A stretch of DNA of 64,000 nucleotides from Fidelibacterota bacterium (GTDB lineage: Bacteria > Fidelibacterota > Fidelibacteria > Fidelibacterales > DSDE01): contig JBJKQR010000001.1 of assembly GCA_046735395.1 (NCBI GenBank), positions 2,610 through 66,609 of the forward strand, given 5' to 3'. The first letter of the stretch is position 1; the number at the start of each line of letters is the position of its first letter. Shown here one piece after another: positions 1-64,000 of this stretch. The position numbers were made by a program, and so were the translations under genes. Under the pieces are notes generated by a model, which was given only the letters and a program-made list of their open reading frames with translations, was not told where the DNA came from and ran no database searches.

Positions 1-2
1 CC

Positions 3-908
3 ATCGGTATCGTAATTATCGTCATTATTACTCTGTTCAAGACAGCCCGGATCGTTCCTCAAAAAATGGCCTTCATCGTTGAACGGTTAGGTAAGTATTC
101 TTCGACCCTGGATGCCGGATTCCATATTCTCATACCATTCATGGATAATGTAGCTTACAAGCATACCTTGAAGGAAGTTGCCGTGGATGTGCCCGCGCAG
201 ACCTGTATTACAAAGGACAACATAGCTGTTGAAGTCGATGGCGTGCTGTACATGCAGGTGATGGATGCGAAAAAGGCCAGTTACGGAATCGAAGACTATA
301 TGTTTGCATCATCCCAGCTGGCGCAGACCACCATGCGGTCAGAGATCGGGAAGCTGGAACTGGATAAGACCTTTGAGGAAAGGGAAGCCATCAACGCGGC
401 CATCATATCCGCCGTGGACAAGGCATCGGATCCATGGGGCGTGAAGATTACGCGTTACGAAATAAAGAACATCACGCCACCGCAGAGCGTGACTGATGCT
501 CTCGAAAAACAGATGCGTGCGGAAAGGGAAAAACGAGCAGCCATTGCTGAATCCGAAGGTGAACGGCAGGCAAAAATCAATATTGCCGAAGGTGAAAAGC
601 AGCAGGCAATCGCCCTGTCGGAAGGGGAAAAACAAAAACGGATCAATGAAGCCGAAGGCCGGGCCAAGGAAATCGAGTTAGTCGCTGTCGCAACCGCCGA
701 GGGTCTGCGGAAAATTGCGGAATCGATTATTAAACCGGGCGGCAATGACGCCATGAACCTTCGGGTGGCTGAACAGTACATCAAGGAATTCGGAAATCTG
801 GCCAAGGAAACGAATACGGTCATCATTCCTTCCTCGCTGAGTGATGTGTCGGGTATGGTCGGTGCACTCACTACCCTGATCAAGGAGAGCGGGAAATCGA
901 AACACTAA
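3..908 (+). CDS. SPFH/band-7 (stomatin-like) membrane protein; 5' end runs off the window
   Basis: The track ORF is 66..908, but the same frame stays open back to base 3. It encodes a hydrophobic anchor (IGIVIIVIITLF..IVPQK) directly before FIVERLGKY, the usual start of an SPFH core. RSEIGKLELDKTFEEREAIN and an AEGE/EGEKQ-rich coiled-coil tail also fit the family. Confidence 0.85.
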   Translation: MGIVIIVIITLFKTARIVPQKMAFIVERLGKYSSTLDAGFHILIPFMDNVAYKHTLKEVAVDVPAQTCITKDNIAVEVDGVLYMQVMDAKKASYGIEDYMFASSQLAQTTMRSEIGKLELDKTFEEREAINAAIISAVDKASDPWGVKITRYEIKNITPPQSVTDALEKQMRAEREKRAAIAESEGERQAKINIAEGEKQQAIALSEGEKQKRINEAEGRAKEIELVAVATAEGLRKIAESIIKPGGNDAMNLRVAEQYIKEFGNLAKETNTVIIPSSLSDVSGMVGALTTLIKESGKSKH

Positions 909-946
909 TTCCTGTTTTCTTCATTCGGCGGAAACAGTTTCATAAA

Positions 947-970
947 AGCCCGGTAAAATCCGGGCTTTCT
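947..970 (+). terminator. Rho-independent terminator after the SPFH gene
   Basis: Hairpin agcccgg-taaaat-ccgggct (7-bp stem) followed by tttct, 39 nt after the stop codon. Confidence 0.6.
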
Positions 971-1144
971 ATTTAGGTGCACGATCGATTATCGGCAAAA
1001 AAACATTTCGGAAGGATTCACTCATGCCTGATATTATCCTGCTGGATCAGGCATCCCGAATGAGTGGGTTAATCAGGAGTACGGACACCATGGAAGAATG
1101 CATCTGGGTATTTTGAATTCCAATTAAAAGAGTGAGGGAAAGGC

Positions 1145-1753
1145 ATGAAAAATATTGTATTCAAACGGGATAGTCAGACGCTTCGGGCCATCTTTGTCGA
1201 GGTGTTTTCGATTGTCTTAGGTATTATCCTTGCGCTCGCTGTGAATGACTGGGCTGAAAGCCGGCAGATGCGGCTTCGCCTGAATGATGCCCTGGTCAAT
1301 GTGAAGGAGGAGATCAATACGAATCTCAGGACTCTGGAGCACATTCATGCGAACAACAGCCGTACCGTCACAATGATGTTTTCGGAAGACGGTGAAACGG
1401 ATACGACCGAGGGAAGCATCGTACCGGGAATTATTCTACAGAATACAGCCTGGGAATTATTGAGAGCCAGCGGAGTCAATCCTTTCTTGAATTATTCCCT
1501 TCTCATGAAATTATCCGAACTTTATGAACTGCAGGATACCTATGTCTATATGGGAGAACAGCTCATCAATTCCACAAATTCAGGTCTGGTCCTGTCCCTG
1601 ATCGGAGACAGGAGGATTGAGCAGGATCAGATACTCCGAAAACTGGAAAGCCTGCTGCAGATGATGATAAAAATAGAAGACGGTTTACTTGCAGAGTATC
1701 ATGAAACAGATTCCCTGCTCACGGACTATGGCCATGCTGCTTCAGAAAAGTGA
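1145..1753 (+). CDS. Membrane-anchored hypothetical protein (DUF6090-like); paralogue of 19747..20349
   Basis: One N-terminal TM helix (IFVEVFSIVLGIILALAVNDW) is followed by a helical domain. Size and layout match the ORF at 19747, including a (T/A)(A/G)WE(L/F) landmark about 100 aa in. The family name is recalled from the N-terminal signature and is not verified. Confidence 0.6.
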   Translation: MKNIVFKRDSQTLRAIFVEVFSIVLGIILALAVNDWAESRQMRLRLNDALVNVKEEINTNLRTLEHIHANNSRTVTMMFSEDGETDTTEGSIVPGIILQNTAWELLRASGVNPFLNYSLLMKLSELYELQDTYVYMGEQLINSTNSGLVLSLIGDRRIEQDQILRKLESLLQMMIKIEDGLLAEYHETDSLLTDYGHAASEK

Positions 1754-1807
1754 GATGAAATGAGCCGGGTAGCCCGGATATCGCTAACCTAATAAAAAAG
1801 GTGGAAA

Positions 1808-3148
1808 ATGACACCAAAGCACAACGAATTTCATTTATTACTCCTGGTGATCTTCAGTTCTGTTCTCCTTCTTAATTCTTGTATCAGTATTGGCGGAGCG
1901 GATCCGACGATCTATCGCATCGTTATCCCGGACAGCACTGTCGAGGTCATCCCGGACTCGCAGGATTCGCAGGATTTCTGGCCGGAAATGCGAAAGCTCC
2001 ATACTCAGATAAACCAGACGCAGGGAGATGATCCGGAAATGGCTGAATTTGCAGCAGCCCTGCAAAATATAATGGAGGGATCTCCCGAAAAAGCCGTTGA
2101 AGCGCTGGAATCACTGGTGAAGGAGAGCGGGAATGAGGCTATGGTCAGGCATGCCGGGGAACTTCTCTCCGGTATCTATATGCAGTCCTATGACTGGGAG
2201 TCATTGATTCGCCTTGATGCTGCTCTTCCGGACGGGCTGGACACCTTAAATACCATTTCAATGGTAAAAGCCTGGCAGACCTGTCCGAAGGAGATCATTC
2301 ATTATCCGGACACGGCTCTGACCCTGCCCATTGAATTGTCGGTCTCCGGGGTGCCCATGGTCAGTGTGACCGTGAACGGCGTGCCGCGAAGCTTCTGGAT
2401 TGATACCGGTGCTGAATTCACCGTCCTGTCTTCCGATTTTGCCAAAAAGTGCGGAGTGGCAGTCCTCGAGGGAACTGACGCCCGGGTGGGCACCTCCACG
2501 GATGATGTCATTGATCTCCGGGCTGCTTCCGTCAAAAGACTGGAAATCGGAGATCTGACCATCGAAAACCACCCCGTGTTCATTATTCCCAGACAAAATC
2601 TGGAAGTGAGGCTCCTGAAACTATTCAGAATTTTGAAAATTGACGGCATCATCGGGTGGAATGCCATTCAGAAGATTTCAATGGAGATAAATTATTCCGG
2701 AAAAACGATACAACTCAGCAAACCGTCGTCCACCGGAGAGGTGAGAGACAGAAATTTCCATTTTATCACCCAGCCTTTTGTGATGGTCAGGGATACGACG
2801 GGTATTCCGCTTTACTTTTTCCTTGATACGGGAGCCAATTCCACCGCGCTGTATCCGCCGGCCTACACTGCCTTTGACACGACTGGAGTCGAAAAGAAGC
2901 ATGCGCATATCGGCGGAGCCGGAGGATTTCAAACCGTTGACCAATACAGATTTAGGAAACAAAGCCTCGTTCTCGGATCAACCCGGATTGACTTTCCCAG
3001 TCTGAGCGGACAACCCATGCTCGGTGATCCGACGGAAGGGTTTATTGATTATGACGGTATTCTGGGTTCCGATATCGCGAAAAAGGGCCGCCTCATTCTG
3101 GACTTTCAGAATGGCCGCTGTGAATTGCTTCCCAATAATGATAAATAA
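1808..3148 (+). CDS. Secreted/lipoprotein retropepsin-like aspartyl protease with two catalytic lobes
   Basis: Signal peptide with lipobox-like LLLNSC. Two D-T-G-A active-site motifs (FWIDTGAEFTVL, FFLDTGANSTAL) are each followed about 80 aa later by a DGI(I/L)G motif (IDGIIGWNAI, YDGILGSDIA). Confidence 0.8.
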   Translation: MTPKHNEFHLLLLVIFSSVLLLNSCISIGGADPTIYRIVIPDSTVEVIPDSQDSQDFWPEMRKLHTQINQTQGDDPEMAEFAAALQNIMEGSPEKAVEALESLVKESGNEAMVRHAGELLSGIYMQSYDWESLIRLDAALPDGLDTLNTISMVKAWQTCPKEIIHYPDTALTLPIELSVSGVPMVSVTVNGVPRSFWIDTGAEFTVLSSDFAKKCGVAVLEGTDARVGTSTDDVIDLRAASVKRLEIGDLTIENHPVFIIPRQNLEVRLLKLFRILKIDGIIGWNAIQKISMEINYSGKTIQLSKPSSTGEVRDRNFHFITQPFVMVRDTTGIPLYFFLDTGANSTALYPPAYTAFDTTGVEKKHAHIGGAGGFQTVDQYRFRKQSLVLGSTRIDFPSLSGQPMLGDPTEGFIDYDGILGSDIAKKGRLILDFQNGRCELLPNNDK

Positions 3149-3279
3149 CCGGTTTTCTGTAAGGTTATTGAAATAATACATTTCTGGTTGAGACAGATCC
3201 GAGCTTTGCAGATCCGTATTTTCTGCCAGGCCAGATTTTTCTTAAATTTCGGGATGGAAGCTGCTAAATTTATTCTCGG

Positions 3280-6200
3280 GTGATGAAAGAAAGGAATATG
3301 AGAGGAATGACAGGAAAGGGTGAAGCGGCCAGGGCTTTTGGCGTCCTGCTTCTAACGCTTCTTGGCTTTTCATATCTCTCTGCTCAGCCGGCCCGGCCGG
3401 ATTTCGATCCGGATCATATTTACGTGAAGGTGAAGGATCTGTCAGGCCTACAGTCAAAAGGCAATTCACCGGTATCTGCTCAGGATCACATTTCGGAAAT
3501 TATGAATTATCAGGACATAAAAATGTATAGGGCATTCAAAATAAAGGACTCGAACAGCAAATCTGCCCCTGCGAATTCCCTGAACAGGATCTACAGAGTC
3601 GAGATTCCCCTGAGTATTTCCATGGATTCCCTTCTGCAGAGTTTGAACAGGGAGCCTGATATTGAATATGCGGAACGGATTCCCCTTTATTATCCGGCCT
3701 GGGTACCGAATGACAGTTTGTATGGCTATCAGGATTATCTGAGACAGATCGGAGCGGAGGAGGCCTGGGATACCTATAACTACAAGGAAAGAGATTCGGA
3801 TGTGCTTATCGGCGTGGTCGACGGTGGCTTTTACTGGCATCATCCCGATCTTCTGGACAATGTGTGGAATAATCTGGGTGAGGATGCGGACGGCGACGGA
3901 CACTGCATTGAAATCATTGACGGAGTCCCCGTTTTTGATCCGGGTGATGTGAATGGTGTTGATGATGACGGAAACGGTTATATTGATGATTTCATCGGAT
4001 GGGATTTCGTATCGGAAATTGAAGGCCAGTCCGGTGATAATGATCCCTATGAGAAACGGTATCTGAGCCACGGAACCCATGTGGCCGGCCTGGCGGCAGC
4101 GAGACATAATAATGGGATCGGTATCGCGTCCCTTTCCTGGAATCCGAAAATCATCTTATCTGCCCATGGTTTACCTGATGGTAATGTGAGCGTTAATCCC
4201 TTTGCGGGGATTATCTACTGCGCGGAACAGGGGGCAGATATCATCAACTGCAGTTTCGGAAATCACGGCTTCTGGTCGGAAGCCGACAAGGAGGCGATTG
4301 ATTATGCCATTTCCCTGGGAAGTCTCATTATTGCCGCCGCGGGGAATTACGACGAAGGTGATGCGTTCCCTTTTTATCCTGCGGCCTATCCGGGTGTGAT
4401 TGCGGTGGCCTCTGTTGACGGGCAGGACCGGAAAACGGATTATTCCAATTACGGGATGTATATTGATGTCTGCACGCCCGGTGGGAATCACGACCCGGGC
4501 ATCCTCAGCCTGGAGCCCTTCACGCCCACTGCAACCTTCAGGGGCTATGAATACGGAAACGGCACTTCCATGGCTTCTCCCATCACAGTTTCTCTGGCAG
4601 CATTGATCAAAGCGCAGAATCCGGACTGGATCCGTGAACAGGTCGGGAAGCAGCTCCTGTTTTCCTGCGATGATATTTCGTCCTTCAATCCTGCTTACCC
4701 GGGAAAACTGGGCATGGGGCGAATCAATGCGGGGAAGGCGCTGTCACAGCAGTATACCGGGAATCCGGAGCCGCTGCGGCTGAAAGTAAAGCATCTCATC
4801 GTTCCCTACCGAAAAGTGTTGACCGGGCCCAGGCCCAGGCCGGGCAGATTCAGCACCACAGCTCCTTCCGACCTTGTTCTGAATCCGGGGGATACGCTGG
4901 ATTTCGGATTTTCCTTCCGGAATTTTTCCCATTTTTCCCAGGATTCGGGTACACAATTCGTGTTAAGCTGTGATAACCCGGATATCACACTCCTCAGAAA
5001 TTCCGTTATTGACAGTATTCATGTTGATAGTGAACAGGAGATTGACAGCTGTTTCACAATTGCTGTAAATAAGGATGCAGTCGATAATTCGAGCCTGTTT
5101 CACATTGAAATTATTCCGGGAGATAAGTCCCTGTCCGTCATTCAGCAGATGGATTGTCCCTTCCGGATTTCCAGGTTAAAATTCATTCATGACGAAAATG
5201 TGTTCCTGACCAGATGTATCAATACGTGGGATTTGGGTAAGAGTTTTTATCTCAGCAATTTTTCCGGATGCGATGTTGTTCTGCAGGCAGATGTATCTGA
5301 AACGGAAAGGCCTCTGTTCAGAATCATTGCAGAGAAAGGGGGAAACAGCACCTGGTCCTTTTCCAATTCCTACAGCTCGAGGCCGGATGATTCAACCTTT
5401 CAGACGGTTGAATTTGCCATACCACCCCTGAATCAGACACAGCATCCCATTCTGACTTTTAACGCAAAATGGGAATTGGGAAGCAGCGGAGACCGGGTAT
5501 CGGGAGTCAATCTGAATCTGGATGACGGGAAGGGGCAGTATTCAATCCTTACTCCGGACAGCTCTGTGTATAACACGGAAAATGCCACGGCTTTCAACCT
5601 GTTTGGGCGGTCGGACCCGGTTGCGGCCTGGACCGGGAGCAGTGATGGCTGGAAGCACATCTCCATGGATTTATCCGGAATCACAACGTCTGATAACGCG
5701 GAGTCAGGGCTTCAGTTTCAGTATGCGGCAGCCCCGGACTGTCCGGATTCCTACTTCCTCATCGACAATATTCTGGTGACGGATGGCCCGGACACACTCT
5801 TTTTCAATGATGCCGGACCGGATATGTATCTGCACGTGACCGGTACAAATAAGCTGAACGCGACCGGAACGGATCTGGTTGCGGGCGGCCTTGATACGGA
5901 GCAGCTCCTTTCACCGGGCCTCAGCAGACTGACGATAAAATCATTGGTGCAGTATCCTGCTCCGGCGCCCGGGTATTATCAGGGCTTCATCAATATCCGG
6001 GATACATCCGGTGTCCTTTTTTCGGTGGTGGACTGGTATCTGGAAGTGAAGGATTCACTGATTATTACGAAACTGGAACCTGAACCGGATCTGGCTCAAC
6101 GTTTTACTCTGGAACAGAATTATCCCAATCCCTTCAATCCGGTGACACATATCGCCTACACGCTGCCCCGCAGCAGCAGGGTGGAAGTGAATATCTACAA

Positions 6201-6375
6201 TATCCTCGGGCAGAAGGTCATGTCATGGAAGCCCGGACGGCAGAATGCCGGGCAGTACACGTTTACCTGGGCCGGCGTCAATAGTGCGGGCCGACAGGTC
6301 TCCTCAGGAATCTATCTCTACGAAGTGAAGGGGGAGGGCTTTTCGGCCCGGAAGAAGATGCTGTATCTGAAATAG
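3280..6375 (+). CDS. Subtilisin-like serine protease (peptidase S8) with T9SS C-terminal sorting domain
   Basis: Catalytic motifs occur in D-H-S order: IGVVDGG, SHGTHVAGLAA, GNGTSMASP. There is an Asp/Gly-rich insert (DADGDGH...DDDGNGYIDD) and a signal peptide. The C-terminus is LEQNYPNPFNPVTHIAY...GIYLYEV...KKMLYLK. Confidence 0.9.
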   Translation: MMKERNMRGMTGKGEAARAFGVLLLTLLGFSYLSAQPARPDFDPDHIYVKVKDLSGLQSKGNSPVSAQDHISEIMNYQDIKMYRAFKIKDSNSKSAPANSLNRIYRVEIPLSISMDSLLQSLNREPDIEYAERIPLYYPAWVPNDSLYGYQDYLRQIGAEEAWDTYNYKERDSDVLIGVVDGGFYWHHPDLLDNVWNNLGEDADGDGHCIEIIDGVPVFDPGDVNGVDDDGNGYIDDFIGWDFVSEIEGQSGDNDPYEKRYLSHGTHVAGLAAARHNNGIGIASLSWNPKIILSAHGLPDGNVSVNPFAGIIYCAEQGADIINCSFGNHGFWSEADKEAIDYAISLGSLIIAAAGNYDEGDAFPFYPAAYPGVIAVASVDGQDRKTDYSNYGMYIDVCTPGGNHDPGILSLEPFTPTATFRGYEYGNGTSMASPITVSLAALIKAQNPDWIREQVGKQLLFSCDDISSFNPAYPGKLGMGRINAGKALSQQYTGNPEPLRLKVKHLIVPYRKVLTGPRPRPGRFSTTAPSDLVLNPGDTLDFGFSFRNFSHFSQDSGTQFVLSCDNPDITLLRNSVIDSIHVDSEQEIDSCFTIAVNKDAVDNSSLFHIEIIPGDKSLSVIQQMDCPFRISRLKFIHDENVFLTRCINTWDLGKSFYLSNFSGCDVVLQADVSETERPLFRIIAEKGGNSTWSFSNSYSSRPDDSTFQTVEFAIPPLNQTQHPILTFNAKWELGSSGDRVSGVNLNLDDGKGQYSILTPDSSVYNTENATAFNLFGRSDPVAAWTGSSDGWKHISMDLSGITTSDNAESGLQFQYAAAPDCPDSYFLIDNILVTDGPDTLFFNDAGPDMYLHVTGTNKLNATGTDLVAGGLDTEQLLSPGLSRLTIKSLVQYPAPAPGYYQGFINIRDTSGVLFSVVDWYLEVKDSLIITKLEPEPDLAQRFTLEQNYPNPFNPVTHIAYTLPRSSRVEVNIYNILGQKVMSWKPGRQNAGQYTFTWAGVNSAGRQVSSGIYLYEVKGEGFSARKKMLYLK

Positions 6376-6670
6376 AATAATGAGTGCTCATCAAATTTGG
6401 GACCTGGTAATTCCCATAAAAATGGGACAGCCCTGAATAATGGGCTGGCAGATTGAGACCGGATCAGCTCCTGTTTCATTTATGTAATTGTAAAAAATCA
6501 GTTACGAAAAACCTAAATTTTATGTATTATTATCCGCTTTGAAATGTGCACTGTATCTGCAGTCTGACCTGCTCTTTTCCATGCTGAAGAGAATGTAAGG
6601 GCTGAATACGAATACAACAGGGAAAGACGAATTGAAATTTTATAAGAAATAAAGTATCAACGGAGGATCA

Positions 6671-7369
6671 ATGACAAAACGGGCATTAAAATACATACTG
6701 ATGATCATCATTGTGGGACTGCCTCTGACTGAATGCTCAACCGATAGTCCGGTGGATCCGGATGAGAAATTTGCGGTGGAAAGCATGTCTGATATCGACG
6801 GGAATGTTTACAGGACAGTCCGGATCGGCACACAACGGTGGATGGCGGAAAATCTGAGAGTGACGCATTACAGGGATGGAACAGCTATTCTGAAAGTGAC
6901 GGATAATCTGCAGTATGTAGGACTGACTTCAGGAATGTACAGATATTACAATAATGATTCCCTTATGGCCGAGCAAAGTGGAGCTCTGTATAACTGGGAC
7001 GCGGTAAACAGTTCTCATATCCTGGCACCGGAAGGCTGGCATGTCCCTACAGTTGAGGAATGGTACGAATTGACGGAATTTCTGGGCGGTTCAACCCGCG
7101 CAGGGACTAAACTGAAAAGCGGGACTGGCTGGGTAAAGAATGGAAACGGGACAGATGAGGTGGGATTTGACGGAATTCCGACGGGTCTCTGGTATCCTTA
7201 CAGTATATGTTCAGGCTTAGACAGCACTGCTTATTTCTGGACTTCATCGGAATATAATTCAACCCAAGCCTGGTCACGTGGATTATTGCACTATTACAGC
7301 GGCCTGACCCGGAATTATATGACAAAAATGCACGCACTTTCGGTTCGCTGTGTCCGGGATGAGAATTGA
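6671..7369 (+). CDS. FISUMP-domain lipoprotein (Fibrobacter succinogenes major paralogous domain family)
   Basis: Lipobox LPLTEC. The series GTQRWMAENLRVTHYRDG ... GALYNWDAV ... APEGWHVPTVEEWYEL ... FWTSSE ... LSVRCVRD follows the TIGR02145-type pattern as I recall it. Confidence 0.75.
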   Translation: MTKRALKYILMIIIVGLPLTECSTDSPVDPDEKFAVESMSDIDGNVYRTVRIGTQRWMAENLRVTHYRDGTAILKVTDNLQYVGLTSGMYRYYNNDSLMAEQSGALYNWDAVNSSHILAPEGWHVPTVEEWYELTEFLGGSTRAGTKLKSGTGWVKNGNGTDEVGFDGIPTGLWYPYSICSGLDSTAYFWTSSEYNSTQAWSRGLLHYYSGLTRNYMTKMHALSVRCVRDEN

Positions 7370-7646
7370 TGATACGAATCCGGGCAATGTCGTATGAGAC
7401 CGGTCCGGGCATTCGAATATGATATATTTACCATTATTGAGTTAAAACAGACACTATCACACCCGGTGGTATGACGGCAGTGTTCTGTTGTTCGCGGGGA
7501 ATACCAGGAACGTCCGATTCCGGACCAGACGTTTTTCCCGTATTCAGAACTGAATCTTTTGTCTGATTTTTGAGTTGAATTCAAGTACAGAAACACCTAA
7601 ACTCCCAATCCGACGGAGACGCAGGGCTTAAAGATCAGGGAGGAAC

Positions 7647-9956
7647 ATGCCGGCGATATACCACCAACTCCAGCACTATCTGGTTTATTTGTCCGCAGCC
7701 ATGGTGCTGGCCGTGTGCTGGCTGATTTACCGTTCCTACCAACGTCTGGATTACAATCGCATATCGCTCAGCCTCCGGGATATCCTGCCTCAGGCTCTGC
7801 TGGTTCTGCTTGCCTTCATCTCTCTGGAAATGAAATCCCTTCTCATCGATCCCCTTGCAGAACCCCGTTTTCCCTGGTTCATCCGTACCGTATTTGAATA
7901 CAGCATTTTTTTCCTGATCCCGGAAATACTTCTTCTGGCCGCTCTGGGCTATTCGCTCGCGCTCTGGAAGAAAATCCGGGACATTGACCGGAAACAGAAG
8001 GAATTTGAGGACAGGCCCAACCACCATTTCCCGGTTCAGCGGAAAACGCTGAAAGATCTGGAAGACCAGTTCCCCCGGCTCTACAATCTTATTCCGCAGC
8101 GTATGTATCTGAAGGATATGAAGGGTGTGTACCGCAGCGTGAACGCGGCGTTTGCGGCAAGTCTGAAAAAGACTCCCGAAGAAATCATTGGCAGGAATGA
8201 CCATGATTTGTTCGCTGACAGTCTGGCCCGGGCCACCTATATCGAAGATATGCTGGTTATCCGCAGGGTGGAGGACCTGAACGGTGTGGCCAGAGACGCG
8301 GCTGCGCCGAAGGGAATAAAATATACAAAAATGCCGGTCTATGATGACGACCACACGGTAAGCGGTGTGCTGGCCATTTTCTGGGACACCTGGGATCCGA
8401 AGGAAACGGAGAAGCAGCTCAGGGATTCACAGATCCGCTACAGTGCCCTCGCCGATTACACCTATGACTGGGAATACTGGCAGGACCAGAACGGACAGTA
8501 TCAGTATATTTCGCCGGCCTGTGAACGCATCAGCGGCTACAGTGCTGCCGAGCTCATGGAAAACCCCGAACTGATCTATGAAATGATTCTCCCGCGCTTC
8601 AGGGATAAGCTTCGGGAACACGCCCGCAATGTCAATTTTTCCCATCTTCCGGATGATACACACGAGGCTTTTGAATATCAGATACAATGCCGTGACGGGC
8701 AGCGGAAATGGCTGGATCACCGCTGTTCTCCCGTATTTTCAGACACGGGCGTCTTTCTGGGACGACGCGGTGTAAACCGGGATATCACCATCAAGCAGGC
8801 TGCCATCGATGAAATGAATAAACTCTCGGCGGCGGTGGAGCAGAGTCCGGTTTCGGTGGTGATTACCGATATTGAGGGAAATATCGAATATGTCAATCCC
8901 CGTTTCTGCCAGATTACCGGATATTCTGCGGAAGTGATCATCGGCCGGAATTCACGCATTCTGAACAGTGGATATCACAGTTCTGAATTTTACCGGGAAC
9001 TGTGGGCTACGATAAATAGCGGAAAAAACTGGACGGGCGAATTCCGGAACCGGAAAAAGAACGGAGACCTGTTCTGGGAGGATGCCAGTATCGGCCCCAT
9101 CATGAATAACGAGGGCGAGATCAGCCGCTTCGTGGCTCTGAAGATGGATATCACACGTCAGAAAACCCTTCTTGACAAGGAAAGCATGCTGCAGAACCAG
9201 CTGATACAGAATAACAAGCTGGCGTCACTCGGTGTGCTCTCGGCCGGGCTGGCCCACGAGATCAATAATCCCAATAATTATATCATGTACAATTCGGAGC
9301 TGGTCAAGTCCATGATCAACGAGTTTGTGGAAACGCGGAAAGACTGTCAGTTCCCCAAGCGTGACCTGGAGGTGATCAATACGCTGCTGAATGCCATCAG
9401 TGACGGTACGGCTCGAATCAACCGCATTATCGAAAGCCTGAAGAGTTTTTCGAGACAGGGCGAGACGGACGATCTGATGCTGGATATTGTGCAGGTCAAC
9501 CATCTGGTGGAAGTCGTGCTCACTATGATGAATTATCATATCAAGAAAATGACCGATAATTTCGAATTTGTAGCCGGGCCGGAGATTCCCACCGGCTACT
9601 GGGATGCGCAGAAGATCGAGCAGGTTCTGCTGAATCTCATTGAAAATGCGCTGGAAGCCCTGCCTGACCGGAAGAAGGCCATACAGGTCATTACCGATTA
9701 CCGCGCAGCGGATGAAACCGTATGCATCACCGTCCGGGATGAAGGCATCGGTATTCAGCCGGATATTATCCAGAATATTTTCGAACCCTTCTTCTCAACC
9801 CGGAAAAGCAGCGGCGGTACCGGCCTGGGGCTGTCCATATCCTATGCCATTATCCGTGAACATCAGGGGGATATCCTGGTTCACAGCGAGCCGGGCAAAG
9901 GGACGAAATTTGAAGTGCTTTTACCTCTGAATAAAGCGAAAGTCATAACACCATGA
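7647..9956 (+). CDS. Sensor histidine kinase (multi-TM N-terminus, PAS domains, HisKA/HATPase)
   Basis: Hydrophobic N-terminal helices and PAS-like blocks. H-box GLAHEINNPNNYI, N-box LLNLIENALEAL, G-boxes DEGIGI and GGTGLGLSI. The stop overlaps the next start (ATGA at 9953..9956). Confidence 0.9.
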   Translation: MPAIYHQLQHYLVYLSAAMVLAVCWLIYRSYQRLDYNRISLSLRDILPQALLVLLAFISLEMKSLLIDPLAEPRFPWFIRTVFEYSIFFLIPEILLLAALGYSLALWKKIRDIDRKQKEFEDRPNHHFPVQRKTLKDLEDQFPRLYNLIPQRMYLKDMKGVYRSVNAAFAASLKKTPEEIIGRNDHDLFADSLARATYIEDMLVIRRVEDLNGVARDAAAPKGIKYTKMPVYDDDHTVSGVLAIFWDTWDPKETEKQLRDSQIRYSALADYTYDWEYWQDQNGQYQYISPACERISGYSAAELMENPELIYEMILPRFRDKLREHARNVNFSHLPDDTHEAFEYQIQCRDGQRKWLDHRCSPVFSDTGVFLGRRGVNRDITIKQAAIDEMNKLSAAVEQSPVSVVITDIEGNIEYVNPRFCQITGYSAEVIIGRNSRILNSGYHSSEFYRELWATINSGKNWTGEFRNRKKNGDLFWEDASIGPIMNNEGEISRFVALKMDITRQKTLLDKESMLQNQLIQNNKLASLGVLSAGLAHEINNPNNYIMYNSELVKSMINEFVETRKDCQFPKRDLEVINTLLNAISDGTARINRIIESLKSFSRQGETDDLMLDIVQVNHLVEVVLTMMNYHIKKMTDNFEFVAGPEIPTGYWDAQKIEQVLLNLIENALEALPDRKKAIQVITDYRAADETVCITVRDEGIGIQPDIIQNIFEPFFSTRKSSGGTGLGLSISYAIIREHQGDILVHSEPGKGTKFEVLLPLNKAKVITP

Positions 9957-11365
9957 ACACATTGAAAGAAAATCTATCGCTGCTTTTAGCGGACGATGAG
10001 GAGAATTTTCTCTTTTCATTCAGGTTCAGCCTGGAAAAAGCCGGGTTTGAGACTATTCACACGGCTATGAACGAATCAGAAATATTTCACTGTCTGGAGC
10101 GCTATCCGGTGCATATTCTCTTTCTGGATCTGAATATGCCCGGACGGGACGGGCTGGATCTGCTTCCCATCATCCGTCAGAATTATCCGGATATTCAGAT
10201 TATCATCCTTACGGCGGTGGATAACACCGACACGGCTGTCCGCTGTATCAAGGAAGGTGCCTATGACTATATTGTCAAGCCCGTGAACCGGAACAGGCTT
10301 CTTCTCACGCTGGAAAAGGTGGTGGAACATCTGCAGATCAAACAGGATATGTCAAATCTTCAGGAAGCCTATTTCGCCGGTGAGCTGAAACGGGAGGAAT
10401 CCTTCGAGGAAATATTGACACGCTCCCCGAAAATGTACAGCATCTTCCGCTATGTGGAAGCCATCTGCCAGTCGCCCCAGCCTGTTCTCGTCACCGGAGA
10501 GACGGGCGTGGGCAAGGAACTGATGGCCAGGGCTATTTATAAGAGCGGCGCCCTCAATGGCCCCTTTGTCAGCGTGAATATTGCCGGGCTGGATGATACC
10601 ACCTTCAATGACAGCCTCTTCGGCCATCGGAAAGGGGCTTTCACCGGCGCGGACCGGGATCGGGAAGGATTGCTGAAAAAAGCGGAAAACGGCGCTGTCC
10701 TGCTGGATGAAATCGGTGAACTCAATGACAACAGCCAGATCAAGCTGCTCCGGCTGCTGAATGACGGCAGCTATTATCCGCTCGGATCCGACAAACTGGA
10801 ACACGCCAAAGTGCGTTTCATTCTGGCGACCAACCGGAATCTGGAGGAACTGGTGAAGAAGGGGAAATTCCGCAAGGATCTCTTTTACCGGCTCATTTCC
10901 CATCATATTCATATTCCGCCTCTGAGAGAGCGGAAGGAGGATATCGCTTATATTGTGCGCGAAGTCATGAAGGATGCCCAGAAAATTCTGCAGAAGACGG
11001 TGTATCTCACCGGCCAGGCAATGATTCAGTTCAGTTCCTACAATTATCCCGGTAATATCCGCGAGCTGAAGAATATTGTGTTTGACTGTATCGCCAATAC
11101 ACGGGACGGGGAAACCATCAATATCGAGTATCTGGAGACAAGGCTGGCCGGGACGCCCTTCTCAGAAACATCCAAACATCGCGGTGACCGGGATCTGACC
11201 GTGTCCTCCATGACGCTGGCGGACGCGGAACTGGCGCTCATTCGGACCGCGCTTTCCCGGGCCGGCGGAAATCAGAGCCGGGCTGCCGAGCAGCTGGGAA
11301 TTTCCCGCCAGGCCCTGAATAAAAAAATCAAGCGGCATCCGGAAATTCTGGAAGGGCTTTCATGA
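9953..11365 (+). CDS. Sigma-54-dependent response regulator (NtrC family)
   Basis: Receiver domain (LLADDE..., FLDLNMPGRDG). AAA+ activator core with Walker A GETGVGKE, a GAFTGA loop (KGAFTGADRD) and Walker B LLDEIGE. C-terminal Fis-type HTH (AAEQLGISRQALNKKIKR). Confidence 0.92.
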   Translation: MNTLKENLSLLLADDEENFLFSFRFSLEKAGFETIHTAMNESEIFHCLERYPVHILFLDLNMPGRDGLDLLPIIRQNYPDIQIIILTAVDNTDTAVRCIKEGAYDYIVKPVNRNRLLLTLEKVVEHLQIKQDMSNLQEAYFAGELKREESFEEILTRSPKMYSIFRYVEAICQSPQPVLVTGETGVGKELMARAIYKSGALNGPFVSVNIAGLDDTTFNDSLFGHRKGAFTGADRDREGLLKKAENGAVLLDEIGELNDNSQIKLLRLLNDGSYYPLGSDKLEHAKVRFILATNRNLEELVKKGKFRKDLFYRLISHHIHIPPLRERKEDIAYIVREVMKDAQKILQKTVYLTGQAMIQFSSYNYPGNIRELKNIVFDCIANTRDGETINIEYLETRLAGTPFSETSKHRGDRDLTVSSMTLADAELALIRTALSRAGGNQSRAAEQLGISRQALNKKIKRHPEILEGLS

Positions 11366-11554
11366 GATCGGATGCCGGGCACGCTTTGACGACCCCGACG
11401 GCGAAGCTCCGCGCACAGCGGATTTTTCTGTTTGATTGCTATGAAAGTGATTGTAATTTTGTCCGGAAATGATTCAGTAATGGTTTTTCCGTTTCGATGA
11501 GGGGAATTTATCCGGATATGAGATATTACTGTCAGAACCCGAAAACACCTCAGG

Positions 11555-12304
11555 ATGAGAATGAAAAAAATTGCAGTTTTCATGTTTATGACGGGATTGC
11601 TTTGTACAGCAACCGCCCAGAATATTACCTTTGAACCCGGCGCCGCGCAGGAGCTGACCCTGTCACAGGCCTTGGATACCACAGTCGTATTTCATGCCAC
11701 GGTGAAGAACACATCGAATCAGACCCTGAATATAAAGGGAATTCGCAGTGTTTGGGAAAAACCCCGCAGCTGGGTCACAAACATGTGTTTCGGACAATGT
11801 TATGCCGCAAGTGTGGATGAGACTGAACTGATCGAATTCTGGCCTGATGATGAGCTCGACTTCGAACTGGACGTGGAACTGTCCTCTCAGGAGACGGGAC
11901 GCGCCCGGGTGGATATTGCCATGCTGTCATCGCTGGGAGATTCCCTGGTTCTGAGCTTTTCCCTGTCCGCGGGATCCAGCTCCATAAATATGAATTCCGG
12001 GGTTCCGAAAAGCTGCCGTCTCAAGGGGAATTATCCCAATCCCTTCAATCCTCAGACAGACATCGTATTTACTGTTGACCGTCCGGCTGAAATCTGTCTG
12101 AAAATCTATTCCATTGACGGAAAGCTGCTGAATGAACTGTTCCGTCCGGAAGTCATGATGCCCGGCGAATATCACATGATGTGGAACGGACGGGATGGGA
12201 AGGGATCACCGGCTCCGTCCGGAACCTATATTTACAGGCTGGTATCCACTGACCGCGAAGAGAACCTGTCGTCTGAAACCCGTAAAATGATTTTGCTCAA
12301 ATGA
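11555..12304 (+). CDS. Secreted hypothetical protein with T9SS C-terminal sorting domain
   Basis: Signal peptide MKKIAVFMFMTGLLCTATAQ and an internal CFGQC cysteine pair. C-terminus NYPNPFNPQTDIVF...GTYIYRLV...TRKMILLK. The stop overlaps the next start (ATGA at 12301..12304). Confidence 0.8.
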   Translation: MRMKKIAVFMFMTGLLCTATAQNITFEPGAAQELTLSQALDTTVVFHATVKNTSNQTLNIKGIRSVWEKPRSWVTNMCFGQCYAASVDETELIEFWPDDELDFELDVELSSQETGRARVDIAMLSSLGDSLVLSFSLSAGSSSINMNSGVPKSCRLKGNYPNPFNPQTDIVFTVDRPAEICLKIYSIDGKLLNELFRPEVMMPGEYHMMWNGRDGKGSPAPSGTYIYRLVSTDREENLSSETRKMILLK

Positions 12305-13536
12305 GACCGGGATCTGCTTATTTCATAACTCGGGTGCTGCTTCTCATATCCGTTCTGTTGATCTTATTTTCATGTACGACTCAGGATGGCATCACCGTAT
12401 CGACCGGTGACCGGGGCAGCCTGTATGTTTCGGCAGGCACAGGCGCTGAAGAGTGCAGGATATATATTAATAATCTGTCCACGGACTATTTCGCTCCCAC
12501 GACCGTTGAACTTTATCCCGGCCTCTACACGATCAAGGTGCGGCAGGCGGGCTTTGTATCAACTCCTGATTCGGTCAATATCAGTATCGAAGAAAAACAA
12601 CTGTCTGAAATTCATTTCGATTTGACGGCCGTTTCCTCCGGGAATCTTTCTGTAACGACCCGAAACGGCGCTGTTTCGCTGCGCCTGGATGGCCTGCTCA
12701 TGCCTGATGGGCAGCGTGACTTTCCCGGACTTGCCCGGGGACATCATATTCTCATCAGTCGTAAAGCCGGTTATTATTCCGCCATCGATACGGTTCTCGT
12801 TGAAGCGAATAAAACCACCGCTCTGTCAGTGGATCTGACCCGGAAAAGCCAGGTCTTTCTGCTGGAACATTTCTCAAATGTGAGCTGTACGCCCTGCGCG
12901 GAAATGGATGCTGTTCTCGAAGAATTTCTGGCTGCCCATGACAGCGTTGAGATCGTCCCTCTGGCATGGCATACGAATTTTCCTTCCGAATCCGATCCCA
13001 TGTATCTCAGCGCTATCGATGCCTGCAGCGGCCGCACGGAGTATTATGGCGTGGACGCAACGCCCGCTTTCTTCATGAATGGCAGCGAAGTGACCGCCTA
13101 CACCAGCCGGTCACTGACCCGTGCCCTCGACAGTTATATCTCCGTTAACCAACCCGATTCCAGTTTCGAATTGCTGACTATTACGCTGAATCCTTTCCCG
13201 GATATATCAGGGCGAATTACGCTCCGCAGCCGGGAAAATATCGGCGCCGGCCTGATCCTCAGGCTGGCTGTCACCGAAACGGAGATTGCCTATGATACAC
13301 CTCCCGGCACAAATGGTCAGACCCACTTCAGTCACGTTGTCCGGGATCTGCAGGAATTCGATGAAAACGGAACATTGCAGATGGGTGCCGGTGAGGAAAA
13401 GTCCTGGCCCTTCAGTTTCGAATATCGCAACGAGTGGGAGGGGCGTCTGCAGCTGATCGCCTTTGTTCAGGATGAGTCTGACAGAAGCGTAAAAATCTGC
13501 GCTGTGTCCGAAGCGATAATTATGACGGGAGAATAG
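12301..13536 (+). CDS. Lipoprotein with PEGA-like repeats and a thioredoxin-fold CxxC domain (Omp28-related type)
   Basis: Lipobox LILFSC. Two PEGA-like beta-sandwich repeats (..CRIYINN..YTIKVRQAGF.. and ..HHILISRKAGY..). The C-terminal half starts VFLLEHFSNVSCTPCAEMD and shares W..DP.Y...C..R..YYGV.A.P with the ORF at 15474. Confidence 0.7.
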   Translation: MRPGSAYFITRVLLLISVLLILFSCTTQDGITVSTGDRGSLYVSAGTGAEECRIYINNLSTDYFAPTTVELYPGLYTIKVRQAGFVSTPDSVNISIEEKQLSEIHFDLTAVSSGNLSVTTRNGAVSLRLDGLLMPDGQRDFPGLARGHHILISRKAGYYSAIDTVLVEANKTTALSVDLTRKSQVFLLEHFSNVSCTPCAEMDAVLEEFLAAHDSVEIVPLAWHTNFPSESDPMYLSAIDACSGRTEYYGVDATPAFFMNGSEVTAYTSRSLTRALDSYISVNQPDSSFELLTITLNPFPDISGRITLRSRENIGAGLILRLAVTETEIAYDTPPGTNGQTHFSHVVRDLQEFDENGTLQMGAGEEKSWPFSFEYRNEWEGRLQLIAFVQDESDRSVKICAVSEAIIMTGE

Positions 13537-13538
13537 GA

Positions 13539-14048
13539 ATGCGATACGTACTTCTTGTGTTGCTGAGCGCCCTTGTGCTGTCTGCAGGCGACGGGTCTGC
13601 GAGAAAAGCCGCTGATTTCAGCCTGAAGAATATGAATAACAGGACCGAACGGCTCAGCGAGGCCGTCGCTGAACAGCCGCTTACGCTGGTAAATTTCTGG
13701 GCTACCTGGTGTGTGCCCTGTGCGGCAGAGATGAAGGAATTCAATACACTCTACCAGACGTACCATGAGAAGGGGCTCCGGATAATCTCCGTTTCCGTGG
13801 ATGACCCGAAAACCGCCGGACGGGTCCGGTCCTGGGCCCACTCACATAAGGTGCAGCATGATGTCTGGATGGATACGAATAACGATGTGATGAGACGCTA
13901 CAGTATCAATGCGCTTCCCTTCACAATGATCATTGACAGGGATATGAACATTATTTACGAGCATAATGGCTACCGCAAGGGGGACATGCAGTTTGTTGAG
14001 GAGGAAATCCGTCAGCAGCTGGGGTTAATTGAGAAAGGCGGAGAATGA
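13539..14048 (+). CDS. TlpA/ResA-family periplasmic thiol:disulfide oxidoreductase
   Basis: Signal peptide and the redoxin active site NFWATWCVPCAAEMKEF. It starts 2 nt after the previous stop, and its own stop overlaps the next start (ATGA at 14045..14048). Confidence 0.88.
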   Translation: MRYVLLVLLSALVLSAGDGSARKAADFSLKNMNNRTERLSEAVAEQPLTLVNFWATWCVPCAAEMKEFNTLYQTYHEKGLRIISVSVDDPKTAGRVRSWAHSHKVQHDVWMDTNNDVMRRYSINALPFTMIIDRDMNIIYEHNGYRKGDMQFVEEEIRQQLGLIEKGGE

Positions 14049-15445
14049 AGTTTCTGAAAGGTCTGCTGCTCTGGGCCTGCAGTCTGTCTGCCCTTGCCGC
14101 AGGGTCACCCGGCATTCAGCCTGATCTTTCTGTATATGGTGTTTATTCCAATGACAGACAGGGCGGGGACAGCTATTTCGAGAACTGGACCCGGCTGGAT
14201 CTGAGCCACGAACGAGTCCGGGCCGGTCTGCAGTTTGAGGCTCATACGCCGCCGCTTCCCTATTCACAGGATACGAGCGGCATGGGGCTGTATCAGCGCT
14301 ATATCCGCTACGGCGGCGAAAGGTTTCAGCTTACCCTCGGTAATTTTTACAGCATGCTGGGCATGGGGCTGGTCTTTCGAAGTTTCGAAAACCGTTCCAT
14401 TCGCTGGGATACCAATGTGGACGGTTTTCTGGCTAGTACTCAGACCGGAATACTGGAAACAAAGGTGTTCGCAGGAAAACCCCGGGACCGGAGCGGTGTC
14501 AGGCTTGATCCCCTGGCCGGCGTGGAAGCGGATCTGTCGCCTATGACTGCGCTTCGTCTGGGAACAACCTGGCTGGGCAGCTCTGACGAAGAGAACAAGC
14601 TGCTGCAGCGTGCATCTTTCCTGACAAGCTACAGCGGTTTTCTCGGCAGCCTCTATGGAGAATTTGCCTTTCGGGATGACGGACGCGGACACTGGAATGA
14701 CGGGCATGCCTTTTATTCGGCAGCCGACTTCTTCATATCATCGCTGTCATTCCGGCTTGAGATCAAGGATTATGATCATTTTCACCTGGCCGGCAACAGC
14801 CTCTACGATTACAATAATCCACCTACGGTCGTGAGAGAACATCTTTTCAGTCTGCTGAACCGTCATCAGCTTGTTATTAATGCGGATGATGAGACCGGGT
14901 TTCTCCTGGAATCGGTTATTCCCGTGTCCGATCTCATTCTTCTGACTCTGAATACAAACCGCAGCCGGAATTCTGCCGGAGATCTGCTCTATACTGAGAA
15001 TTACGCCCAGATGGATGTTTCCTTCCCATCCGACATATCACTGACAGCGGCCGGCGGGCTGGAGGGTGATCGGGAAGCGACCTATCTGAATGCCGTCTTC
15101 AGCGCTTCGGCAGCTGTCGATGAACGCCGTGCAGTGAAATTTCTCTATGAACACCAGCATGTGGCTATCCGGCTCACCGATCGGCAGTTTTACAGCCAGA
15201 TTCTGCATCTGGAATTTTCCCAGGCTCCGCTCTACACTGTTTCAATACTGGCTGAGCGCAGTACGGACCAATATTCTGAGCGGAGTATCTGGCTCGGTGT
15301 GGAGGGAGATATGAATTTTGCCGATGGCTATGATCTGTCCGTCTTTGCCGGAAACCGCCGGGAAGGAAAGGTCTGCGCCGGTGGTGTCTGTGTTTACAAA
15401 CCTGAATTTCAGGGCATTGAACTCATTTTTCAGATAAGATTGTAA
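14045..15445 (+). CDS. Predicted outer-membrane beta-barrel protein (possibly DUF6029 family)
   Basis: Signal peptide (LLLWACSLSALAAG). The 466-aa protein has no TM helices and shows alternating aromatic/polar strand-like patterns. The C-terminus is KVCAGGVCVYKPEFQGIELIFQIRL. The family name is recollection only. Confidence 0.6.
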   Translation: MKFLKGLLLWACSLSALAAGSPGIQPDLSVYGVYSNDRQGGDSYFENWTRLDLSHERVRAGLQFEAHTPPLPYSQDTSGMGLYQRYIRYGGERFQLTLGNFYSMLGMGLVFRSFENRSIRWDTNVDGFLASTQTGILETKVFAGKPRDRSGVRLDPLAGVEADLSPMTALRLGTTWLGSSDEENKLLQRASFLTSYSGFLGSLYGEFAFRDDGRGHWNDGHAFYSAADFFISSLSFRLEIKDYDHFHLAGNSLYDYNNPPTVVREHLFSLLNRHQLVINADDETGFLLESVIPVSDLILLTLNTNRSRNSAGDLLYTENYAQMDVSFPSDISLTAAGGLEGDREATYLNAVFSASAAVDERRAVKFLYEHQHVAIRLTDRQFYSQILHLEFSQAPLYTVSILAERSTDQYSERSIWLGVEGDMNFADGYDLSVFAGNRREGKVCAGGVCVYKPEFQGIELIFQIRL

Positions 15446-15473
15446 TAGTGCAAACATAACGCAGGAGGGATTT

Positions 15474-17408
15474 ATGAAGAAAATTCTGTATTTGGTTCAA
15501 TTTGGTTTGCTGGCAACTCTGCTTATTGCCGGAAATCCCTGCATGCCGGGGGGCATTCCCGGATTTGAAACCGTAAGTTCGGCAGATACTATGACCTATC
15601 TGCTGAATGAAGATTTTGACGCAGCCGGACAGGCCGGGACACTTCCCGAAGGCTGGAGCTTTTCAAACACCAACAGCGCCTTCGTGGATCATATCTGGAG
15701 TGTATCTTATATCGAATCAGAAGGAAACGGGTATGTTTCCTACTATCCGTACTGGAATAATGCCTGGCAGAGCGGCAGCGACATAGGCCGTCTGATTACA
15801 CCGTACATGGACCTTAGCGACGTGAATTACGCCGTTTTTTCCTATGACCAGCATCTGTATTACAACAGCGGCTTCGGCGTGAATTCGGGGCTCGAGTACC
15901 GTCTGCCCGGAGGCAACTGGACCGTTGCATTCAAAAAGAGTCTCAAGGAAACGAAGAATACACAGACCGTCGTGATTCCCGACGCCTGTCTCGGTCAGGA
16001 TTCTGTGCAGTTTGCATTGTTTTTTGATGGAAATGTCTCAGAAATTACCTGGTGGCGACTGGATAATGTTCAGATGTACAAACCACCGGTGACCGGACTT
16101 CAGGTTGTCAGCAACACTATGAATTTTACCATGCCGAAGGACAGCAGCTGTGTACCCCAGGCCCGGATCTACGCAACCGGGTCCGGAAATGCGGATTTTA
16201 AGATGTACTGTGATGCCTATCATAATGAAGATCAGATTTATGAGGACTCGGTGCTGATAGATATCATCAGCTATAAAGCATATAAATTAGTGAATTTCAA
16301 ACCCTTTACGGCGCCCGGTGACAATGAGGCCTATCGCTTCGTATTTACCAGTGAATACACGCGGGCAGCGGGATATGAGGATGCAGACGCCGACAGCTCC
16401 GTAGGCTGGATAGATTCGAATTGCTCACCCCGGGCAGCTGTGGTCTGGGAGGAATTCACCAATACAGGCTGCGGGCCCTGTGCTGCTGCGAATCCCGGAC
16501 TGAAAACCGCTTTCAAGGCGCTCGGTACGGCCAAGGTCCTGCCCATTTTTGTGCATGTGTACTGGCCAGCCGGTAATGATCCCTTTTATGTTCCGAATTC
16601 TGCCCAGTGCAATACACGCATCAACTATTACGGTGTGAATGCCGTTCCTCATGCAGTGGCCGATGGTACGGTACACCCGTCCCTGTCCTCCCCGGAGAGA
16701 AATGCCACGAATGCTGTCAATGCCAATCTGGAAATCGGTGTTCCTGTGCTGATGAGCGCAGATGCCAGCCTGACAGGCAGTGGCTTCAGCGCGACGGTGA
16801 CCTTTGAAACTCCCGGTGAATTCCGCGGACCGGTGGATCTGAAGCTGCATACGGCGGTCATCGAAAACGGCGTGAAATATAATGCACCCAATGGCGAGGA
16901 CTGGTTCGACTGGGCGCTGAGAAAATATTATCCTGATGCGGACGGGGCATCTGTCTCGCTCACCCACGGTGAAACCCAGACCGTCACTGTCTCCGGTGAC
17001 TTCGATGCCTCCTGGAATTCGGATAATCTGGGCGTGATCATCTATCTGCAGAATGATCTGGATAAGAGCATCCTGCAGGCCACATACTTTGGTGCCGTGG
17101 AAGTGGTCAGCGTGGAAAATATGACGGCCTCCCGCTTTAATCTGGAACAGAATTATCCCAATCCCTTCAATCCCAGCACGCGTATCAGCTATGATATCGC
17201 CGATGAGGGCAGGGTTACCCTGTCGGTTTTTAACTGTCTGGGACAGAAAGTTGCCGTGCTGCAGAATGCTGCTCAGACTGCCGGGCATTACGATATTCTC
17301 TGGAAGGGAGAGGACGGAAACGGCCGCCTGCTGCCATCGGGAGTCTATTACTACCGGCTCGAAAGCGGTAAACAGTCTCTGACCCGGAAGATGCTCTTTC
17401 TGAAATAA
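15474..17408 (+). CDS. T9SS cargo protein: choice-of-anchor-J-like N-terminal module, thioredoxin-fold CxxC domain, C-terminal sorting domain
   Basis: Signal peptide. LNEDFD..LPEGWSF module near the N-terminus, central VVWEEFTNTGCGPCAAANP, and C-terminus LEQNYPNPFNPSTRISY...GVYYYRL...TRKMLFLK. Confidence 0.8.
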   Translation: MKKILYLVQFGLLATLLIAGNPCMPGGIPGFETVSSADTMTYLLNEDFDAAGQAGTLPEGWSFSNTNSAFVDHIWSVSYIESEGNGYVSYYPYWNNAWQSGSDIGRLITPYMDLSDVNYAVFSYDQHLYYNSGFGVNSGLEYRLPGGNWTVAFKKSLKETKNTQTVVIPDACLGQDSVQFALFFDGNVSEITWWRLDNVQMYKPPVTGLQVVSNTMNFTMPKDSSCVPQARIYATGSGNADFKMYCDAYHNEDQIYEDSVLIDIISYKAYKLVNFKPFTAPGDNEAYRFVFTSEYTRAAGYEDADADSSVGWIDSNCSPRAAVVWEEFTNTGCGPCAAANPGLKTAFKALGTAKVLPIFVHVYWPAGNDPFYVPNSAQCNTRINYYGVNAVPHAVADGTVHPSLSSPERNATNAVNANLEIGVPVLMSADASLTGSGFSATVTFETPGEFRGPVDLKLHTAVIENGVKYNAPNGEDWFDWALRKYYPDADGASVSLTHGETQTVTVSGDFDASWNSDNLGVIIYLQNDLDKSILQATYFGAVEVVSVENMTASRFNLEQNYPNPFNPSTRISYDIADEGRVTLSVFNCLGQKVAVLQNAAQTAGHYDILWKGEDGNGRLLPSGVYYYRLESGKQSLTRKMLFLK

Positions 17409-17545
17409 GGAGTTGGCTGGGAACGTCGTTTGTCCTGAAATACGACCTCTCTGCCGGCAAACTCGTTACCCCGTCAACTTGTGAACTCTCTCCGGCTTCT
17501 AATATAGACAGAGCGGATATGAAATCTGACTGGGATAACATTTAA

Positions 17546-18151
17546 GTGGAAATGATGAACTGGTTTATCGAACATACGGGGATAGCCGGGCTTATGACTG
17601 TCCTGCTGATGTGGCTGGATTGGATCCTGACCTTGGCGCAGGAAAAAGAGAGAAAAATCCATTATCAAGAGCATTATCGCAGCTATCCGGTCAATACGAT
17701 TGAAGGAAATCACATTGTCCGACAAGATGTTGAAAAACTCCGGCTTCTGAACCCCAGGCATATCCTGATTTCGATTGCTGTGGGGCTCTTTGTCTGGATC
17801 TTTCTGCAGAAAATTCCTCCGGACGCGGCGTTAGTGTTCACCGGTTACCTCTGGGGACTGTTTCTCATCGTCAATACTCAGCATCTGAGTAATCTGACCG
17901 GGTATCGTTTCAGCCGGAAGGGACTTCATGGAAAGATATGGATGCATCAGCGGACGGGATACCTGGTTCAGTCTGGCCGATATTTTGCGACCTTCATCTT
18001 TTTATTCCTATTGTCCCTGCTGATAGAAAACCTGTTTTTATGGGGCGTCACGCTGGCCGCCCTGGTCTCATCACTGCGGATGTTCATCTGGATCCGGAAA
18101 GTTCCCCGGATAGCTGAGGGTGATCCGCCTCCCGAAAATCAGAGTGGCTGA
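17546..18151 (+). CDS. Hypothetical integral membrane protein
   Basis: The 201-aa ORF has four to five hydrophobic helices. I recognise no motif. Confidence 0.55.
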   Translation: MEMMNWFIEHTGIAGLMTVLLMWLDWILTLAQEKERKIHYQEHYRSYPVNTIEGNHIVRQDVEKLRLLNPRHILISIAVGLFVWIFLQKIPPDAALVFTGYLWGLFLIVNTQHLSNLTGYRFSRKGLHGKIWMHQRTGYLVQSGRYFATFIFLFLLSLLIENLFLWGVTLAALVSSLRMFIWIRKVPRIAEGDPPPENQSG

Positions 18152-18195
18152 AGCGACTGCAAAGTTATTTATAAGGAAATAATAAAAGGTGATGT

Positions 18196-19149
18196 ATGAA
18201 AAAGCTACGAATCCTCCTTTTTCTGTTTTGCATCCATTCATCTTTATTCGGACAGAGCCTGGCACAGGTTATTCCTGCCTTTGACCTGTCCTCCTCGTTT
18301 TCCAGCATCCGGGATTTCAGCCTGGCCTCATCGTGTCATGAAGCGTACATCACAGTTCAGAGCCCGCTGGGTGAACTATCTGTTCTGGTCCGTCTGCGAA
18401 AGGAGGGCGGCACCTGGCAACCTGCCGGTATTCTGCCTTTTTCCGGCCGCTATCATGATCTGGAGCCCTTCCTGTCGCCGGACAATCTGAAACTCTATTT
18501 TGCATCCGACCGGCCCAAACCCGATTCCACCCAACACTCCGCCGATTACGATATCTGGGTGGTTGAACGGGATAATCCGGATGCGGAGTGGGGTGAACCC
18601 AGAAATCCGGGCGCTCCGCTCAATTCGGAGTATAATGAATTTTATCCATCCGTCTCCCGGCAGCACAACATTTATTTCACGTCAGATCGACCCTCGTCAA
18701 AAGGGAAAGACGATATCTTCTGCAGCCTTCTGACAGAACAGGGCTATGCGGAACCGTATTCTCTGAGTGAATCTGTCAATACGGAAGGATATGAATTCAA
18801 TGCCTTTGTAGCCGGGGATGAATCATTTCTTATCTTCAGCGGTTATAAGCGGCCAGACGGCCTGGGCAGCGGAGATCTGTACATCAGCATACGGGATGAA
18901 AATAAAAAGTGGAGGTCCGCGAAGAACCTGGGCACAGACATTAATTCAGAATCTATGGATTATTGTCCCTTTGTTGACGTCCGCAACGGGGTTTTATATT
19001 TTACCAGCAAGAGAAATATCTACCAGGACGTGAACAATTTTCAATCCATTGATGACCTGGTCCGGGAACTTCATAAAAACGGCAACAGTATTTCGACAAT
19101 ATATAAGATACCCTTCGAACTGAAACACGTCAATGAAAAGGAAAACTGA
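18196..19149 (+). CDS. Periplasmic PD40/TolB-like beta-propeller repeat protein
   Basis: Signal peptide and repeated PD40-type signatures: LEPFLSPDNLKLYFASDRP, FYPSVSRQHNIYFTSDRP, FNAFVAGDESFLIFSGYKR, YCPFVDVRNGVLYFTSKRN. Confidence 0.75.
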   Translation: MKKLRILLFLFCIHSSLFGQSLAQVIPAFDLSSSFSSIRDFSLASSCHEAYITVQSPLGELSVLVRLRKEGGTWQPAGILPFSGRYHDLEPFLSPDNLKLYFASDRPKPDSTQHSADYDIWVVERDNPDAEWGEPRNPGAPLNSEYNEFYPSVSRQHNIYFTSDRPSSKGKDDIFCSLLTEQGYAEPYSLSESVNTEGYEFNAFVAGDESFLIFSGYKRPDGLGSGDLYISIRDENKKWRSAKNLGTDINSESMDYCPFVDVRNGVLYFTSKRNIYQDVNNFQSIDDLVRELHKNGNSISTIYKIPFELKHVNEKEN

Positions 19150-19715
19150 TGGATCTGAATTTCATTGTGAAACTCTCCCTGCTCTTTTTCCTGTCAGAAT
19201 TCATTCTGATGCTGGTGAAAAGATCAGGGAAATCAGGAACAAAAATAAAGGGAGACCGGCTGTCCCTGCTGCTATTCTGGCTGGCCATACCGCTGGGAAT
19301 CACCGCCGGTTTTCTCACGGCAGGCCGTGGTGAATGGACCGGCATGAACAGAGCTGTTGCCGGTATGGGCCTTCTCCTGTTCGGGTTCGGACTTCTGATT
19401 CGCTGGCTTGCCATCTTTCAGCTGAAAAAGGAATTCACGGTGAATGTGGCCATTTCAGACACTCACACCCTGAATCAACAGGGACTGTACGGATATATGC
19501 GGCATCCCAGCTATTCGGGTCTGCTCCTGATCTGTGCAGGCCTGTCCGTGGCCATGAACAGCCTGCTGTCCGTCGTCATCGTCATGGGGCCCGTCTTTAT
19601 CGCCACTTTCTACCGTATCCGCGTGGAAGAGAGGATGCTGATGGCTGAATTCGGAGAGCAGTATGAAAACTACAGAAAGACAACATCCGGGCTCATACCG
19701 AAGATTCATCGGTGA
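19149..19715 (+). CDS. Isoprenylcysteine carboxyl methyltransferase / phospholipid methyltransferase family membrane protein
   Basis: Multi-TM protein. GLYGYMRHPSYSGLLL and RVEERMLMAEFGEQYENYRKTT match the ICMT/PEMT C-terminal signature. The start overlaps the previous stop (TGATG). Confidence 0.8.
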   Translation: MDLNFIVKLSLLFFLSEFILMLVKRSGKSGTKIKGDRLSLLLFWLAIPLGITAGFLTAGRGEWTGMNRAVAGMGLLLFGFGLLIRWLAIFQLKKEFTVNVAISDTHTLNQQGLYGYMRHPSYSGLLLICAGLSVAMNSLLSVVIVMGPVFIATFYRIRVEERMLMAEFGEQYENYRKTTSGLIPKIHR

Positions 19716-19746
19716 AATTGAAAACAGGAAACGGAAAGCAGGGTTC

Positions 19747-20349
19747 ATGACGGATAACCTGAAATCGACGCTGAAGGAAGTGATACTCATTACGACGGGT
19801 GTGCTGATTGCTCTGTTTGTCAGTAATCTGAAGGAAAATTATGAGAATGAACACTATCGGAAAACTTCAGTCGAGGCGGTACTGAATGAAGTGGATGACA
19901 ACTATAAAAGCCTGGAAGCTGTGATCACCGTACATAAGAATTTACTGGATACGCTGGCAGCCTATAAGGATGGTTCCGATCGTGTTGTGGACCTGTTCCG
20001 GAAAACCAACGGGATGCCCTTCGCCACGCTGCGCAATGCGGGCTGGGAATTTTATAAGCGGAATCAGATCAACAACATTGATTTTGAGCTGATGTCGGAT
20101 CTGGTTCACATAAATATCCTGTTGGATATCATTGACACGAAACTGGATAAAATTCTGGACTATGCCTATACACATACACTGGAGCGTTCTGAAGAAAGTA
20201 AAACGGTGATTATGCTTCATCTGGCGAATATTTTGGATACGGAGACCCAATTATTGGGACTTTACAGGAAGGTATCAGATAATAACGGAAAGGGCAGCAC
20301 CGGAGACCCGGATGCGAAAATCCCTCGGGGAGGAAATAAGTCAAAATGA
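19747..20349 (+). CDS. Membrane-anchored hypothetical protein (DUF6090-like); paralogue of 1145..1753
   Basis: The track ORF starts at 19663 and overlaps the upstream gene. The in-frame ATG at 19747 (MTDNLKSTLKEVILITTGVLIALFVSN) gives a 200-aa product that matches the 202-aa paralogue. Confidence 0.6.
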   Translation: MTDNLKSTLKEVILITTGVLIALFVSNLKENYENEHYRKTSVEAVLNEVDDNYKSLEAVITVHKNLLDTLAAYKDGSDRVVDLFRKTNGMPFATLRNAGWEFYKRNQINNIDFELMSDLVHINILLDIIDTKLDKILDYAYTHTLERSEESKTVIMLHLANILDTETQLLGLYRKVSDNNGKGSTGDPDAKIPRGGNKSK

Positions 20350-20675
20350 AATATCTGAAACATGTTTATCTGCTATTATTTATTCTCGGCAGCGTGGTAC
20401 CGACCTGGTATTTTGTCCGCTTCCTGCAGGAAGGCAGCCTGGCCCCGGGTGCCTTTATCCAGGGTGTATTCGGGACGAATCCGGCGGCGAATTTCGGATC
20501 GCAGGTTCTGATCAGCGTGGCCGTATTCTGGGTGTTCATGTTCGCCGAATCCCGCGGAACCCATCTCCGCAGAAATATCCTTCTGATGATTCTGACCTTC
20601 GCGGTGGGCCTGAGTTCGTCCCTGCCCCTCTATTTGTACCTGAGGGAAAGAAAAAGTGGAAATCATCATGAATAG
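20346..20675 (+). CDS. Small three-TM membrane protein (DUF2834-like)
   Basis: The 109-aa ORF has three hydrophobic helices. Its start overlaps the previous stop (ATGA at 20346..20349). The family name is tentative. Confidence 0.55.
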   Translation: MKYLKHVYLLLFILGSVVPTWYFVRFLQEGSLAPGAFIQGVFGTNPAANFGSQVLISVAVFWVFMFAESRGTHLRRNILLMILTFAVGLSSSLPLYLYLRERKSGNHHE

Positions 20676-21114
20676 TAAAAATTCTGAGAATTCAGGCGGA
20701 GACGGCGCTGCAAGTGTCTTTGCCCGGACCTATTTTCACGGAAGCAAGGCGGATCTGAAGATGGGGGATTTCATTGAAACCGGGATTGAATCCAATTACG
20801 GTGCCCGGAAAAAAGCGAAATATATCTATCTGACCGGCACGCTGGATGCGGCAATCTGGGGTGCAGAACTGGCGCTGGGCAGCGGTCGGGAACGAATTTA
20901 CTTAGTTGAGCCCACAGGACCCGTAGAGGATGATCCGGACCTGACGGATAAAAAATTCCCGGGAAATCCCACCTTATCCTACCGTTCCGAACATCCATTC
21001 AGGGTTGTGGGTGAAGTCTGCCTCTGGACAGGACATTCGGCGGAGCAGATCCGGGCCATGAAGGAGGGAGCAGGAAAACTCATTGAACAGGGCGCAGCAG
21101 CAATTGGAGACTGA
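20656..21114 (+). CDS. arr: NAD(+)--rifampin ADP-ribosyltransferase (Arr) homologue
   Basis: YFHGSKADLKMGD, IYL, AIWGAELA, IYLVEPTGPVEDDPDLTDKKFPGNPTLSYRS and FRVVG are collinear with Arr-2/Arr-ms as I remember them (YHGTKANLAIGD ... IYIVEPTGPFEDDPNLTNKRFPGNPTQSYRT ... LRIVG). The size (about 150 aa) also fits. An alternative start lies at 20668. Confidence 0.85.
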   Translation: MEIIMNSKNSENSGGDGAASVFARTYFHGSKADLKMGDFIETGIESNYGARKKAKYIYLTGTLDAAIWGAELALGSGRERIYLVEPTGPVEDDPDLTDKKFPGNPTLSYRSEHPFRVVGEVCLWTGHSAEQIRAMKEGAGKLIEQGAAAIGD

Positions 21115-21175
21115 TATTATGGGAAATTCCGACCCGGATTATGATTAACTTCTCATCAACATAAAGGAGAACCTG

Positions 21176-21847
21176 ATGAATGAAACGATTAACTGGAAAC
21201 GCTTTTACAAATTTGGTGGAATCGCCGCGCTGGCCATCGTAGCCATCATTCCCATACAGATTGTCATTTTTTCTGTCTTTCCACCGCCGGCCACCACGCT
21301 GGGATTCATTGAACTGTTTCACCAAAACTGGCTGCTCGGCCTGCTGAGCATGGATTTTCTGTATTATCTGAATAACACGCTTTTAGTGGCCGTCTATCTC
21401 GGACTCTTTGCCGCCCTGAGGAAAATCGATTTTGCCGGCCTGCTCTTCGCGGTGGTTCTGGGATTTATCGGACTGGGGGCCTTCTATGCCTCGTCTGTCG
21501 GATTTGAAATGCTGTCCGTCAGCAATCAGTATTTTTCCGCCGAATCTGCCGAACTGCAGCAACAGCTTCTGGCCGTGGGGCATGGCCTCATCGCCCGGTA
21601 TCAGGGAACAGGCTTCGATGTCTATTATGTCTTCAATGCCATCACGCTGCTCATCATCTCTTGGGTCATGCTCAAATCAGAGGATTTTTCGAAAGCTACT
21701 GCCGTCTGGGGACTGGTCTCCGGTGTATTCATGATCATACCCTCCACAGCCGGCCTTCTGGGGCTCATATTCTCCCTGATCTCTCTCATTCCCTGGATTG
21801 TCTTTTCCATCATGATGGGACAGACGCTGCTTCGCATGGCAAAATAG
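21176..21847 (+). CDS. Hypothetical integral membrane protein (about six TM helices; DUF4386-like)
   Basis: The 223-aa ORF is hydrophobic throughout. The family name is tentative. Confidence 0.55.
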   Translation: MNETINWKRFYKFGGIAALAIVAIIPIQIVIFSVFPPPATTLGFIELFHQNWLLGLLSMDFLYYLNNTLLVAVYLGLFAALRKIDFAGLLFAVVLGFIGLGAFYASSVGFEMLSVSNQYFSAESAELQQQLLAVGHGLIARYQGTGFDVYYVFNAITLLIISWVMLKSEDFSKATAVWGLVSGVFMIIPSTAGLLGLIFSLISLIPWIVFSIMMGQTLLRMAK

Positions 21848-21884
21848 TCCGGATACTATACCCGCCGAAATGGCGAAGAATTGA

Positions 21885-21920
21885 AAAGCCCTTTCGTCAG
21901 CCGGCGGAGGGGCTTTTTTT
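21885..21920 (+). terminator. Rho-independent terminator (copy 1 of a duplicated terminator)
   Basis: aaaagccc / gggctttt stem around the loop tttcgtcagccggcggag, followed by a T-run. Confidence 0.7.
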
Positions 21921-22122
21921 CAGGGACACATTTTTGTAGAAACGCATCTTTGCAGAGGCACAAGATTTTATATCTCCACCCTGCATCCAAACAGTCGAAT
22001 CCCCGCTATAAACCCTTATAAAAATCAAGTTTGCGCCAAATATTGATTTTATGATGAGGAAAATCACGATAAACAGAGTATTTTACTACAGGAGAATATA
22101 AAATATCAAGGATAGGGGTGAT

Positions 22123-25100
22123 ATGTTTAAAAAAAGTATTTGTCTGCTGATAAGTATTGTGCCGTTTTGTTTCAGCCAATTTCCGATGAGTTTCACTGAA
22201 ATTACAAAAAACGCTGAATTCGGATCCGCACATGCTGTTGCCCTTGATAATGCCGGGAATGTATATCTGGCGAATAATACCGGAGGATTATGGGTTTTTG
22301 GTTATGATGGGACATCCTTCACCGATATTGCCCATATCAACGATGGGGAGAACGCGTCCGCAGTCACGGTCCGGAATGACGGGTATATTTTTCTGGCGAA
22401 TGGAAATGATGGCCTGCGGGTCTATTCCCTGAATGCCAACACATTGAACCATGAAGGGCACTGGAATGAATATATAAACGGCGGAGGAAGTGCGGACGTC
22501 GCCGTATCTCCGGATGGAACGGTGTTTCTCGCGAATGCCATGGACGGATTGCGGGCATTTACCTGGGATGGAAGCACCTTAACGAATACGGCACATATTC
22601 ATGAAGGAGACTGGTTTGGATCCGCAAACGCCCTGGTAGTCGCCTCGGACTCACTCATTTTACTGTCTAATGATCAGGATGGTATCCGCGCCTATCATTA
22701 CGATGGGGCTGCATTCACAGCCCTTGCCGGGGCAAATGTCATTGGTGCGGCATACGGCATTGCCATGTGGCCGGACAGTACCGTATTCGCTGCGACTCTG
22801 GATAATGGCATTCAGGTATTTAATTTTACCGGTAGTGCATTCGAACCCCTGGCATCCTTTACTGATTTTGGTTATAGTGCCGATATTGCTTTCGGAGGGG
22901 ACAGCACCGTATTTAAGGCCGGAAGCGGGTGGGGACTGCATGCCTATATCTTCAGCAAATCGAAGCGGACATTCACAAAAACCGCTGAAATCGATGACGG
23001 CGGGTCTGCCGTCGGTGTTACCGTTGGGGCAGACGGCACCGTTTTTTTGGCAAACGACCGCGATGGCCTGAGAGCCTATTCCTTCGATGGATCTTCCTTC
23101 AGCAGCAAGGGACAAGTGAATCATGGCGGTCTGGCAATGGATGCGGCGGTTTCAGCTCAGGGATTGGTCTGCCTGGCTAATGGAGGGGACGGACTGCGTA
23201 TTTATTCATTTGACGGAACAGCACTGGAAAATATCGGGCACCGAAATGATGTAGATTATGGGAACGGCGCGGAAAGTGTGGCCCAGGGACCGGATGGTAC
23301 TATTTATGTAGCCATGGGAAGTGATCCCATGCGTTCCTATAGTTTTGACGGCAGCACTGTTATACAGACTGCGCAGGCAATGTTTTCCATTAACAGCAAA
23401 AAAATGGTCGTGGATTCAAAGGGTACGATCTTTTCGGTTCAGTCCGGATTGTATGCATATGTGAAGGAGGGGAGTGATATACAGGAGAAAGGTTTTATCG
23501 CGGATGGTAACGGTTCTGCCCAATATGTGGAACTGTATCAGGACTCTGTGATTCTGATGGCGAATGGTTCAGACGGATTGAGGGCCTATACCTTTAACGG
23601 TACTGATTTTATTGAGGCCGGACATATTAATGACGGAGGTTCGGCTGTCGGTATTGCAGTTGATACCAGCGGAACCATTTTTCTGGCAAATGATTCCGAC
23701 GGGCTGAGAGCTTATCGTTATGACGGCTCGTCCTTTACAAATATTGCCCATGTTCAGGAGGAATTCGGACAGACTTACAGTGTGGTCATTGACAGTATCG
23801 GGCACGTCTACACCGCGAATCTGAACGACGGGTTCCGGGCCTACACATTCAATGGTACGTCCTTTACGAATATCGGTTATAAAAAAGTGGGCAATACGGG
23901 AAAATTGGCCATCGGGCCGGATCGGACTCTCTATAATTTTAATTATGAGTACGGCCTGACCCTGTATGCCCTGTCAGAGAGCGCAGCACCCGTCATAGAA
24001 CAAATCCCGGATACCAGCTTTTATGAAGATTCGAGCCTGGTTATAAATCTTTCGGCCACGGATCCCGACAGTTATGACTTGTATTTCTCCGCCCATAGCG
24101 ACACGTCTGCTGTCATGGCTGATATTCAGGATGGCCCTGCTTTATTGCTGCATTTCCCGAATAGTAACTGGGTGGGGGATGCAAATATTACCGTCACCGT
24201 CAGTGACGGGCTCTATTCGGACAGCACAACCTTCAGGGTGACCGTCATTCCCGTGAACGACCCGATAAAGTTTAAATATTTACCCACTTATGTAGTCCGG
24301 GAAGACAGTATTATCACTGTGGCGCTTCATGTGGATGATGTGGATCAGCAGGAAAATCTGGTGTTTACAGCAACATCGGACACGTCTGCGGTTCAGCTGG
24401 AGCTGCGGGACAGCCTGCTGACGATTATTCCCGACTCCAACTGGGTCGGCTGGTGTACCATTACCGCGACCGTAACGGATGGAGTATATTCCGATACCGC
24501 CCAGTTTCAGATCGGATATCAGGATGTCAATGACCCGCCGGGACGCTTTTCATTACTGTCGCCGGAGGATAACTGCTTCTGGACCGACAGCAGCATCATC
24601 GTATTCACCTGGGAAAGGCCGGTAGACGCTGACAATTCATATATTCAATTCAAATTAAAATACGTCTATGATGACGTTATCCGTACTTTTTATCTAATGG
24701 ATACTTTTTACATCTATGATATCGGTTGGGGTCAATTACCGGTTAATAAGGATATTCACTGGGAAGTCTGGGCCTATGATTGGACTGATTCAACCCGGTG
24801 CAGTGACGGATTCCGAACTTTTTCGATCTCTCCCAACCTTTTATCCATCAATGAAAACGCCATTCCGGAATCATACTGTTTAAATCAGAATTATCCCAAC
24901 CCCTTCAATCCCGTGACCACCATTCAGTTCGGCCTTCCGGAGCAGTCCGATGTTATACTGAGGATCTATGATATCACCGGCCGGCAGGTGAAAACCTGGA
25001 CAGTGACTCAAATGAAGGCAGGGTATCATGAATTACTCTGGAACGGGACGAATGATTTCAACCAGAAAGTCTCCACCGGCATTTACATTTACCGCATGCA

Positions 25101-25170
25101 GGCCGGGAGTCCTTCGACCGGCTCCGGACAACGTTTCATCGAAACAAAGAAGATGATCTTCATGAAGTGA
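22123..25170 (+). CDS. T9SS cargo protein: about 14 beta-propeller-type repeats, two cadherin/Ig-like modules, C-terminal sorting domain
   Basis: Fourteen roughly 45-aa repeats each end in a DGLRAY-type motif (DGLRVYSLN, DGLRAFTWDG, DGIRAYHYDG, DGLRAYSFDG, DGLRIYSFDG, DGLRAYTFNG, DGLRAYRYDG, DGFRAYTFNG and others). Two roughly 95-aa modules end in VNDP. C-terminus LNQNYPNPFNPVTTIQF...GIYIYRM...TKKMIFMK. Confidence 0.85.
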   Translation: MFKKSICLLISIVPFCFSQFPMSFTEITKNAEFGSAHAVALDNAGNVYLANNTGGLWVFGYDGTSFTDIAHINDGENASAVTVRNDGYIFLANGNDGLRVYSLNANTLNHEGHWNEYINGGGSADVAVSPDGTVFLANAMDGLRAFTWDGSTLTNTAHIHEGDWFGSANALVVASDSLILLSNDQDGIRAYHYDGAAFTALAGANVIGAAYGIAMWPDSTVFAATLDNGIQVFNFTGSAFEPLASFTDFGYSADIAFGGDSTVFKAGSGWGLHAYIFSKSKRTFTKTAEIDDGGSAVGVTVGADGTVFLANDRDGLRAYSFDGSSFSSKGQVNHGGLAMDAAVSAQGLVCLANGGDGLRIYSFDGTALENIGHRNDVDYGNGAESVAQGPDGTIYVAMGSDPMRSYSFDGSTVIQTAQAMFSINSKKMVVDSKGTIFSVQSGLYAYVKEGSDIQEKGFIADGNGSAQYVELYQDSVILMANGSDGLRAYTFNGTDFIEAGHINDGGSAVGIAVDTSGTIFLANDSDGLRAYRYDGSSFTNIAHVQEEFGQTYSVVIDSIGHVYTANLNDGFRAYTFNGTSFTNIGYKKVGNTGKLAIGPDRTLYNFNYEYGLTLYALSESAAPVIEQIPDTSFYEDSSLVINLSATDPDSYDLYFSAHSDTSAVMADIQDGPALLLHFPNSNWVGDANITVTVSDGLYSDSTTFRVTVIPVNDPIKFKYLPTYVVREDSIITVALHVDDVDQQENLVFTATSDTSAVQLELRDSLLTIIPDSNWVGWCTITATVTDGVYSDTAQFQIGYQDVNDPPGRFSLLSPEDNCFWTDSSIIVFTWERPVDADNSYIQFKLKYVYDDVIRTFYLMDTFYIYDIGWGQLPVNKDIHWEVWAYDWTDSTRCSDGFRTFSISPNLLSINENAIPESYCLNQNYPNPFNPVTTIQFGLPEQSDVILRIYDITGRQVKTWTVTQMKAGYHELLWNGTNDFNQKVSTGIYIYRMQAGSPSTGSGQRFIETKKMIFMK

Positions 25171-25197
25171 TTCCATCCGACTGTATTCATAAATCGG

Positions 25198-25232
25198 AAA
25201 GCCCTTTCGTCAGCCGGCGGAAGGGCTTTTTA
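25198..25232 (+). terminator. Rho-independent terminator (copy 2 of the duplicated terminator)
   Basis: aaagccctt / aagggcttt stem, the same loop sequence as the terminator at 21885, followed by a T-run. Confidence 0.7.
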
Positions 25233-25262
25233 TTAAATTCGCAAAATTGTAGTGAAACAGTA

Positions 25263-25366
25263 GTGTAGAGACACAAAATTTTGTGTCTCTACACGTAAAT
25301 AGTTCAAACTTCGGATTTTGTGTCTCTACACGTAAATAGGTCAAACTTCGGATTTTGTGTCTCTAC
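25263..25366. repeat. Perfect 32-bp palindrome fused to a 37-bp tandem repeat (2.4 copies)
   Basis: gtgtagagacacaaaa|ttttgtgtctctacac occupies 25263..25294. The unit ttttgtgtctctacacgtaaatagKtcaaacttcgga starts at 25279, 25316 and 25353 (the third copy is partial). The two full copies differ at one position. Confidence 0.95.
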
Positions 25367-25972
25367 GGGATAATCCACACACTGTTTCCTATGGTTTTCT
25401 GAATCACAAACAAAAAATTGCCGCTTCGACTCAGACTGGAATTAGTTTGAATTATTAATTTCATCGAATCATTTATTTTCCCTTTTACGATTCTGCGGGG
25501 TTGTCAGAATGGATCCGTGATCAGTTACTTATCCTTTCCTTGATGATAAACTAACGCATGGAAACGTTTTTCCTGAGTGGTTTGCCTGATGAAAGTGGGG
25601 AAGAGGTAATGCGTAATCCGATTTCATTTTCAAGCGGCCATTTCCATTTCAAATTCATATAGGTCTCAACGAAAAATCAAAAAGCGGGAGCAGGGGGATT
25701 GACGCCATTTACAAGATTTCTGCGGAGAGAATACACTTATCATCACATGCGGAAATCATGTTAAAGTACCGCGTGACACGCCCTATAAATTGCTTGATGT
25801 GAAATCTGCTTACAAACTGATATGCAGGAAAATACGGGAAATACTTAAACCTTGTTTGAAGGAAAAACCTCACACGTTATTTTGTCATTACAGGCGGATG
25901 AACGGGGCCTTCCTGCAGTGAAAAACTCTGCTTGCATGGGAACACCATTTTGGCTTATTTTAGAATTAAGAT

Positions 25973-26434
25973 ATGGAAATTAATACGTTGAAAATCGTGT
26001 CCGGCCCGGAGAGCAGCAGGCGAATTCAGAAGGCAGATGCCCAGTTTCGCAGACTGCTTGCTGAACTGAAAAATTTTGATATTCCGGACCCTGTCACAGC
26101 GCTTATCAATGAAATGGTGGATGGTCTCAATGCCTTGGACGGAACGGAGAAGGAATGGCTGAGGGAATTGAGAAAAAGTCAGACGGCCATTCTTGAAAGA
26201 CTTGAAAAGGATCTGAATCTGAGTACAAAACATATGTTCCGCAATCGATGGATGGCTATGGGCATGTCCGTATTCGGAGTTCCCATCGGCGTATCCATCG
26301 GAGCCGCGATCGGGAATATGGCTTTTATCGGGACCGGTATCGCAGTGGGAATGGCGATCGGGCTGGCGATCGGCGAAAGCATGGATAAAAAAGCTCGAGC
26401 CGGCGGGCGTCAGCTGAATATTGAAATTGTCTAA
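25973..26434 (+). CDS. Hypothetical protein with a C-terminal glycine-zipper membrane segment
   Basis: Helical N-terminal half, then GMSVFGVPIGVSIGAAIGNMAFIGTGIAVGMAIGLAIGE (GxxxG/A-zipper pattern). Confidence 0.6.
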   Translation: MEINTLKIVSGPESSRRIQKADAQFRRLLAELKNFDIPDPVTALINEMVDGLNALDGTEKEWLRELRKSQTAILERLEKDLNLSTKHMFRNRWMAMGMSVFGVPIGVSIGAAIGNMAFIGTGIAVGMAIGLAIGESMDKKARAGGRQLNIEIV

Positions 26435-26542
26435 TCAATGACTCTGATCAGTTTTGCAAAAAGTCCGGAATATATTACACACATCCTGCGTGAAATTGTG
26501 AAGACGCCGGAGAGTAGATCAATTCGTAAATGAGATAATGGA

Positions 26543-27226
26543 ATGATAAATCCCTGCTCCAAGCGAAATAGGATGATGGAACGGGTTTTGACACTGTTCT
26601 GTCTGACCGCCTTACTTCTTTTTCCCGCTGCCGGGGTTTTGGTTGGTTTCGGAATCGTGTTCGTGTATGTTCTGTTATCAGGGGAAAGAAGGCAAAAGTT
26701 ACACTCCATTGGCTTCCGCAGGGTTGCCAATTGGAAAAAGCTGTTCGGTACCTCGGTGATTCTGGGGATGGGGATCGAATTCAGTTTTCAAATAGTATTT
26801 AATCCCGTTATCGAAACTATCACTGCATCGAAAATTGATCTGTCCGGATTCGAATCCCTGCGTGGGAATCTTCCGAATTATCTGATCTGGATTTTATTCG
26901 GCTGGGTTATTGGGGGCTTCATTGAAGAGATACTCTTTCGCGGATTTCTGATACCCCGCATCTCGCAGTTTTTCCGCAATGCCCTGCTTGGAAACTGGAC
27001 AGCGATTCTTCTCACCTCGGGCATCTTCGGGTTCAGCCATCTTTATCAGGGTTGGGCCGGTGTCATAAGTACCGGGTGGATTGCCATCCTGTTCGGAATC
27101 ATCTTTATCCGGAGTGGCGGAAATCTGTGGACTACCATCCTGACCCATGGTTTTGTAAATTTCACAGGGCTTACCCTGATCTACCTGGATTCGGATGCTT
27201 TCTTTCAGACTTTAATTTTCAATTGA
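26543..27226 (+). CDS. CPBP family intramembrane glutamic endopeptidase (CAAX protease/Abi-like)
   Basis: The three family motifs appear in order: EEILFRGFL, FGFSHLYQG, HGFVNF. Multi-TM protein. The start may be the ATG pair at 26573. Confidence 0.85.
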   Translation: MINPCSKRNRMMERVLTLFCLTALLLFPAAGVLVGFGIVFVYVLLSGERRQKLHSIGFRRVANWKKLFGTSVILGMGIEFSFQIVFNPVIETITASKIDLSGFESLRGNLPNYLIWILFGWVIGGFIEEILFRGFLIPRISQFFRNALLGNWTAILLTSGIFGFSHLYQGWAGVISTGWIAILFGIIFIRSGGNLWTTILTHGFVNFTGLTLIYLDSDAFFQTLIFN

Positions 27227-27377
27227 CCGGATATGAACTGACCCATTCACACCGGGCAGTTGGTTGAATAAAATAAATCATAATCATAATGTCGCTTTGT
27301 CCGAATTATTGTAAATTTTCAGACGGAGATAGCTGCGGGAAATGAATTCCTGCAGAATCGGGAAGGGAGGCGCCATC

Positions 27378-28307
27378 ATGATCAAGATATTTAAAACCTT
27401 CGGTGGCTATGTGGAAATCAGTGAACTGCAGAGTCACTGCTGGATTAATGTCATCAATCCGACTGCTGAGGAAATAACAAAATTACACACAGACTTCGGC
27501 CTGCCTTCCGATATCATAACCGATATTCTCGATCAGGACGAGCGCTCCCGTGTGGAATTCGATGAAGACTGGACTCTGGTCATTCTGCGAATTCCCGTTG
27601 AAAATCAGAACGGCGGTGTTCCGTTTCACACTATTCCCCTCGGCGTATTCATTACCGGAAATTTTACCCTGACACTCTGCCTGCAGGATAACGAAGTTCT
27701 GCCGGCGGAACGGATTTCACCCTTCCGGGATCAGTACAAGGAAATCACCGACAGTATCAATTTCATTCTTCGCCTTTTTCTGCGCTCGGGAAATCTCTAT
27801 CTGCGATATCTGAAACAGATCAACCAGATGACGTCCTCCATTGAGCAGGATCTGGAGAAATCCATCAAGAACAAGGAACTGAATAAATTACTGAAAATGG
27901 AAAAGTGCCTGGTGTATTTCATCACATCCATCAAGGCAAATGAAATTGTCCTGGCTAAACTCCGGAATTCAAAAAAGATTACCACAGAAATCAACGAGGA
28001 TCTGCTGGATGATGCCTATATCGAGAATAAGCAGGCGCTGGAAATGGCCCAGATCTATTCGGATATCCAGAGCGGCATGATGGATGCCTTCGCTTCGGTG
28101 ATCTCCAATAATTTGAACGTGGTGATGAAGCAGCTCACCCTCATTTCAATCATATTAATGATTCCAACGTTGATCGCGAGCGCCTTCGGAATGAATGTGC
28201 CCATTCCCTTTGAAAAATCGGTCTGGGCTCTGCCGGTGATTATACTTGTATCCCTGCTTTTCTCCTTCGTGGGTGTCTACATATTTCGTAAGAGACAGTG
28301 GATCTGA
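27378..28307 (+). CDS. corA: CorA-family magnesium/cobalt transporter
   Basis: Cytoplasmic N-terminal domain and two C-terminal TM helices with the GMN signature (SAFGMNVPIPF). The track ORF starts at 27342, but GGAGG lies about 8 nt before the ATG at 27378. Confidence 0.85.
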   Translation: MIKIFKTFGGYVEISELQSHCWINVINPTAEEITKLHTDFGLPSDIITDILDQDERSRVEFDEDWTLVILRIPVENQNGGVPFHTIPLGVFITGNFTLTLCLQDNEVLPAERISPFRDQYKEITDSINFILRLFLRSGNLYLRYLKQINQMTSSIEQDLEKSIKNKELNKLLKMEKCLVYFITSIKANEIVLAKLRNSKKITTEINEDLLDDAYIENKQALEMAQIYSDIQSGMMDAFASVISNNLNVVMKQLTLISIILMIPTLIASAFGMNVPIPFEKSVWALPVIILVSLLFSFVGVYIFRKRQWI

Positions 28308-28400
28308 GCAGCCCCAAATCCTGACCGGGAAATTCCCGGGAAATAAGTGTTACCTTCATTGAGTTTATCAGCAGAACATTTTCTGACAAATGAGTGAAAG

Positions 28401-28940
28401 ATGACTTCACAACCCAAACATTATTTTGAATTGAAAATGGAAACCCTGCAGGCCCTGGGAGAATGGGCTGCCGTCTCTGCGGAGAGAGCCTTGAACGTGT
28501 ATGAAATCCATAAAACGGAAGATTCCCGTCCCAGGGTGGCAATCTCTGCCATCAGGGAATTCGTCCTCAATGGAAAACGGACTCATCAACTGCGAAAAAT
28601 CGGTATGGATGCATACCGGGCATCTCTGGAGGCAACAGATCCCGCTGCATCGGCCGCAGCTATGTCTGCCAGCCTGGCGGCTGCATCGGCCTATACGCAT
28701 CCTTTCAGTGATCCCGGACAGGGACGGCATATTCTCGGGCCGGCGGCCTATTCCGCCCTGGCTCTTGAGCTGGCCGGCAAATCGGATCCGAGCATCGGAG
28801 ATCTGGAAATTGAACGCGCCATTTCTGAAGCGCCCCGGCCGGTCATTGAGCTCCTCCTGAAAATGCCCGAACGGCAGGCGGGAAAAAAGCGCATCGATCA
28901 GCTGCTGTATGCCCTGGATTCAGGATTAAGGAAGAGATAA
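28401..28940 (+). CDS. Imm-5-like putative immunity protein (family often mislabelled exonuclease SbcC)
   Basis: All-helical 179-aa protein. LGEWAAVSAERALNVYE..DSRPRVAISAIREFV...AAAMSASLAAASAYTHPF....HILGPAAYSALALEL matches this family's pattern from memory. Confidence 0.5.
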   Translation: MTSQPKHYFELKMETLQALGEWAAVSAERALNVYEIHKTEDSRPRVAISAIREFVLNGKRTHQLRKIGMDAYRASLEATDPAASAAAMSASLAAASAYTHPFSDPGQGRHILGPAAYSALALELAGKSDPSIGDLEIERAISEAPRPVIELLLKMPERQAGKKRIDQLLYALDSGLRKR

Positions 28941-29003
28941 GTACATAAAATCGATATTGCGTGCAACGTTTCCGCAATACCCTGAATAATTGAACCAAAT
29001 GAT

Positions 29004-29025
29004 AAAGCCGCCCGAAAGCGGCTTT
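29004..29025. terminator. Hairpin terminator shared by convergent genes
   Basis: Hairpin aaagccgc-ccgaaa-gcggcttt lies between the convergent ORFs ending at 28940 (+) and 29077 (-). Confidence 0.55.
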
Positions 29026-29076
29026 GTCTATTTTATAATATTAAGGATTGATTACGGTTAGTTCGGAGTCCCGGTC

Positions 29077-29907
29077 TCAGTATTTGTGGCCGCATTTGGG
29101 GCAGAACCGGTGTCCGGCTTCACGGGCGCTGCCGCAGTTTCCGCAGAACTTTCCGGCTGACCCAGCGGTACTGGCAGTAACGGGCGTACCGGAGCGGGTC
29201 AGAATGACCGAGAGAGCGGCGATGAGAATAACAATTATCACGACGAGAAACCACATCCAGGTCGGGAAGGACGATTCGGGCTGAGCAGTGCTTCCCCCGG
29301 TCGTGGTGTTGCCCATCTGTGACATCATTTCCTGGAGTACATCAATGGAAAGCTTTCCGTCCGGATTGGTATAGCTGAAACCGGCCTTGATGAGGTTTCC
29401 TTTTTTCTGAGTGCCCAGGTGTTTGACATGATATTCAAGGCCATGGCGGTCATTCTGTGTTTCATCTGCCGTGAAGGATAATTTGAAATCCTTCGCTGCG
29501 AGGGGTTTCTGGATGAAGATGTCACAACTATCTGTCACATCATAGGGCGTGAATAGCGAAAAATCCATATCTCTGCTGTCGGAACTGAAGGTGTGGGTGT
29601 AATATTCCAGATGGAAACTGTGATGAAGAAGGGTAAGGGTGACGCTATTCTCCCTTGTCTGAAAAGCCACGCTGCTGTCCGGATTCAGAGTTGTTCCCAT
29701 CGTCAGGACGCGGCTCACATCACCGGGCACCGGAAAGGTGACCGTAGCCGGAAGTCCGGTCTCGGCAGGAAGTATCCCTTCCAGCATAACCAGAACGCCC
29801 GGATGATCATAATCGGGCCACAGGCTGATAGAAATATCCTTCAGGGTTTCTCCCTGCAATGCGGCGAAGGCCAGCAGAAGTGTCAGGCTTGTAAATAAAC
29901 GTTTCAT
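29077..29907 (-). CDS. Single-pass membrane protein with an extracytoplasmic domain and a C-terminal zinc ribbon
   Basis: Signal peptide, a roughly 200-aa domain, the TM helix WMWFLVVIIVILIAALSVIL, then FCGNCGSAREAGHRFCPKCGHKY (CxxC...CxxC). Confidence 0.7.
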   Translation of the reverse strand: MKRLFTSLTLLLAFAALQGETLKDISISLWPDYDHPGVLVMLEGILPAETGLPATVTFPVPGDVSRVLTMGTTLNPDSSVAFQTRENSVTLTLLHHSFHLEYYTHTFSSDSRDMDFSLFTPYDVTDSCDIFIQKPLAAKDFKLSFTADETQNDRHGLEYHVKHLGTQKKGNLIKAGFSYTNPDGKLSIDVLQEMMSQMGNTTTGGSTAQPESSFPTWMWFLVVIIVILIAALSVILTRSGTPVTASTAGSAGKFCGNCGSAREAGHRFCPKCGHKY

Positions 29908-29943
29908 ATTACGACTCCAGGCTGTGATTTTAGGTTTGTTGAA

Positions 29944-30564
29944 TTATTTGAAATAATAATGAACGGACACTTGGGGAACATACATATAGATGTCCATTTT
30001 GCTGCTGAAGGTGAGGGGCAGTTCCAGACTGAGCCGGACATTTTCACTGGTCCGGAATTCCATGCCCAGGCCGACTCCGGCGTAAATCGTCATATCTGAC
30101 GTGGTTTCAGTCTTGTCCGTACCAACCTGGACGGCTTCATACACCGAGTTTGTTCGCACATACTGATAGCTGCGTTTCGTTTCTGTGGCCAGTTTGAAAT
30201 TTGAGGCTGCTCCGTAGAAGAGATAAAAGCGGGATTTTTCCGTCCGATGCAGAATGTGGAACAACTGTAATCCCAGGGATCCGCTCGTTTCCCTCCCGGG
30301 TTCAAATTCCTGGAAAAGAGAGCTGGTATCGGGGAAGTCCGTCTGCGTTCCGATGCTGCTGTAGTAGTCCGTTTTTTTGCCGCTGAGCAGGCTCAGATTG
30401 ACCTGGTATCCCTTATCTTCCTTGAAATGACGGTAACTGAAGCCGCTTCCGGAAATCATTCCGGCACCCAGGCCCAGACCCATCGTAAAATCTTCCGTCT
30501 GCGCTGATAACCCGAGCACCAGACTAAAAATGACTGCAGATATAATTCCAATTTGCTTCTTCAT
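29944..30564 (-). CDS. Small outer-membrane beta-barrel protein (porin/OmpA-like beta-barrel family)
   Basis: The start is moved to the internal MKKQIGIISAVIFSLVLGLSAQ signal peptide (ATG at 30564, aaagga 7 nt upstream). Alternating strand pattern, with a VSVHYYFK C-terminus. Confidence 0.7.
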   Translation of the reverse strand: MKKQIGIISAVIFSLVLGLSAQTEDFTMGLGLGAGMISGSGFSYRHFKEDKGYQVNLSLLSGKKTDYYSSIGTQTDFPDTSSLFQEFEPGRETSGSLGLQLFHILHRTEKSRFYLFYGAASNFKLATETKRSYQYVRTNSVYEAVQVGTDKTETTSDMTIYAGVGLGMEFRTSENVRLSLELPLTFSSKMDIYMYVPQVSVHYYFK

Positions 30565-30717
30565 ATTTATTCCTTTCCCGTCGGCAAGTTTAGGAAGTTT
30601 GGGAATAAAATCCAACGCAAAAGCAGGAGTCAAATATGTTGGCGGGACTATTCGAATGGTAAATGATGAATGTTGAATGGAAGAGCCCATTCTGCAAAGG
30701 ATCGTGGAGAGGGCACG

Positions 30718-31485
30718 TTATCTTTGCTGGTACTTGCGCATTGCGATCAGATATGCAGCGATAGTGGTTGCGATACACCAGAGCAGAGCAGCGTAAAGAT
30801 CGTTATTTGTGGATGCTATTCCGGACAGCAGATCCCGAATGCTGTTCACGATCGCTGTCACCGGCTGATGCTCGGCGAAGGTGCGGACTGCGGAGGGCAT
30901 GGTCTGAGTCGGGACAAAGGCAGACGAGATGAAGGGCAGGAAGATGAGAGGGTAGGAGAAGGCACTCACACCATCCACCGATTTTGCGGACAGTCCGGCA
31001 ATGATGGCGATCCAGGTGAGAGCAAGCGTAAAGAGGGTGAGAATTCCGGCTACCGCCAGCCAGGACGTGAATCCTGCTGAAGATCGGAAACCCATGAGCA
31101 GCGCCACCCCGATGATAACCAATACTGAAATCGCGTTGGAGACGAGTGAGGTGAGCACATGGCCCCAGAGCGCGGCAGATCTGGCGATGGGCATGGAGTG
31201 AAATCGGTCAAAAATTCCCCGCTGCAAATCGAGAAAAAGCCGGTAGGCCGTATAGGAAATGCCGCTGGCGACAGCCATCAGCAGAATGCCCGGCAGCAGG
31301 TAATTGACATAATTGTCCGACCCGCGGTGGAGTGCGCCGCCGAATACATAGACAAAGAGCAGCATGAATCCGATGGGCATGATGGTTACGGTGATGATGG
31401 TATCCATGCTGCGGAGTATATGCCGCATGGAGCGGCCCAGCATGACCATACTGTCACTGACAGTGTGAGTATGAATCCCTTCCAT
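30718..31485 (-). CDS. ABC-2 type transporter permease
   Basis: Six hydrophobic helices in 255 aa. It abuts the ATPase gene with no gap (31485/31486). Confidence 0.85.
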   Translation of the reverse strand: MEGIHTHTVSDSMVMLGRSMRHILRSMDTIITVTIMPIGFMLLFVYVFGGALHRGSDNYVNYLLPGILLMAVASGISYTAYRLFLDLQRGIFDRFHSMPIARSAALWGHVLTSLVSNAISVLVIIGVALLMGFRSSAGFTSWLAVAGILTLFTLALTWIAIIAGLSAKSVDGVSAFSYPLIFLPFISSAFVPTQTMPSAVRTFAEHQPVTAIVNSIRDLLSGIASTNNDLYAALLWCIATTIAAYLIAMRKYQQR

Positions 31486-32247
31486 TTAATTCTGCTCCTT
31501 TCTGCTTACAACCGACAGAAAAATATCTTCCAGCGACGGCTGTTTTTCCACATATTCCACCTTTGCCGGCGGAAACAGGCTCTTCAGTTCAGCCAGGGTC
31601 CCGTCTGCAATGATTCTTCCTTCGTGAAGAATCGCAATCCGGTGAGCCAGCTGCTCGGCTTCTTCCAGGTATTGGGTTGTCAGAAAAATAGTGGTGCCCT
31701 TTTCAGCCAGTTCACGAATCATCTTCCAGACTTCCAGCCGGGCTTCCGGGTCTAGACCTGTGGTCGGTTCGTCGAGAAAAATCAGATCCGGATCCCCGAT
31801 CAGACTCATGGCAATATCCAGTCTCCGGCGCATCCCCCCGGAGTACGCGGAAACCCACCGGTCGGCTGCCGAATTGAGATCGAAACGGGTCAGCAGCACG
31901 TCTGCGACAGTACCCGGATTTTTACTGTGGCGGAGCCGGGCGATCATCTGCAGGTTTTCCCGGCCTGTGAGCATTTCATCGACAGCCACATTCTGTCCGG
32001 TCAGACTGATGGATTCACGGACATGTGCCGCCTGTGATCTCACGTCAAACCCGTTTACCGATATCTCACCACTGTCCGCCGCCAGCAGCGTGGATAATAT
32101 TCTGACGATGGTGGTCTTGCCCGCGCCGTTTGAACCGAGTAAGGCAAATACCGAACCCTTTTTTACGGAAAAATCCACGCCGCTTAATACGTTGACATCT
32201 TTATATGATTTAAAAAGCTCCTTAACAGTAATTGCAGGTATTTCCAT
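31486..32247 (-). CDS. ABC transporter ATP-binding protein (DrrA-like exporter ATPase)
   Basis: Walker A GSNGAGKTT, signature YSGGMRRRL, Walker B LIFLDEPTTGLD. Confidence 0.92.
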   Translation of the reverse strand: MEIPAITVKELFKSYKDVNVLSGVDFSVKKGSVFALLGSNGAGKTTIVRILSTLLAADSGEISVNGFDVRSQAAHVRESISLTGQNVAVDEMLTGRENLQMIARLRHSKNPGTVADVLLTRFDLNSAADRWVSAYSGGMRRRLDIAMSLIGDPDLIFLDEPTTGLDPEARLEVWKMIRELAEKGTTIFLTTQYLEEAEQLAHRIAILHEGRIIADGTLAELKSLFPPAKVEYVEKQPSLEDIFLSVVSRKEQN

Positions 32248-32258
32248 TGTGCGCTTCC

Positions 32259-33125
32259 TTATAAGACCGTTACGTTTGACAAATCTACTGTTCCGATTCC
32301 CTTGAGCGCAGCATAGGTCAGCTTATCCATGCTCGCGCCGTCGAAACAGAGTGTCTTCATCGCCTTGTATGCTTTATTCGTAAGGGAAAAGGGGAGGCGG
32401 AAGGCTACGTTTTTCAGGGTCGCTCCTCTGAAGGATGCGTCATTGAGTGCACATTTATCAAAGCTAACTCCAATGAAAACCTGCCCGTCAAATCGCACAT
32501 TCCGCAGATCGCAGTACTTGAAACCCACTCCGTTGAAAATACAATTTTCAAAAAGGGTTTCCCGAAGGTCCGATTTTTCGAAACTGCTGTCTGTCAGGGT
32601 CAGGTTCGTGAATTTCACGTTTTTCAGTCCGGACATACTTACTGAAGTCCGTGTCAGAATACTTCCGTCGAAATGGGAATCTGACAGATGCAACATGGAA
32701 AAAACGCAGTCTGTAAGATTGGCTTTATCAAAATTGATGTCCCGTGCGTCAGAGGTGGAAAAATGGCTGCCGGTCAGATCCGATCCTGAAAAATCAGATC
32801 CCCGCAGCATGCTGGACTTGAATCGGCCGTTGTGGGCCTTCACTCCGGCCAGGTCGCTGTCCGGCAGATTGCTGGCGCTGAAATTTATCTGAACCTGCCG
32901 TTCCAGTGAGCGGGAAACATCGGCGATTTCCTGCACGGTCTCCTCAATATCACCGATACTTTCCACCGTAAGGCTGAATGCCGTTTCATCATCCTTCCCA
33001 TCAGCTTTCAGTTCACGGTATCTTTCCTCGAGATCTGCCAGCAGATCCGTCTTGAGCTCTGCTACGCTCTTTACCCCATCATACGGCGCGAACACGCCAT
33101 CCAGATAGTTTTTCAATTTTTCCAT
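32259..33125 (-). CDS. Pentapeptide-repeat protein with a PadR-associated N-terminal helical module
   Basis: The N-terminus MEKLKNYLDGVFAPYDG..ELKTDLLADLEERY is the type seen downstream of PadR genes. About 35 consecutive pentapeptide repeats follow (GSDFSGSDLTGSHFSTSDARDINFDKANLTDCVF...). Confidence 0.85.
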   Translation of the reverse strand: MEKLKNYLDGVFAPYDGVKSVAELKTDLLADLEERYRELKADGKDDETAFSLTVESIGDIEETVQEIADVSRSLERQVQINFSASNLPDSDLAGVKAHNGRFKSSMLRGSDFSGSDLTGSHFSTSDARDINFDKANLTDCVFSMLHLSDSHFDGSILTRTSVSMSGLKNVKFTNLTLTDSSFEKSDLRETLFENCIFNGVGFKYCDLRNVRFDGQVFIGVSFDKCALNDASFRGATLKNVAFRLPFSLTNKAYKAMKTLCFDGASMDKLTYAALKGIGTVDLSNVTVL

Positions 33126-33137
33126 AACAAAATTCCT

Positions 33138-33467
33138 TTACAGTAAATTTTCGAGAACCCGCTTCGCGTAGTCCCAGTTGTTCTTGTTGCGGTCATAAGT
33201 GGCCTTGCCTCTGGCTGTGATCCGGAAATATTTGCGCCGGCCGCCCTGCGTTTCGTCACCCCAGTACCATTCGATGTCACCGTCTGCCTCGAGACGCCGG
33301 ACCGAGGAATACATGGTCGCTTCCTTCAGTTCGTATTCACCGTCCGACCTGTCTGCTATCAGCTTCACGATCTCGTAGCCATAACGGTCCGCTTCGGACA
33401 GAAGCCGCAGAATCATGGTGTCCGTATGGCCACGCAGCAGATCAGACGTTATTTTGTTTTCACTCAT
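33138..33467 (-). CDS. PadR family transcriptional regulator
   Basis: LLRGHTDTMILRLLSEADRYGYEIVKLI....YELKEATMYSSVRRLEADGDIEWYW....GGRRKYFRITARG is a textbook PadR winged helix. It is the first gene of the minus-strand operon. Confidence 0.92.
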   Translation of the reverse strand: MSENKITSDLLRGHTDTMILRLLSEADRYGYEIVKLIADRSDGEYELKEATMYSSVRRLEADGDIEWYWGDETQGGRRKYFRITARGKATYDRNKNNWDYAKRVLENLL

Positions 33468-33646
33468 ATGCGCTCCTCATTTCGTGTAGAATATATGATA
33501 TAGTACTATGACAGTCAAGGTAATATATTGAATAAAGGTAAAATCATTTCCTCAAATAAGGGAATGCAGGAAAATCTGGTTACGTAAAAAAGTCCCGTTA
33601 AAGGGCCTTTGGAATGAAATATTTAATTAAAATTGGATGACTGTGT

Positions 33647-34585
33647 CTATTTCGATCCGAGGATTTTTGCAATTCCATCGGCTTTATCTTCAGATCTCCA
33701 GGCTGTCAGCTCCCGTTCTGCCAGTGAGGTCAGCTCCGTTTCCCGGCCGAGCGCCCTGAACATGCGTGTATAGATATCCGGTGTAATTTCAAACTGTTTG
33801 AGCAGTTTGTAGCTTTCGTACCTGACATTGTCGATGTGCTGAGGATCGAACATGCATTTCTGGGCCATGAGCGGACAGGTGACTTTGTCACGTTTCATTC
33901 CGAATTCAAAGAACATCCCGCATTTGGCGCAGAAGTATTTCCCTACTTCCCGTTCGCCCAGAATATCTATGAAGTCGATGTGCAGCTCCCGCTCAAGGGA
34001 GTAATGGGCTTTCAGCGTTTCGAGTGCTCCTTCCAGAATTTCCCTGATCTGCGGCTTCTTCCAGATTTTTTCCGCATCCATGAGTACGAAGGTGACAGAG
34101 TCTTCATTGATGCGCTGTGCCGTTTCGCAGCCGCTCAGAACGATGATAAAGCTTTTAATGGACTGGAGTGGCTGGCTGCTGCCGTTTTCGAATTTCCATT
34201 CCTTCAGAAAATCCAGGTAGGCCTGCGCAAATTTCTTCCCGTTTTCTCTCAGGTTTTCTGCCGTAATTCCGGCCAGAATTCGCTGAGGAATCTTGGGATA
34301 GAATAATCCGAATTTTTCCAGCGCCTCCGTATTTTCCGGATGAAAGTTTTCGATGGCAATGGGCGTATTCACGCACATGCCTGTCATGTAGGGGCATTCC
34401 GGTTTATCGAGGACAAAAAACTTCTTGCAGGTTACGCACCAGTAATGGTTTGATTCCGAGTAACTGCCGGCCGGAAAGGAATCTATTTTTGATTTTATCA
34501 TCTGCATCCGGTTCATTTTTTCGTTATCCACATTTCTCTCCTTTTGATGATCCAATGTTCTGAATGTTGTCAGGGTATATTTCAC
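33647..34585 (-). CDS. Hypothetical protein with two copies of a CxxC...CPxMxxxC zinc-ribbon-like module
   Basis: HYWCVTCKKFFVLDKPECPYMTGMCVNTP lies near the N-terminus and KYFCAKCGMFFEFGMKRDKVTCPLMAQKCMFDP near the C-terminus. I recognise no family. Confidence 0.6.
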   Translation of the reverse strand: MKYTLTTFRTLDHQKERNVDNEKMNRMQMIKSKIDSFPAGSYSESNHYWCVTCKKFFVLDKPECPYMTGMCVNTPIAIENFHPENTEALEKFGLFYPKIPQRILAGITAENLRENGKKFAQAYLDFLKEWKFENGSSQPLQSIKSFIIVLSGCETAQRINEDSVTFVLMDAEKIWKKPQIREILEGALETLKAHYSLERELHIDFIDILGEREVGKYFCAKCGMFFEFGMKRDKVTCPLMAQKCMFDPQHIDNVRYESYKLLKQFEITPDIYTRMFRALGRETELTSLAERELTAWRSEDKADGIAKILGSK

Positions 34586-34992
34586 CCCAGCTGTTCCCTG
34601 TCACATTCCATTTTCGGTGCGAATAATATTCAAAATATTCTGGAAATACAAATGATCTTTCTTGAGTAACAATTCGAATTTCAAATGCCTGTTTTCCGGT
34701 AAAAATACAGGGTCGCTCATTTTATATAGGAATTGTCATACATAGTACAAAATAACTATGTATTCCCGGATAAATTATCTGTATACTTATTGCAGGCAGC
34801 ATGAAAGTCAGGGGATATGGAATGACGGATCATGCAAATATATGGAATAATCAGAGCGGCACTTTCACACCATTCTACGGGGCGAAGGTGCTTGGATAGG
34901 AGGAAGAATCCGGGTCTCGGGATGGGAACAGTCTGAATGAGCAGGAAGGTTTGATTCGGAGGCAGGAAATAAATTGGGAAAAGGCGAATAAA

Positions 34993-35430
34993 ATGGAAAC
35001 AAGACAGAGTCATGAAATTTCCTTCAGTATTACGAATTTTCCGGATAAGAACTATTGCAGAGTGAAGATTATCGGACGCCTTACCCGGGATATCCTTTCA
35101 TCGATTCTGGAACAGGTCATGTCTCATCCCGAATATAAGCCGGGCATGAACCGGTTCTGGGACTTCTTGGAAACAGATGTGTCGCAGATGAGTCCGGAAG
35201 ATTGGCGAACCTATGCGAAGGTTGTCAGATCTCTGGAGTCCCAGCCGGGAAAAGTCCGGGCGGTTGCTCTGGTGGCCAATGATCTGGAATACGGAATGAT
35301 ACGCCTTTTTCAGTCAGTGGGAAATGGAATCCTGCCGACGGCAACCTATGTGACACGAAGTGAGGAAGAAGCGGAAGCATGGATCACGTCCACGGATCCC
35401 GGCCCGGGAAAAGGTGTTTCGGGCACTTGA
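34993..35430 (+). CDS. Hypothetical protein (possibly STAS/SpoIIAA-like fold)
   Basis: The track ORF starts at TTG 34951, and I prefer the ATG at 34993 (METRQSHE). It is small and soluble with no diagnostic motif, so the fold guess is weak. Confidence 0.5.
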   Translation: METRQSHEISFSITNFPDKNYCRVKIIGRLTRDILSSILEQVMSHPEYKPGMNRFWDFLETDVSQMSPEDWRTYAKVVRSLESQPGKVRAVALVANDLEYGMIRLFQSVGNGILPTATYVTRSEEEAEAWITSTDPGPGKGVSGT

Positions 35431-35449
35431 TAGTACATCGTAGATAATC

Positions 35450-35890
35450 ATGAGACTCTGGTCACTTCATCCTCGATACCTGGATTCAAAGGGCCTGGTC
35501 GCATTGTGGCGTGAAGGTCTTCTGGCCCAGGCTGTTCTGCTCGGCCGAACCCGTGGCTATCGTAACCATCCTCAATTGCTGCGATTCAAAAGCAGCGGGA
35601 ATCCGGCAGCAGCAATTAGCTCCTATCTGCGGAGTATTGCAGACGAAGCAGACAGACGACACTTTCATTTTGATATAAACCGCATAGAGCAGAGGGAAAC
35701 TGGTTTCGGGGAAATGCTGAGCGTGACCTCCGGACAACTGGAATATGAATTTCGGCATCTGCTGACTAAACTGAAGAAGCGTGATCCCGCCGGATACCAC
35801 GAATTGCGCGAAATACAGACGATTCAGCCTCATCCTTTATTTACAATCGTACTTGGCGATCCGGAAGACTGGGAGATCCGGAACGAATAG
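35450..35890 (+). CDS. Pyrimidine dimer DNA glycosylase / endonuclease V (DenV-like)
   Basis: The N-terminus MRLWSLHPRYLDSKGLVALWREGLLAQAVLLGRTRGYRNHPQLLRFK matches the conserved start of the bacterial Pyr_excise family as I recall it. Confidence 0.85.
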   Translation: MRLWSLHPRYLDSKGLVALWREGLLAQAVLLGRTRGYRNHPQLLRFKSSGNPAAAISSYLRSIADEADRRHFHFDINRIEQRETGFGEMLSVTSGQLEYEFRHLLTKLKKRDPAGYHELREIQTIQPHPLFTIVLGDPEDWEIRNE

Positions 35891-35899
35891 TTTGAGACC

Positions 35900-36216
35900 A
35901 CGAATTACACGAAGATATCTGACCACGGATTTCACGGATTGACACGCAAAAGATGAAGATATACCAGAGTTCGTGTTCATCTGTGTCCTTCGTGGAAAAA
36001 TGCTTTTGGTTTGTCATTGTTAAATACGAATTACACGAAGATATCTGACCACGGATTTCACGGATTGACACGAAAAAGAGGAAGAAATGACAGAGTTCGT
36101 GTTCATCTGTGTTCTTCGTGGAAAAATGTTTTTGGTTTGTCATTATTAAATACGAATTACACGAAGAAATCTGGCCACGGATGGCACGGATTGACACGAA
36201 TAAGAGGAAGATATAG
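35900..36216 (+). repeat. 126-bp tandem repeat, left array (2.5 units)
   Basis: Units start at 35900, 36026 and 36152, an exact 126-bp period. The third unit diverges from the consensus after about 36215. Confidence 0.95.
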
Positions 36217-36320
36217 TTTATAATAGTTTGGGTAATTCTGAATTTTTCGTAATAAAAAAACAAATGAAATTGAAGGCTATTATTGTTATTATGGAGTAGA
36301 CTTATCAATCAGGAGTTAAA

Positions 36321-36692
36321 GTGGGTATGATTTACAAAGATGAATCATTCAGGATAATTGGTGCCGCTATGGAAGTTCATAAAATACTCGGAAATGGATT
36401 TTTCGAACAGGTTTATCAGGATGCTCTCGAATATGAATTCCAACTGCGATCCGTTCCCTATGAACGTGAGAAATGTATCCAGATTCCATATAAGGGGATT
36501 ATCCTCAACAGAACCTTTGTCCCTGATTTTATTTGTTTTGAAAAAGTAATATTTGAATTAAAAGCCGTCGCCGAACTTTCCAAAACTCATGAGGCACAAC
36601 TGTTAAATTATTTAAAGGCTTCAGGATTCCGACTTGGCTTTCTTGTTAATTTTGGAAAGACTTATCTTGACTATAAACGTTTTGTTTATTAA
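36321..36692 (+). CDS. GxxExxY protein (small PD-(D/E)XK nuclease superfamily, PDDEXK_3 type)
   Basis: YKDESFRIIGAAMEVHKILGNGFFEQVYQDALEYEF contains the GxxExxY motif (GFFEQVY). A later D...E.K-type core (VPDFICFEKVIFELKAV) and a LVNFG tail are present. aggag lies 5 nt before GTG 36321, with an alternative ATG at 36327. Confidence 0.85.
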   Translation: MGMIYKDESFRIIGAAMEVHKILGNGFFEQVYQDALEYEFQLRSVPYEREKCIQIPYKGIILNRTFVPDFICFEKVIFELKAVAELSKTHEAQLLNYLKASGFRLGFLVNFGKTYLDYKRFVY

Positions 36693-36817
36693 TTAGCATC
36701 ACGATGATCGGGACCTTCGTTCCGGAATTTCCCAGAAATTGGTTTTTACAGGAATTGATCATGGCATTTTGATTCGTAATCGTATTATCCGTTAAAAGTG
36801 AACAAGAGTGGGGGATA

Positions 36818-37320
36818 TTTTGTCATCTCATTAAAATACGAAACGACCGAAAACTTTAAACAACGGATAGCAGGGATTAACATGAATAAGAGGAAGAAAT
36901 ACCAGAGTTCGTGTTCATTAGTGTTCTTCGTGGAAAAATGCTTATGGTTTGTCATTATTAAACACGAATTATACAAAGATAGCTGAGCACGGATTTCACG
37001 GATTGACACGAAAAAGAGGAAGATACACCAGAGTTCGTGTTCATTAGTGTTCTTCGTGGAAAAATGTTTTTGGTTTGTCATTATTAAACACGAATTACAC
37101 GAAGATATCTGACCACGGATTTCACAGATTGACACAAAAAAGATAAAGGAATAATAGAGTTCGTGTTTATTCGTGTTCTTTGTGGAGAGAATGCTTTTAG
37201 CTAGCAGTCATTAAACAGGAATTACACGAAGATATCTGACCACGGATTTCACGGATTGACACGAAAAAGAGGAAGATATACCAGAGTTCGTGTTCATCTG
37301 TGTCCTTCGTGGAAAAATGT
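36818..37320 (+). repeat. 126-bp tandem repeat, right array (unit tail plus 4 units), same orientation as the left array
   Basis: Units start at 36838 (degenerate 5' half), 36964, 37090 and 37217, with periods of 126, 126 and 127. They are preceded by the unit tail tttgtcatctcattaaaat. The last unit ends about 37320. Confidence 0.95.
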
Positions 37321-37580
37321 AATACGACCCTCGTCTTGTGTCAGGTTTATTCGAAATCCGGTCTCGTGGTTATGTGGATGGATTCAACAGGGTTGACTTC
37401 ATTTCATCTTTTCCCTAATTTGCCCGCGTTATTTTGTATGAACGGACCCTGCAACGTTCAGGAAAATGAAGGACCGTAGGATTCAGGGTTAGCAGTGCAG
37501 GGGCATCGTAATCCTCCAAGTAGAGAAAGTCATACCTTGAAGCGAGTTGATCTGCTGAAATTCATTGATGATCAGGCGGG

Positions 37581-38732
37581 ATGAACCTTGCTGTGAAAAG
37601 AGAATTCTGGAATAGAAAAGCACCCAAGCGATCATTGAAAACACGGATGACGCTTTTCGTTCTGGTGGTGTTTTTAGTTAGCATCTGGTCACTTTTCGTT
37701 TATGAAAGCAGAATTTTGCATGAGGATGTGACGGGGATTCTGGGGCAGCAACAATTTTCAACAGCATCCATCATTGCAAAGTCCATTAGTTCTGAATTCG
37801 ATATCAGATTTAAAACCTTGCAGGAAGCTGCCCGGGAAATGTCGCTATATATGATGGATCATGCAGCTCTCCAATCCGCGTTGGAAGAGTATTCCGAGCT
37901 GCTGTATCTTTTCAACGGCGGAATTATCATCACGGACGGGACGGGACATGCTATCGCGGATCTTCCCTATTCAACCGGCCGGATAGGCCAGTATTATGGC
38001 GATGATCCCTGGGTTTCAGGCGCACTTCATGACGGCCGCTCCAGCGTGGGGCATCCCATTATGGGAAAGGTGCTCGGTGTTCCGGTTTTCGGGATGACGG
38101 TTCCTGTCTTTGATCAAAATGGCGACATCATCGGTAGTATCGGCGGTGTTGTGGAAATCGAAGAGATGACCTTCATGGACGGGATCGCCGGTAGTCGTTA
38201 TGGCGGTGGTGGCGGGTATATGATAATTGCACCGGAATACCGTTTGATTGTGACCGCGAGCGATAAGAAAAATGTTCTGGAAACACTTCCTGAAGAAGGT
38301 AAGAATCCGGATTTTGATCGTCTACTGCAGTCTGATGAGGGGCTTTGTTCCATCCTGTCCGGGCTGGAAGGGGAAGATGTTCTCATCTCCATGGATATTA
38401 TTTCTGCCACAGGGTGGCGGGTTATTGTATCCCTGCCGACACGGGAAGCCTTTGTTCCCATTCGCGATCTTCAACATCGTAGTCTGCTGGCCACCATCCT
38501 GTTGACTCTGATTGCAGGAGCGCTTACCTGGTGGATGCTTCGACGTCAGCTTCTGCCTCTGTCGCAGGCTGTCTATACACTCGCACACCTATCCGTTTCC
38601 GATCTTCCGGTGCAGAATTTGCCGGTTAAACGTCAGGACGAAGTGGGTGAACTGATTCAGGGTTTCAATCGTCTGCTGGATACGCTCAGGAAGCGTGAAA
38701 TATCCCTCAACGAAAGTCATGAGATTCTCTGA
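37581..38732 (+). CDS. Sensor kinase N-terminal part (TM, Cache-like periplasmic domain, TM, HAMP), ending at an in-frame TGA
   Basis: Two TM helices flank a roughly 270-aa Cache-like domain. A HAMP linker follows (KRQDEVGELIQGFNRLLDTLRKRE). The TGA at 38730..38732 is in the same frame as the ORF at 38796. Confidence 0.8.
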   Translation: MNLAVKREFWNRKAPKRSLKTRMTLFVLVVFLVSIWSLFVYESRILHEDVTGILGQQQFSTASIIAKSISSEFDIRFKTLQEAAREMSLYMMDHAALQSALEEYSELLYLFNGGIIITDGTGHAIADLPYSTGRIGQYYGDDPWVSGALHDGRSSVGHPIMGKVLGVPVFGMTVPVFDQNGDIIGSIGGVVEIEEMTFMDGIAGSRYGGGGGYMIIAPEYRLIVTASDKKNVLETLPEEGKNPDFDRLLQSDEGLCSILSGLEGEDVLISMDIISATGWRVIVSLPTREAFVPIRDLQHRSLLATILLTLIAGALTWWMLRRQLLPLSQAVYTLAHLSVSDLPVQNLPVKRQDEVGELIQGFNRLLDTLRKREISLNESHEIL

Positions 38733-38795
38733 ACCATTCTGGAAACATCCCGGGATGGCTATTGGCATGCCGATCTGGAAGGCCGCTTTCTGAAT

Positions 38796-40262
38796 GTGAA
38801 TGAGACCTATGTCCGGCTGTCAGGATATTCGCGTGAGGAACTGCTTACCCTGCGGATTCAGGATATGGAAGCTATCGAAAAGGACATTGATACGCGACAG
38901 CATATTCAGAAGATCATAAGTGAAGGAGGAGACCAGTTCGAATCAAGGCACCGCAGGAAGGACGGTTCGGTATGGGATGTGGAGGTCAGCGCCGTATACA
39001 GCAATGTGCATGGCGGACAGTTCTTTGCTTTTATTCGTGATATCAGCGAACGGAAAAGGGCTGAGGAGGAGAATGCCCTCCTCCAGGATCAGTTCCTTCA
39101 GGCTCAGAAAATGGAATCTGTCGGCCGTCTGGCCGGTGGTGTTGCCCACGATTTCAATAATATGCTTGGTGTTATTCTGGGGCATGCCGAACTTGCGTTG
39201 AAGAGGGTTGATCCCGGCAGTAGGGCGCTGAACGATCTGGAACAGATCATCACGGCAGCCAACCGGTCTGCAGACCTGACCCGGCAATTGCTGATTTTTG
39301 CCCGTAAACAGACAGTCGTTCCCAGGGTGCTGAATCTGAGTGAATCGATTACCAGTATTCTGAAAATGCTGGAGCGGATGATCGGTGAAAATATCCGGAT
39401 TCGCTGGGAACCATCTGACGATCTCTGGTCAATCAAAATAGATCCGTCCCAGTTGAATCAGATCCTCATCAATCTCTGCGTCAATGCCCGGGATGCCATC
39501 CAGGATGTGGGGACGATAAAGATTGGAAGCTCCAATATCAGCATTGACGGGGCCTTTTGCGCTGCACATGTGGATGCCGAACCCGGTCAGTATGTACATA
39601 TTTCCGTCAGTGATGACGGATGTGGCATTTCCGCCGATGTTCTCGAGAATATTTTCGAACCATTCTTCACGACGAAGGAATTCGATAAGGGAACGGGCCT
39701 GGGCCTGGCTACCGTGTATGGAACGGTACGGCAGAACGGCGGCTTTATCACTGTGGATAGTATTCTTGATAAGGGCACGACTTTCAATATCTATCTCCCG
39801 CGCCATACAGGCCGGATTGATGAAGAGATAAACTGTGAAAGCGGAGAAACTGCAGAACGGGGGGATGAAACCATTCTTCTTGTGGAGGACGAACCCAATC
39901 TTCTCATGCTGACGGCAGTAGGGCTGGAAAGCAACGGCTATACCGTACTCTCAGCCAACGGTCCGGAAGAAGCAATCCGACTGGCGGAAAACCAGGAGGG
40001 GCGGATCGACCTGCTCCTCACCGACGTGATCATGCCGGTTATGAACGGACATATGCTGGCATCCCGTCTGGTGGAAACCTGGCCGCATATCCGCTGTCTG
40101 TTTACGTCCGGATATATGGATGATATCATCTCCAGCCAGGGCGTGCTGGATAAGGACATGAATTTTATCGCCAAACCCTTCACCATCGAAAATCTACTCC
40201 AGAAAGTTCGGGAGGTTCTGAATCGGCCTCCCACACCCGAAAATATGGGCCGTAATACCTGA
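38796..40262 (+). CDS. Hybrid histidine kinase C-terminal part (PAS, HisKA, HATPase, receiver); N-terminally truncated PAS
   Basis: H-box GGVAHDFNNMLGVILG, N-box LINLCVNARDA, G-boxes DDGCGI and GTGLGLATV. Receiver domain (ILLVEDEPNL...DLLLTDVIMPVMNG). The PAS sequence TILETSRDGYWHADLEGRFLNV lies in frame upstream of the GTG start, right after the TGA. Confidence 0.8.
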   Translation: MNETYVRLSGYSREELLTLRIQDMEAIEKDIDTRQHIQKIISEGGDQFESRHRRKDGSVWDVEVSAVYSNVHGGQFFAFIRDISERKRAEEENALLQDQFLQAQKMESVGRLAGGVAHDFNNMLGVILGHAELALKRVDPGSRALNDLEQIITAANRSADLTRQLLIFARKQTVVPRVLNLSESITSILKMLERMIGENIRIRWEPSDDLWSIKIDPSQLNQILINLCVNARDAIQDVGTIKIGSSNISIDGAFCAAHVDAEPGQYVHISVSDDGCGISADVLENIFEPFFTTKEFDKGTGLGLATVYGTVRQNGGFITVDSILDKGTTFNIYLPRHTGRIDEEINCESGETAERGDETILLVEDEPNLLMLTAVGLESNGYTVLSANGPEEAIRLAENQEGRIDLLLTDVIMPVMNGHMLASRLVETWPHIRCLFTSGYMDDIISSQGVLDKDMNFIAKPFTIENLLQKVREVLNRPPTPENMGRNT

Positions 40263-40411
40263 CCGGCCTGAAATATTTAACCATCAACATCCCTGTACCG
40301 GAATATTATGTTGAGAATTCAAATTGTCTCATTGACCTATACAGCTGTAAATTTGATTCAATGAATATGTGGGTGAGCAAATCAGATAAAACTGCATGAA
40401 AGGATTTTGTA

Positions 40412-41620
40412 ATGACAAAGCGCTGCACTTTAATATCAACTCTCACCGGCCAGGAATATCCTTTTGAGCGGATTGAGGAATTTGCTGACAACGGCGAGTC
40501 ATTGGAAGTGGCCATTCCCGGAATTGAAAATGCGCGAATCCGGAACGCTGCTCACGTATTTGAGCGATTCGCTGATTTTATGCCCTTTTCACAGCTATCC
40601 GAGGAGCTTTCTCTCGGTGAAGGGAATACGGCCCTCGTGAAGGCGGATCGTAAACTTCAGGACCATACCGGTGTCGAGGGCCTGCTTCTCAAGAACGAAA
40701 CACAGAATCCCACCTGGAGTTTCAAGGACCGGGGGTCTCTGGCCTGTATCGCCATGGCCCGGGAGATGAATGAAACGGTTACCGCGACGATTTCCACCGG
40801 CAATATGGGAAATTCCATCTCTGCCTACGGTGCCAGAGCCGGCATACGCACGCTTGTCTTTGTGCCCGATTTCACGCCCCGGGAAAAGATCATGGCCATG
40901 GGCATTCACGGTGCCACGGTGATAAAAATCAGCGCGCCCGATTATTCCGCTATGAAAAAACATGTATTGAGCCTGGCGGGAAGCCTGAATCTGCGTATTG
41001 TATCCGGCAACGGGCCTATTCGCGCGGAAGGTTACAAACTCACCGCCTTTGAGATGTTCGAACAGATGAAGGGGCAGGTTCCGGATTACATCGCAGTCCC
41101 CACTTCGGCCTGTGGCCATATCCGGGGATTATTCAAGGGATACCGGGAACTGATGAAGGCAGGAATAATTCACAGCCTTCCCAAAATGATCATTGTGCAG
41201 GCCCGGAATAACAGTCCCATCGTCTCGGCAATCAAACAGGGGAAACGGGATATTATTCCATTCTCGAATTTTCATACGGTGGCAGAGGCCATCACCAGCG
41301 GTACGCCCATGGGCGGTGACGAAATTATCGATAAAGCCATGAAATACGGCTGGCTTGCCGAGGATGTATCCGAAGAGGATATCCTCGATTCGCAGAAGCG
41401 CCTGGCTGAATCCGGTTTTTTTGTCGAGCCCGCGTCTGCGACAAGCCTGGCCGCTATTCGTTCCCAGCGTTCTGCCGGTAAGATAGAGGATGATGCAACG
41501 GTGGTGATGATGCTGACGGGATCGGGACTGAAGGATGCCGATGTTCTGAAATACCACCGGGCCGATGTACGGGAAGTCACGCTGGACCAGGTCGAAAGCT
41601 CAATCCGCACCTATATCTGA
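40412..41620 (+). CDS. Threonine synthase-like PLP-dependent enzyme (fold type II)
   Basis: PLP-lysine motif NPTWSFKDRGSLACI (SFKDRG as in ThrC). Glycine-rich loop region and a size of about 400 aa. Confidence 0.7.
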   Translation: MTKRCTLISTLTGQEYPFERIEEFADNGESLEVAIPGIENARIRNAAHVFERFADFMPFSQLSEELSLGEGNTALVKADRKLQDHTGVEGLLLKNETQNPTWSFKDRGSLACIAMAREMNETVTATISTGNMGNSISAYGARAGIRTLVFVPDFTPREKIMAMGIHGATVIKISAPDYSAMKKHVLSLAGSLNLRIVSGNGPIRAEGYKLTAFEMFEQMKGQVPDYIAVPTSACGHIRGLFKGYRELMKAGIIHSLPKMIIVQARNNSPIVSAIKQGKRDIIPFSNFHTVAEAITSGTPMGGDEIIDKAMKYGWLAEDVSEEDILDSQKRLAESGFFVEPASATSLAAIRSQRSAGKIEDDATVVMMLTGSGLKDADVLKYHRADVREVTLDQVESSIRTYI

Positions 41621-41626
41621 TAAAGG

Positions 41627-42037
41627 ATGAATCTTATGAAAACCATATATCATAAACCTGAGGGCAGTGTCACATCCGGCCCCTATTCGCCGGCAGTGCA
41701 GGTTCGGAGTACTGGCGGTACCATGCTGTTTGTTTCCGGGCAGGGAACAAAGAATCCCGTAACCGGCGAACGGGTTGTAGGCGCCATGACGGACCAGGCG
41801 AAAGCCGCTATGGAAAATCTCAGAACCGTGGTCGAGGGCAGTGGCTTTCTTATGGAGGAAATTGTAAAGGTAACTATTTTCCTTACCAGTATGGAGGATG
41901 GCCCCGCTGTCAATAAGGTCTATCAGTCCTATTTCGCGGAAGGACGTTATCCGGCGAGGTCCACCGTCGCCGTCAGGCAACTTCCCGGCGGCCAGGGGAT
42001 TGAGATCGAAGCCGTGGCTGTTCGGAATGGAAACTGA
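41627..42037 (+). CDS. ridA: RidA/YjgF family reactive-intermediate deaminase
   Basis: GPYSPAVQV...MLFVSGQG...TIFLTSMED...RSTVAVRQLPGGQGIEIEAVA is the typical RidA pattern. It starts 6 nt after the previous stop. Confidence 0.85.
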   Translation: MNLMKTIYHKPEGSVTSGPYSPAVQVRSTGGTMLFVSGQGTKNPVTGERVVGAMTDQAKAAMENLRTVVEGSGFLMEEIVKVTIFLTSMEDGPAVNKVYQSYFAEGRYPARSTVAVRQLPGGQGIEIEAVAVRNGN

Positions 42038-42094
42038 TTTATTTGTATAGTCTGAAAATCTTGTATAAATAAAAATCCGCCCCGAATCCAACAC

Positions 42095-42238
42095 GACGGA
42101 ATTCTGCCTGCAGGAAGCTGGGAAATGGAGTGGAACGGACGAAATGATTCAGGTCTGCCGGAAGCCAGCGGGATATATTTTCTGAAACTTCAGGGGGAGG
42201 GTCTGTACGCATTGCGGAAGTGCCTGCTGCTCAAGTAA
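42095..42238 (+). pseudogene. Orphan 3' remnant of a T9SS cargo gene (last ~48 codons of the sorting domain)
   Basis: This frame reads ..DGILPAGSWEMEWNGRNDSGLPEASGIYFLKLQGEGLYALRKCLLLK, then TAA at 42236..42238. That is the distal half of the sorting domain seen in the five intact cargo genes. The frame is closed by TGA at 42053, with no start codon or body upstream. Confidence 0.7.
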
Positions 42239-42478
42239 TACTATCCATTTTCGGTTTTATGTGAAATATGTTAATAGTCTATATGTCAGGCAGTTAACAC
42301 GCAGGACTAAAAGTTGAATTCAGATGAATCGTTTTCTGTGCTGATGTTGATTGCCGGAGAGAAGATGTAGTCGGAAAACCATTCTGAAAACACACTTTCA
42401 CATTGCGAAAATATCTGTATATTACGGCCGGACCAAAAGGAGAATTTCCGGAAACCGCTAATCAGAAAGGATTGATAA

Positions 42479-43069
42479 ATGAAACGAATTACGGCATTTC
42501 TGTTCCTGATCATGATGCTGATGTTCGCATGCAGGACACCTCAGGAAACGACTAAAATTATCAGCAAGGCCGAATGGGGCGGAGCGCCCGGTGACAGCAG
42601 CAAAATGAAACTTCATCAGATCCAAAAGATCACCATACATCACGAAGGAATTGAAGATGACGGGTCAAAGACCGGCGCGCAGAAAATGAGAAATTTGCAG
42701 CATTTCAGCCTGAATGACAAACCCTGGGGGGATATACCCTATCATTATGTCATTGATCTGAAAGGCAATGTGTATGAAGGTCGGGATGTGAAATATGCCG
42801 GGGATACGAATACAAGTTATGATCCGACCGGACATCTGCTGATCTGTGTGGACGGCAATTACGAAGTGCAGGAACTGCTCCCTGAGACATATAATGCACT
42901 GGTCAAACTGACTGCGGAAATGGCGGAAAAATACAGTATTTCGCTTGATGACATTAAAACACACAGGGATTACACATCCGAAACGGTCTGCCCGGGAAAG
43001 AACCTGTACGCGAAATTCACATCCGGGGACTTTTACCGCGATGTGGAAAAAATGATGAAGACGAAATAA
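42479..43069 (+). CDS. N-acetylmuramoyl-L-alanine amidase, Amidase_2/PGRP type
   Basis: Signal/lipoprotein leader (LMFAC). ITIHHEG, DIPYHYVIDLKGNVYEGR, HLLICVDGNY and KTHRDYTSETVCPG. Confidence 0.85.
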   Translation: MKRITAFLFLIMMLMFACRTPQETTKIISKAEWGGAPGDSSKMKLHQIQKITIHHEGIEDDGSKTGAQKMRNLQHFSLNDKPWGDIPYHYVIDLKGNVYEGRDVKYAGDTNTSYDPTGHLLICVDGNYEVQELLPETYNALVKLTAEMAEKYSISLDDIKTHRDYTSETVCPGKNLYAKFTSGDFYRDVEKMMKTK

Positions 43070-43099
43070 TACCTCAGCCGGGAACAGGCAGGAGATAAA

Positions 43100-44134
43100 A
43101 TGAGATATAAATTAAGTAAAATCGCAATCGGGAGGCGCTATGGACTGCAGATATTCGGACTGCTGCTGTGGGCTGCGCTGATGACAGTCACATCCTGCGG
43201 GAGTCATAAAACGGGAGTTCTGAAGGGCCGGACCATCTGTATTGATCCCGGACACGGGGGTACGGCGGCTACTGACAGTTTTCGTGTGGGCCCCACCGGA
43301 GAACGGGAGGAATGGATTGACCTGAGAGTTTCCCTCATGCTTGCGGATCTTTTGAAAAAGGACGGGGCTTCTGTAATTCTGACACGGAAAGCCGATAAGG
43401 ATGTGGGACTGAAGGCCCGGGCTGATCTGGCCATTGCCCGTCACGCCGATCTGTTTATTTCTGTTCATCACAATGCCACGGCCGACAGTTCTGTAAATAT
43501 TCCCATCATTTATTTTCACGGAAATGCGTCGGAAAATCAGGCCAGTGTTGAATTCGCAAAACGTTTTGCCAGGGAAATTCGGTTTTTGTGGCCAAACGGG
43601 AATATTCCTGTGAGCATCACTTCCGATTTTGTTATTTTTCCGACCAGCGGCGCGTCTGTATTGAGAAATTCCTACGGAATTCCCGGAATTATCGGAGAAG
43701 CTTCCTTCTTTTCCAATCCGGCCGAAGAGCTGCGGCTGAAGGATCGGGAACACAATAAGCAGGAAGCCTTGGCGTATCACCGGGCTATTCTGAATTATTT
43801 TACCGGGCCTCAGCTGCCGGTACTGGAGCTGAAATCCCGGGTTTCACTGCCGCCTTTTCCCGTTTTTCAGGAGGCGGGCCGTATGGATCCCCTCGCACTG
43901 AAATGGCAGGAAGACTACGAAGAAGGATGCAGATTGGCTGTCTCGGATGATCCGGATTCCCTCGCACTCGCGGACAGTCTGCTTACCCGCAGCGTCCGCT
44001 ACTTCCCCGATTCCTGGCTGGCCGGTGATGCCCATCTGCAGCGCAGCCGTGTTCTGGCGAAAATGGGACGGACGGCTGAGGCGGAAGAAGCCCGGCAGCG
44101 GTGTGAAGAACATTATGTGCCGATGGAGAAATAA
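43100..44134 (+). CDS. N-acetylmuramoyl-L-alanine amidase, Amidase_3 (AmiC-like) with a C-terminal helical extension
   Basis: Lipobox MTVTSC. ICIDPGHGG, DLFISVHHNA and GIIGEASFFSNPAEE. Confidence 0.85.
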   Translation: MRYKLSKIAIGRRYGLQIFGLLLWAALMTVTSCGSHKTGVLKGRTICIDPGHGGTAATDSFRVGPTGEREEWIDLRVSLMLADLLKKDGASVILTRKADKDVGLKARADLAIARHADLFISVHHNATADSSVNIPIIYFHGNASENQASVEFAKRFAREIRFLWPNGNIPVSITSDFVIFPTSGASVLRNSYGIPGIIGEASFFSNPAEELRLKDREHNKQEALAYHRAILNYFTGPQLPVLELKSRVSLPPFPVFQEAGRMDPLALKWQEDYEEGCRLAVSDDPDSLALADSLLTRSVRYFPDSWLAGDAHLQRSRVLAKMGRTAEAEEARQRCEEHYVPMEK

Positions 44135-44334
44135 CAGACGGCTAAGTTTTTCCGCTGACTGAGAAAACAGACGTTTTGAATGTATTTTCTCCCATCCGGA
44201 ACCCGATCCCCGGGTCATTACAGCATCGAAAATACTTGCCTCTATGATTATGCCGTCGAAATTGCAATAATGAAAATGCTCCCGGGATTTCTTATACTAC
44301 GTCCGGAAAAAGGCTTAGGAAAGGTAGTATTTCA

Positions 44335-46560
44335 ATGCACAACCGATCAGAGAAATTCCGTTTTCAATTCATTCATCCACTCAGAGCTGCAATATTGTTT
44401 CTGGGTTTATTCATGTGCTTTACGCTGCCCCTGTCAGCTCAGAATACACTGAGGGCCGTAGTGCGCGACCGCCTGTCCATGCTGCCGCTGCCGGGAGCCG
44501 ATGTGTATATTGATTCACTTTCTGTGGGAGCCGTCAGTGATATAAACGGCCTGGCGCTGATCCCGAATATTCCCGATGGCCTATCATCTGTTAAATTTTC
44601 CTATATGGGTTACCGCACATTGGAACTGAAAATGTCCTTCAACGCAGAGTCGTCCCGGTCAGATACGACAGTGCTGCTTGAGCCGGAAATCCTGGAAAAT
44701 GCCAGCGTGATTGTGACGTCCACTCGAAGCAATGGGGTGGTTTCGGATATCCCGGTTCATGTGGAGGTACTGGGCCTGGAGGAAGTGAGGGAGGAGTCGG
44801 GTATCAAACCGGGGAATGTGTCCAAGCTGCTCGGTGAAACCTCCGGCGTGCAGGTGCATCAGACCTCGCTGGCCTCCGGAAGTATGGGATTCAGTATTCA
44901 GGGACTTCCGGACCGCTATGCCCGCTTTCTCAAGGATGGTTTTCCTGTCAATGGGGGGCTGTCCTCCGGCTTGTCTCTCCTTCAGGTTCCGCCCCTTGAC
45001 CTGCTGCAGGTGGAAGTGATTCGCGGCGCCACATCCGTGCTCTATGGCGGAGACGCCATTTCCGGAATTGTGAATCTCATTTCACGCCGTCCCTCGGATC
45101 AGCCTGAATGGAACGTACTGCTGAACGGCACACAGGAGGAGGGACGGGACTTCAGTACCTGGTTCTCCGGCCGAAAAAACAAACTGGGTATGACCCTGCT
45201 GGCCACCGGAAGCACACAGAAAGCGGTGGACAGTGACAAGGACGGCTTCAGCGATGTCCCCCGCTTCAGTCAGTATACGGTGAATCCCGTTCTGTTTTAT
45301 GATTTCAATTCTCTGTCGTCACTGCGCTTCTCTCTGTCCGCCAGCAATGATAAGCGCCGTGGCGGAGACATGACGGCAATGCAGAATGGACCGGATTCCC
45401 TCCATCCTTTTCTGGAAACAAACCACGTGGCCCGGCTGGCTTCCCAGGCCGAATATCACCTGACTCTGGACAGCGGTTCATCCCTTTCCCTCAGAAACAG
45501 TTTTTCAGCTTATAAACGCGATTATCATAGTATGAATATGGCCTACTCAGGCACTCAGGTTCTGAATTACAGCGACCTGTACCGCCAGTTCAGCCCCGGA
45601 GACCACGACCTGATTTTGGGAGCGGATCTCAGCTCCGATGCCTTTTCCGGAGATGCCGGCAATTCCCCCGATGCGGGGCCGGCAGATTATTTTCAGCGGA
45701 AAATCGGTGCCTATGTGCAGGATACCTGGTCGCTCAAATCCTGGCTGGTACCTCAGATCGGCCTGAGAGTGGACCGGAACGCCGAATTCGGAACCTTTGT
45801 GTTACCGCGTATTTCTATGCTTCTGAAGCAGAGCAGTCAACTGCAGGCCCGGATCGGTTACGGCAGCGGATACAGCCTGCCGACGCCTTTCAGCGTTAGT
45901 GCGGGAGATGAGGGTAACCGGAGCTTAATAGCAATTCCGGACGGCCTGAAAGCCGAACGGTCGCAGGGACTGAATCTTGATGTGTCCTGGAAAATCACCA
46001 GCGGCGAATTCGGCTTCTCACTGGATCAGGCATTCTTCTACACAAATATTTCAGACGGACTTGTTCCGGAACAGGTATCAGGGGATATCTATACTATCGT
46101 AAACAGTCGGGATCAGCTGATCAACCGGGGGCTTGATACAAATCTGAAACTGTCACTTGATGAACTCGTGCTCTTCGCGGATTACAGTCGCATTGATATC
46201 CGTAATCAGAAAGGGGAGAAGGAATATACCGGTTCACCCGTTCCGGAGGATAAACTGAATCTCACGCTGACTTATGAGGAGGAAGGAAAATGGAGTACCG
46301 GTATCGAAGCCTTCTACACCGGGAAACAGCGTCTGGATGACCTGACGGTGACACAGGAATACTGGACTCTCGGTGTGATGATCCGGAAAGATTTCGGGCC
46401 TTTTATTCTCACCGGGAACGTGGAAAATCTGACGGATGTGAAACAGTCTGATTTCGGGCCACTTATGACCGGCTCGGTGACAGAGCCTGAATTCGCCGCA
46501 ATTTATGCTCCCACGGACGGACGCGTGGCCAATATTGCCCTCGAAATCAAACTGCGGTAA
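44335..46560 (+). CDS. TonB-dependent receptor with an N-terminal carboxypeptidase-regulatory-like domain
   Basis: CarboxypepD_reg-like block (LRAVVRDRLSMLPLPGADVYI...VKFSYMGYRTLELKM). Plug with VEVIRGATSVLYGGDAISGIVNLISR, followed by a long beta-barrel. Confidence 0.88.
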   Translation: MHNRSEKFRFQFIHPLRAAILFLGLFMCFTLPLSAQNTLRAVVRDRLSMLPLPGADVYIDSLSVGAVSDINGLALIPNIPDGLSSVKFSYMGYRTLELKMSFNAESSRSDTTVLLEPEILENASVIVTSTRSNGVVSDIPVHVEVLGLEEVREESGIKPGNVSKLLGETSGVQVHQTSLASGSMGFSIQGLPDRYARFLKDGFPVNGGLSSGLSLLQVPPLDLLQVEVIRGATSVLYGGDAISGIVNLISRRPSDQPEWNVLLNGTQEEGRDFSTWFSGRKNKLGMTLLATGSTQKAVDSDKDGFSDVPRFSQYTVNPVLFYDFNSLSSLRFSLSASNDKRRGGDMTAMQNGPDSLHPFLETNHVARLASQAEYHLTLDSGSSLSLRNSFSAYKRDYHSMNMAYSGTQVLNYSDLYRQFSPGDHDLILGADLSSDAFSGDAGNSPDAGPADYFQRKIGAYVQDTWSLKSWLVPQIGLRVDRNAEFGTFVLPRISMLLKQSSQLQARIGYGSGYSLPTPFSVSAGDEGNRSLIAIPDGLKAERSQGLNLDVSWKITSGEFGFSLDQAFFYTNISDGLVPEQVSGDIYTIVNSRDQLINRGLDTNLKLSLDELVLFADYSRIDIRNQKGEKEYTGSPVPEDKLNLTLTYEEEGKWSTGIEAFYTGKQRLDDLTVTQEYWTLGVMIRKDFGPFILTGNVENLTDVKQSDFGPLMTGSVTEPEFAAIYAPTDGRVANIALEIKLR

Positions 46561-46621
46561 TAATTATCAGCGATCGTATAAAAAATATATATCTGAATCA
46601 AACCACGAAAGGATGTGAATA

Positions 46622-47515
46622 ATGTCTGTTACAAAATCTCTCCTGGCAATCAGTTTGTTTCTTGGACTGCAGAGTACGGGTACTGCGGCTGAATCGCCGG
46701 CTGAAACCTATTTTCTGCTTCGCTGTGATGACATGGGAATGTGTCATTCTCTGAATATGGCTCTCGAAAAGGTGATGGACAGCGGTATTCCCGTGTCCAC
46801 ATCGGTCATGTTTGCCTGTCCCTGGTATCAGGAGGCGGTGGATATCCTGAAACAGCATCCGGATGTGGCGGTGGGGATTCATCTGACCCTCAATGCGGAA
46901 TGGAAAAATTATCGCTGGGGACCGGTTGCCGGTGCGGAAGCGGTTCCGACTCTCGTTGACAGCTGCGGATATTTCTATCCGTCCCGTTCGGCGCTTTTTG
47001 CCGGCAATCCCGATATCCATGAAATTGAAAAGGAACTGCGTGCCCAGATAAACCGGGCCATGCAGTCGGGCATAAAAATAGATTACCTCGATTATCACAT
47101 GGGCGCGGCTGTGGAAACGCCCGAGCTGCGTTCTCTCGTCGAATCCCTGGCCCGCGAATATCATCTGGGCATGTCGGGATATTTCGGTGAAATCTATTCC
47201 AACTGCACCTATTCCGCGCCGCTGGGAAGCAAAACCGACACGCTGCTCGCTCACCTGCGCCGTATCCAGCCCGGAGTAAATCTTCAGGTGGTTCACACCG
47301 GCCTCATGACAGCGGAAATGAATGCCCTGAAGGATATGAATAAATTCGGCCTGCCGGACATGAGCCGGAACCGGCAGGAGGAACTGAAGGCCATTACATC
47401 GAAAAAGGTCCGGAAACTCCTGAAAAAACGGGGAATTCGTGCCATTACCTATCGGGATCTGATTGAGATGCGGGGGCTTGAGTCCATGCACCGCGATGCC
47501 GATTCAAATTATTAA
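46622..47515 (+). CDS. ChbG/HpnK (YdjC-like) carbohydrate deacetylase family protein
   Basis: Signal peptide. LLRCDDMGMCHSLNMA, VGIHLTLNAEW and DYLDYHMG follow the YdjC-family pattern. Confidence 0.75.
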   Translation: MSVTKSLLAISLFLGLQSTGTAAESPAETYFLLRCDDMGMCHSLNMALEKVMDSGIPVSTSVMFACPWYQEAVDILKQHPDVAVGIHLTLNAEWKNYRWGPVAGAEAVPTLVDSCGYFYPSRSALFAGNPDIHEIEKELRAQINRAMQSGIKIDYLDYHMGAAVETPELRSLVESLAREYHLGMSGYFGEIYSNCTYSAPLGSKTDTLLAHLRRIQPGVNLQVVHTGLMTAEMNALKDMNKFGLPDMSRNRQEELKAITSKKVRKLLKKRGIRAITYRDLIEMRGLESMHRDADSNY

Positions 47516-47724
47516 TGAAAATAAAAGGAGTATGGTCGCTGCTGATGCAGGCCGGTTTACCCTGTTGGGAGCTCGATAGACAGGCTGAAAACCATGAGCA
47601 GTGATACCAAATGATAAAGTGATATAAGCTCGGGAACAAGGATCTGTCTTCCGTCAGACGGAATGCGGAACGACCTGATTTCTCATATCACCGACAAATC
47701 CGAAACACACACGAGGGAGGTTAC

Positions 47725-48513
47725 TTGAAAAGTACGAAGTTATGTATTGTTGTTATGATTTTGCTGGGATTATCCGGAAGCCTGTCGGCCGTGGAGCGGA
47801 CCACGACACTGAGATTCTGGCAATATCAGTCTGTCAGCAAATCCCTGACAAAATCTGTCGGACTGTGGGCCATGATCGGCAGCCGGCATGAAGTGATAAA
47901 ACGGGTGAATTCGGAAAAATCCGATATCAACCCCTACTATATGACCGAATTGTTTTTCGGGCCGACCTTCCGGAAGCAGCTGGGGAAACACCTGCTGTAC
48001 ATGCCCATGGCCTATTACTACATTGATTATCCCATGACGGATAATCCTCAGAATGTGAAAAAAGTCATTACTCATAATATCAATCCCATTTTCCTTCTCA
48101 TCAGTCCCCTCGGCAAGGGAATGAGCATGCAGAACCGGCTTGTCTTCTTCGGAACCTTCTATACGGATTTTTATTCGAAGTTTGCCGGGTATCCGGAAAA
48201 GGATAATTTCGGTTTCAGTCTGATGGCGACCTATAAGTTTCAGCTTACTTTGCCGGGTAACGGAAAAATCAAACCCATTTTTGCCAATGAAACCTTCTGG
48301 GGCGTGATGGGTGACGATCATGTGAAACCGGCGATTGCCGGAATCGGGTTTACAGACAAAGGCTATCTGTGGAGCCGCACCTATGCCGGTATTTCCTGGA
48401 AAATCAATCCGCGGGTGATTGCCGAACCTCAGATCATCATGGATAATGACAATCACAAATCGCCCCATACCGCGCATCTGTATTTTCATGTCACAATGCG
48501 CTATTATCTATAA
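47725..48513 (+). CDS. Secreted hypothetical protein, probably outer-membrane associated (DUF2490-like?)
   Basis: TTG start 4 nt after GGGAGG. Signal peptide LLGLSGSLSAV. Aromatic-rich, strand-like composition. The family guess is weak. Confidence 0.55.
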   Translation: MKSTKLCIVVMILLGLSGSLSAVERTTTLRFWQYQSVSKSLTKSVGLWAMIGSRHEVIKRVNSEKSDINPYYMTELFFGPTFRKQLGKHLLYMPMAYYYIDYPMTDNPQNVKKVITHNINPIFLLISPLGKGMSMQNRLVFFGTFYTDFYSKFAGYPEKDNFGFSLMATYKFQLTLPGNGKIKPIFANETFWGVMGDDHVKPAIAGIGFTDKGYLWSRTYAGISWKINPRVIAEPQIIMDNDNHKSPHTAHLYFHVTMRYYL

Positions 48514-48702
48514 AATCCGGAACAGGATTCCGTCACTCTGAGTGGGCTTCCCATCCGGGAAGCTCATTCAGATACGGTATGGACGCATACGGAATGAAGC
48601 GTGGTTCGGTGATAATCCGAATATACAGAATCTTCGTTCGGGCGAATCGCCGGAATCAGGGACAATCAGAGTCCGGTTTACGAAATTCGATTATTTTTTA
48701 CT

Positions 48703-51700
48703 TTATTTGAGAAGGGTCAGCCGACGGATTTCGGATCGGTCACCCTGACGAAGTTCAAACATGTACAATCCGCTGGCAACGGGCCTGTTGAGCTGGTCAC
48801 AGCCATTCCAGTTCAGTGCATATTCGCCGGATTCGGGAGTGTTGAGCTGTCCCGTCCTGACTCTCTGGCCGAGCAGGCTGTATATGGAATAGTCTACGCT
48901 TTGTCCTGATCCGGTATTGAAATGGATTTCAATATTCGAATTGAAGGGATTGGGATAACAGGCGGTGATGGCGAATTTTTCCGGAAGGGCCGGGCTGTCC
49001 ATGCCGCTCAGATCCGATTCGAACCAGGTGAGAATGCTGCTCATCAGTGTCCCGCGTACGGATTCATTCTGAATGCTTTCGAAGGGAAAGCCGAGGTAGA
49101 CCAGCCGTCCGGGTTGAGTTCCGCCCGGAAAAGTGCCCTCAAAGGTCACGCCGGCGGTACCGTTGCTTTCGGTATAACCGCTGTATACACAGAGGCTTTT
49201 CGCGCCGTTCTGGGGTGTGAGTACATCGGGCCACTGGACGTTTATGCCACGGACGCTTCCGTTCGAATATGTCAATGATGACGGAAAGCTGAAAACAGGG
49301 TTTGCAGCTGCGCCTGCGCTGTAGCAGGAGGCCTGTACGTTACCGGGTGCGTCATATTTGTAGGCTGCTTTCAGATAATTGTGAATAAAATCCTTATCCT
49401 GCTGATTATCGCCCTTGTAATCCAGATCCCAGGCGATTTCCGAACCGGATACAAGCAGACAGCCACCCTGTTTGAGGTAATTGGCGTATAAAGTCTGTTC
49501 GGCTGATGAGAAGGTCTGATCGGCTGTGCTCTCATCTCCCAGAAAGAGCAGGACTTCGTCGTAATCATTCAGGCTGAAAAGCCCCTGAAGCAGCGCTTCG
49601 TTGGAACAGGCGTCGAAGGCCCTGTCCAGAGTCGCGGACGCGTATTCACGAATGAAATCATAGCTGTTGCCGGCAGATCCTCTGTCAAATCCGTCCACTA
49701 CGAGAATGGACGCTGATGAACCGGTACTTCTGCAGGCACTCACATGCGAAGCAGGCGATGCGGCAATCGCATTGGTGAGCCTGTATTTGCAGTACAGAAG
49801 TCCGTTTGCGTCAGCAGAAAAAGCGGCCGGAAGGGCTGTAATTCGTTCAGACGGATCGAAATTCACGCCGTCGGAACTGAGCTCCACATCGGCAGATAAA
49901 CCCGAACTCAGGGGCAGGGCTGTGAGAAGAATTTCTCCGTTGTCATTCTGTCTCATGCCATACCCGGAGGGTGCAGAAGGTGCACTGACGCCGTTGTAGT
50001 TATAGGCAGCCTGAGACATGGGGCCGCTTTCATTGGAGATGATCGTATAATTCTGGGAATTGGTGGCTGTATTCTTTACCGTATTTTCACCTATATCAAT
50101 GAGCAGGGTTCCGGACAGCAGCCGGATGCCGTGGCTGTAGTCCACATAGGATCCGATATGAATATTTGTCACTGGCTGAATGGCTATGCCCGTCAGATAA
50201 TGCCAGCCATAAATGACAACATGGCCCGGACGGGTCGGATCCGTGATTCTATTGGAAATAACCACATCCTTTTTCAGGCCGCTGGCCAGCATTCCCAGAT
50301 CGTAGCCTCCTGCAACCCGCGCCGAATCAATATCGTGATTGTGCCGGACGAACTGAGCAACTTTTTCATTATTGCTGCCGACCGGAGCATAGAAGATCGG
50401 GTCCAGTTTCATTTCGGCTTTCTGCCAGATCAGGTCTACTAATTTCGGAGTCGGCAGACTCATACCGAAACGGTCAGCCAGCAGCTGCGCGCTTTCCGGG
50501 CCCATGGGCATGCGGCAGTAATCGTCATCCGATCCGATGGTCAGATAATCCGGCAGCACCCAGAAGGCGAAATTGTGAGAGCCCCCGGAGGCATCCTGTC
50601 CTTCCGAACTCACATACTTGATTTTTCTCAGAAAATTCGGGATGTTGCCCTGGGAAATTTCCCGGACGATGATGGGCTCGCGATCCTCGAAACTGAGATT
50701 CTCAATTTCGCTGATGATCTGGCTGGCGCCGGCCATGTCCGGGCTTCGCGGAGGAATTCCGGGCAGAGAGGGAGCCGCGACAGCGCTTTCGATATAGTCG
50801 CTGTAGGCCCGGCCCAGGTAATAGACATAATCCTGATCATGATAATCCGTACCCCAGAGCATGGATTCGATAAAGCCGTTCCGCTCCACCTGCACGGTAT
50901 GCAGGATGATGCGATCGGGATTTTTTTTCAGATACACACAGATCTGGCCGTTATCTGCAAAATGCGTGAAAAAACTGTCATTTTCACTGCTGGTGAAGCT
51001 GAAGCTTTCAGCCAGATCCCGCTGCATCCATTTGCTGCGGTACCAGGTTCCGCCGGTGGCAGAGACGATGGGGGCACCGTTGTAGAGCGCGATGCTGTCG
51101 TTATAGGCCATGACGGTCAGAAAATGCTCCGGTGAGGCCTGCAGCCAGGTTGTGAGCTGAGTGCCGTAATGGGTATCATAGCCGTAATCACTGTCGAGAA
51201 AGGAAATGCGCTTCAGATAGTCCGGCAGAACCGGATAGGCATCCATCCAGGAAAAGATGAAGCGGCCGCCACCGCTGTGCGAACTCAGTGTCAGCACCGG
51301 ATCATAGTCCCGGAATAATGACATCAGATAATCACTGAGCTGTTTGAGGATCTCGGTATAATCACTGTGGGCACCGGTCCAGGTCGGCCAGCTCTTCTGT
51401 GCCGCTTCCAGGTAAACCAGTACCTGATTCCGGTCCGTATCATGCCGGCGGATAAAACGCATCTGGGCGCCGATATGCTGGATGTCATAATGCCAGTCAT
51501 CTCCGCTTTCCAGAATTTTGCCTTCCGTCTGTTCGATCGTATTGCCGTTCGGCAGGGCAAAGAGGATGAGCTCAACCGGCTTATTCGGATCAAAATCCGC
51601 AGCCGGTCCCATATTGATGCGGATCCTGATATCCTGGCCATACTGGAAGGTTACAGCCTGTTCGTTGAAATAAGGTGAAGGGTAGAGGCCCGGATAACAG

Positions 51701-51783
51701 TCCGCGACCTGAGCATTTCCGGTTGTGAATGGGAATAATATTAGCGATAGAAGCGTCAGGACATTCATGAAATTGCGTCTCAT
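48703..51783 (-). CDS. Large secreted hypothetical protein with T9SS C-terminal sorting domain
   Basis: Signal peptide. The N-terminal region has an esterase-like elbow (LTLSSHSGGG). C-terminus CYPNPFNSNIEIHF...GLYMFEL...IRRLTLLK. Confidence 0.8.
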   Translation of the reverse strand: MRRNFMNVLTLLSLILFPFTTGNAQVADCYPGLYPSPYFNEQAVTFQYGQDIRIRINMGPAADFDPNKPVELILFALPNGNTIEQTEGKILESGDDWHYDIQHIGAQMRFIRRHDTDRNQVLVYLEAAQKSWPTWTGAHSDYTEILKQLSDYLMSLFRDYDPVLTLSSHSGGGRFIFSWMDAYPVLPDYLKRISFLDSDYGYDTHYGTQLTTWLQASPEHFLTVMAYNDSIALYNGAPIVSATGGTWYRSKWMQRDLAESFSFTSSENDSFFTHFADNGQICVYLKKNPDRIILHTVQVERNGFIESMLWGTDYHDQDYVYYLGRAYSDYIESAVAAPSLPGIPPRSPDMAGASQIISEIENLSFEDREPIIVREISQGNIPNFLRKIKYVSSEGQDASGGSHNFAFWVLPDYLTIGSDDDYCRMPMGPESAQLLADRFGMSLPTPKLVDLIWQKAEMKLDPIFYAPVGSNNEKVAQFVRHNHDIDSARVAGGYDLGMLASGLKKDVVISNRITDPTRPGHVVIYGWHYLTGIAIQPVTNIHIGSYVDYSHGIRLLSGTLLIDIGENTVKNTATNSQNYTIISNESGPMSQAAYNYNGVSAPSAPSGYGMRQNDNGEILLTALPLSSGLSADVELSSDGVNFDPSERITALPAAFSADANGLLYCKYRLTNAIAASPASHVSACRSTGSSASILVVDGFDRGSAGNSYDFIREYASATLDRAFDACSNEALLQGLFSLNDYDEVLLFLGDESTADQTFSSAEQTLYANYLKQGGCLLVSGSEIAWDLDYKGDNQQDKDFIHNYLKAAYKYDAPGNVQASCYSAGAAANPVFSFPSSLTYSNGSVRGINVQWPDVLTPQNGAKSLCVYSGYTESNGTAGVTFEGTFPGGTQPGRLVYLGFPFESIQNESVRGTLMSSILTWFESDLSGMDSPALPEKFAITACYPNPFNSNIEIHFNTGSGQSVDYSIYSLLGQRVRTGQLNTPESGEYALNWNGCDQLNRPVASGLYMFELRQGDRSEIRRLTLLK

Positions 51784-51886
51784 ACAGAGTTACTCCTTGT
51801 CTTTTTATGAGGATAGGTTTTTGCTTAGCATAAATCAGTCGTGATGGGAAATGACAGCCTTTTCAATAATTGGAAATAAGGATGAT

Positions 51887-52438
51887 TCACGGTTCAATCT
51901 TTTGTTGAAGAATACCGCGCAGTTCGTTTTCGTCACCGTCGTGATAGCCGGTGTGTGAATATTTTATGACGCCGTCCGCGCCGATGACATACAGGGACGG
52001 GAGGGAAGCCTGGTTGGATTCGTCTGCCACACCATATTTTTTTGCTGTCACACCGAAATGGTCCAGAAGGACCGGCAGATCAAAAGCCATGCTGTCCAGA
52101 AAAGACCGGACCAGCTGCCTGTCTTCACTCACATTCACCAGATAAAACATGATATCCGGAAATTCCTTCTGCAATTCGATCAATTTGGGAATTTCTCCGC
52201 GGCAGGGGATACACCAGGTGGCAAAGAAACTGATTACCAGCGCGTCGGGAGCCTTGTCTCCCGCTTTTTCTCCTACTGTCTTTGAAAGAAAAAAGGAATT
52301 ATTGTCCATATCACGGAGGTAGAATCCCGGGGCGGCCGTGCCCGGATTCAACAGGTTCGCGGCCAGAGCATGAATTGCAGCAAAAACGGCCAATAGTGCA
52401 ATTACAGCCCATTTTACATATTTATTTCCAGACTTCAA
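51887..52438 (-). CDS. TlpA-family thiol:disulfide oxidoreductase (redoxin)
   Basis: Signal anchor and the active site FFATWCIPCRGEIPKL. Confidence 0.88.
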   Translation of the reverse strand: MKSGNKYVKWAVIALLAVFAAIHALAANLLNPGTAAPGFYLRDMDNNSFFLSKTVGEKAGDKAPDALVISFFATWCIPCRGEIPKLIELQKEFPDIMFYLVNVSEDRQLVRSFLDSMAFDLPVLLDHFGVTAKKYGVADESNQASLPSLYVIGADGVIKYSHTGYHDGDENELRGILQQKIEP

Positions 52439-52489
52439 GGATTTGCCTTCTTCCCAGATTTACCTATTCTGTTTAGACTTAATATTTAT

Positions 52490-53896
52490 TCAATTATTCC
52501 AGTTCCGGCTGCTGCGGAATTTCCGGTCCGCATTGATGGCGGCGATTTTGTAACATTCGGCAAGGGTGGGATAATTAAAGACCGAGTTCAGGAAATAATC
52601 CAGGCCACCTTCAAAAAACATGACGGCCTGGGCGATATGGATCAGTTCCGTTGCTTCGCTGCCCAGGATGTGGACGCCCAGCAATTTTCGGCTTTCCTGA
52701 TGAAAGAGCATTTTCATGTATCCCGTCCGGTCTTCGATGATTTCTCCCTTGGCGATCTCGCGATAATAGGCCACACCTGTCACATAGGGTGTCTTTTGCG
52801 CGCTGAGCTCCTCTTCGTTCAGCCCGACGTAGGCAATTTCCGGAATGCTGTAGATCCCGAAGGGAAAATTCCCGAACTGGCTTTCCATCTTTCCGGTACA
52901 GGCATGCTGAGCAGCCCGGCGCCCCTGCTCGAGGGAGGTGGATGCCAGGGAGGGGAAGCCGATCACGTCCCCCACGGCATAAATATGCTCCAGCTCCGTC
53001 CGGAAATTTTCATCAACCGTAAATAGTCCTCTCTCGCTGACGTTCAGCCCCGCCTTTTCAGGGAGAAGGCTGTGCCCGCTTCCGCTGCGTCCGGATGCCA
53101 CCAGCATGAGGTCTGCCGAGAGCCGCTTCCCGGATTGAAGAATGACGCGTGGCTTTCCCTGGTCATCAAAGGTGATCTGATCGATTTCTTCCTGAAGCTG
53201 AAGACGAACCTTGTTTTCACGTAAATGATAACTGAGTTTGTCGGTAATTTCGCGGTCAATGAAGCCGAAAAGCTGTGAAGAACGGCTGATAACCGTCACC
53301 TCCACATCCAGAATACTGAAGATGGATGCATACTCGATCCCGATGACCCCTGCACCCAGAATGATCAGATGTTTGGGCAGGGTACTCAGGCTCATGATCT
53401 GATCCGAATCAATGAGAGTCGTATCATTGAAGGGAAGTTCAGCGGGACGGTAGGCATTGGTTCCAGTTGCGAGGATGAATTTTTCACCGCGAATAATGAC
53501 GGTTTCTGAAAAGCCCTCAATCTCAATATGGTGGTCATCTATGAAGCGAGCCTGCCCGTGCAGAACATCAATGTGATAACGATGGAAATGCTCCTGAATG
53601 ACATTCAGTTCGGATGTGATCACGTGGTTGGTGCGGTAGCGTAAATCCTCGATAGTGATACTGTCCTTCACCCGGTAATTTCGGCCGTAAAGGGATTTCA
53701 GAGTATTTCCTGAAAAATACAAGGCAGCTTCCCGAAGTGTCTTACTCGGGATGGTGCCGGTATGCAGGCAGACTCCGCCCACCACTTCCCGGCGTTCGAT
53801 GACCGCAACACTGCGGCCGTATTTGGATGCTTCGATGGCAGCTTTCTGCCCGGCGGGCCCGCTGCCGATGACAACGATATCGTATTCTTCCTTCAT
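52490..53896 (-). CDS. sthA: Soluble pyridine nucleotide transhydrogenase (Si-specific NAD(P)+ transhydrogenase)
   Basis: YDIVVIGSGPAGQKAA and GGVCLHTGTIPSK (Thr replaces the second redox Cys, as in SthA GGGCTHWGTIPSK). C-terminus FNYPTLAECYKIAA, compared with E. coli FNYPTMAEAYRVAA. The start is moved to MKEEYD at 53896. Confidence 0.85.
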   Translation of the reverse strand: MKEEYDIVVIGSGPAGQKAAIEASKYGRSVAVIERREVVGGVCLHTGTIPSKTLREAALYFSGNTLKSLYGRNYRVKDSITIEDLRYRTNHVITSELNVIQEHFHRYHIDVLHGQARFIDDHHIEIEGFSETVIIRGEKFILATGTNAYRPAELPFNDTTLIDSDQIMSLSTLPKHLIILGAGVIGIEYASIFSILDVEVTVISRSSQLFGFIDREITDKLSYHLRENKVRLQLQEEIDQITFDDQGKPRVILQSGKRLSADLMLVASGRSGSGHSLLPEKAGLNVSERGLFTVDENFRTELEHIYAVGDVIGFPSLASTSLEQGRRAAQHACTGKMESQFGNFPFGIYSIPEIAYVGLNEEELSAQKTPYVTGVAYYREIAKGEIIEDRTGYMKMLFHQESRKLLGVHILGSEATELIHIAQAVMFFEGGLDYFLNSVFNYPTLAECYKIAAINADRKFRSSRNWNN

Positions 53897-54079
53897 GCCG
53901 TTTTCCGTATCTGTTCGAATCAATATACTGCTTTTGAACCCAGCATGGCAATCATGGATTTTCCGCATATGCTGAAAGGGAATTCCGTCTTACAGCTTCC
54001 GTATCCTATCCTTCAGCAGCCTTATCCCGGAATGAAAAATAAATAATTAATTATTTAGGGAACTATTCAGTCTCTTTTT

Positions 54080-54088
54080 TGCTATAAT
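54080..54088 (+). promoter_or_regulatory. Candidate extended -10 promoter element (TGcTATAAT)
   Basis: tgctataat lies about 20 nt upstream of the ATG at 54109. I see no clear -35 element. The lineage's sigma-70 consensus is unknown to me. Confidence 0.3.
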
Positions 54089-54108
54089 ACGAAAAAAGTG
54101 GAGTTCAT

Positions 54109-54378
54109 ATGTATGGATTTAATTCGCTTGGGAAGGACGTGATTCAAAAGCCGGCCAGAGTTCTGATGATTTTCATGTTTTCTTTTCTTGTCCTGTCCTG
54201 TTCAAATAACACCGGGCCCTATAACCCGCCTTCCAGCCATACGGTAAATAAGAACGGGATTCTGCACAGGCCCGGCCTCACTGATCCGCTGACTAACTGT
54301 GTATCCTGTCATGGCAGTGACCTGAAGGGGGGCAATGTCGGCGTATCCTGCACCGAATGCCACGGGAAAAAATGGTGA
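54109..54378 (+). CDS. Small dihaem c-type cytochrome lipoprotein
   Basis: Lipobox LVLSCS. Two CxxCH haem-attachment motifs (CVSCH, CTECH) in an 89-aa product. Confidence 0.75.
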   Translation: MYGFNSLGKDVIQKPARVLMIFMFSFLVLSCSNNTGPYNPPSSHTVNKNGILHRPGLTDPLTNCVSCHGSDLKGGNVGVSCTECHGKKW

Positions 54379-54427
54379 TGTCTGCCGGCCATATTTGAAT
54401 AGGATAAGATCTATTATCCATAAGGAC

Positions 54428-54464
54428 AAACCTGTTCCTGCTTTTCGTGTGGAACAGGTTTTTT
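54428..54464 (+). terminator. Rho-independent terminator
   Basis: aaacctgttcc - 12-nt loop - ggaacaggttt, followed by a T-run. Confidence 0.7.
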
Positions 54465-54655
54465 CACAATTGCATTTTTATGAAAATTATCAGGCTCCGA
54501 AATGGCTGCCGGGCCGCTTTGCATCGTGGGTGAACTGACCTGTTCTTTATGAAAAACGGAGCTTATTTTCCTTTTCTAATTCTTGCTTTTAAAAAACAAA
54601 TTGTGTAGCTTCACCGCGATTATGCAAAGAGCTTATCGGAAATACAGGAGATAGA

Positions 54656-55174
54656 ATGAATATGAAGAGTTTTTTAATGTCCGTCCTCTGGGTCGCACTG
54701 TTTGTCAGTCTGGGCGCAATGTACTGGTATCAGACCTCGTTTGATTCACGCCTGATTGATATGAACAAAAGAGCAGCCAACATCGAAGACAAATATCAGG
54801 GGTTCACGGATCGAATTCACAACCTCGAAGTCAAGTTTGAGGGACGGGCCAAACATGTACGGCAGAACCAGCAGGGAATTAAAAAACTGAACGAAGATCT
54901 GAATGATTTCCGTCAGCAGCATCGTCAGGATCTGTATCTGGTGAATTCCAGAATTGATTCAACCGGCGACGTGATGAACGCCGACCGCAAGAATAGCGAA
55001 TTTCAGGTTGAAAGCCTTAAAAAAGCGATCGCCGCTCTGAAGAGCCAGGTAAGTCAGACTAATATCACGACTCGGAATGAACTCAATAAGCTTACCCGTG
55101 ATCTTGAAAGTGTTACGAAACGGGTTGACAATGCTGAAATCGCAATCGAAGGCAAAGTTGACAAGAAAAAATAA
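54656..55174 (+). CDS. Membrane-anchored coiled-coil hypothetical protein
   Basis: N-terminal TM helix (LMSVLWVALFVSLGAMYWY), then a heptad-like, charged sequence to the end. Confidence 0.6.
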   Translation: MNMKSFLMSVLWVALFVSLGAMYWYQTSFDSRLIDMNKRAANIEDKYQGFTDRIHNLEVKFEGRAKHVRQNQQGIKKLNEDLNDFRQQHRQDLYLVNSRIDSTGDVMNADRKNSEFQVESLKKAIAALKSQVSQTNITTRNELNKLTRDLESVTKRVDNAEIAIEGKVDKKK

Positions 55175-55239
55175 GTTACTTTGAATAAGATCTGCAAAAC
55201 GCTCCGTATGGAGCGTTTTGTGTTTAGGAGGATGAAAAT

Positions 55240-56748
55240 ATGGCATGGTTGAAACAGATAGAAGCAGTATCTGCCTCATTCGAGGCCGTTCAGGATGAAG
55301 CGCTGATTATTCCTGTCTTTCAACAGGACGCGCTCCCCGAATCACTGAAAAAACTGGATGAGGCGAATCAGCATCTGCTTAGTAAAAGTATATCCGGTGA
55401 ATTCTTCAAGGCAAAGGGAAAATCCGTCGTCACGCTGGTCGCTCTGCAGGATTCCCTCCGTTATATCATTCTGACCGGCCTGGGGAAAAAGGAAAGTATG
55501 GGAGCAGAGGACCTGAGAAAGGCCATCGGGCTGGCTGTGAAGGAAGTACTGCGCCTGAAAGTGAAATCGGCCACTGTGCTGGATACCTTTTCCTCTGCCA
55601 TGTCCCTGAAAATAGCTAAAGTAGCCCGGTATACCGCCTTTGCTGCGACCGTTGCCAGCTACAGCTTCACCGTCTATAACCGGGAAAAACGGGACACAGA
55701 GACGGCATTCGAAAAAATGACTGTTCTCATTGACGGCAATATGGAACAATGGAAATCCGGTATTACGGTTGGCCAGGCCATTGGCGAGGGAAATTGCCTT
55801 GCCCGTGATCTGGGAAATCATCCCGGAAATGTGGCGACGCCCTCATTTCTCGCCGAAACAGCCAGAAGTTTTTCGACCGATCCCAAAATGCAGGTTCAGG
55901 TATTTAACCGCAAGGAAATCGAAAAGTTGGGCATGGGCGGACTGGGCGGTGTGTCCGCAGGAAGTAAGGAAGAACCCCGCTTCATTCTGCTCAATTATCA
56001 GGGCGGCAAAAAGAATGACAAGCCCGTCGCACTGGTAGGCAAGGGGCTGACCTTTGATTCGGGCGGAATCAGTCTAAAACCCGGTGCCGGTATGGATGAA
56101 ATGAAATTTGATATGCTGGGTGGCGCTGCCGTGCTGGGAATCATGAAAGCCGTTTCCCTGCTTCAGCCAGAGCTGAATGTTGTAGCTGCCGTACCGGCCA
56201 CGGATAACATGCCGGATGGCGGCAGTCTGAGGCCGGGAGACATCATCACCGCCTACAACGGGAAAACCATTGAAGTCCTGAATACCGATGCGGAGGGACG
56301 TCTGATTCTGGCGGACGGCCTTGCCTATCTGTCCGACGTGTACAAACCGCGGATGATGTTTGATTTTGCAACGCTCACAGGAGCTGTTCTTGTTGCGCTG
56401 GGCCATGAAGCCACCGGGATCATGGGAAACGACGAGGAACTGATCGGGAAAATTCGAAAATCCGCGGATCAGTGCGGTGAAAGGGTGTGGCCGCTGCCCA
56501 TTTACCCGGAATTCACGGAAGCCATAAAATCAGATATCGCGGATGTGAAGAATATCGGGCCTGCGCGGCTAGCCGGATCTGCCACTGCAGCAGCTTTTCT
56601 GCAGGAATTTGTGGGTGAACATATCCCCTGGGTTCATTTCGATATCGCCGGAACGGCGGATATGGACAAGGAGACCCCTCTCCAGCCAAAAGGACCCAGC
56701 GGAGTCGGTATCGCGCTGGTCATGGAATATTTATTGGATTCACTATAA
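55240..56748 (+). CDS. pepA: Leucyl aminopeptidase (peptidase M17)
   Basis: VGKGLTFDSGGISLKP and the M17 signature NTDAEGRLILADGLAY. Confidence 0.92.
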   Translation: MAWLKQIEAVSASFEAVQDEALIIPVFQQDALPESLKKLDEANQHLLSKSISGEFFKAKGKSVVTLVALQDSLRYIILTGLGKKESMGAEDLRKAIGLAVKEVLRLKVKSATVLDTFSSAMSLKIAKVARYTAFAATVASYSFTVYNREKRDTETAFEKMTVLIDGNMEQWKSGITVGQAIGEGNCLARDLGNHPGNVATPSFLAETARSFSTDPKMQVQVFNRKEIEKLGMGGLGGVSAGSKEEPRFILLNYQGGKKNDKPVALVGKGLTFDSGGISLKPGAGMDEMKFDMLGGAAVLGIMKAVSLLQPELNVVAAVPATDNMPDGGSLRPGDIITAYNGKTIEVLNTDAEGRLILADGLAYLSDVYKPRMMFDFATLTGAVLVALGHEATGIMGNDEELIGKIRKSADQCGERVWPLPIYPEFTEAIKSDIADVKNIGPARLAGSATAAAFLQEFVGEHIPWVHFDIAGTADMDKETPLQPKGPSGVGIALVMEYLLDSL

Positions 56749-56804
56749 AATTCTTTGCCCCTCACAAAAGAATGCTGTAAATTACGCCGCTTTTTGAGAA
56801 GCTT

Positions 56805-56878
56805 GGCGAAGTAGCTCAGTCGGTTAGAGCAGCGGAATCATAATCCGCGTGTCCGGGGTTCGAGTCCCTGCTTCGCTA
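56805..56878 (+). tRNA. tRNA-Met (anticodon CAT); tRNA-Ile2 (lysidine) identity cannot be excluded
   Basis: Hand-folded 74-nt cloverleaf: acceptor GGCGAAG/CTTCGCT, D arm GCTC..GAGC, anticodon arm GCGGA-AUCAUAA-TCCGC, T arm CGGGG-TTCGAGT-CCCTG. No encoded CCA. It lacks the initiator features. Confidence 0.85.
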
Positions 56879-56905
56879 CTCATTTCTAAATGGCGTTTTT
56901 AATAA

Positions 56906-56933
56906 AGCCCTCTGATACTCAGAGGGCTTTTTG
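56906..56933 (+). terminator. Rho-independent terminator after the tRNA
   Basis: Hairpin agccctctga-tac-tcagagggct followed by ttttt. Confidence 0.75.
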
Positions 56934-57238
56934 TTTAACCAGATAATATATACTTACGGATAACAGACCAGTTCTGTAAATAACTGCGACACCTGAACTG
57001 CGCTGCTCCGGGGGAGTCGCACCCGAGACGGTAAAAGCAATTCAACGGAAGATAACTACTATTTAAGTATATATTAAATATGACACAAAACAAAATAAAA
57101 TATGAAAATCGAGGCTGCATCTGGTTTTTTGCGGAAAAAATAGTTATAATTTTACGCCGTGATATCAGCGGTGAAGGTCCAATCCAATGTAAATCGGTAT
57201 GAACATAGTTCGGAAATCCTTTCAACCAGGAGGTGGCT

Positions 57239-60136
57239 ATGAGAATAAGAACAAAGATCATCGGGATGATGTTTCTGGTGACAGCTGTTGCGCTTCTTCT
57301 TTCCTTTCAGATTTCGGACAATATGGCGAACAAGGCCATTGATGACGCCTACTTCAGTAAGCTGGAAGCACTGAAAGCCGCGAAGAGTGATCAGATCTCT
57401 CTTTATTTTGAAACGCTTGCAAAATCATTACAGAGCTATGCTTCCTCAAAGGATGTCCTGGATCTCTATGATGAACTTGTTCAGTATCATCATGATACAA
57501 ATGTGTCTCCAAAGGGGAATTATGACGTGGAGACGGAAGCCTACCGTGATATCTGGAAGAACGATGGCAGTTACATCACCGATTACTGTGAGGCACACGG
57601 CTATCCGGATATTTATCTCATCTGCGCGGCGCATGGTCATGTCATGTACAGCAGCGCACGCAGATCCGATCTGGGGCAGAATCTGGAATACAGTAGCCTG
57701 AAGAACAGCGGTCTGGCTCATATCCGTAAGATGGTTCTAAAGAATAATGGCCTGGCCTTTGAGGATTTCCAACCCTATGAACCGCTGGGTGGAAAGGTTG
57801 CTGCATTTATGGGTGTACCTGTCAGGAAGGACGGGCAAACCATCGGTGTTCTTGTCCTGCAGATGAGCAGCGACGGTATAAATGAGATAATGAATGAAAG
57901 GGCCGGTATGGGAGAGACCGGGGAGAGCTACCTGGCCACACGGGAGGATGATGGCAGCTATACTTTCCGCAGTACCATGCAGACTATGGGAAACGGTAAA
58001 TATGTCATCGGAGCCAGCATCCCGCCTCCGGCATACTGGGAGGAGGCCTTCAAAACCGGGAAGGAAAACAGCGGCATTTACGAGGACAGCGCCGGAAACG
58101 AGGTTGTGGTGTCCTATACTCCGCTGAATGTATATGGCCGGGCCTGGGCTCTCTTCACAAAGATGGATATGAGTGAAATCGATATTCCCATTATTCATTT
58201 ACGAAATACTCTTTTCAAGGTGATCCTGCTCTTTATCATCCTCGCTGCCGCCATTGCCTGGTTTTTCGGATCCTCCATTTCAAAAGGAATTCACAGAGTC
58301 CTGGAAAAAATATACGAGACTATTCGTCAGGTGATTGAGGGTCATCTGAACATTCAGGCGGATAAAAGTGGTGTGACAGTAGATTTTCGCGAAATTATTG
58401 ACGGATTGAATCAGCTGATCCGGACCTATGTGGGGCACCTGGACAATATCAATGCTCCGGTCATGATTATTGACCGGGACTATCGGATTCGGTTCATGAA
58501 CCGTGCCGGGGCCGCATTGGGAAAAACTACCGGTGATGCTCTCAAGGGCAGCAAATGCTATGATTTCTTCCGGACCGGAGACTGTAATACGGCTAACTGC
58601 GCCTGTAACAGGGCCATGAGCGATGACCGGCCCTCCGCGAGCGAGACCGATGCCCATCCCGGTGACCTTTCTCTGCGTATCGGATACAATGGAATTCCGG
58701 TGAAGAATCAGAGCGGGGAAATTGTCGGTGCACTCGAGGTTGTCATGGATCAGACTGATTCCTGGAAAGCCATGCAGCTGGTGCAGAAACAGAACCAGTA
58801 CCAGGGGGTGGAAGTGGAAAAGCTTCTGACCAATCTGGGTAAGGTCGGTGAAGGGAACTTCGAGATACAGACCGATGTGGCCGAGGCAGATTCGGATACC
58901 TTTGATATCTCCACCAACTTCATCAAAATCAATGAAGGACTGCGGAAAACTGTCGATACACTCGAAGCGATTTCCACCGAATTCAATCAGATAGCTGAGG
59001 CTGCCGAGCTGGGCCGGCTGACTCACAGAGGAAATTCGGATGCCTATCTGGGACATTATGCCCGAATCGTGGAGATTGTCAATGAAGTGCTGGATCAGGT
59101 CATCAATCCGGTTAATGAATCCATTGCAGTGATGAAGTCCGTGTCTGACCGTGATCTGCGAAGCCGTGTAACGGGGGATTACGCCGGTGATCTGGATGAT
59201 TTCAAGACCTTCATCAATACAGCTATCGAAAATCTTGATATGGCTCTGAATCAGGTCGCCGAGGGTGTAGTCCAGGTTTCATCCGCGTCAGATCAAATCA
59301 GCAGAGGAAGCCAGAATCTGGCTGAAGGGGCCAATGAACAGGCCTCTTCCCTCGAGGAAATATCTTCCTCCCTGGAACAGATGGCCAGTATGACAAATCA
59401 GAATGCGGATTATGCAAAACAGGCGAATGGACTCAGCCAGGAAGCAAATGATTTTGCTCTCCAGGGCAATTCGGGAATGAAAAAGATGATGGAGGCCGTG
59501 AACCGGATCAAGGAAAGCAGTGATGAGACGGCAAAAATCGTGAAAACCATTGATGAAATTGCCTTCCAGACAAATCTGCTGGCTCTGAATGCAGCTGTGG
59601 AAGCAGCGCGTGCCGGAGATGCGGGGAAGGGTTTCGCTGTGGTGGCCGAAGAAGTGCGGAATCTAGCTCAAAGGTCAGCCGAAGCCGCGAAGAATACCTC
59701 CGCCATGATTCAGGAATCCGTCGAAAATGCGGATGAAGGCGTGGCCACCAGCCGTGAAGTTGCCGAGCTTCTGGAGCATATTGATGAGAGCAGCGGCAAG
59801 GTCAAGACTCTGGTTGCAGAAATTGCGGCCGCATCCAAGGAGCAGGCTGCGGGAATTGAACAGGTTAATACGGCTGTTGCCCAGTTGAACCAGGTGACAC
59901 AGCAGAATGCTGCCAACAGTGAGGAAAGCGCATCCGCCGCCGAAGAGCTGAATTCTCAGGCAGCTCAGCTTACGGATATGGTTCGGAGCTTTTCTCTGTC
60001 TGAAAATAGGGTAGAACAACAGCCTACGGTGAAAAAACAGGTCGAAATGCCCCGTACTCGGCCGGCCATCCGGAAAATTGTAAGCAAACCCGAGAAAGTC
60101 ATTTCTCTCGATAATGATGAATTCGGGGATTTCTGA
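57239..60136 (+). CDS. Methyl-accepting chemotaxis protein (Cache-like sensor, HAMP, Cys-rich PAS-like module, MCP signalling domain)
   Basis: Signalling-domain core [46 protein letters not shown]. Two TM helices flank a roughly 300-aa periplasmic domain. AGGAGG lies 7 nt before the ATG at 57239 (the track starts at GTG 57233). Confidence 0.92.
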
Positions 60137-60254
60137 CCGCTCTGTAAACGGAGAGTGACAGAGCTTTATCCTTCCTCTCCGGGGCCTTTCAGATTGTTTA
60201 TCCGCGGAAGATTAAATATATTCTGACATGGCCCGTGCAAAAAGTGAAAGATAC

Positions 60255-60285
60255 AAAAAACCCTCTTCCAAGAAAGAGGGTTTTT
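60255..60285. terminator. Bidirectional hairpin terminator (A-run / hairpin / T-run)
   Basis: aaaaaa-ccctctt-ccaaga-aagaggg-ttttt lies between the MCP gene (+) and tRNA-Leu (-). Confidence 0.7.
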
Positions 60286-60291
60286 CCTGTG

Positions 60292-60375
60292 TACCGAGGG
60301 CGGGAGTCGAACCCGCACGAACCGAAGTTCGGTGGATTTTGAGTCCACTGCGTCTGCCAGTTTCACCACCCCGGC
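60292..60375 (-). tRNA. tRNA-Leu (anticodon CAA)
   Basis: The reverse complement folds as an 84-nt class II tRNA: acceptor GCCGGGG/CCTCGGT, anticodon arm GTGGA-CUCAAAA-TCCAC, a long variable arm (CGAACTTCGGTTCG) and T arm GCGGG-TTCGACT-CCCGC. Confidence 0.9.
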
Positions 60376-60433
60376 TATTTTCAAAAAGCCGCGGAATTTT
60401 TGAATAATATTTACTAATGTCAAGGGAAAAGCG

Positions 60434-62248
60434 TTGGGTATAGAACGATTGAAGAAAGAGACCATTCCTCAGATTTTTCTGGACAGCTGCCGGAAATGGT
60501 CTTCCCGGCCTGCCTACAGTGTGAAACATCGGGGAAGATGGGAAGATCTGAGTTATGGTCAGGTTTATTCTCTGGCCAAGGAAACGGCTACGGCGCTCTG
60601 GAAGCTGGGGTTCCGCCGGGGTGATGTGATGGCCATTTTGTCCGAAAACCGGCCTGAATGGAACATCTGTGATTTTGCCATCAGCGGAGCGGGAATGGTG
60701 TCAGTACCGGTTTATCCCACACTGACATCGGAGCAGATTCTGTATATTCTGGATCACAGTGAAGCGGGCCTTATTTTTGTGTCGTCCGCTGAACAGGCCC
60801 GTAAAATTATGGATATTCAGCAGACGCTTCCGAAACTTAAATATATGATCGTTTTTGATGAAAATGGAATGCCACAGAACCAGGATTGGATTCTGGGCTT
60901 CGATGCCTTCAGAGCACTGTCCGAAAAGGAAGCGGCCGCTTTTGTCTATGATTTTGATGCCGAATGCGACAAAAGTGAAGAGGACGACATCTTTACGATC
61001 ATTTATACTTCGGGAACAACAGGTGTCCCCAAGGGAGTGATTCTCTCGCAGCGCAACGTGGCCTCCAATGTCGAATCTGCACTGAAGGCACTGAGCATTG
61101 ACGAACAGGATGTATTTCTGTCTTTTCTCCCGCTTTCCCATAGCCTGGAACGTATGGCCGGACATGTTGCGCCCTTCCGTGCCGGATCCCGTGTCGCCTT
61201 TGCCGAAGGTGTAAATGAGGTACAGGATAATCTGCTCGAGATCGGGCCGACCGTGGTCATTTCCGTTCCACGGCTCTTTGAAAAGATTTACAGTAAAATA
61301 CAGCTGGGACTTTCATCCTCATCCGCCCCGAAAAAGAAGGTGTTTTCATGGGCTGTAAAGGTCGGTTCACGGATCAGCAGCAGCTGCAGTCAGTTCGGAC
61401 GGCATCCACGGGGATTTCTGGCTCTGAAGGGACGGATCGCTTTCCAACTTGTATTTAAGAAATTGTCCCGGGCTCTCGGTGGAAATATCCGGTATTTTGT
61501 TTCCGGCGGCGCACCGCTGAGCAGAGATATCGGAGAATTTTTCGATGCTGCCGGAATTCCGGTTCTGGAAGGATATGGCCTTACGGAAACGTCTCCCGTT
61601 ACAAATGTGAACCGCCTGGAACGCTACAAATTCGGAACGGTGGGGCCTGCTATCGAGGGTGTGGAAATCAGCCTGTCTGATGAGCAGGAAATTTGGGTGA
61701 AAGGCCCCAATGTTATGAAAGGCTACTTCAGGGATGCCGCTGCGACGGAAGAAGCTTTTTCCGAAGACGGATGGCTGCGGACCGGAGATCTGGGAGAGAT
61801 TGATGAGGATGGGTATCTGAAAATTACCGGCCGCATCAAGGATATCATTGTAACATCCGGCGGAAAGAATATTGCTCCGGCACGGACCGAACAGGCGCTG
61901 AGCCAGAGTCCCTATATCAGTCAGGTTGTGATCATCGGCGACCGGCGCAGCTATCTGACTGCGCTTATTGTGCCCAATCTGGACGAGATCCGGCAATTAG
62001 CCGCCGATAAGCAGATTCAGTACGACAGTGATGAGCAGTTGGTACACCATTTTGAAATTCTGGGTTTTATAGAAAAGGAAGTGGAGGCACAGCAGCAGAA
62101 TCTGGCTCGCTTCGAACAGATCAAGAAATTTACGCTCATGTCCCGGGAGTTCAGCATCGAAGAGGGCGAAATGACGCCTTCGCTGAAAATCCGGCGGGCC
62201 ATGGTGGAAAATAAGTATTCGGACATCATTGATATCATGTACAGTTAA
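60434..62248 (+). CDS. Long-chain-fatty-acid--CoA ligase (AMP-binding enzyme family)
   Basis: AMP-binding motif IIYTSGTTGVPKGV, plus GYGLTETSP and TGDLGEIDEDGYLKITGRIKD. The C-terminus EQIKKFTLMSREFSIEEGEMTPSLKIRR is typical of FadD-like long-chain ligases. The start is non-ATG (TTG). Confidence 0.88.
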   Translation: MGIERLKKETIPQIFLDSCRKWSSRPAYSVKHRGRWEDLSYGQVYSLAKETATALWKLGFRRGDVMAILSENRPEWNICDFAISGAGMVSVPVYPTLTSEQILYILDHSEAGLIFVSSAEQARKIMDIQQTLPKLKYMIVFDENGMPQNQDWILGFDAFRALSEKEAAAFVYDFDAECDKSEEDDIFTIIYTSGTTGVPKGVILSQRNVASNVESALKALSIDEQDVFLSFLPLSHSLERMAGHVAPFRAGSRVAFAEGVNEVQDNLLEIGPTVVISVPRLFEKIYSKIQLGLSSSSAPKKKVFSWAVKVGSRISSSCSQFGRHPRGFLALKGRIAFQLVFKKLSRALGGNIRYFVSGGAPLSRDIGEFFDAAGIPVLEGYGLTETSPVTNVNRLERYKFGTVGPAIEGVEISLSDEQEIWVKGPNVMKGYFRDAAATEEAFSEDGWLRTGDLGEIDEDGYLKITGRIKDIIVTSGGKNIAPARTEQALSQSPYISQVVIIGDRRSYLTALIVPNLDEIRQLAADKQIQYDSDEQLVHHFEILGFIEKEVEAQQQNLARFEQIKKFTLMSREFSIEEGEMTPSLKIRRAMVENKYSDIIDIMYS

Positions 62249-62262
62249 GAAAGGACGGTATC

Positions 62263-63267
62263 TTGGGCAATTCATACAAGGAAAGCGGCGTGGATATTGA
62301 GGCGGGGGAATCCGCGGTCAGGGCCATCAGGGAAAAAATCCGCTCCACATTTTCAGAGCATGTCCTGAGCGGGATCGGACATTTCGGCGCATTCTACGAC
62401 GCTTCCTTCCATGGCTATCAGAATCCTGTGCTGGTCAGCAGTACGGATGGTGTGGGCACGAAGCTGAAGGTTGCCTTCATGGCTGGTATTCATCATACGG
62501 TCGGTCAGGATATCGTCAATCACTGCGTGGATGATATTCTCACCTCCGGTGCCCGTCCTCTGTTTTTTCTGGATTATATCGGTACGGGGGTGCTCAGTCC
62601 GGATGTCATTGAGCAGGTCATCGACGGTATGGTGAAGGCCTGTCGTGAAAATTCCTGTTCTCTTATCGGGGGAGAGATGGCCGAGATGCCCGGGCTCTAT
62701 CAGGACAAGGAATATGACATCAGCGGAACGATCGTAGGCCTGGTGGAAAGGGAGGATATCATTGACGGGTCGGAGATTCGACCCGGACAGGTCATGGTGG
62801 GGCTGCGCTCAGCCGGCCTGCACACAAACGGATTTTCCCTGGCCCGAAAGGTATTATTTGACAAATATACTCCCGATGCCCATATCGCAGAATTCGGTAA
62901 AAGCCTGGCTGAAGAGCTTCTGACCGTGCACAAATCCTATCTGCATCCCGTGCAGGCGGTTCTGGAGGAAATTCGGGTTACAGGTATCTCCCATATTACC
63001 GGCGGCGGGATCGTGGGAAACACAAATCGTATTTTCAGGGGAAATGTGGGATATGATATTTTCTGGGACCGTATACCGGGTTTGCCCATATTTGATCTGA
63101 TCCGGAAAACAGGCAGGATTGAAGAAGAGGAAATGCGCAAGGTTTTTAACCTGGGAATCGGTATGATTCTCATCATGGATGAAGATGAGGTCAATCCGGC
63201 CATGGATATTCTGACGGGCATGGGGGAGGATCCGCTGATCATCGGAATGACGAGGGAGGCTGAATGA
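62263..63267 (+). CDS. purM: Phosphoribosylformylglycinamidine cyclo-ligase (AIR synthetase)
   Basis: SYKESGVDIEAGE at the N-terminus, plus DGVGTKLKVA, DYIGTG and GGEMAEMPG. TTG start. Confidence 0.92.
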   Translation: MGNSYKESGVDIEAGESAVRAIREKIRSTFSEHVLSGIGHFGAFYDASFHGYQNPVLVSSTDGVGTKLKVAFMAGIHHTVGQDIVNHCVDDILTSGARPLFFLDYIGTGVLSPDVIEQVIDGMVKACRENSCSLIGGEMAEMPGLYQDKEYDISGTIVGLVEREDIIDGSEIRPGQVMVGLRSAGLHTNGFSLARKVLFDKYTPDAHIAEFGKSLAEELLTVHKSYLHPVQAVLEEIRVTGISHITGGGIVGNTNRIFRGNVGYDIFWDRIPGLPIFDLIRKTGRIEEEEMRKVFNLGIGMILIMDEDEVNPAMDILTGMGEDPLIIGMTREAE

Positions 63268-64000
63268 AAATATCCGTAATCGGCGCCGGATCGTGGGGTA
63301 CCACTCTCGGCCTGCATCTTTATGATCTGGGACATTCGGTGAAATTCTGGGAATATGACGCTGACCGGGTTTGGCGCATGAATGAAGACGGCATCAATGA
63401 TCTGCTTCCGAACCGTCGGATTCCGAATGATGTCATCACATCCAACCAGCTTTCCGATCTGCTTGTCGATCCGGATCTCATCGTGACCGCTGTTCCGTCC
63501 CATGTCATGAGAAGTACGCTGCAGATTGCAGCTGCTGTGCGTCCTTCTACCCGGCCGCTGATTGTAAATATTTCCAAGGGAATCGAAAATGACAGCCTGA
63601 AACGGATGAGTGAAGTGATCTCGGAGACCCTGCCCTGGGACTATGAAGCCATCGTGACCCTGTCCGGGCCCAGCCACGCTGAGGAAGTATCCGAAAAGCT
63701 TCCCACCCTGCTGGTGGCGGCGTCGGAGGAGGATTCGGCGGCCCGGCGTGTTCAGGAAGAATTTATGAGCGACCGTCTGCGCATCTACAGTTCCACGGAT
63801 CTCATCGGTGTGGAGCTGGGAGGATCCCTGAAAAATGTGATTGCCATCGCCGCGGGAATCTGTGACGGAGTCGGATTCGGCGACAATACGAAATCGGCCC
63901 TGATCATCCGAGGCGCGTTCGAAATCAGCCGACTCGGCCAGGCTCTGGGCGCCCGCAACGAAACCTTTTCGGGATTGAGCGGCATCGGCGATCTGATTGT
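63264..64000 (+). CDS. gpsA: NAD(P)H-dependent glycerol-3-phosphate dehydrogenase; 3' end runs off the window
   Basis: This ORF is absent from the track because there is no stop in the window. My own translation from ATG 63264 (ATGA overlap with the purM stop) gives MKISVIGAGSWGTTLG...NISKGIE...LSGPSHAEEV...GGSLKNVIAIAAGI. Confidence 0.9.
   Translation, partial: MKISVIGAGSWGTTLGLHLYDLGHSVKFWEYDADRVWRMNEDGINDLLPNRRIPNDVITSNQLSDLLVDPDLIVTAVPSHVMRSTLQIAAAVRPSTRPLIVNISKGIENDSLKRMSEVISETLPWDYEAIVTLSGPSHAEEVSEKLPTLLVAASEEDSAARRVQEEFMSDRLRIYSSTDLIGVELGGSLKNVIAIAAGICDGVGFGDNTKSALIIRGAFEISRLGQALGARNETFSGLSGIGDLI

What the first reader, a model, noticed from the sequence alone, without database searches (positions are those of the whole stretch)
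11555..17408. Translationally coupled five-gene operon pairing T9SS cargo with multiple cysteine-pair proteins and a beta-barrel, next to a sigma-54 two-component system
Five plus-strand genes are packed with ATGA overlaps or gaps of at most 28 nt:
1. A T9SS-sorted protein with a CFGQC pair.
2. A lipoprotein with PEGA-like repeats and a thioredoxin-fold domain (CTPC).
3. A TlpA/ResA-type redoxin (WCVPC).
4. A 466-aa predicted outer-membrane beta-barrel.
5. A 644-aa T9SS-sorted protein with a second copy of the same thioredoxin-fold domain (CGPC).

Proteins 2 and 5 share the pattern (E)xF(S/T)N..C.PC ... W......DP.Y ... C..R..YYGV.A.P.

Three thioredoxin-fold CxxC redox motifs plus the C-x3-C pair in gene 1, together with a barrel, suggest a thiol-disulfide relay. 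Two of the proteins would be exported to the cell surface by the T9SS, so the relay would reach the outer membrane or surface. As far as I know that function has not been characterised for this domain family.

The operon begins 190 nt after a PAS kinase / NtrC-type activator pair. I could not find a convincing -24/-12 promoter in that gap.
Basis: partly seen in the sequence, partly recalled or inferred. Interest (0 to 1): 0.58.

Follow-up and report, generated by a model that had tools for sequence, protein, structure and literature searches.

The report
Conserved PorA-linked outer-membrane thiol module
This operon encodes a periplasmic thiol reductase, a very large outer-membrane barrel and cell-surface proteins that each carry an invariant cysteine pair; the same four-gene set is conserved across FCB-group bacteria, including next to porA in Porphyromonas gingivalis, and probably carries thiol-disulfide chemistry, or PorA itself, across the outer membrane.

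Summary
The five genes, their packing and their cysteine motifs are real. Genes 1-4 form a four-gene core found in 68 genome loci from at least eight FCB lineages. A TlpA-type redoxin gene lies directly upstream of, or is fused to, the DUF6029 barrel gene in 64 of 68 loci. More than 100 protein clusters are natural TlpA::barrel fusions.

Omp28-like paralogues in related loci carry an in-frame TGA (selenocysteine) at the first Cys of CxxC, which marks the motif as catalytic. Profiles and an AlphaFold model support a thioredoxin fold. The barrel model has about 24 strands, the size of a pilus usher.

Gene 1 resembles PorA. A P. gingivalis contig carries tlpA, DUF6029, omp28 and porA as neighbours, a link I did not find in the literature searched. 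The adjacent sigma-54 two-component system is not conserved with the module.

The best reading is an outer-membrane-spanning thiol-disulfide module. The main rival is a PorA/Omp28-specific translocon with redox helpers. The mechanism is inferred, not shown.

The parts
11408..11429 (+). Terminator-like hairpin and T-run after the NtrC-type regulator gene. It suggests the two-component genes are a separate transcription unit.
   Evidence: 5-bp stem, 4 GC pairs, TTTTTCTGTT tail. This is a weak consensus match only.
11431..11461 (+). Candidate Bacteroidetes-type promoter (TTTG-N19-TAATTTTG), 94 nt upstream of the g1 start codon.
   Evidence: 2 matches in the window against 0.48 expected, and 11 of 100 shuffles reach 2, so it is suggestive only. 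The consensus itself is from my own knowledge. No sigma-54 site lies in the gap.
11555..12304 (+). g1: PorA-like T9SS cargo. Signal peptide, an Ig-like N-domain of about 130 aa with an invariant Cys pair (C78/C82, nt 11786-11800), and a type A C-terminal sorting domain (about residues 160-249).
   Evidence: N28, R40, P46, W49, C54, C58 invariant in 24 domains; best PDB hit 6KJK PorA N-domain, E 0.0065, Cys motif aligned.
12301..13536 (+). g2: lipoprotein (Cys25). Two PEGA-like beta domains (39-177), a thioredoxin-fold domain with C196-T-P-C199 (nt 12886-12897), and an Omp28-type beta-sandwich (289-402).
   Evidence: CxxC in 36/36, lipobox Cys in 34/37; AF2 pLDDT 83, Trx topology.
13539..14048 (+). 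g3: secreted TlpA/ResA-type redoxin with W-C58-V-P-C61 (nt 13710-13721).
   Evidence: CxxC in 56/56; the TlpA domain of the fusion homologue superposes on 1JFU and 4TXO, rmsd 2.3-2.4.
14045..15445 (+). g4: DUF6029 outer-membrane barrel of about 24 strands. It has a conserved long loop (about residues 255-285, nt 14807-14899) and an invariant C444-AGGV-C449 hairpin before the last strand (nt 15374-15391).
   Evidence: AF2 of a natural fusion homologue, pLDDT 92.3, pTM 0.91; best barrel matches are the FimD/PapC ushers; C-x4-C in 118/118 full-length representatives.
15474..17408 (+). g5: accessory T9SS cargo. An N-terminal domain of unknown family (about 30-315), an Omp28-like thioredoxin-fold domain plus sandwich (321-537, C333-G-P-C336 at nt 16470-16481), and a type A sorting domain (561-640).
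   Evidence: (position and strand vary among loci).
7647..11365 (+). Neighbouring PAS histidine kinase (7647-9956) and NtrC-type sigma-54 activator (9953-11365). Probably not part of the module.
   Evidence: Kinase or regulator homologues are near the module in only about 4 of 68 loci (L004, L020, L029, L039) and are absent from the P. gingivalis locus.

Best explanation
**Identity.** Genes 1-4 are the local version of a conserved FCB-group envelope module with four parts:
- a PorA-like Ig-domain cargo with a disulfide-type hairpin;
- an Omp28-family thioredoxin-fold protein;
- a periplasmic TlpA-type reductase;
- a DUF6029 outer-membrane barrel of about 24 strands, with its own C-x4-C hairpin on the long-loop (extracellular) side.

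g5 is an extra T9SS-exported Omp28-type paralogue.

**Proposed mechanism.**
1. TlpA is kept reduced by an inner-membrane CcdA/DsbD encoded elsewhere.
2. TlpA docks on the periplasmic mouth of the barrel. In some lineages it is covalently fused there.
3. Thiol-disulfide exchange passes through the wide barrel, directly or via the barrel hairpin, to the CxPC (or UxxC) Omp28-type domains on the outer face.
4. Those domains act on the Cys hairpin of the PorA-like domain and possibly on other surface substrates.

The chain would alternate thioredoxin-fold and non-thioredoxin partners, as the DsbD cascade does.

**Shown:** module conservation, the fusions, invariant Cys or Sec, the folds, and the orthologous P. 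gingivalis neighbourhood.

**Inferred:** the sidedness of Omp28 and g2, the direction of electron flow, the role of the barrel hairpin, and the final substrate.
For: **Conservation.**
- 68 DUF6029 loci were found.
- TlpA is adjacent (56) or fused (8) in 64 of 68 loci.
- Omp28-like and PorA-like domains are each present in 45 of 49 loci with at least 4 kb of upstream sequence.

**Fusions.**
- TlpA::DUF6029 occurs in 103 of 120 listed clusters, all with CxPC and C.GG.C.
- Omp28-like::PorA-like::CTD occurs in Fibrobacteres and Krumholzibacteria.

**Invariant Cys pairs.**
- g1 20/20, g3 56/56, and g4 in all full-length sequences.
- g2 36/36.
- Omp28-type domains 47/47.
- DUF6029 representatives 118/118.

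**Selenocysteine.** 14 of 14 N-terminally 'truncated' Omp28-like paralogues have TGA at the first Cys, with a signal peptide upstream. NCBIfam has a matching 'Omp28-related selenoprotein' model.

**Folds.**
- g2 has Trx topology.
- The Omp28-domain profile hits DUF1223 2AXO at 6e-6, thioredoxin 1FO5 at 1.6e-5 with the CxxC and cis-Pro aligned, and HBP35 at 4e-3.
- hhalign against TlpA gives 88% probability.

**Barrel model.**
- pLDDT 92, pTM 0.91, 24 DSSP strands.
- Turns are short on the TlpA side (mean about 3 residues) and loops are long on the other side (mean about 12). The Cys hairpin is on the long-loop side.
- The barrel is usher-sized.

**Active-site motifs.** They are CxPC, the reductase-like form: TlpA CVPC, g5 CGPC.

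**P. gingivalis.** The contig has tlpA, DUF6029 (2e-161), omp28 and porA in a row.
Against: - No thiol relay through a beta-barrel is known.
- I could not inspect model coordinates, so distances between Cys pairs and the orientation of the TlpA active site are unknown.
- No multimer model could be run.
- No CcdA/DsbD is encoded in the 64-kb window or conserved next to the module.
- The surface exposure of g2 and Omp28 is not established.
- In P. gingivalis, mutating PorA Cys92/96/137/181 did not affect PorXY activation (PMC12152298). The Cys pair is therefore not needed for the one known PorA function.
- The barrel hairpin could be purely structural.
Confidence: 0.45

Rival explanations
1. The DUF6029 barrel is a dedicated outer-membrane translocon (or surface-exposure device) for the PorA-like and/or Omp28-type proteins. 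In this reading it is the unexplained Sov-independent route of PorA. TlpA at its periplasmic mouth keeps the cargo Cys pairs reduced and translocation-competent. Disulfide formation or exchange outside traps the cargo, a Mia40-like ratchet.
For: - The barrel is about 24 strands, and its best structural matches are the FimD/PapC ushers, which pass folded Ig-like subunits.
- The PorA N-domain is Ig-like and resembles the FimH lectin domain (PMC7712824).
[quoted passage not shown] - porA lies two genes from the barrel gene, within the same four-gene cluster, in P. gingivalis.
- The TlpA::barrel fusion fits a receptor at the pore mouth.
Against: - g1, g5 and the Fibrobacteres Omp28::PorA-like fusions carry T9SS sorting domains, so they already have an export route.
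- PorA is abundant in Sov-PorV complexes (PMC8754138).
- This reading gives no reason for an invariant Cys hairpin in the barrel itself, or for Sec in the Omp28-type domains.
- The similarity to ushers is in barrel size only. No plug, N-terminal or C-terminal usher domains are present and no chaperone gene was seen.
Confidence: 0.25
2. All the redox chemistry is periplasmic. TlpA reduces, or proof-reads, the Cys/Sec pairs of Omp28-type and PorA-like proteins before T9SS export or lipoprotein sorting. The barrel is only an anchor, or a porin for an unrelated solute.
For: - TlpA-type proteins are periplasmic reductants of specific client Cys pairs, for example ScoI and CoxB; 4TXO and 4TXV are among the structural matches.
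- The active signalling form of PorA is reported to be periplasmic and CTD-containing (PMC12152298).
Against: - It does not explain why TlpA is tied to this particular barrel in 64 of 68 loci and fused to it in more than 100 clusters.
- It does not explain why the barrel's most conserved elements are a Cys hairpin and a long loop on the extracellular side.
Confidence: 0.15
3. DUF6029 is a polysaccharide-export porin, as proposed from HHpred similarity to Wzi-like barrels near OPX genes, and the redoxins are bystanders.
For: PMC9603273 notes DUF6029 similarity among barrels that are syntenic with OPX genes. AlgE is among the structural matches.
Against: - No OPX, PCP or glycosyltransferase family is conserved in the 68 loci; the only other recurrent neighbours are housekeeping methyltransferases in 9 loci.
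- AlgE TM-scores are low (0.32) compared with the ushers (up to 0.55).
- The partners that are conserved are all Cys-pair proteins.
Confidence: 0.05

Closest known systems
P. gingivalis PorA (PGN_0123/PG2172) and its neighbours Omp28 (PG2173), a DUF6029 protein and a TlpA-like redoxin
   Same: - The same four protein types are adjacent: L069 6691-7173 TlpA-like, 7229-8974 DUF6029, 8994-9869 Omp28, 9869-10609 PorA.
- PorA and g1 share size (246 and 249 aa), architecture (signal peptide, Ig-like domain, type A sorting domain) and the aligned C-F-G-Q-C motif.
- Omp28 has the aligned CxxC.
   Different: - Gene order differs: tlpA-barrel-omp28-porA in P. gingivalis against porA-like, omp28-like, tlpA, barrel here.
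- g2 has two extra PEGA-like domains.
- The window has an extra paralogue, g5.
- g1-PorA sequence similarity is marginal (17-20 bits).
- The PorXY partners of PorA were not found near the module here.
- Nothing is published, in the library searched, on the module as a unit.
DsbD / CcdA-TlpA reductive pathways
   Same: - A cascade of Cys pairs alternates thioredoxin-fold and non-thioredoxin carriers.
- A thioredoxin-like domain is fused to a membrane domain that carries its own Cys pair.
- An Ig-like carrier has a hairpin Cys pair followed by Y-P-P.
- g3 has the same WCVPC active site as TlpA (the TlpA motif is from my own knowledge).
   Different: - The membrane part is an outer-membrane beta-barrel, not the alpha-helical DsbD-beta/CcdA domain.
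- Homology of g1 to DsbD-alpha was tested and not found (hhalign probability 4.6%, with only the 17-column motif aligned).
- No energy or electron source is known at the outer membrane.
HBP35 of P. gingivalis and the pneumococcal Etrx1/2 surface thioredoxins
   Same: - They are thioredoxin-fold CxxC proteins placed on the cell surface. HBP35 is a T9SS cargo with reported thioredoxin activity.
- HBP35 (5Y1A) is a weak profile hit. Etrx1/2 superpose on the TlpA domain.
   Different: - The Omp28-type domain is a distinct Trx subfamily (DUF1223-like) with a C-terminal sandwich.
- It is genetically tied to a barrel and a periplasmic TlpA.
Chaperone-usher barrels (FimD/PapC)
   Same: A barrel of about 24 strands; these are the best structural matches (TM up to 0.55).
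   Different: - No usher plug, N-terminal or C-terminal domains, and no chaperone.
- Sequences are unrelated (8-9% identity).

Membership tests
TlpA/ResA-type periplasmic thiol-disulfide oxidoreductase (g3) | Thioredoxin fold with a W-C-x-P-C active site | tested here: met
   - AhpC-TSA 84.9 bits and Redoxin 69.7 bits, both above cut-off.
- The CxxC is invariant in 56/56.
- The fused homologue domain superposes on TlpA 1JFU at rmsd 2.3.
TlpA/ResA-type periplasmic thiol-disulfide oxidoreductase (g3) | Equivalog-level match to ResA, TlpA or DsbE | tested here: not met
   ResA subfamily 94.6 bits against a cut-off of 170; TlpA 47 against 230; DsbE 49.6 against 123. g3 is a member of the broad family, not of a named equivalog.
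TlpA/ResA-type periplasmic thiol-disulfide oxidoreductase (g3) | Electron donor CcdA/DsbD | tested here: inconclusive
   None was found among the window ORFs scanned, and none is conserved near the module. It could be encoded elsewhere in the genome.
DUF6029 (PF19494) (g4) | Pfam score above the gathering cut-off | tested here: met
   122.3 bits against a cut-off of 27. The P. gingivalis neighbour of omp28 scores 538.7 bits over the full length.
DUF6029 (PF19494) (g4) | Outer-membrane beta-barrel with a C-terminal C-x4-C hairpin (a feature proposed here) | tested here: met
   - AF2 of a homologue (30% identity) gives 24 strands.
- C444/C449 are invariant.
- 118 of 118 full-length representatives have C-x4-C in the last 60 residues.
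Omp28 family (PF11551 / NF033782) (g2, g5) | Pfam Omp28 score above cut-off | tested here: met
   - g5 scores 51.6 against 34.9 and is met.
- g2 scores 15.1 and is not met by Pfam alone.
- The joint domain profile matches full-length P. gingivalis Omp28 at 46.9 bits over positions 3-222.
Omp28 family (PF11551 / NF033782) (g2, g5) | N-terminal lipoprotein signal | tested here: met
   g2 has LFSC with Cys25, conserved in 34/37. g5 has a plain signal peptide plus a T9SS sorting domain, so it is not a lipoprotein.
Omp28-related selenoprotein (NF045500) | Selenocysteine in the redox motif | tested here: not met
   - g2 and g5 have Cys, and their scores are 38 and 27 against a cut-off of 200.
- UxxC paralogues do occur in related loci.
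PorA (T9SS regulator and cargo) | Signal peptide, Ig-like N-domain with a C-x3-C pair, and a type A CTD, about 246 aa | tested here: met
   Architecture and size match. The Cys motif aligns with 6KJK.
PorA (T9SS regulator and cargo) | Significant sequence similarity of the N-domain | tested here: inconclusive
PorA (T9SS regulator and cargo) | Genomic neighbour of omp28 | tested here: met
   g1/g2 overlap in the window. omp28/porA overlap in L069. PG2172 and PG2173 are named as PorA and Omp28 in the literature.
PorA (T9SS regulator and cargo) | Activates PorXY-SigP signalling | not testable with these tools
   No PglZ-type PorX was found in the window. The adjacent regulator is NtrC-type.
DsbD | DsbD-alpha Ig domain homology (g1) | tested here: not met
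   hhalign probability 4.6%, with only the C..G.CYPP motif aligned. DsbD is absent from the PDB profile hits.
T9SS type A cargo | TIGR04183 / PF18962 C-terminal sorting domain | tested here: met
   g5 scores 36.9 bits against 23. g1 scores 21.4 against 23, which is borderline but backed by FlgD_ig and PorU-CTD matches.

The most novel reading that the evidence does not exclude
DUF6029 is the first outer-membrane thiol-disulfide conduit, a beta-barrel functional analogue of DsbD. It would carry periplasmic reducing power from a docked or fused TlpA to Cys- or Sec-containing thioredoxin-fold proteins on the cell surface. In Porphyromonas the same barrel would be the unexplained Sov-independent route or partner of PorA, coupling T9SS regulation to envelope redox state.
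Probability: 0.3. Interest if true: 0.9.

Novelty: new variant of a known kind. Interest (0 to 1): 0.72.

Why it matters
- No pathway is known that delivers reducing equivalents beyond the periplasm of diderm bacteria. Yet surface thioredoxin-fold proteins exist, such as HBP35, Omp28-type proteins and their selenoprotein paralogues.
- This module offers a concrete candidate with a testable design: a reductase fused to a barrel that has an invariant Cys hairpin.
- It gives PorA a genomic context that the papers read here do not mention. PorA is an essential but poorly understood T9SS component whose N-domain function and Sov-independent surface exposure are open questions.
- It assigns a first functional hypothesis to DUF6029, to Omp28 and to the 'Omp28-related selenoprotein' family.
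- P. gingivalis is genetically tractable, so the ideas can be tested directly.

Tried and rejected
- **Sigma-54 control by the adjacent regulator.** No -24/-12 match with up to 3 mismatches lies in the 189-nt gap. A terminator-like hairpin and a TTTG-N19-TAnnTTTG site lie there instead. Two-component genes are near the module in only about 4 of 68 loci.
- **g1 as a DsbD-alpha homologue.** The motif C..G.CYPP looked alike, but hhalign gave 4.6% probability.
- **Polysaccharide export role.** No OPX or PCP neighbours are conserved.
- **CcdA/DsbD in the window.** None found.
- **'Choice-of-anchor J' for the g5 N-domain.** Not detected at E up to 0.1.
- **Single-sequence phmmer of g1 and g2 against the P. 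gingivalis proteins.** Nothing was found; only profiles and synteny link them.
- **SECIS test.** Folding energy of the 60 nt after each TGA was not significantly low, although small hairpins start about 11-17 nt downstream.
- **Source organism.** It could not be named. The nearest locus is a Neomarinimicrobiota MAG (L029, 56% identity for g4).

Full report
**1. Observation**

| Gene | Coordinates | Length |
|---|---|---|
| g1 | 11555-12304 | 249 aa |
| g2 | 12301-13536 | 411 aa |
| g3 | 13539-14048 | 169 aa |
| g4 | 14045-15445 | 466 aa |
| g5 | 15474-17408 | 644 aa |

The junctions are an ATGA overlap, a 2 nt gap, an ATGA overlap and a 28 nt gap.

HMM scans support each label:
- g1 has a borderline type A T9SS sorting domain and the motif CFGQC.
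- g2 has a lipobox, PEGA (above cut-off) and weak Omp28, DUF1223 and Thioredoxin_4 hits around CTPC.
- g3 is a TlpA/ResA-type redoxin with WCVPC.
- g4 is DUF6029 (3e-35).
- g5 is Omp28 (above cut-off) plus Por_Secre_tail, with CGPC.
- g2 and g5 share 25% identity over 216 residues (E 3e-19).

**2. Upstream region**

- The PAS kinase and the NtrC-type activator end 189 nt before g1.
- No sigma-54 consensus with up to three mismatches falls in the gap.
- A weak terminator-like hairpin lies at 11408-11429.
- A TTTG-N19-TAATTTTG site lies at 11431-11461. It matches the Bacteroidetes-type promoter consensus as I know it. Statistically it is only suggestive.
- Kinase or regulator homologues are near the module in about 4 of 68 related loci and not in P. 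gingivalis.
- I therefore treat the two-component system as a neighbour, not a part.

**3. Conservation**

- g4 has relatives in Calditrichia, KSB1 and Marinimicrobia.
- A profile scan of one genome per species returned 68 loci. Their labels include Calditrichota, KSB1, Neomarinimicrobiota, Zixibacteria, Ignavibacteria, Fibrobacteres, Gemmatimonadota, Krumholzibacteria and Bacteroidota MAGs.
- I searched their six-frame ORFs with the window proteins and with domain profiles.
- A TlpA-type gene lies directly upstream of the barrel gene in 56 loci and is fused to it in 8. That is 64 of the 68 loci that have enough upstream sequence.
- Of the 49 loci with at least 4 kb upstream, 45 hold an Omp28-like domain and 45 hold a PorA-like domain.
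- g5-like proteins (Omp28-like domain plus sorting domain) occur in roughly a third of loci, at varying positions and strands.
- The conserved unit is therefore g1-g4, with g5 as an accessory.
- Clustering all neighbouring ORFs found no other widely conserved partner. Only housekeeping methyltransferases recur, in nine loci.

**4. Fusions**

- *TlpA::barrel.* In Fibrobacteraceae and Krumholzibacteria the redoxin and the barrel are one protein: Redoxin at 24-148 and DUF6029 from 188. A database search with one such protein returned 103 fusion clusters of at least 600 aa. All have CxPC near the N-terminus and C.GG.C near the C-terminus.
- *Omp28-like::PorA-like::CTD.* In the same lineages the PorA-like domain is fused behind an Omp28-like domain in a protein that ends in a T9SS sorting domain.
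- The four components thus collapse into two polypeptides. This is strong evidence that TlpA works at the barrel and that the Omp28-type domain works with the PorA-like domain.

**5. Cysteines**

Every pair is invariant:

| Component | Cys pair | Conservation |
|---|---|---|
| g1 | C78/C82 | 20/20; spacing varies from x3 to x8; usually followed by Y/F-P-P |
| g2 | C196/C199 | 36/36 |
| g3 | C58/C61 | 56/56 |
| Omp28-type domains | CxxC | 47/47 where the region is present |
| g4 | C444/C449 | all full-length sequences |
| DUF6029 representatives | C-x4-C in the last 60 residues | 118/118 full-length |

- The DUF6029 representatives come from an exhaustive search. It found 776 family representatives at E up to 1e-3 among 1.84 billion proteins.
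- In many lineages the PorA-like hairpin reads C-x-G-G-x-C, the same as the barrel hairpin.

**6. Selenocysteine**

- Fourteen Omp28-like paralogues in related loci appeared to lack their N-termini.
- All fourteen have an in-frame TGA exactly at the first Cys of the motif, for example EEHTSTT-U-SFC and EYFTNTS-U-GGC. A signal peptide lies further upstream.
- All fourteen stops are TGA. Small hairpins start about 11-17 nt downstream, although the folding energy is not significant.
- This fits NCBIfam's 'Omp28-related selenoprotein' model, which g2 and g5 hit weakly.
- From established knowledge, selenocysteine is found almost only at catalytic redox sites. The CxxC of this domain is therefore very probably a working redox centre.

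**7. Folds**

*g2 model (AF2, 15-sequence alignment, pLDDT 83).*
- Two beta domains.
- Then strand, CxxC at a helix N-terminus, strand, helices, Pro255, strand, strand, helix. That is the thioredoxin topology.
- Then a beta-sandwich.

*Omp28-type domain profile against PDB (51 domains).*
- DUF1223 protein 2AXO, 6e-6.
- Thioredoxin 1FO5, 1.6e-5, with the CxxC and the cis-Pro aligned.
- P. gingivalis Omp28 2R2C, 3.7e-4, over the sandwich.
- HBP35, 4e-3.
- Against g3, hhalign gives 88% probability.

*Barrel model (natural fusion P0025, 93 sequences, pLDDT 92.3, pTM 0.91).*
- A TlpA domain (24-162), a linker and 24 strands.
- Connections on the N- and C-terminal (periplasmic) side average about 3 residues. 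Those on the other side average about 12.
- The Cys hairpin (strands 610-614 and 617-621 around the GG turn) lies between the last two membrane strands, on the long-loop side.
- A 39-residue loop (401-441) is highly conserved and confidently modelled without regular structure. It may line or plug the lumen.
- Foldseek's best barrel matches are the 24-strand ushers FimD and PapC (TM up to 0.55). The N-domain superposes on TlpA, Etrx1/2 and StoA.
- I could not read coordinates, so distances between cysteines are unknown.

**8. The PorA link**

- The best PDB hit of the g1 N-domain profile is the N-terminal domain of P. gingivalis PorA (6KJK, E 0.0065). PorA's 'ALCFGQ-CMLPNV' aligns on the family's Cys motif.
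- PorA (PGN_0123/PG2172) is 246 aa: signal peptide, Ig-like FimH-lectin-like domain and sorting domain (PMC7712824).
- Omp28 is PG2173 (PMC9722745).
- A metagenome scan with the PorA fragment recovered a contig with a 100% match (L069).
- That contig carries four genes in a row, flanked by unrelated genes:
  - a TlpA-like redoxin (6691-7173, CKPC);
  - a DUF6029 protein (7229-8974, 2e-161, ending in NCSGGVCRVVPETQG);
  - Omp28 (8994-9869, with EEFTGQKCLYCP aligned on the family's CxxC);
  - PorA (9869-10609).
- Four further Porphyromonas-like contigs show the same set.
- The g1-PorA sequence score alone is marginal (17-20 bits). The assignment rests on score, motif, architecture, size and shared neighbours together.
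- The two PorA papers never mention an operon or Omp28. Library searches found no paper joining these proteins.

**9. Mechanism**

*Shown.* This is a conserved module of a periplasmic reductase-type thioredoxin, a very large barrel with an invariant hairpin Cys pair, thioredoxin-fold Cys/Sec domains of which some copies are exported by the T9SS, and an Ig-like Cys-hairpin domain.

*Inferred, best reading (about 0.45).*
- Thiol-disulfide exchange runs from TlpA at the periplasmic mouth, through or via the barrel, to Omp28-type domains outside, and on to the PorA-like hairpin or other surface substrates.
- The active-site dipeptides (CVPC, CTPC, CGPC, CxPC) are of the reductase kind (own knowledge).
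- Thioredoxin-fold and hairpin carriers alternate, as in the DsbD cascade.
- Homology to DsbD-alpha was tested and not found.

*Main rival (about 0.25).*
- The barrel is a dedicated translocon or surface-exposure device for PorA and Omp28. This would explain why PorA is surface-exposed in sov and porV mutants (PMC7712824; PMC8754138).
- Against it, the partners carry T9SS signals in this window and in the fusions.

*Lesser rivals.* A purely periplasmic client-reduction role is weaker, and a polysaccharide porin role weaker still.

*Against any redox role in PorA's known function.* Mutating PorA Cys92/96/137/181 did not affect PorXY activation (PMC12152298). That paper also places the signalling activity in the CTD-containing form, which leaves the N-domain without a known function.

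**10. Verdict**

- Each component belongs to a known family, and one orthologue (PorA) is partly characterised.
- The module as a unit, the barrel's Cys hairpin, the two fusions and the selenoprotein paralogues are, as far as the searched literature shows, undescribed.
- I rate it a new variant of a known kind (an envelope thiol-disulfide pathway), with a real chance of being a new kind of outer-membrane function.

Noticed in passing
L016:3814, L019:3788, L035:9854 and 11864, L042:3469, L051:2151 and 3231, L052:2117, L054:1115, 2202 and 3291, L059:3223, L060:9611, L068:3504: In-frame TGA at the first Cys of the CxxC motif in 14 Omp28-like paralogues next to DUF6029 genes. These are likely UxxC selenoproteins. 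Small hairpins start about 11-17 nt downstream.
   Followed up: partly
window 48703-53968 (- strand): A second redox cluster: a TlpA/AhpC-type redoxin (51887-52438), a pyridine nucleotide-disulfide oxidoreductase (52490-53968) and a 1026-aa T9SS cargo (48703-51783). It might relate to electron supply or be another thiol system.
   Followed up: no
L067:518-1402 and six other Ignavibacteria/Zixibacteria loci: A membrane polyferredoxin-like protein (two Fer4_5 domains, NapH/MauN-like) recurs upstream of the module in the lineages where the g2 slot is a PEGA+TlpA-like protein instead of PEGA+Omp28-like.
   Followed up: no
L051:2220-2981: A small Omp28-like (UxxC) protein ending in a dockerin type I domain in Zixibacteria, suggesting attachment to a cohesin-bearing surface scaffold.
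   Followed up: no
window 18196-19149 and 17546-18151: Directly downstream of g5 lie a 201-aa multi-pass membrane protein with no family hit and a PD40 beta-propeller protein with partial similarity to T9SS PorE. No clear terminator follows g5, so they may be co-transcribed.
   Followed up: no
window 20656-21114: An Arr-type rifampin ADP-ribosyltransferase gene (Pfam Arr-ms, 2e-46).
   Followed up: no
window 3280-6375, 6671-7369, 22123-25170: Further T9SS cargo genes (an S8 subtilase and a cadherin-like protein of about 1000 aa) and a Fibrobacter-type FISUMP-domain lipoprotein. These fit an FCB-group organism; the nearest locus is a Neomarinimicrobiota MAG.
   Followed up: no
window 37581-40262: A dCache+HAMP protein (37581-38732) is followed after 63 nt by a PAS-HisKA-HATPase-receiver protein (38796-40262). 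It looks like a split or frameshifted hybrid sensor kinase. It lies just after a low-GC stretch (36-38 kb, GC 0.39).
   Followed up: no
L036:5915-7354, L034:5835-7229, L037:6229-7344, L045:1-1149, L060:5723-7237: The PorA-like Cys-hairpin domain occurs as two or three tandem copies in single proteins of some Calditrichota, KSB1 and Fibrobacteraceae-labelled loci.
   Followed up: partly
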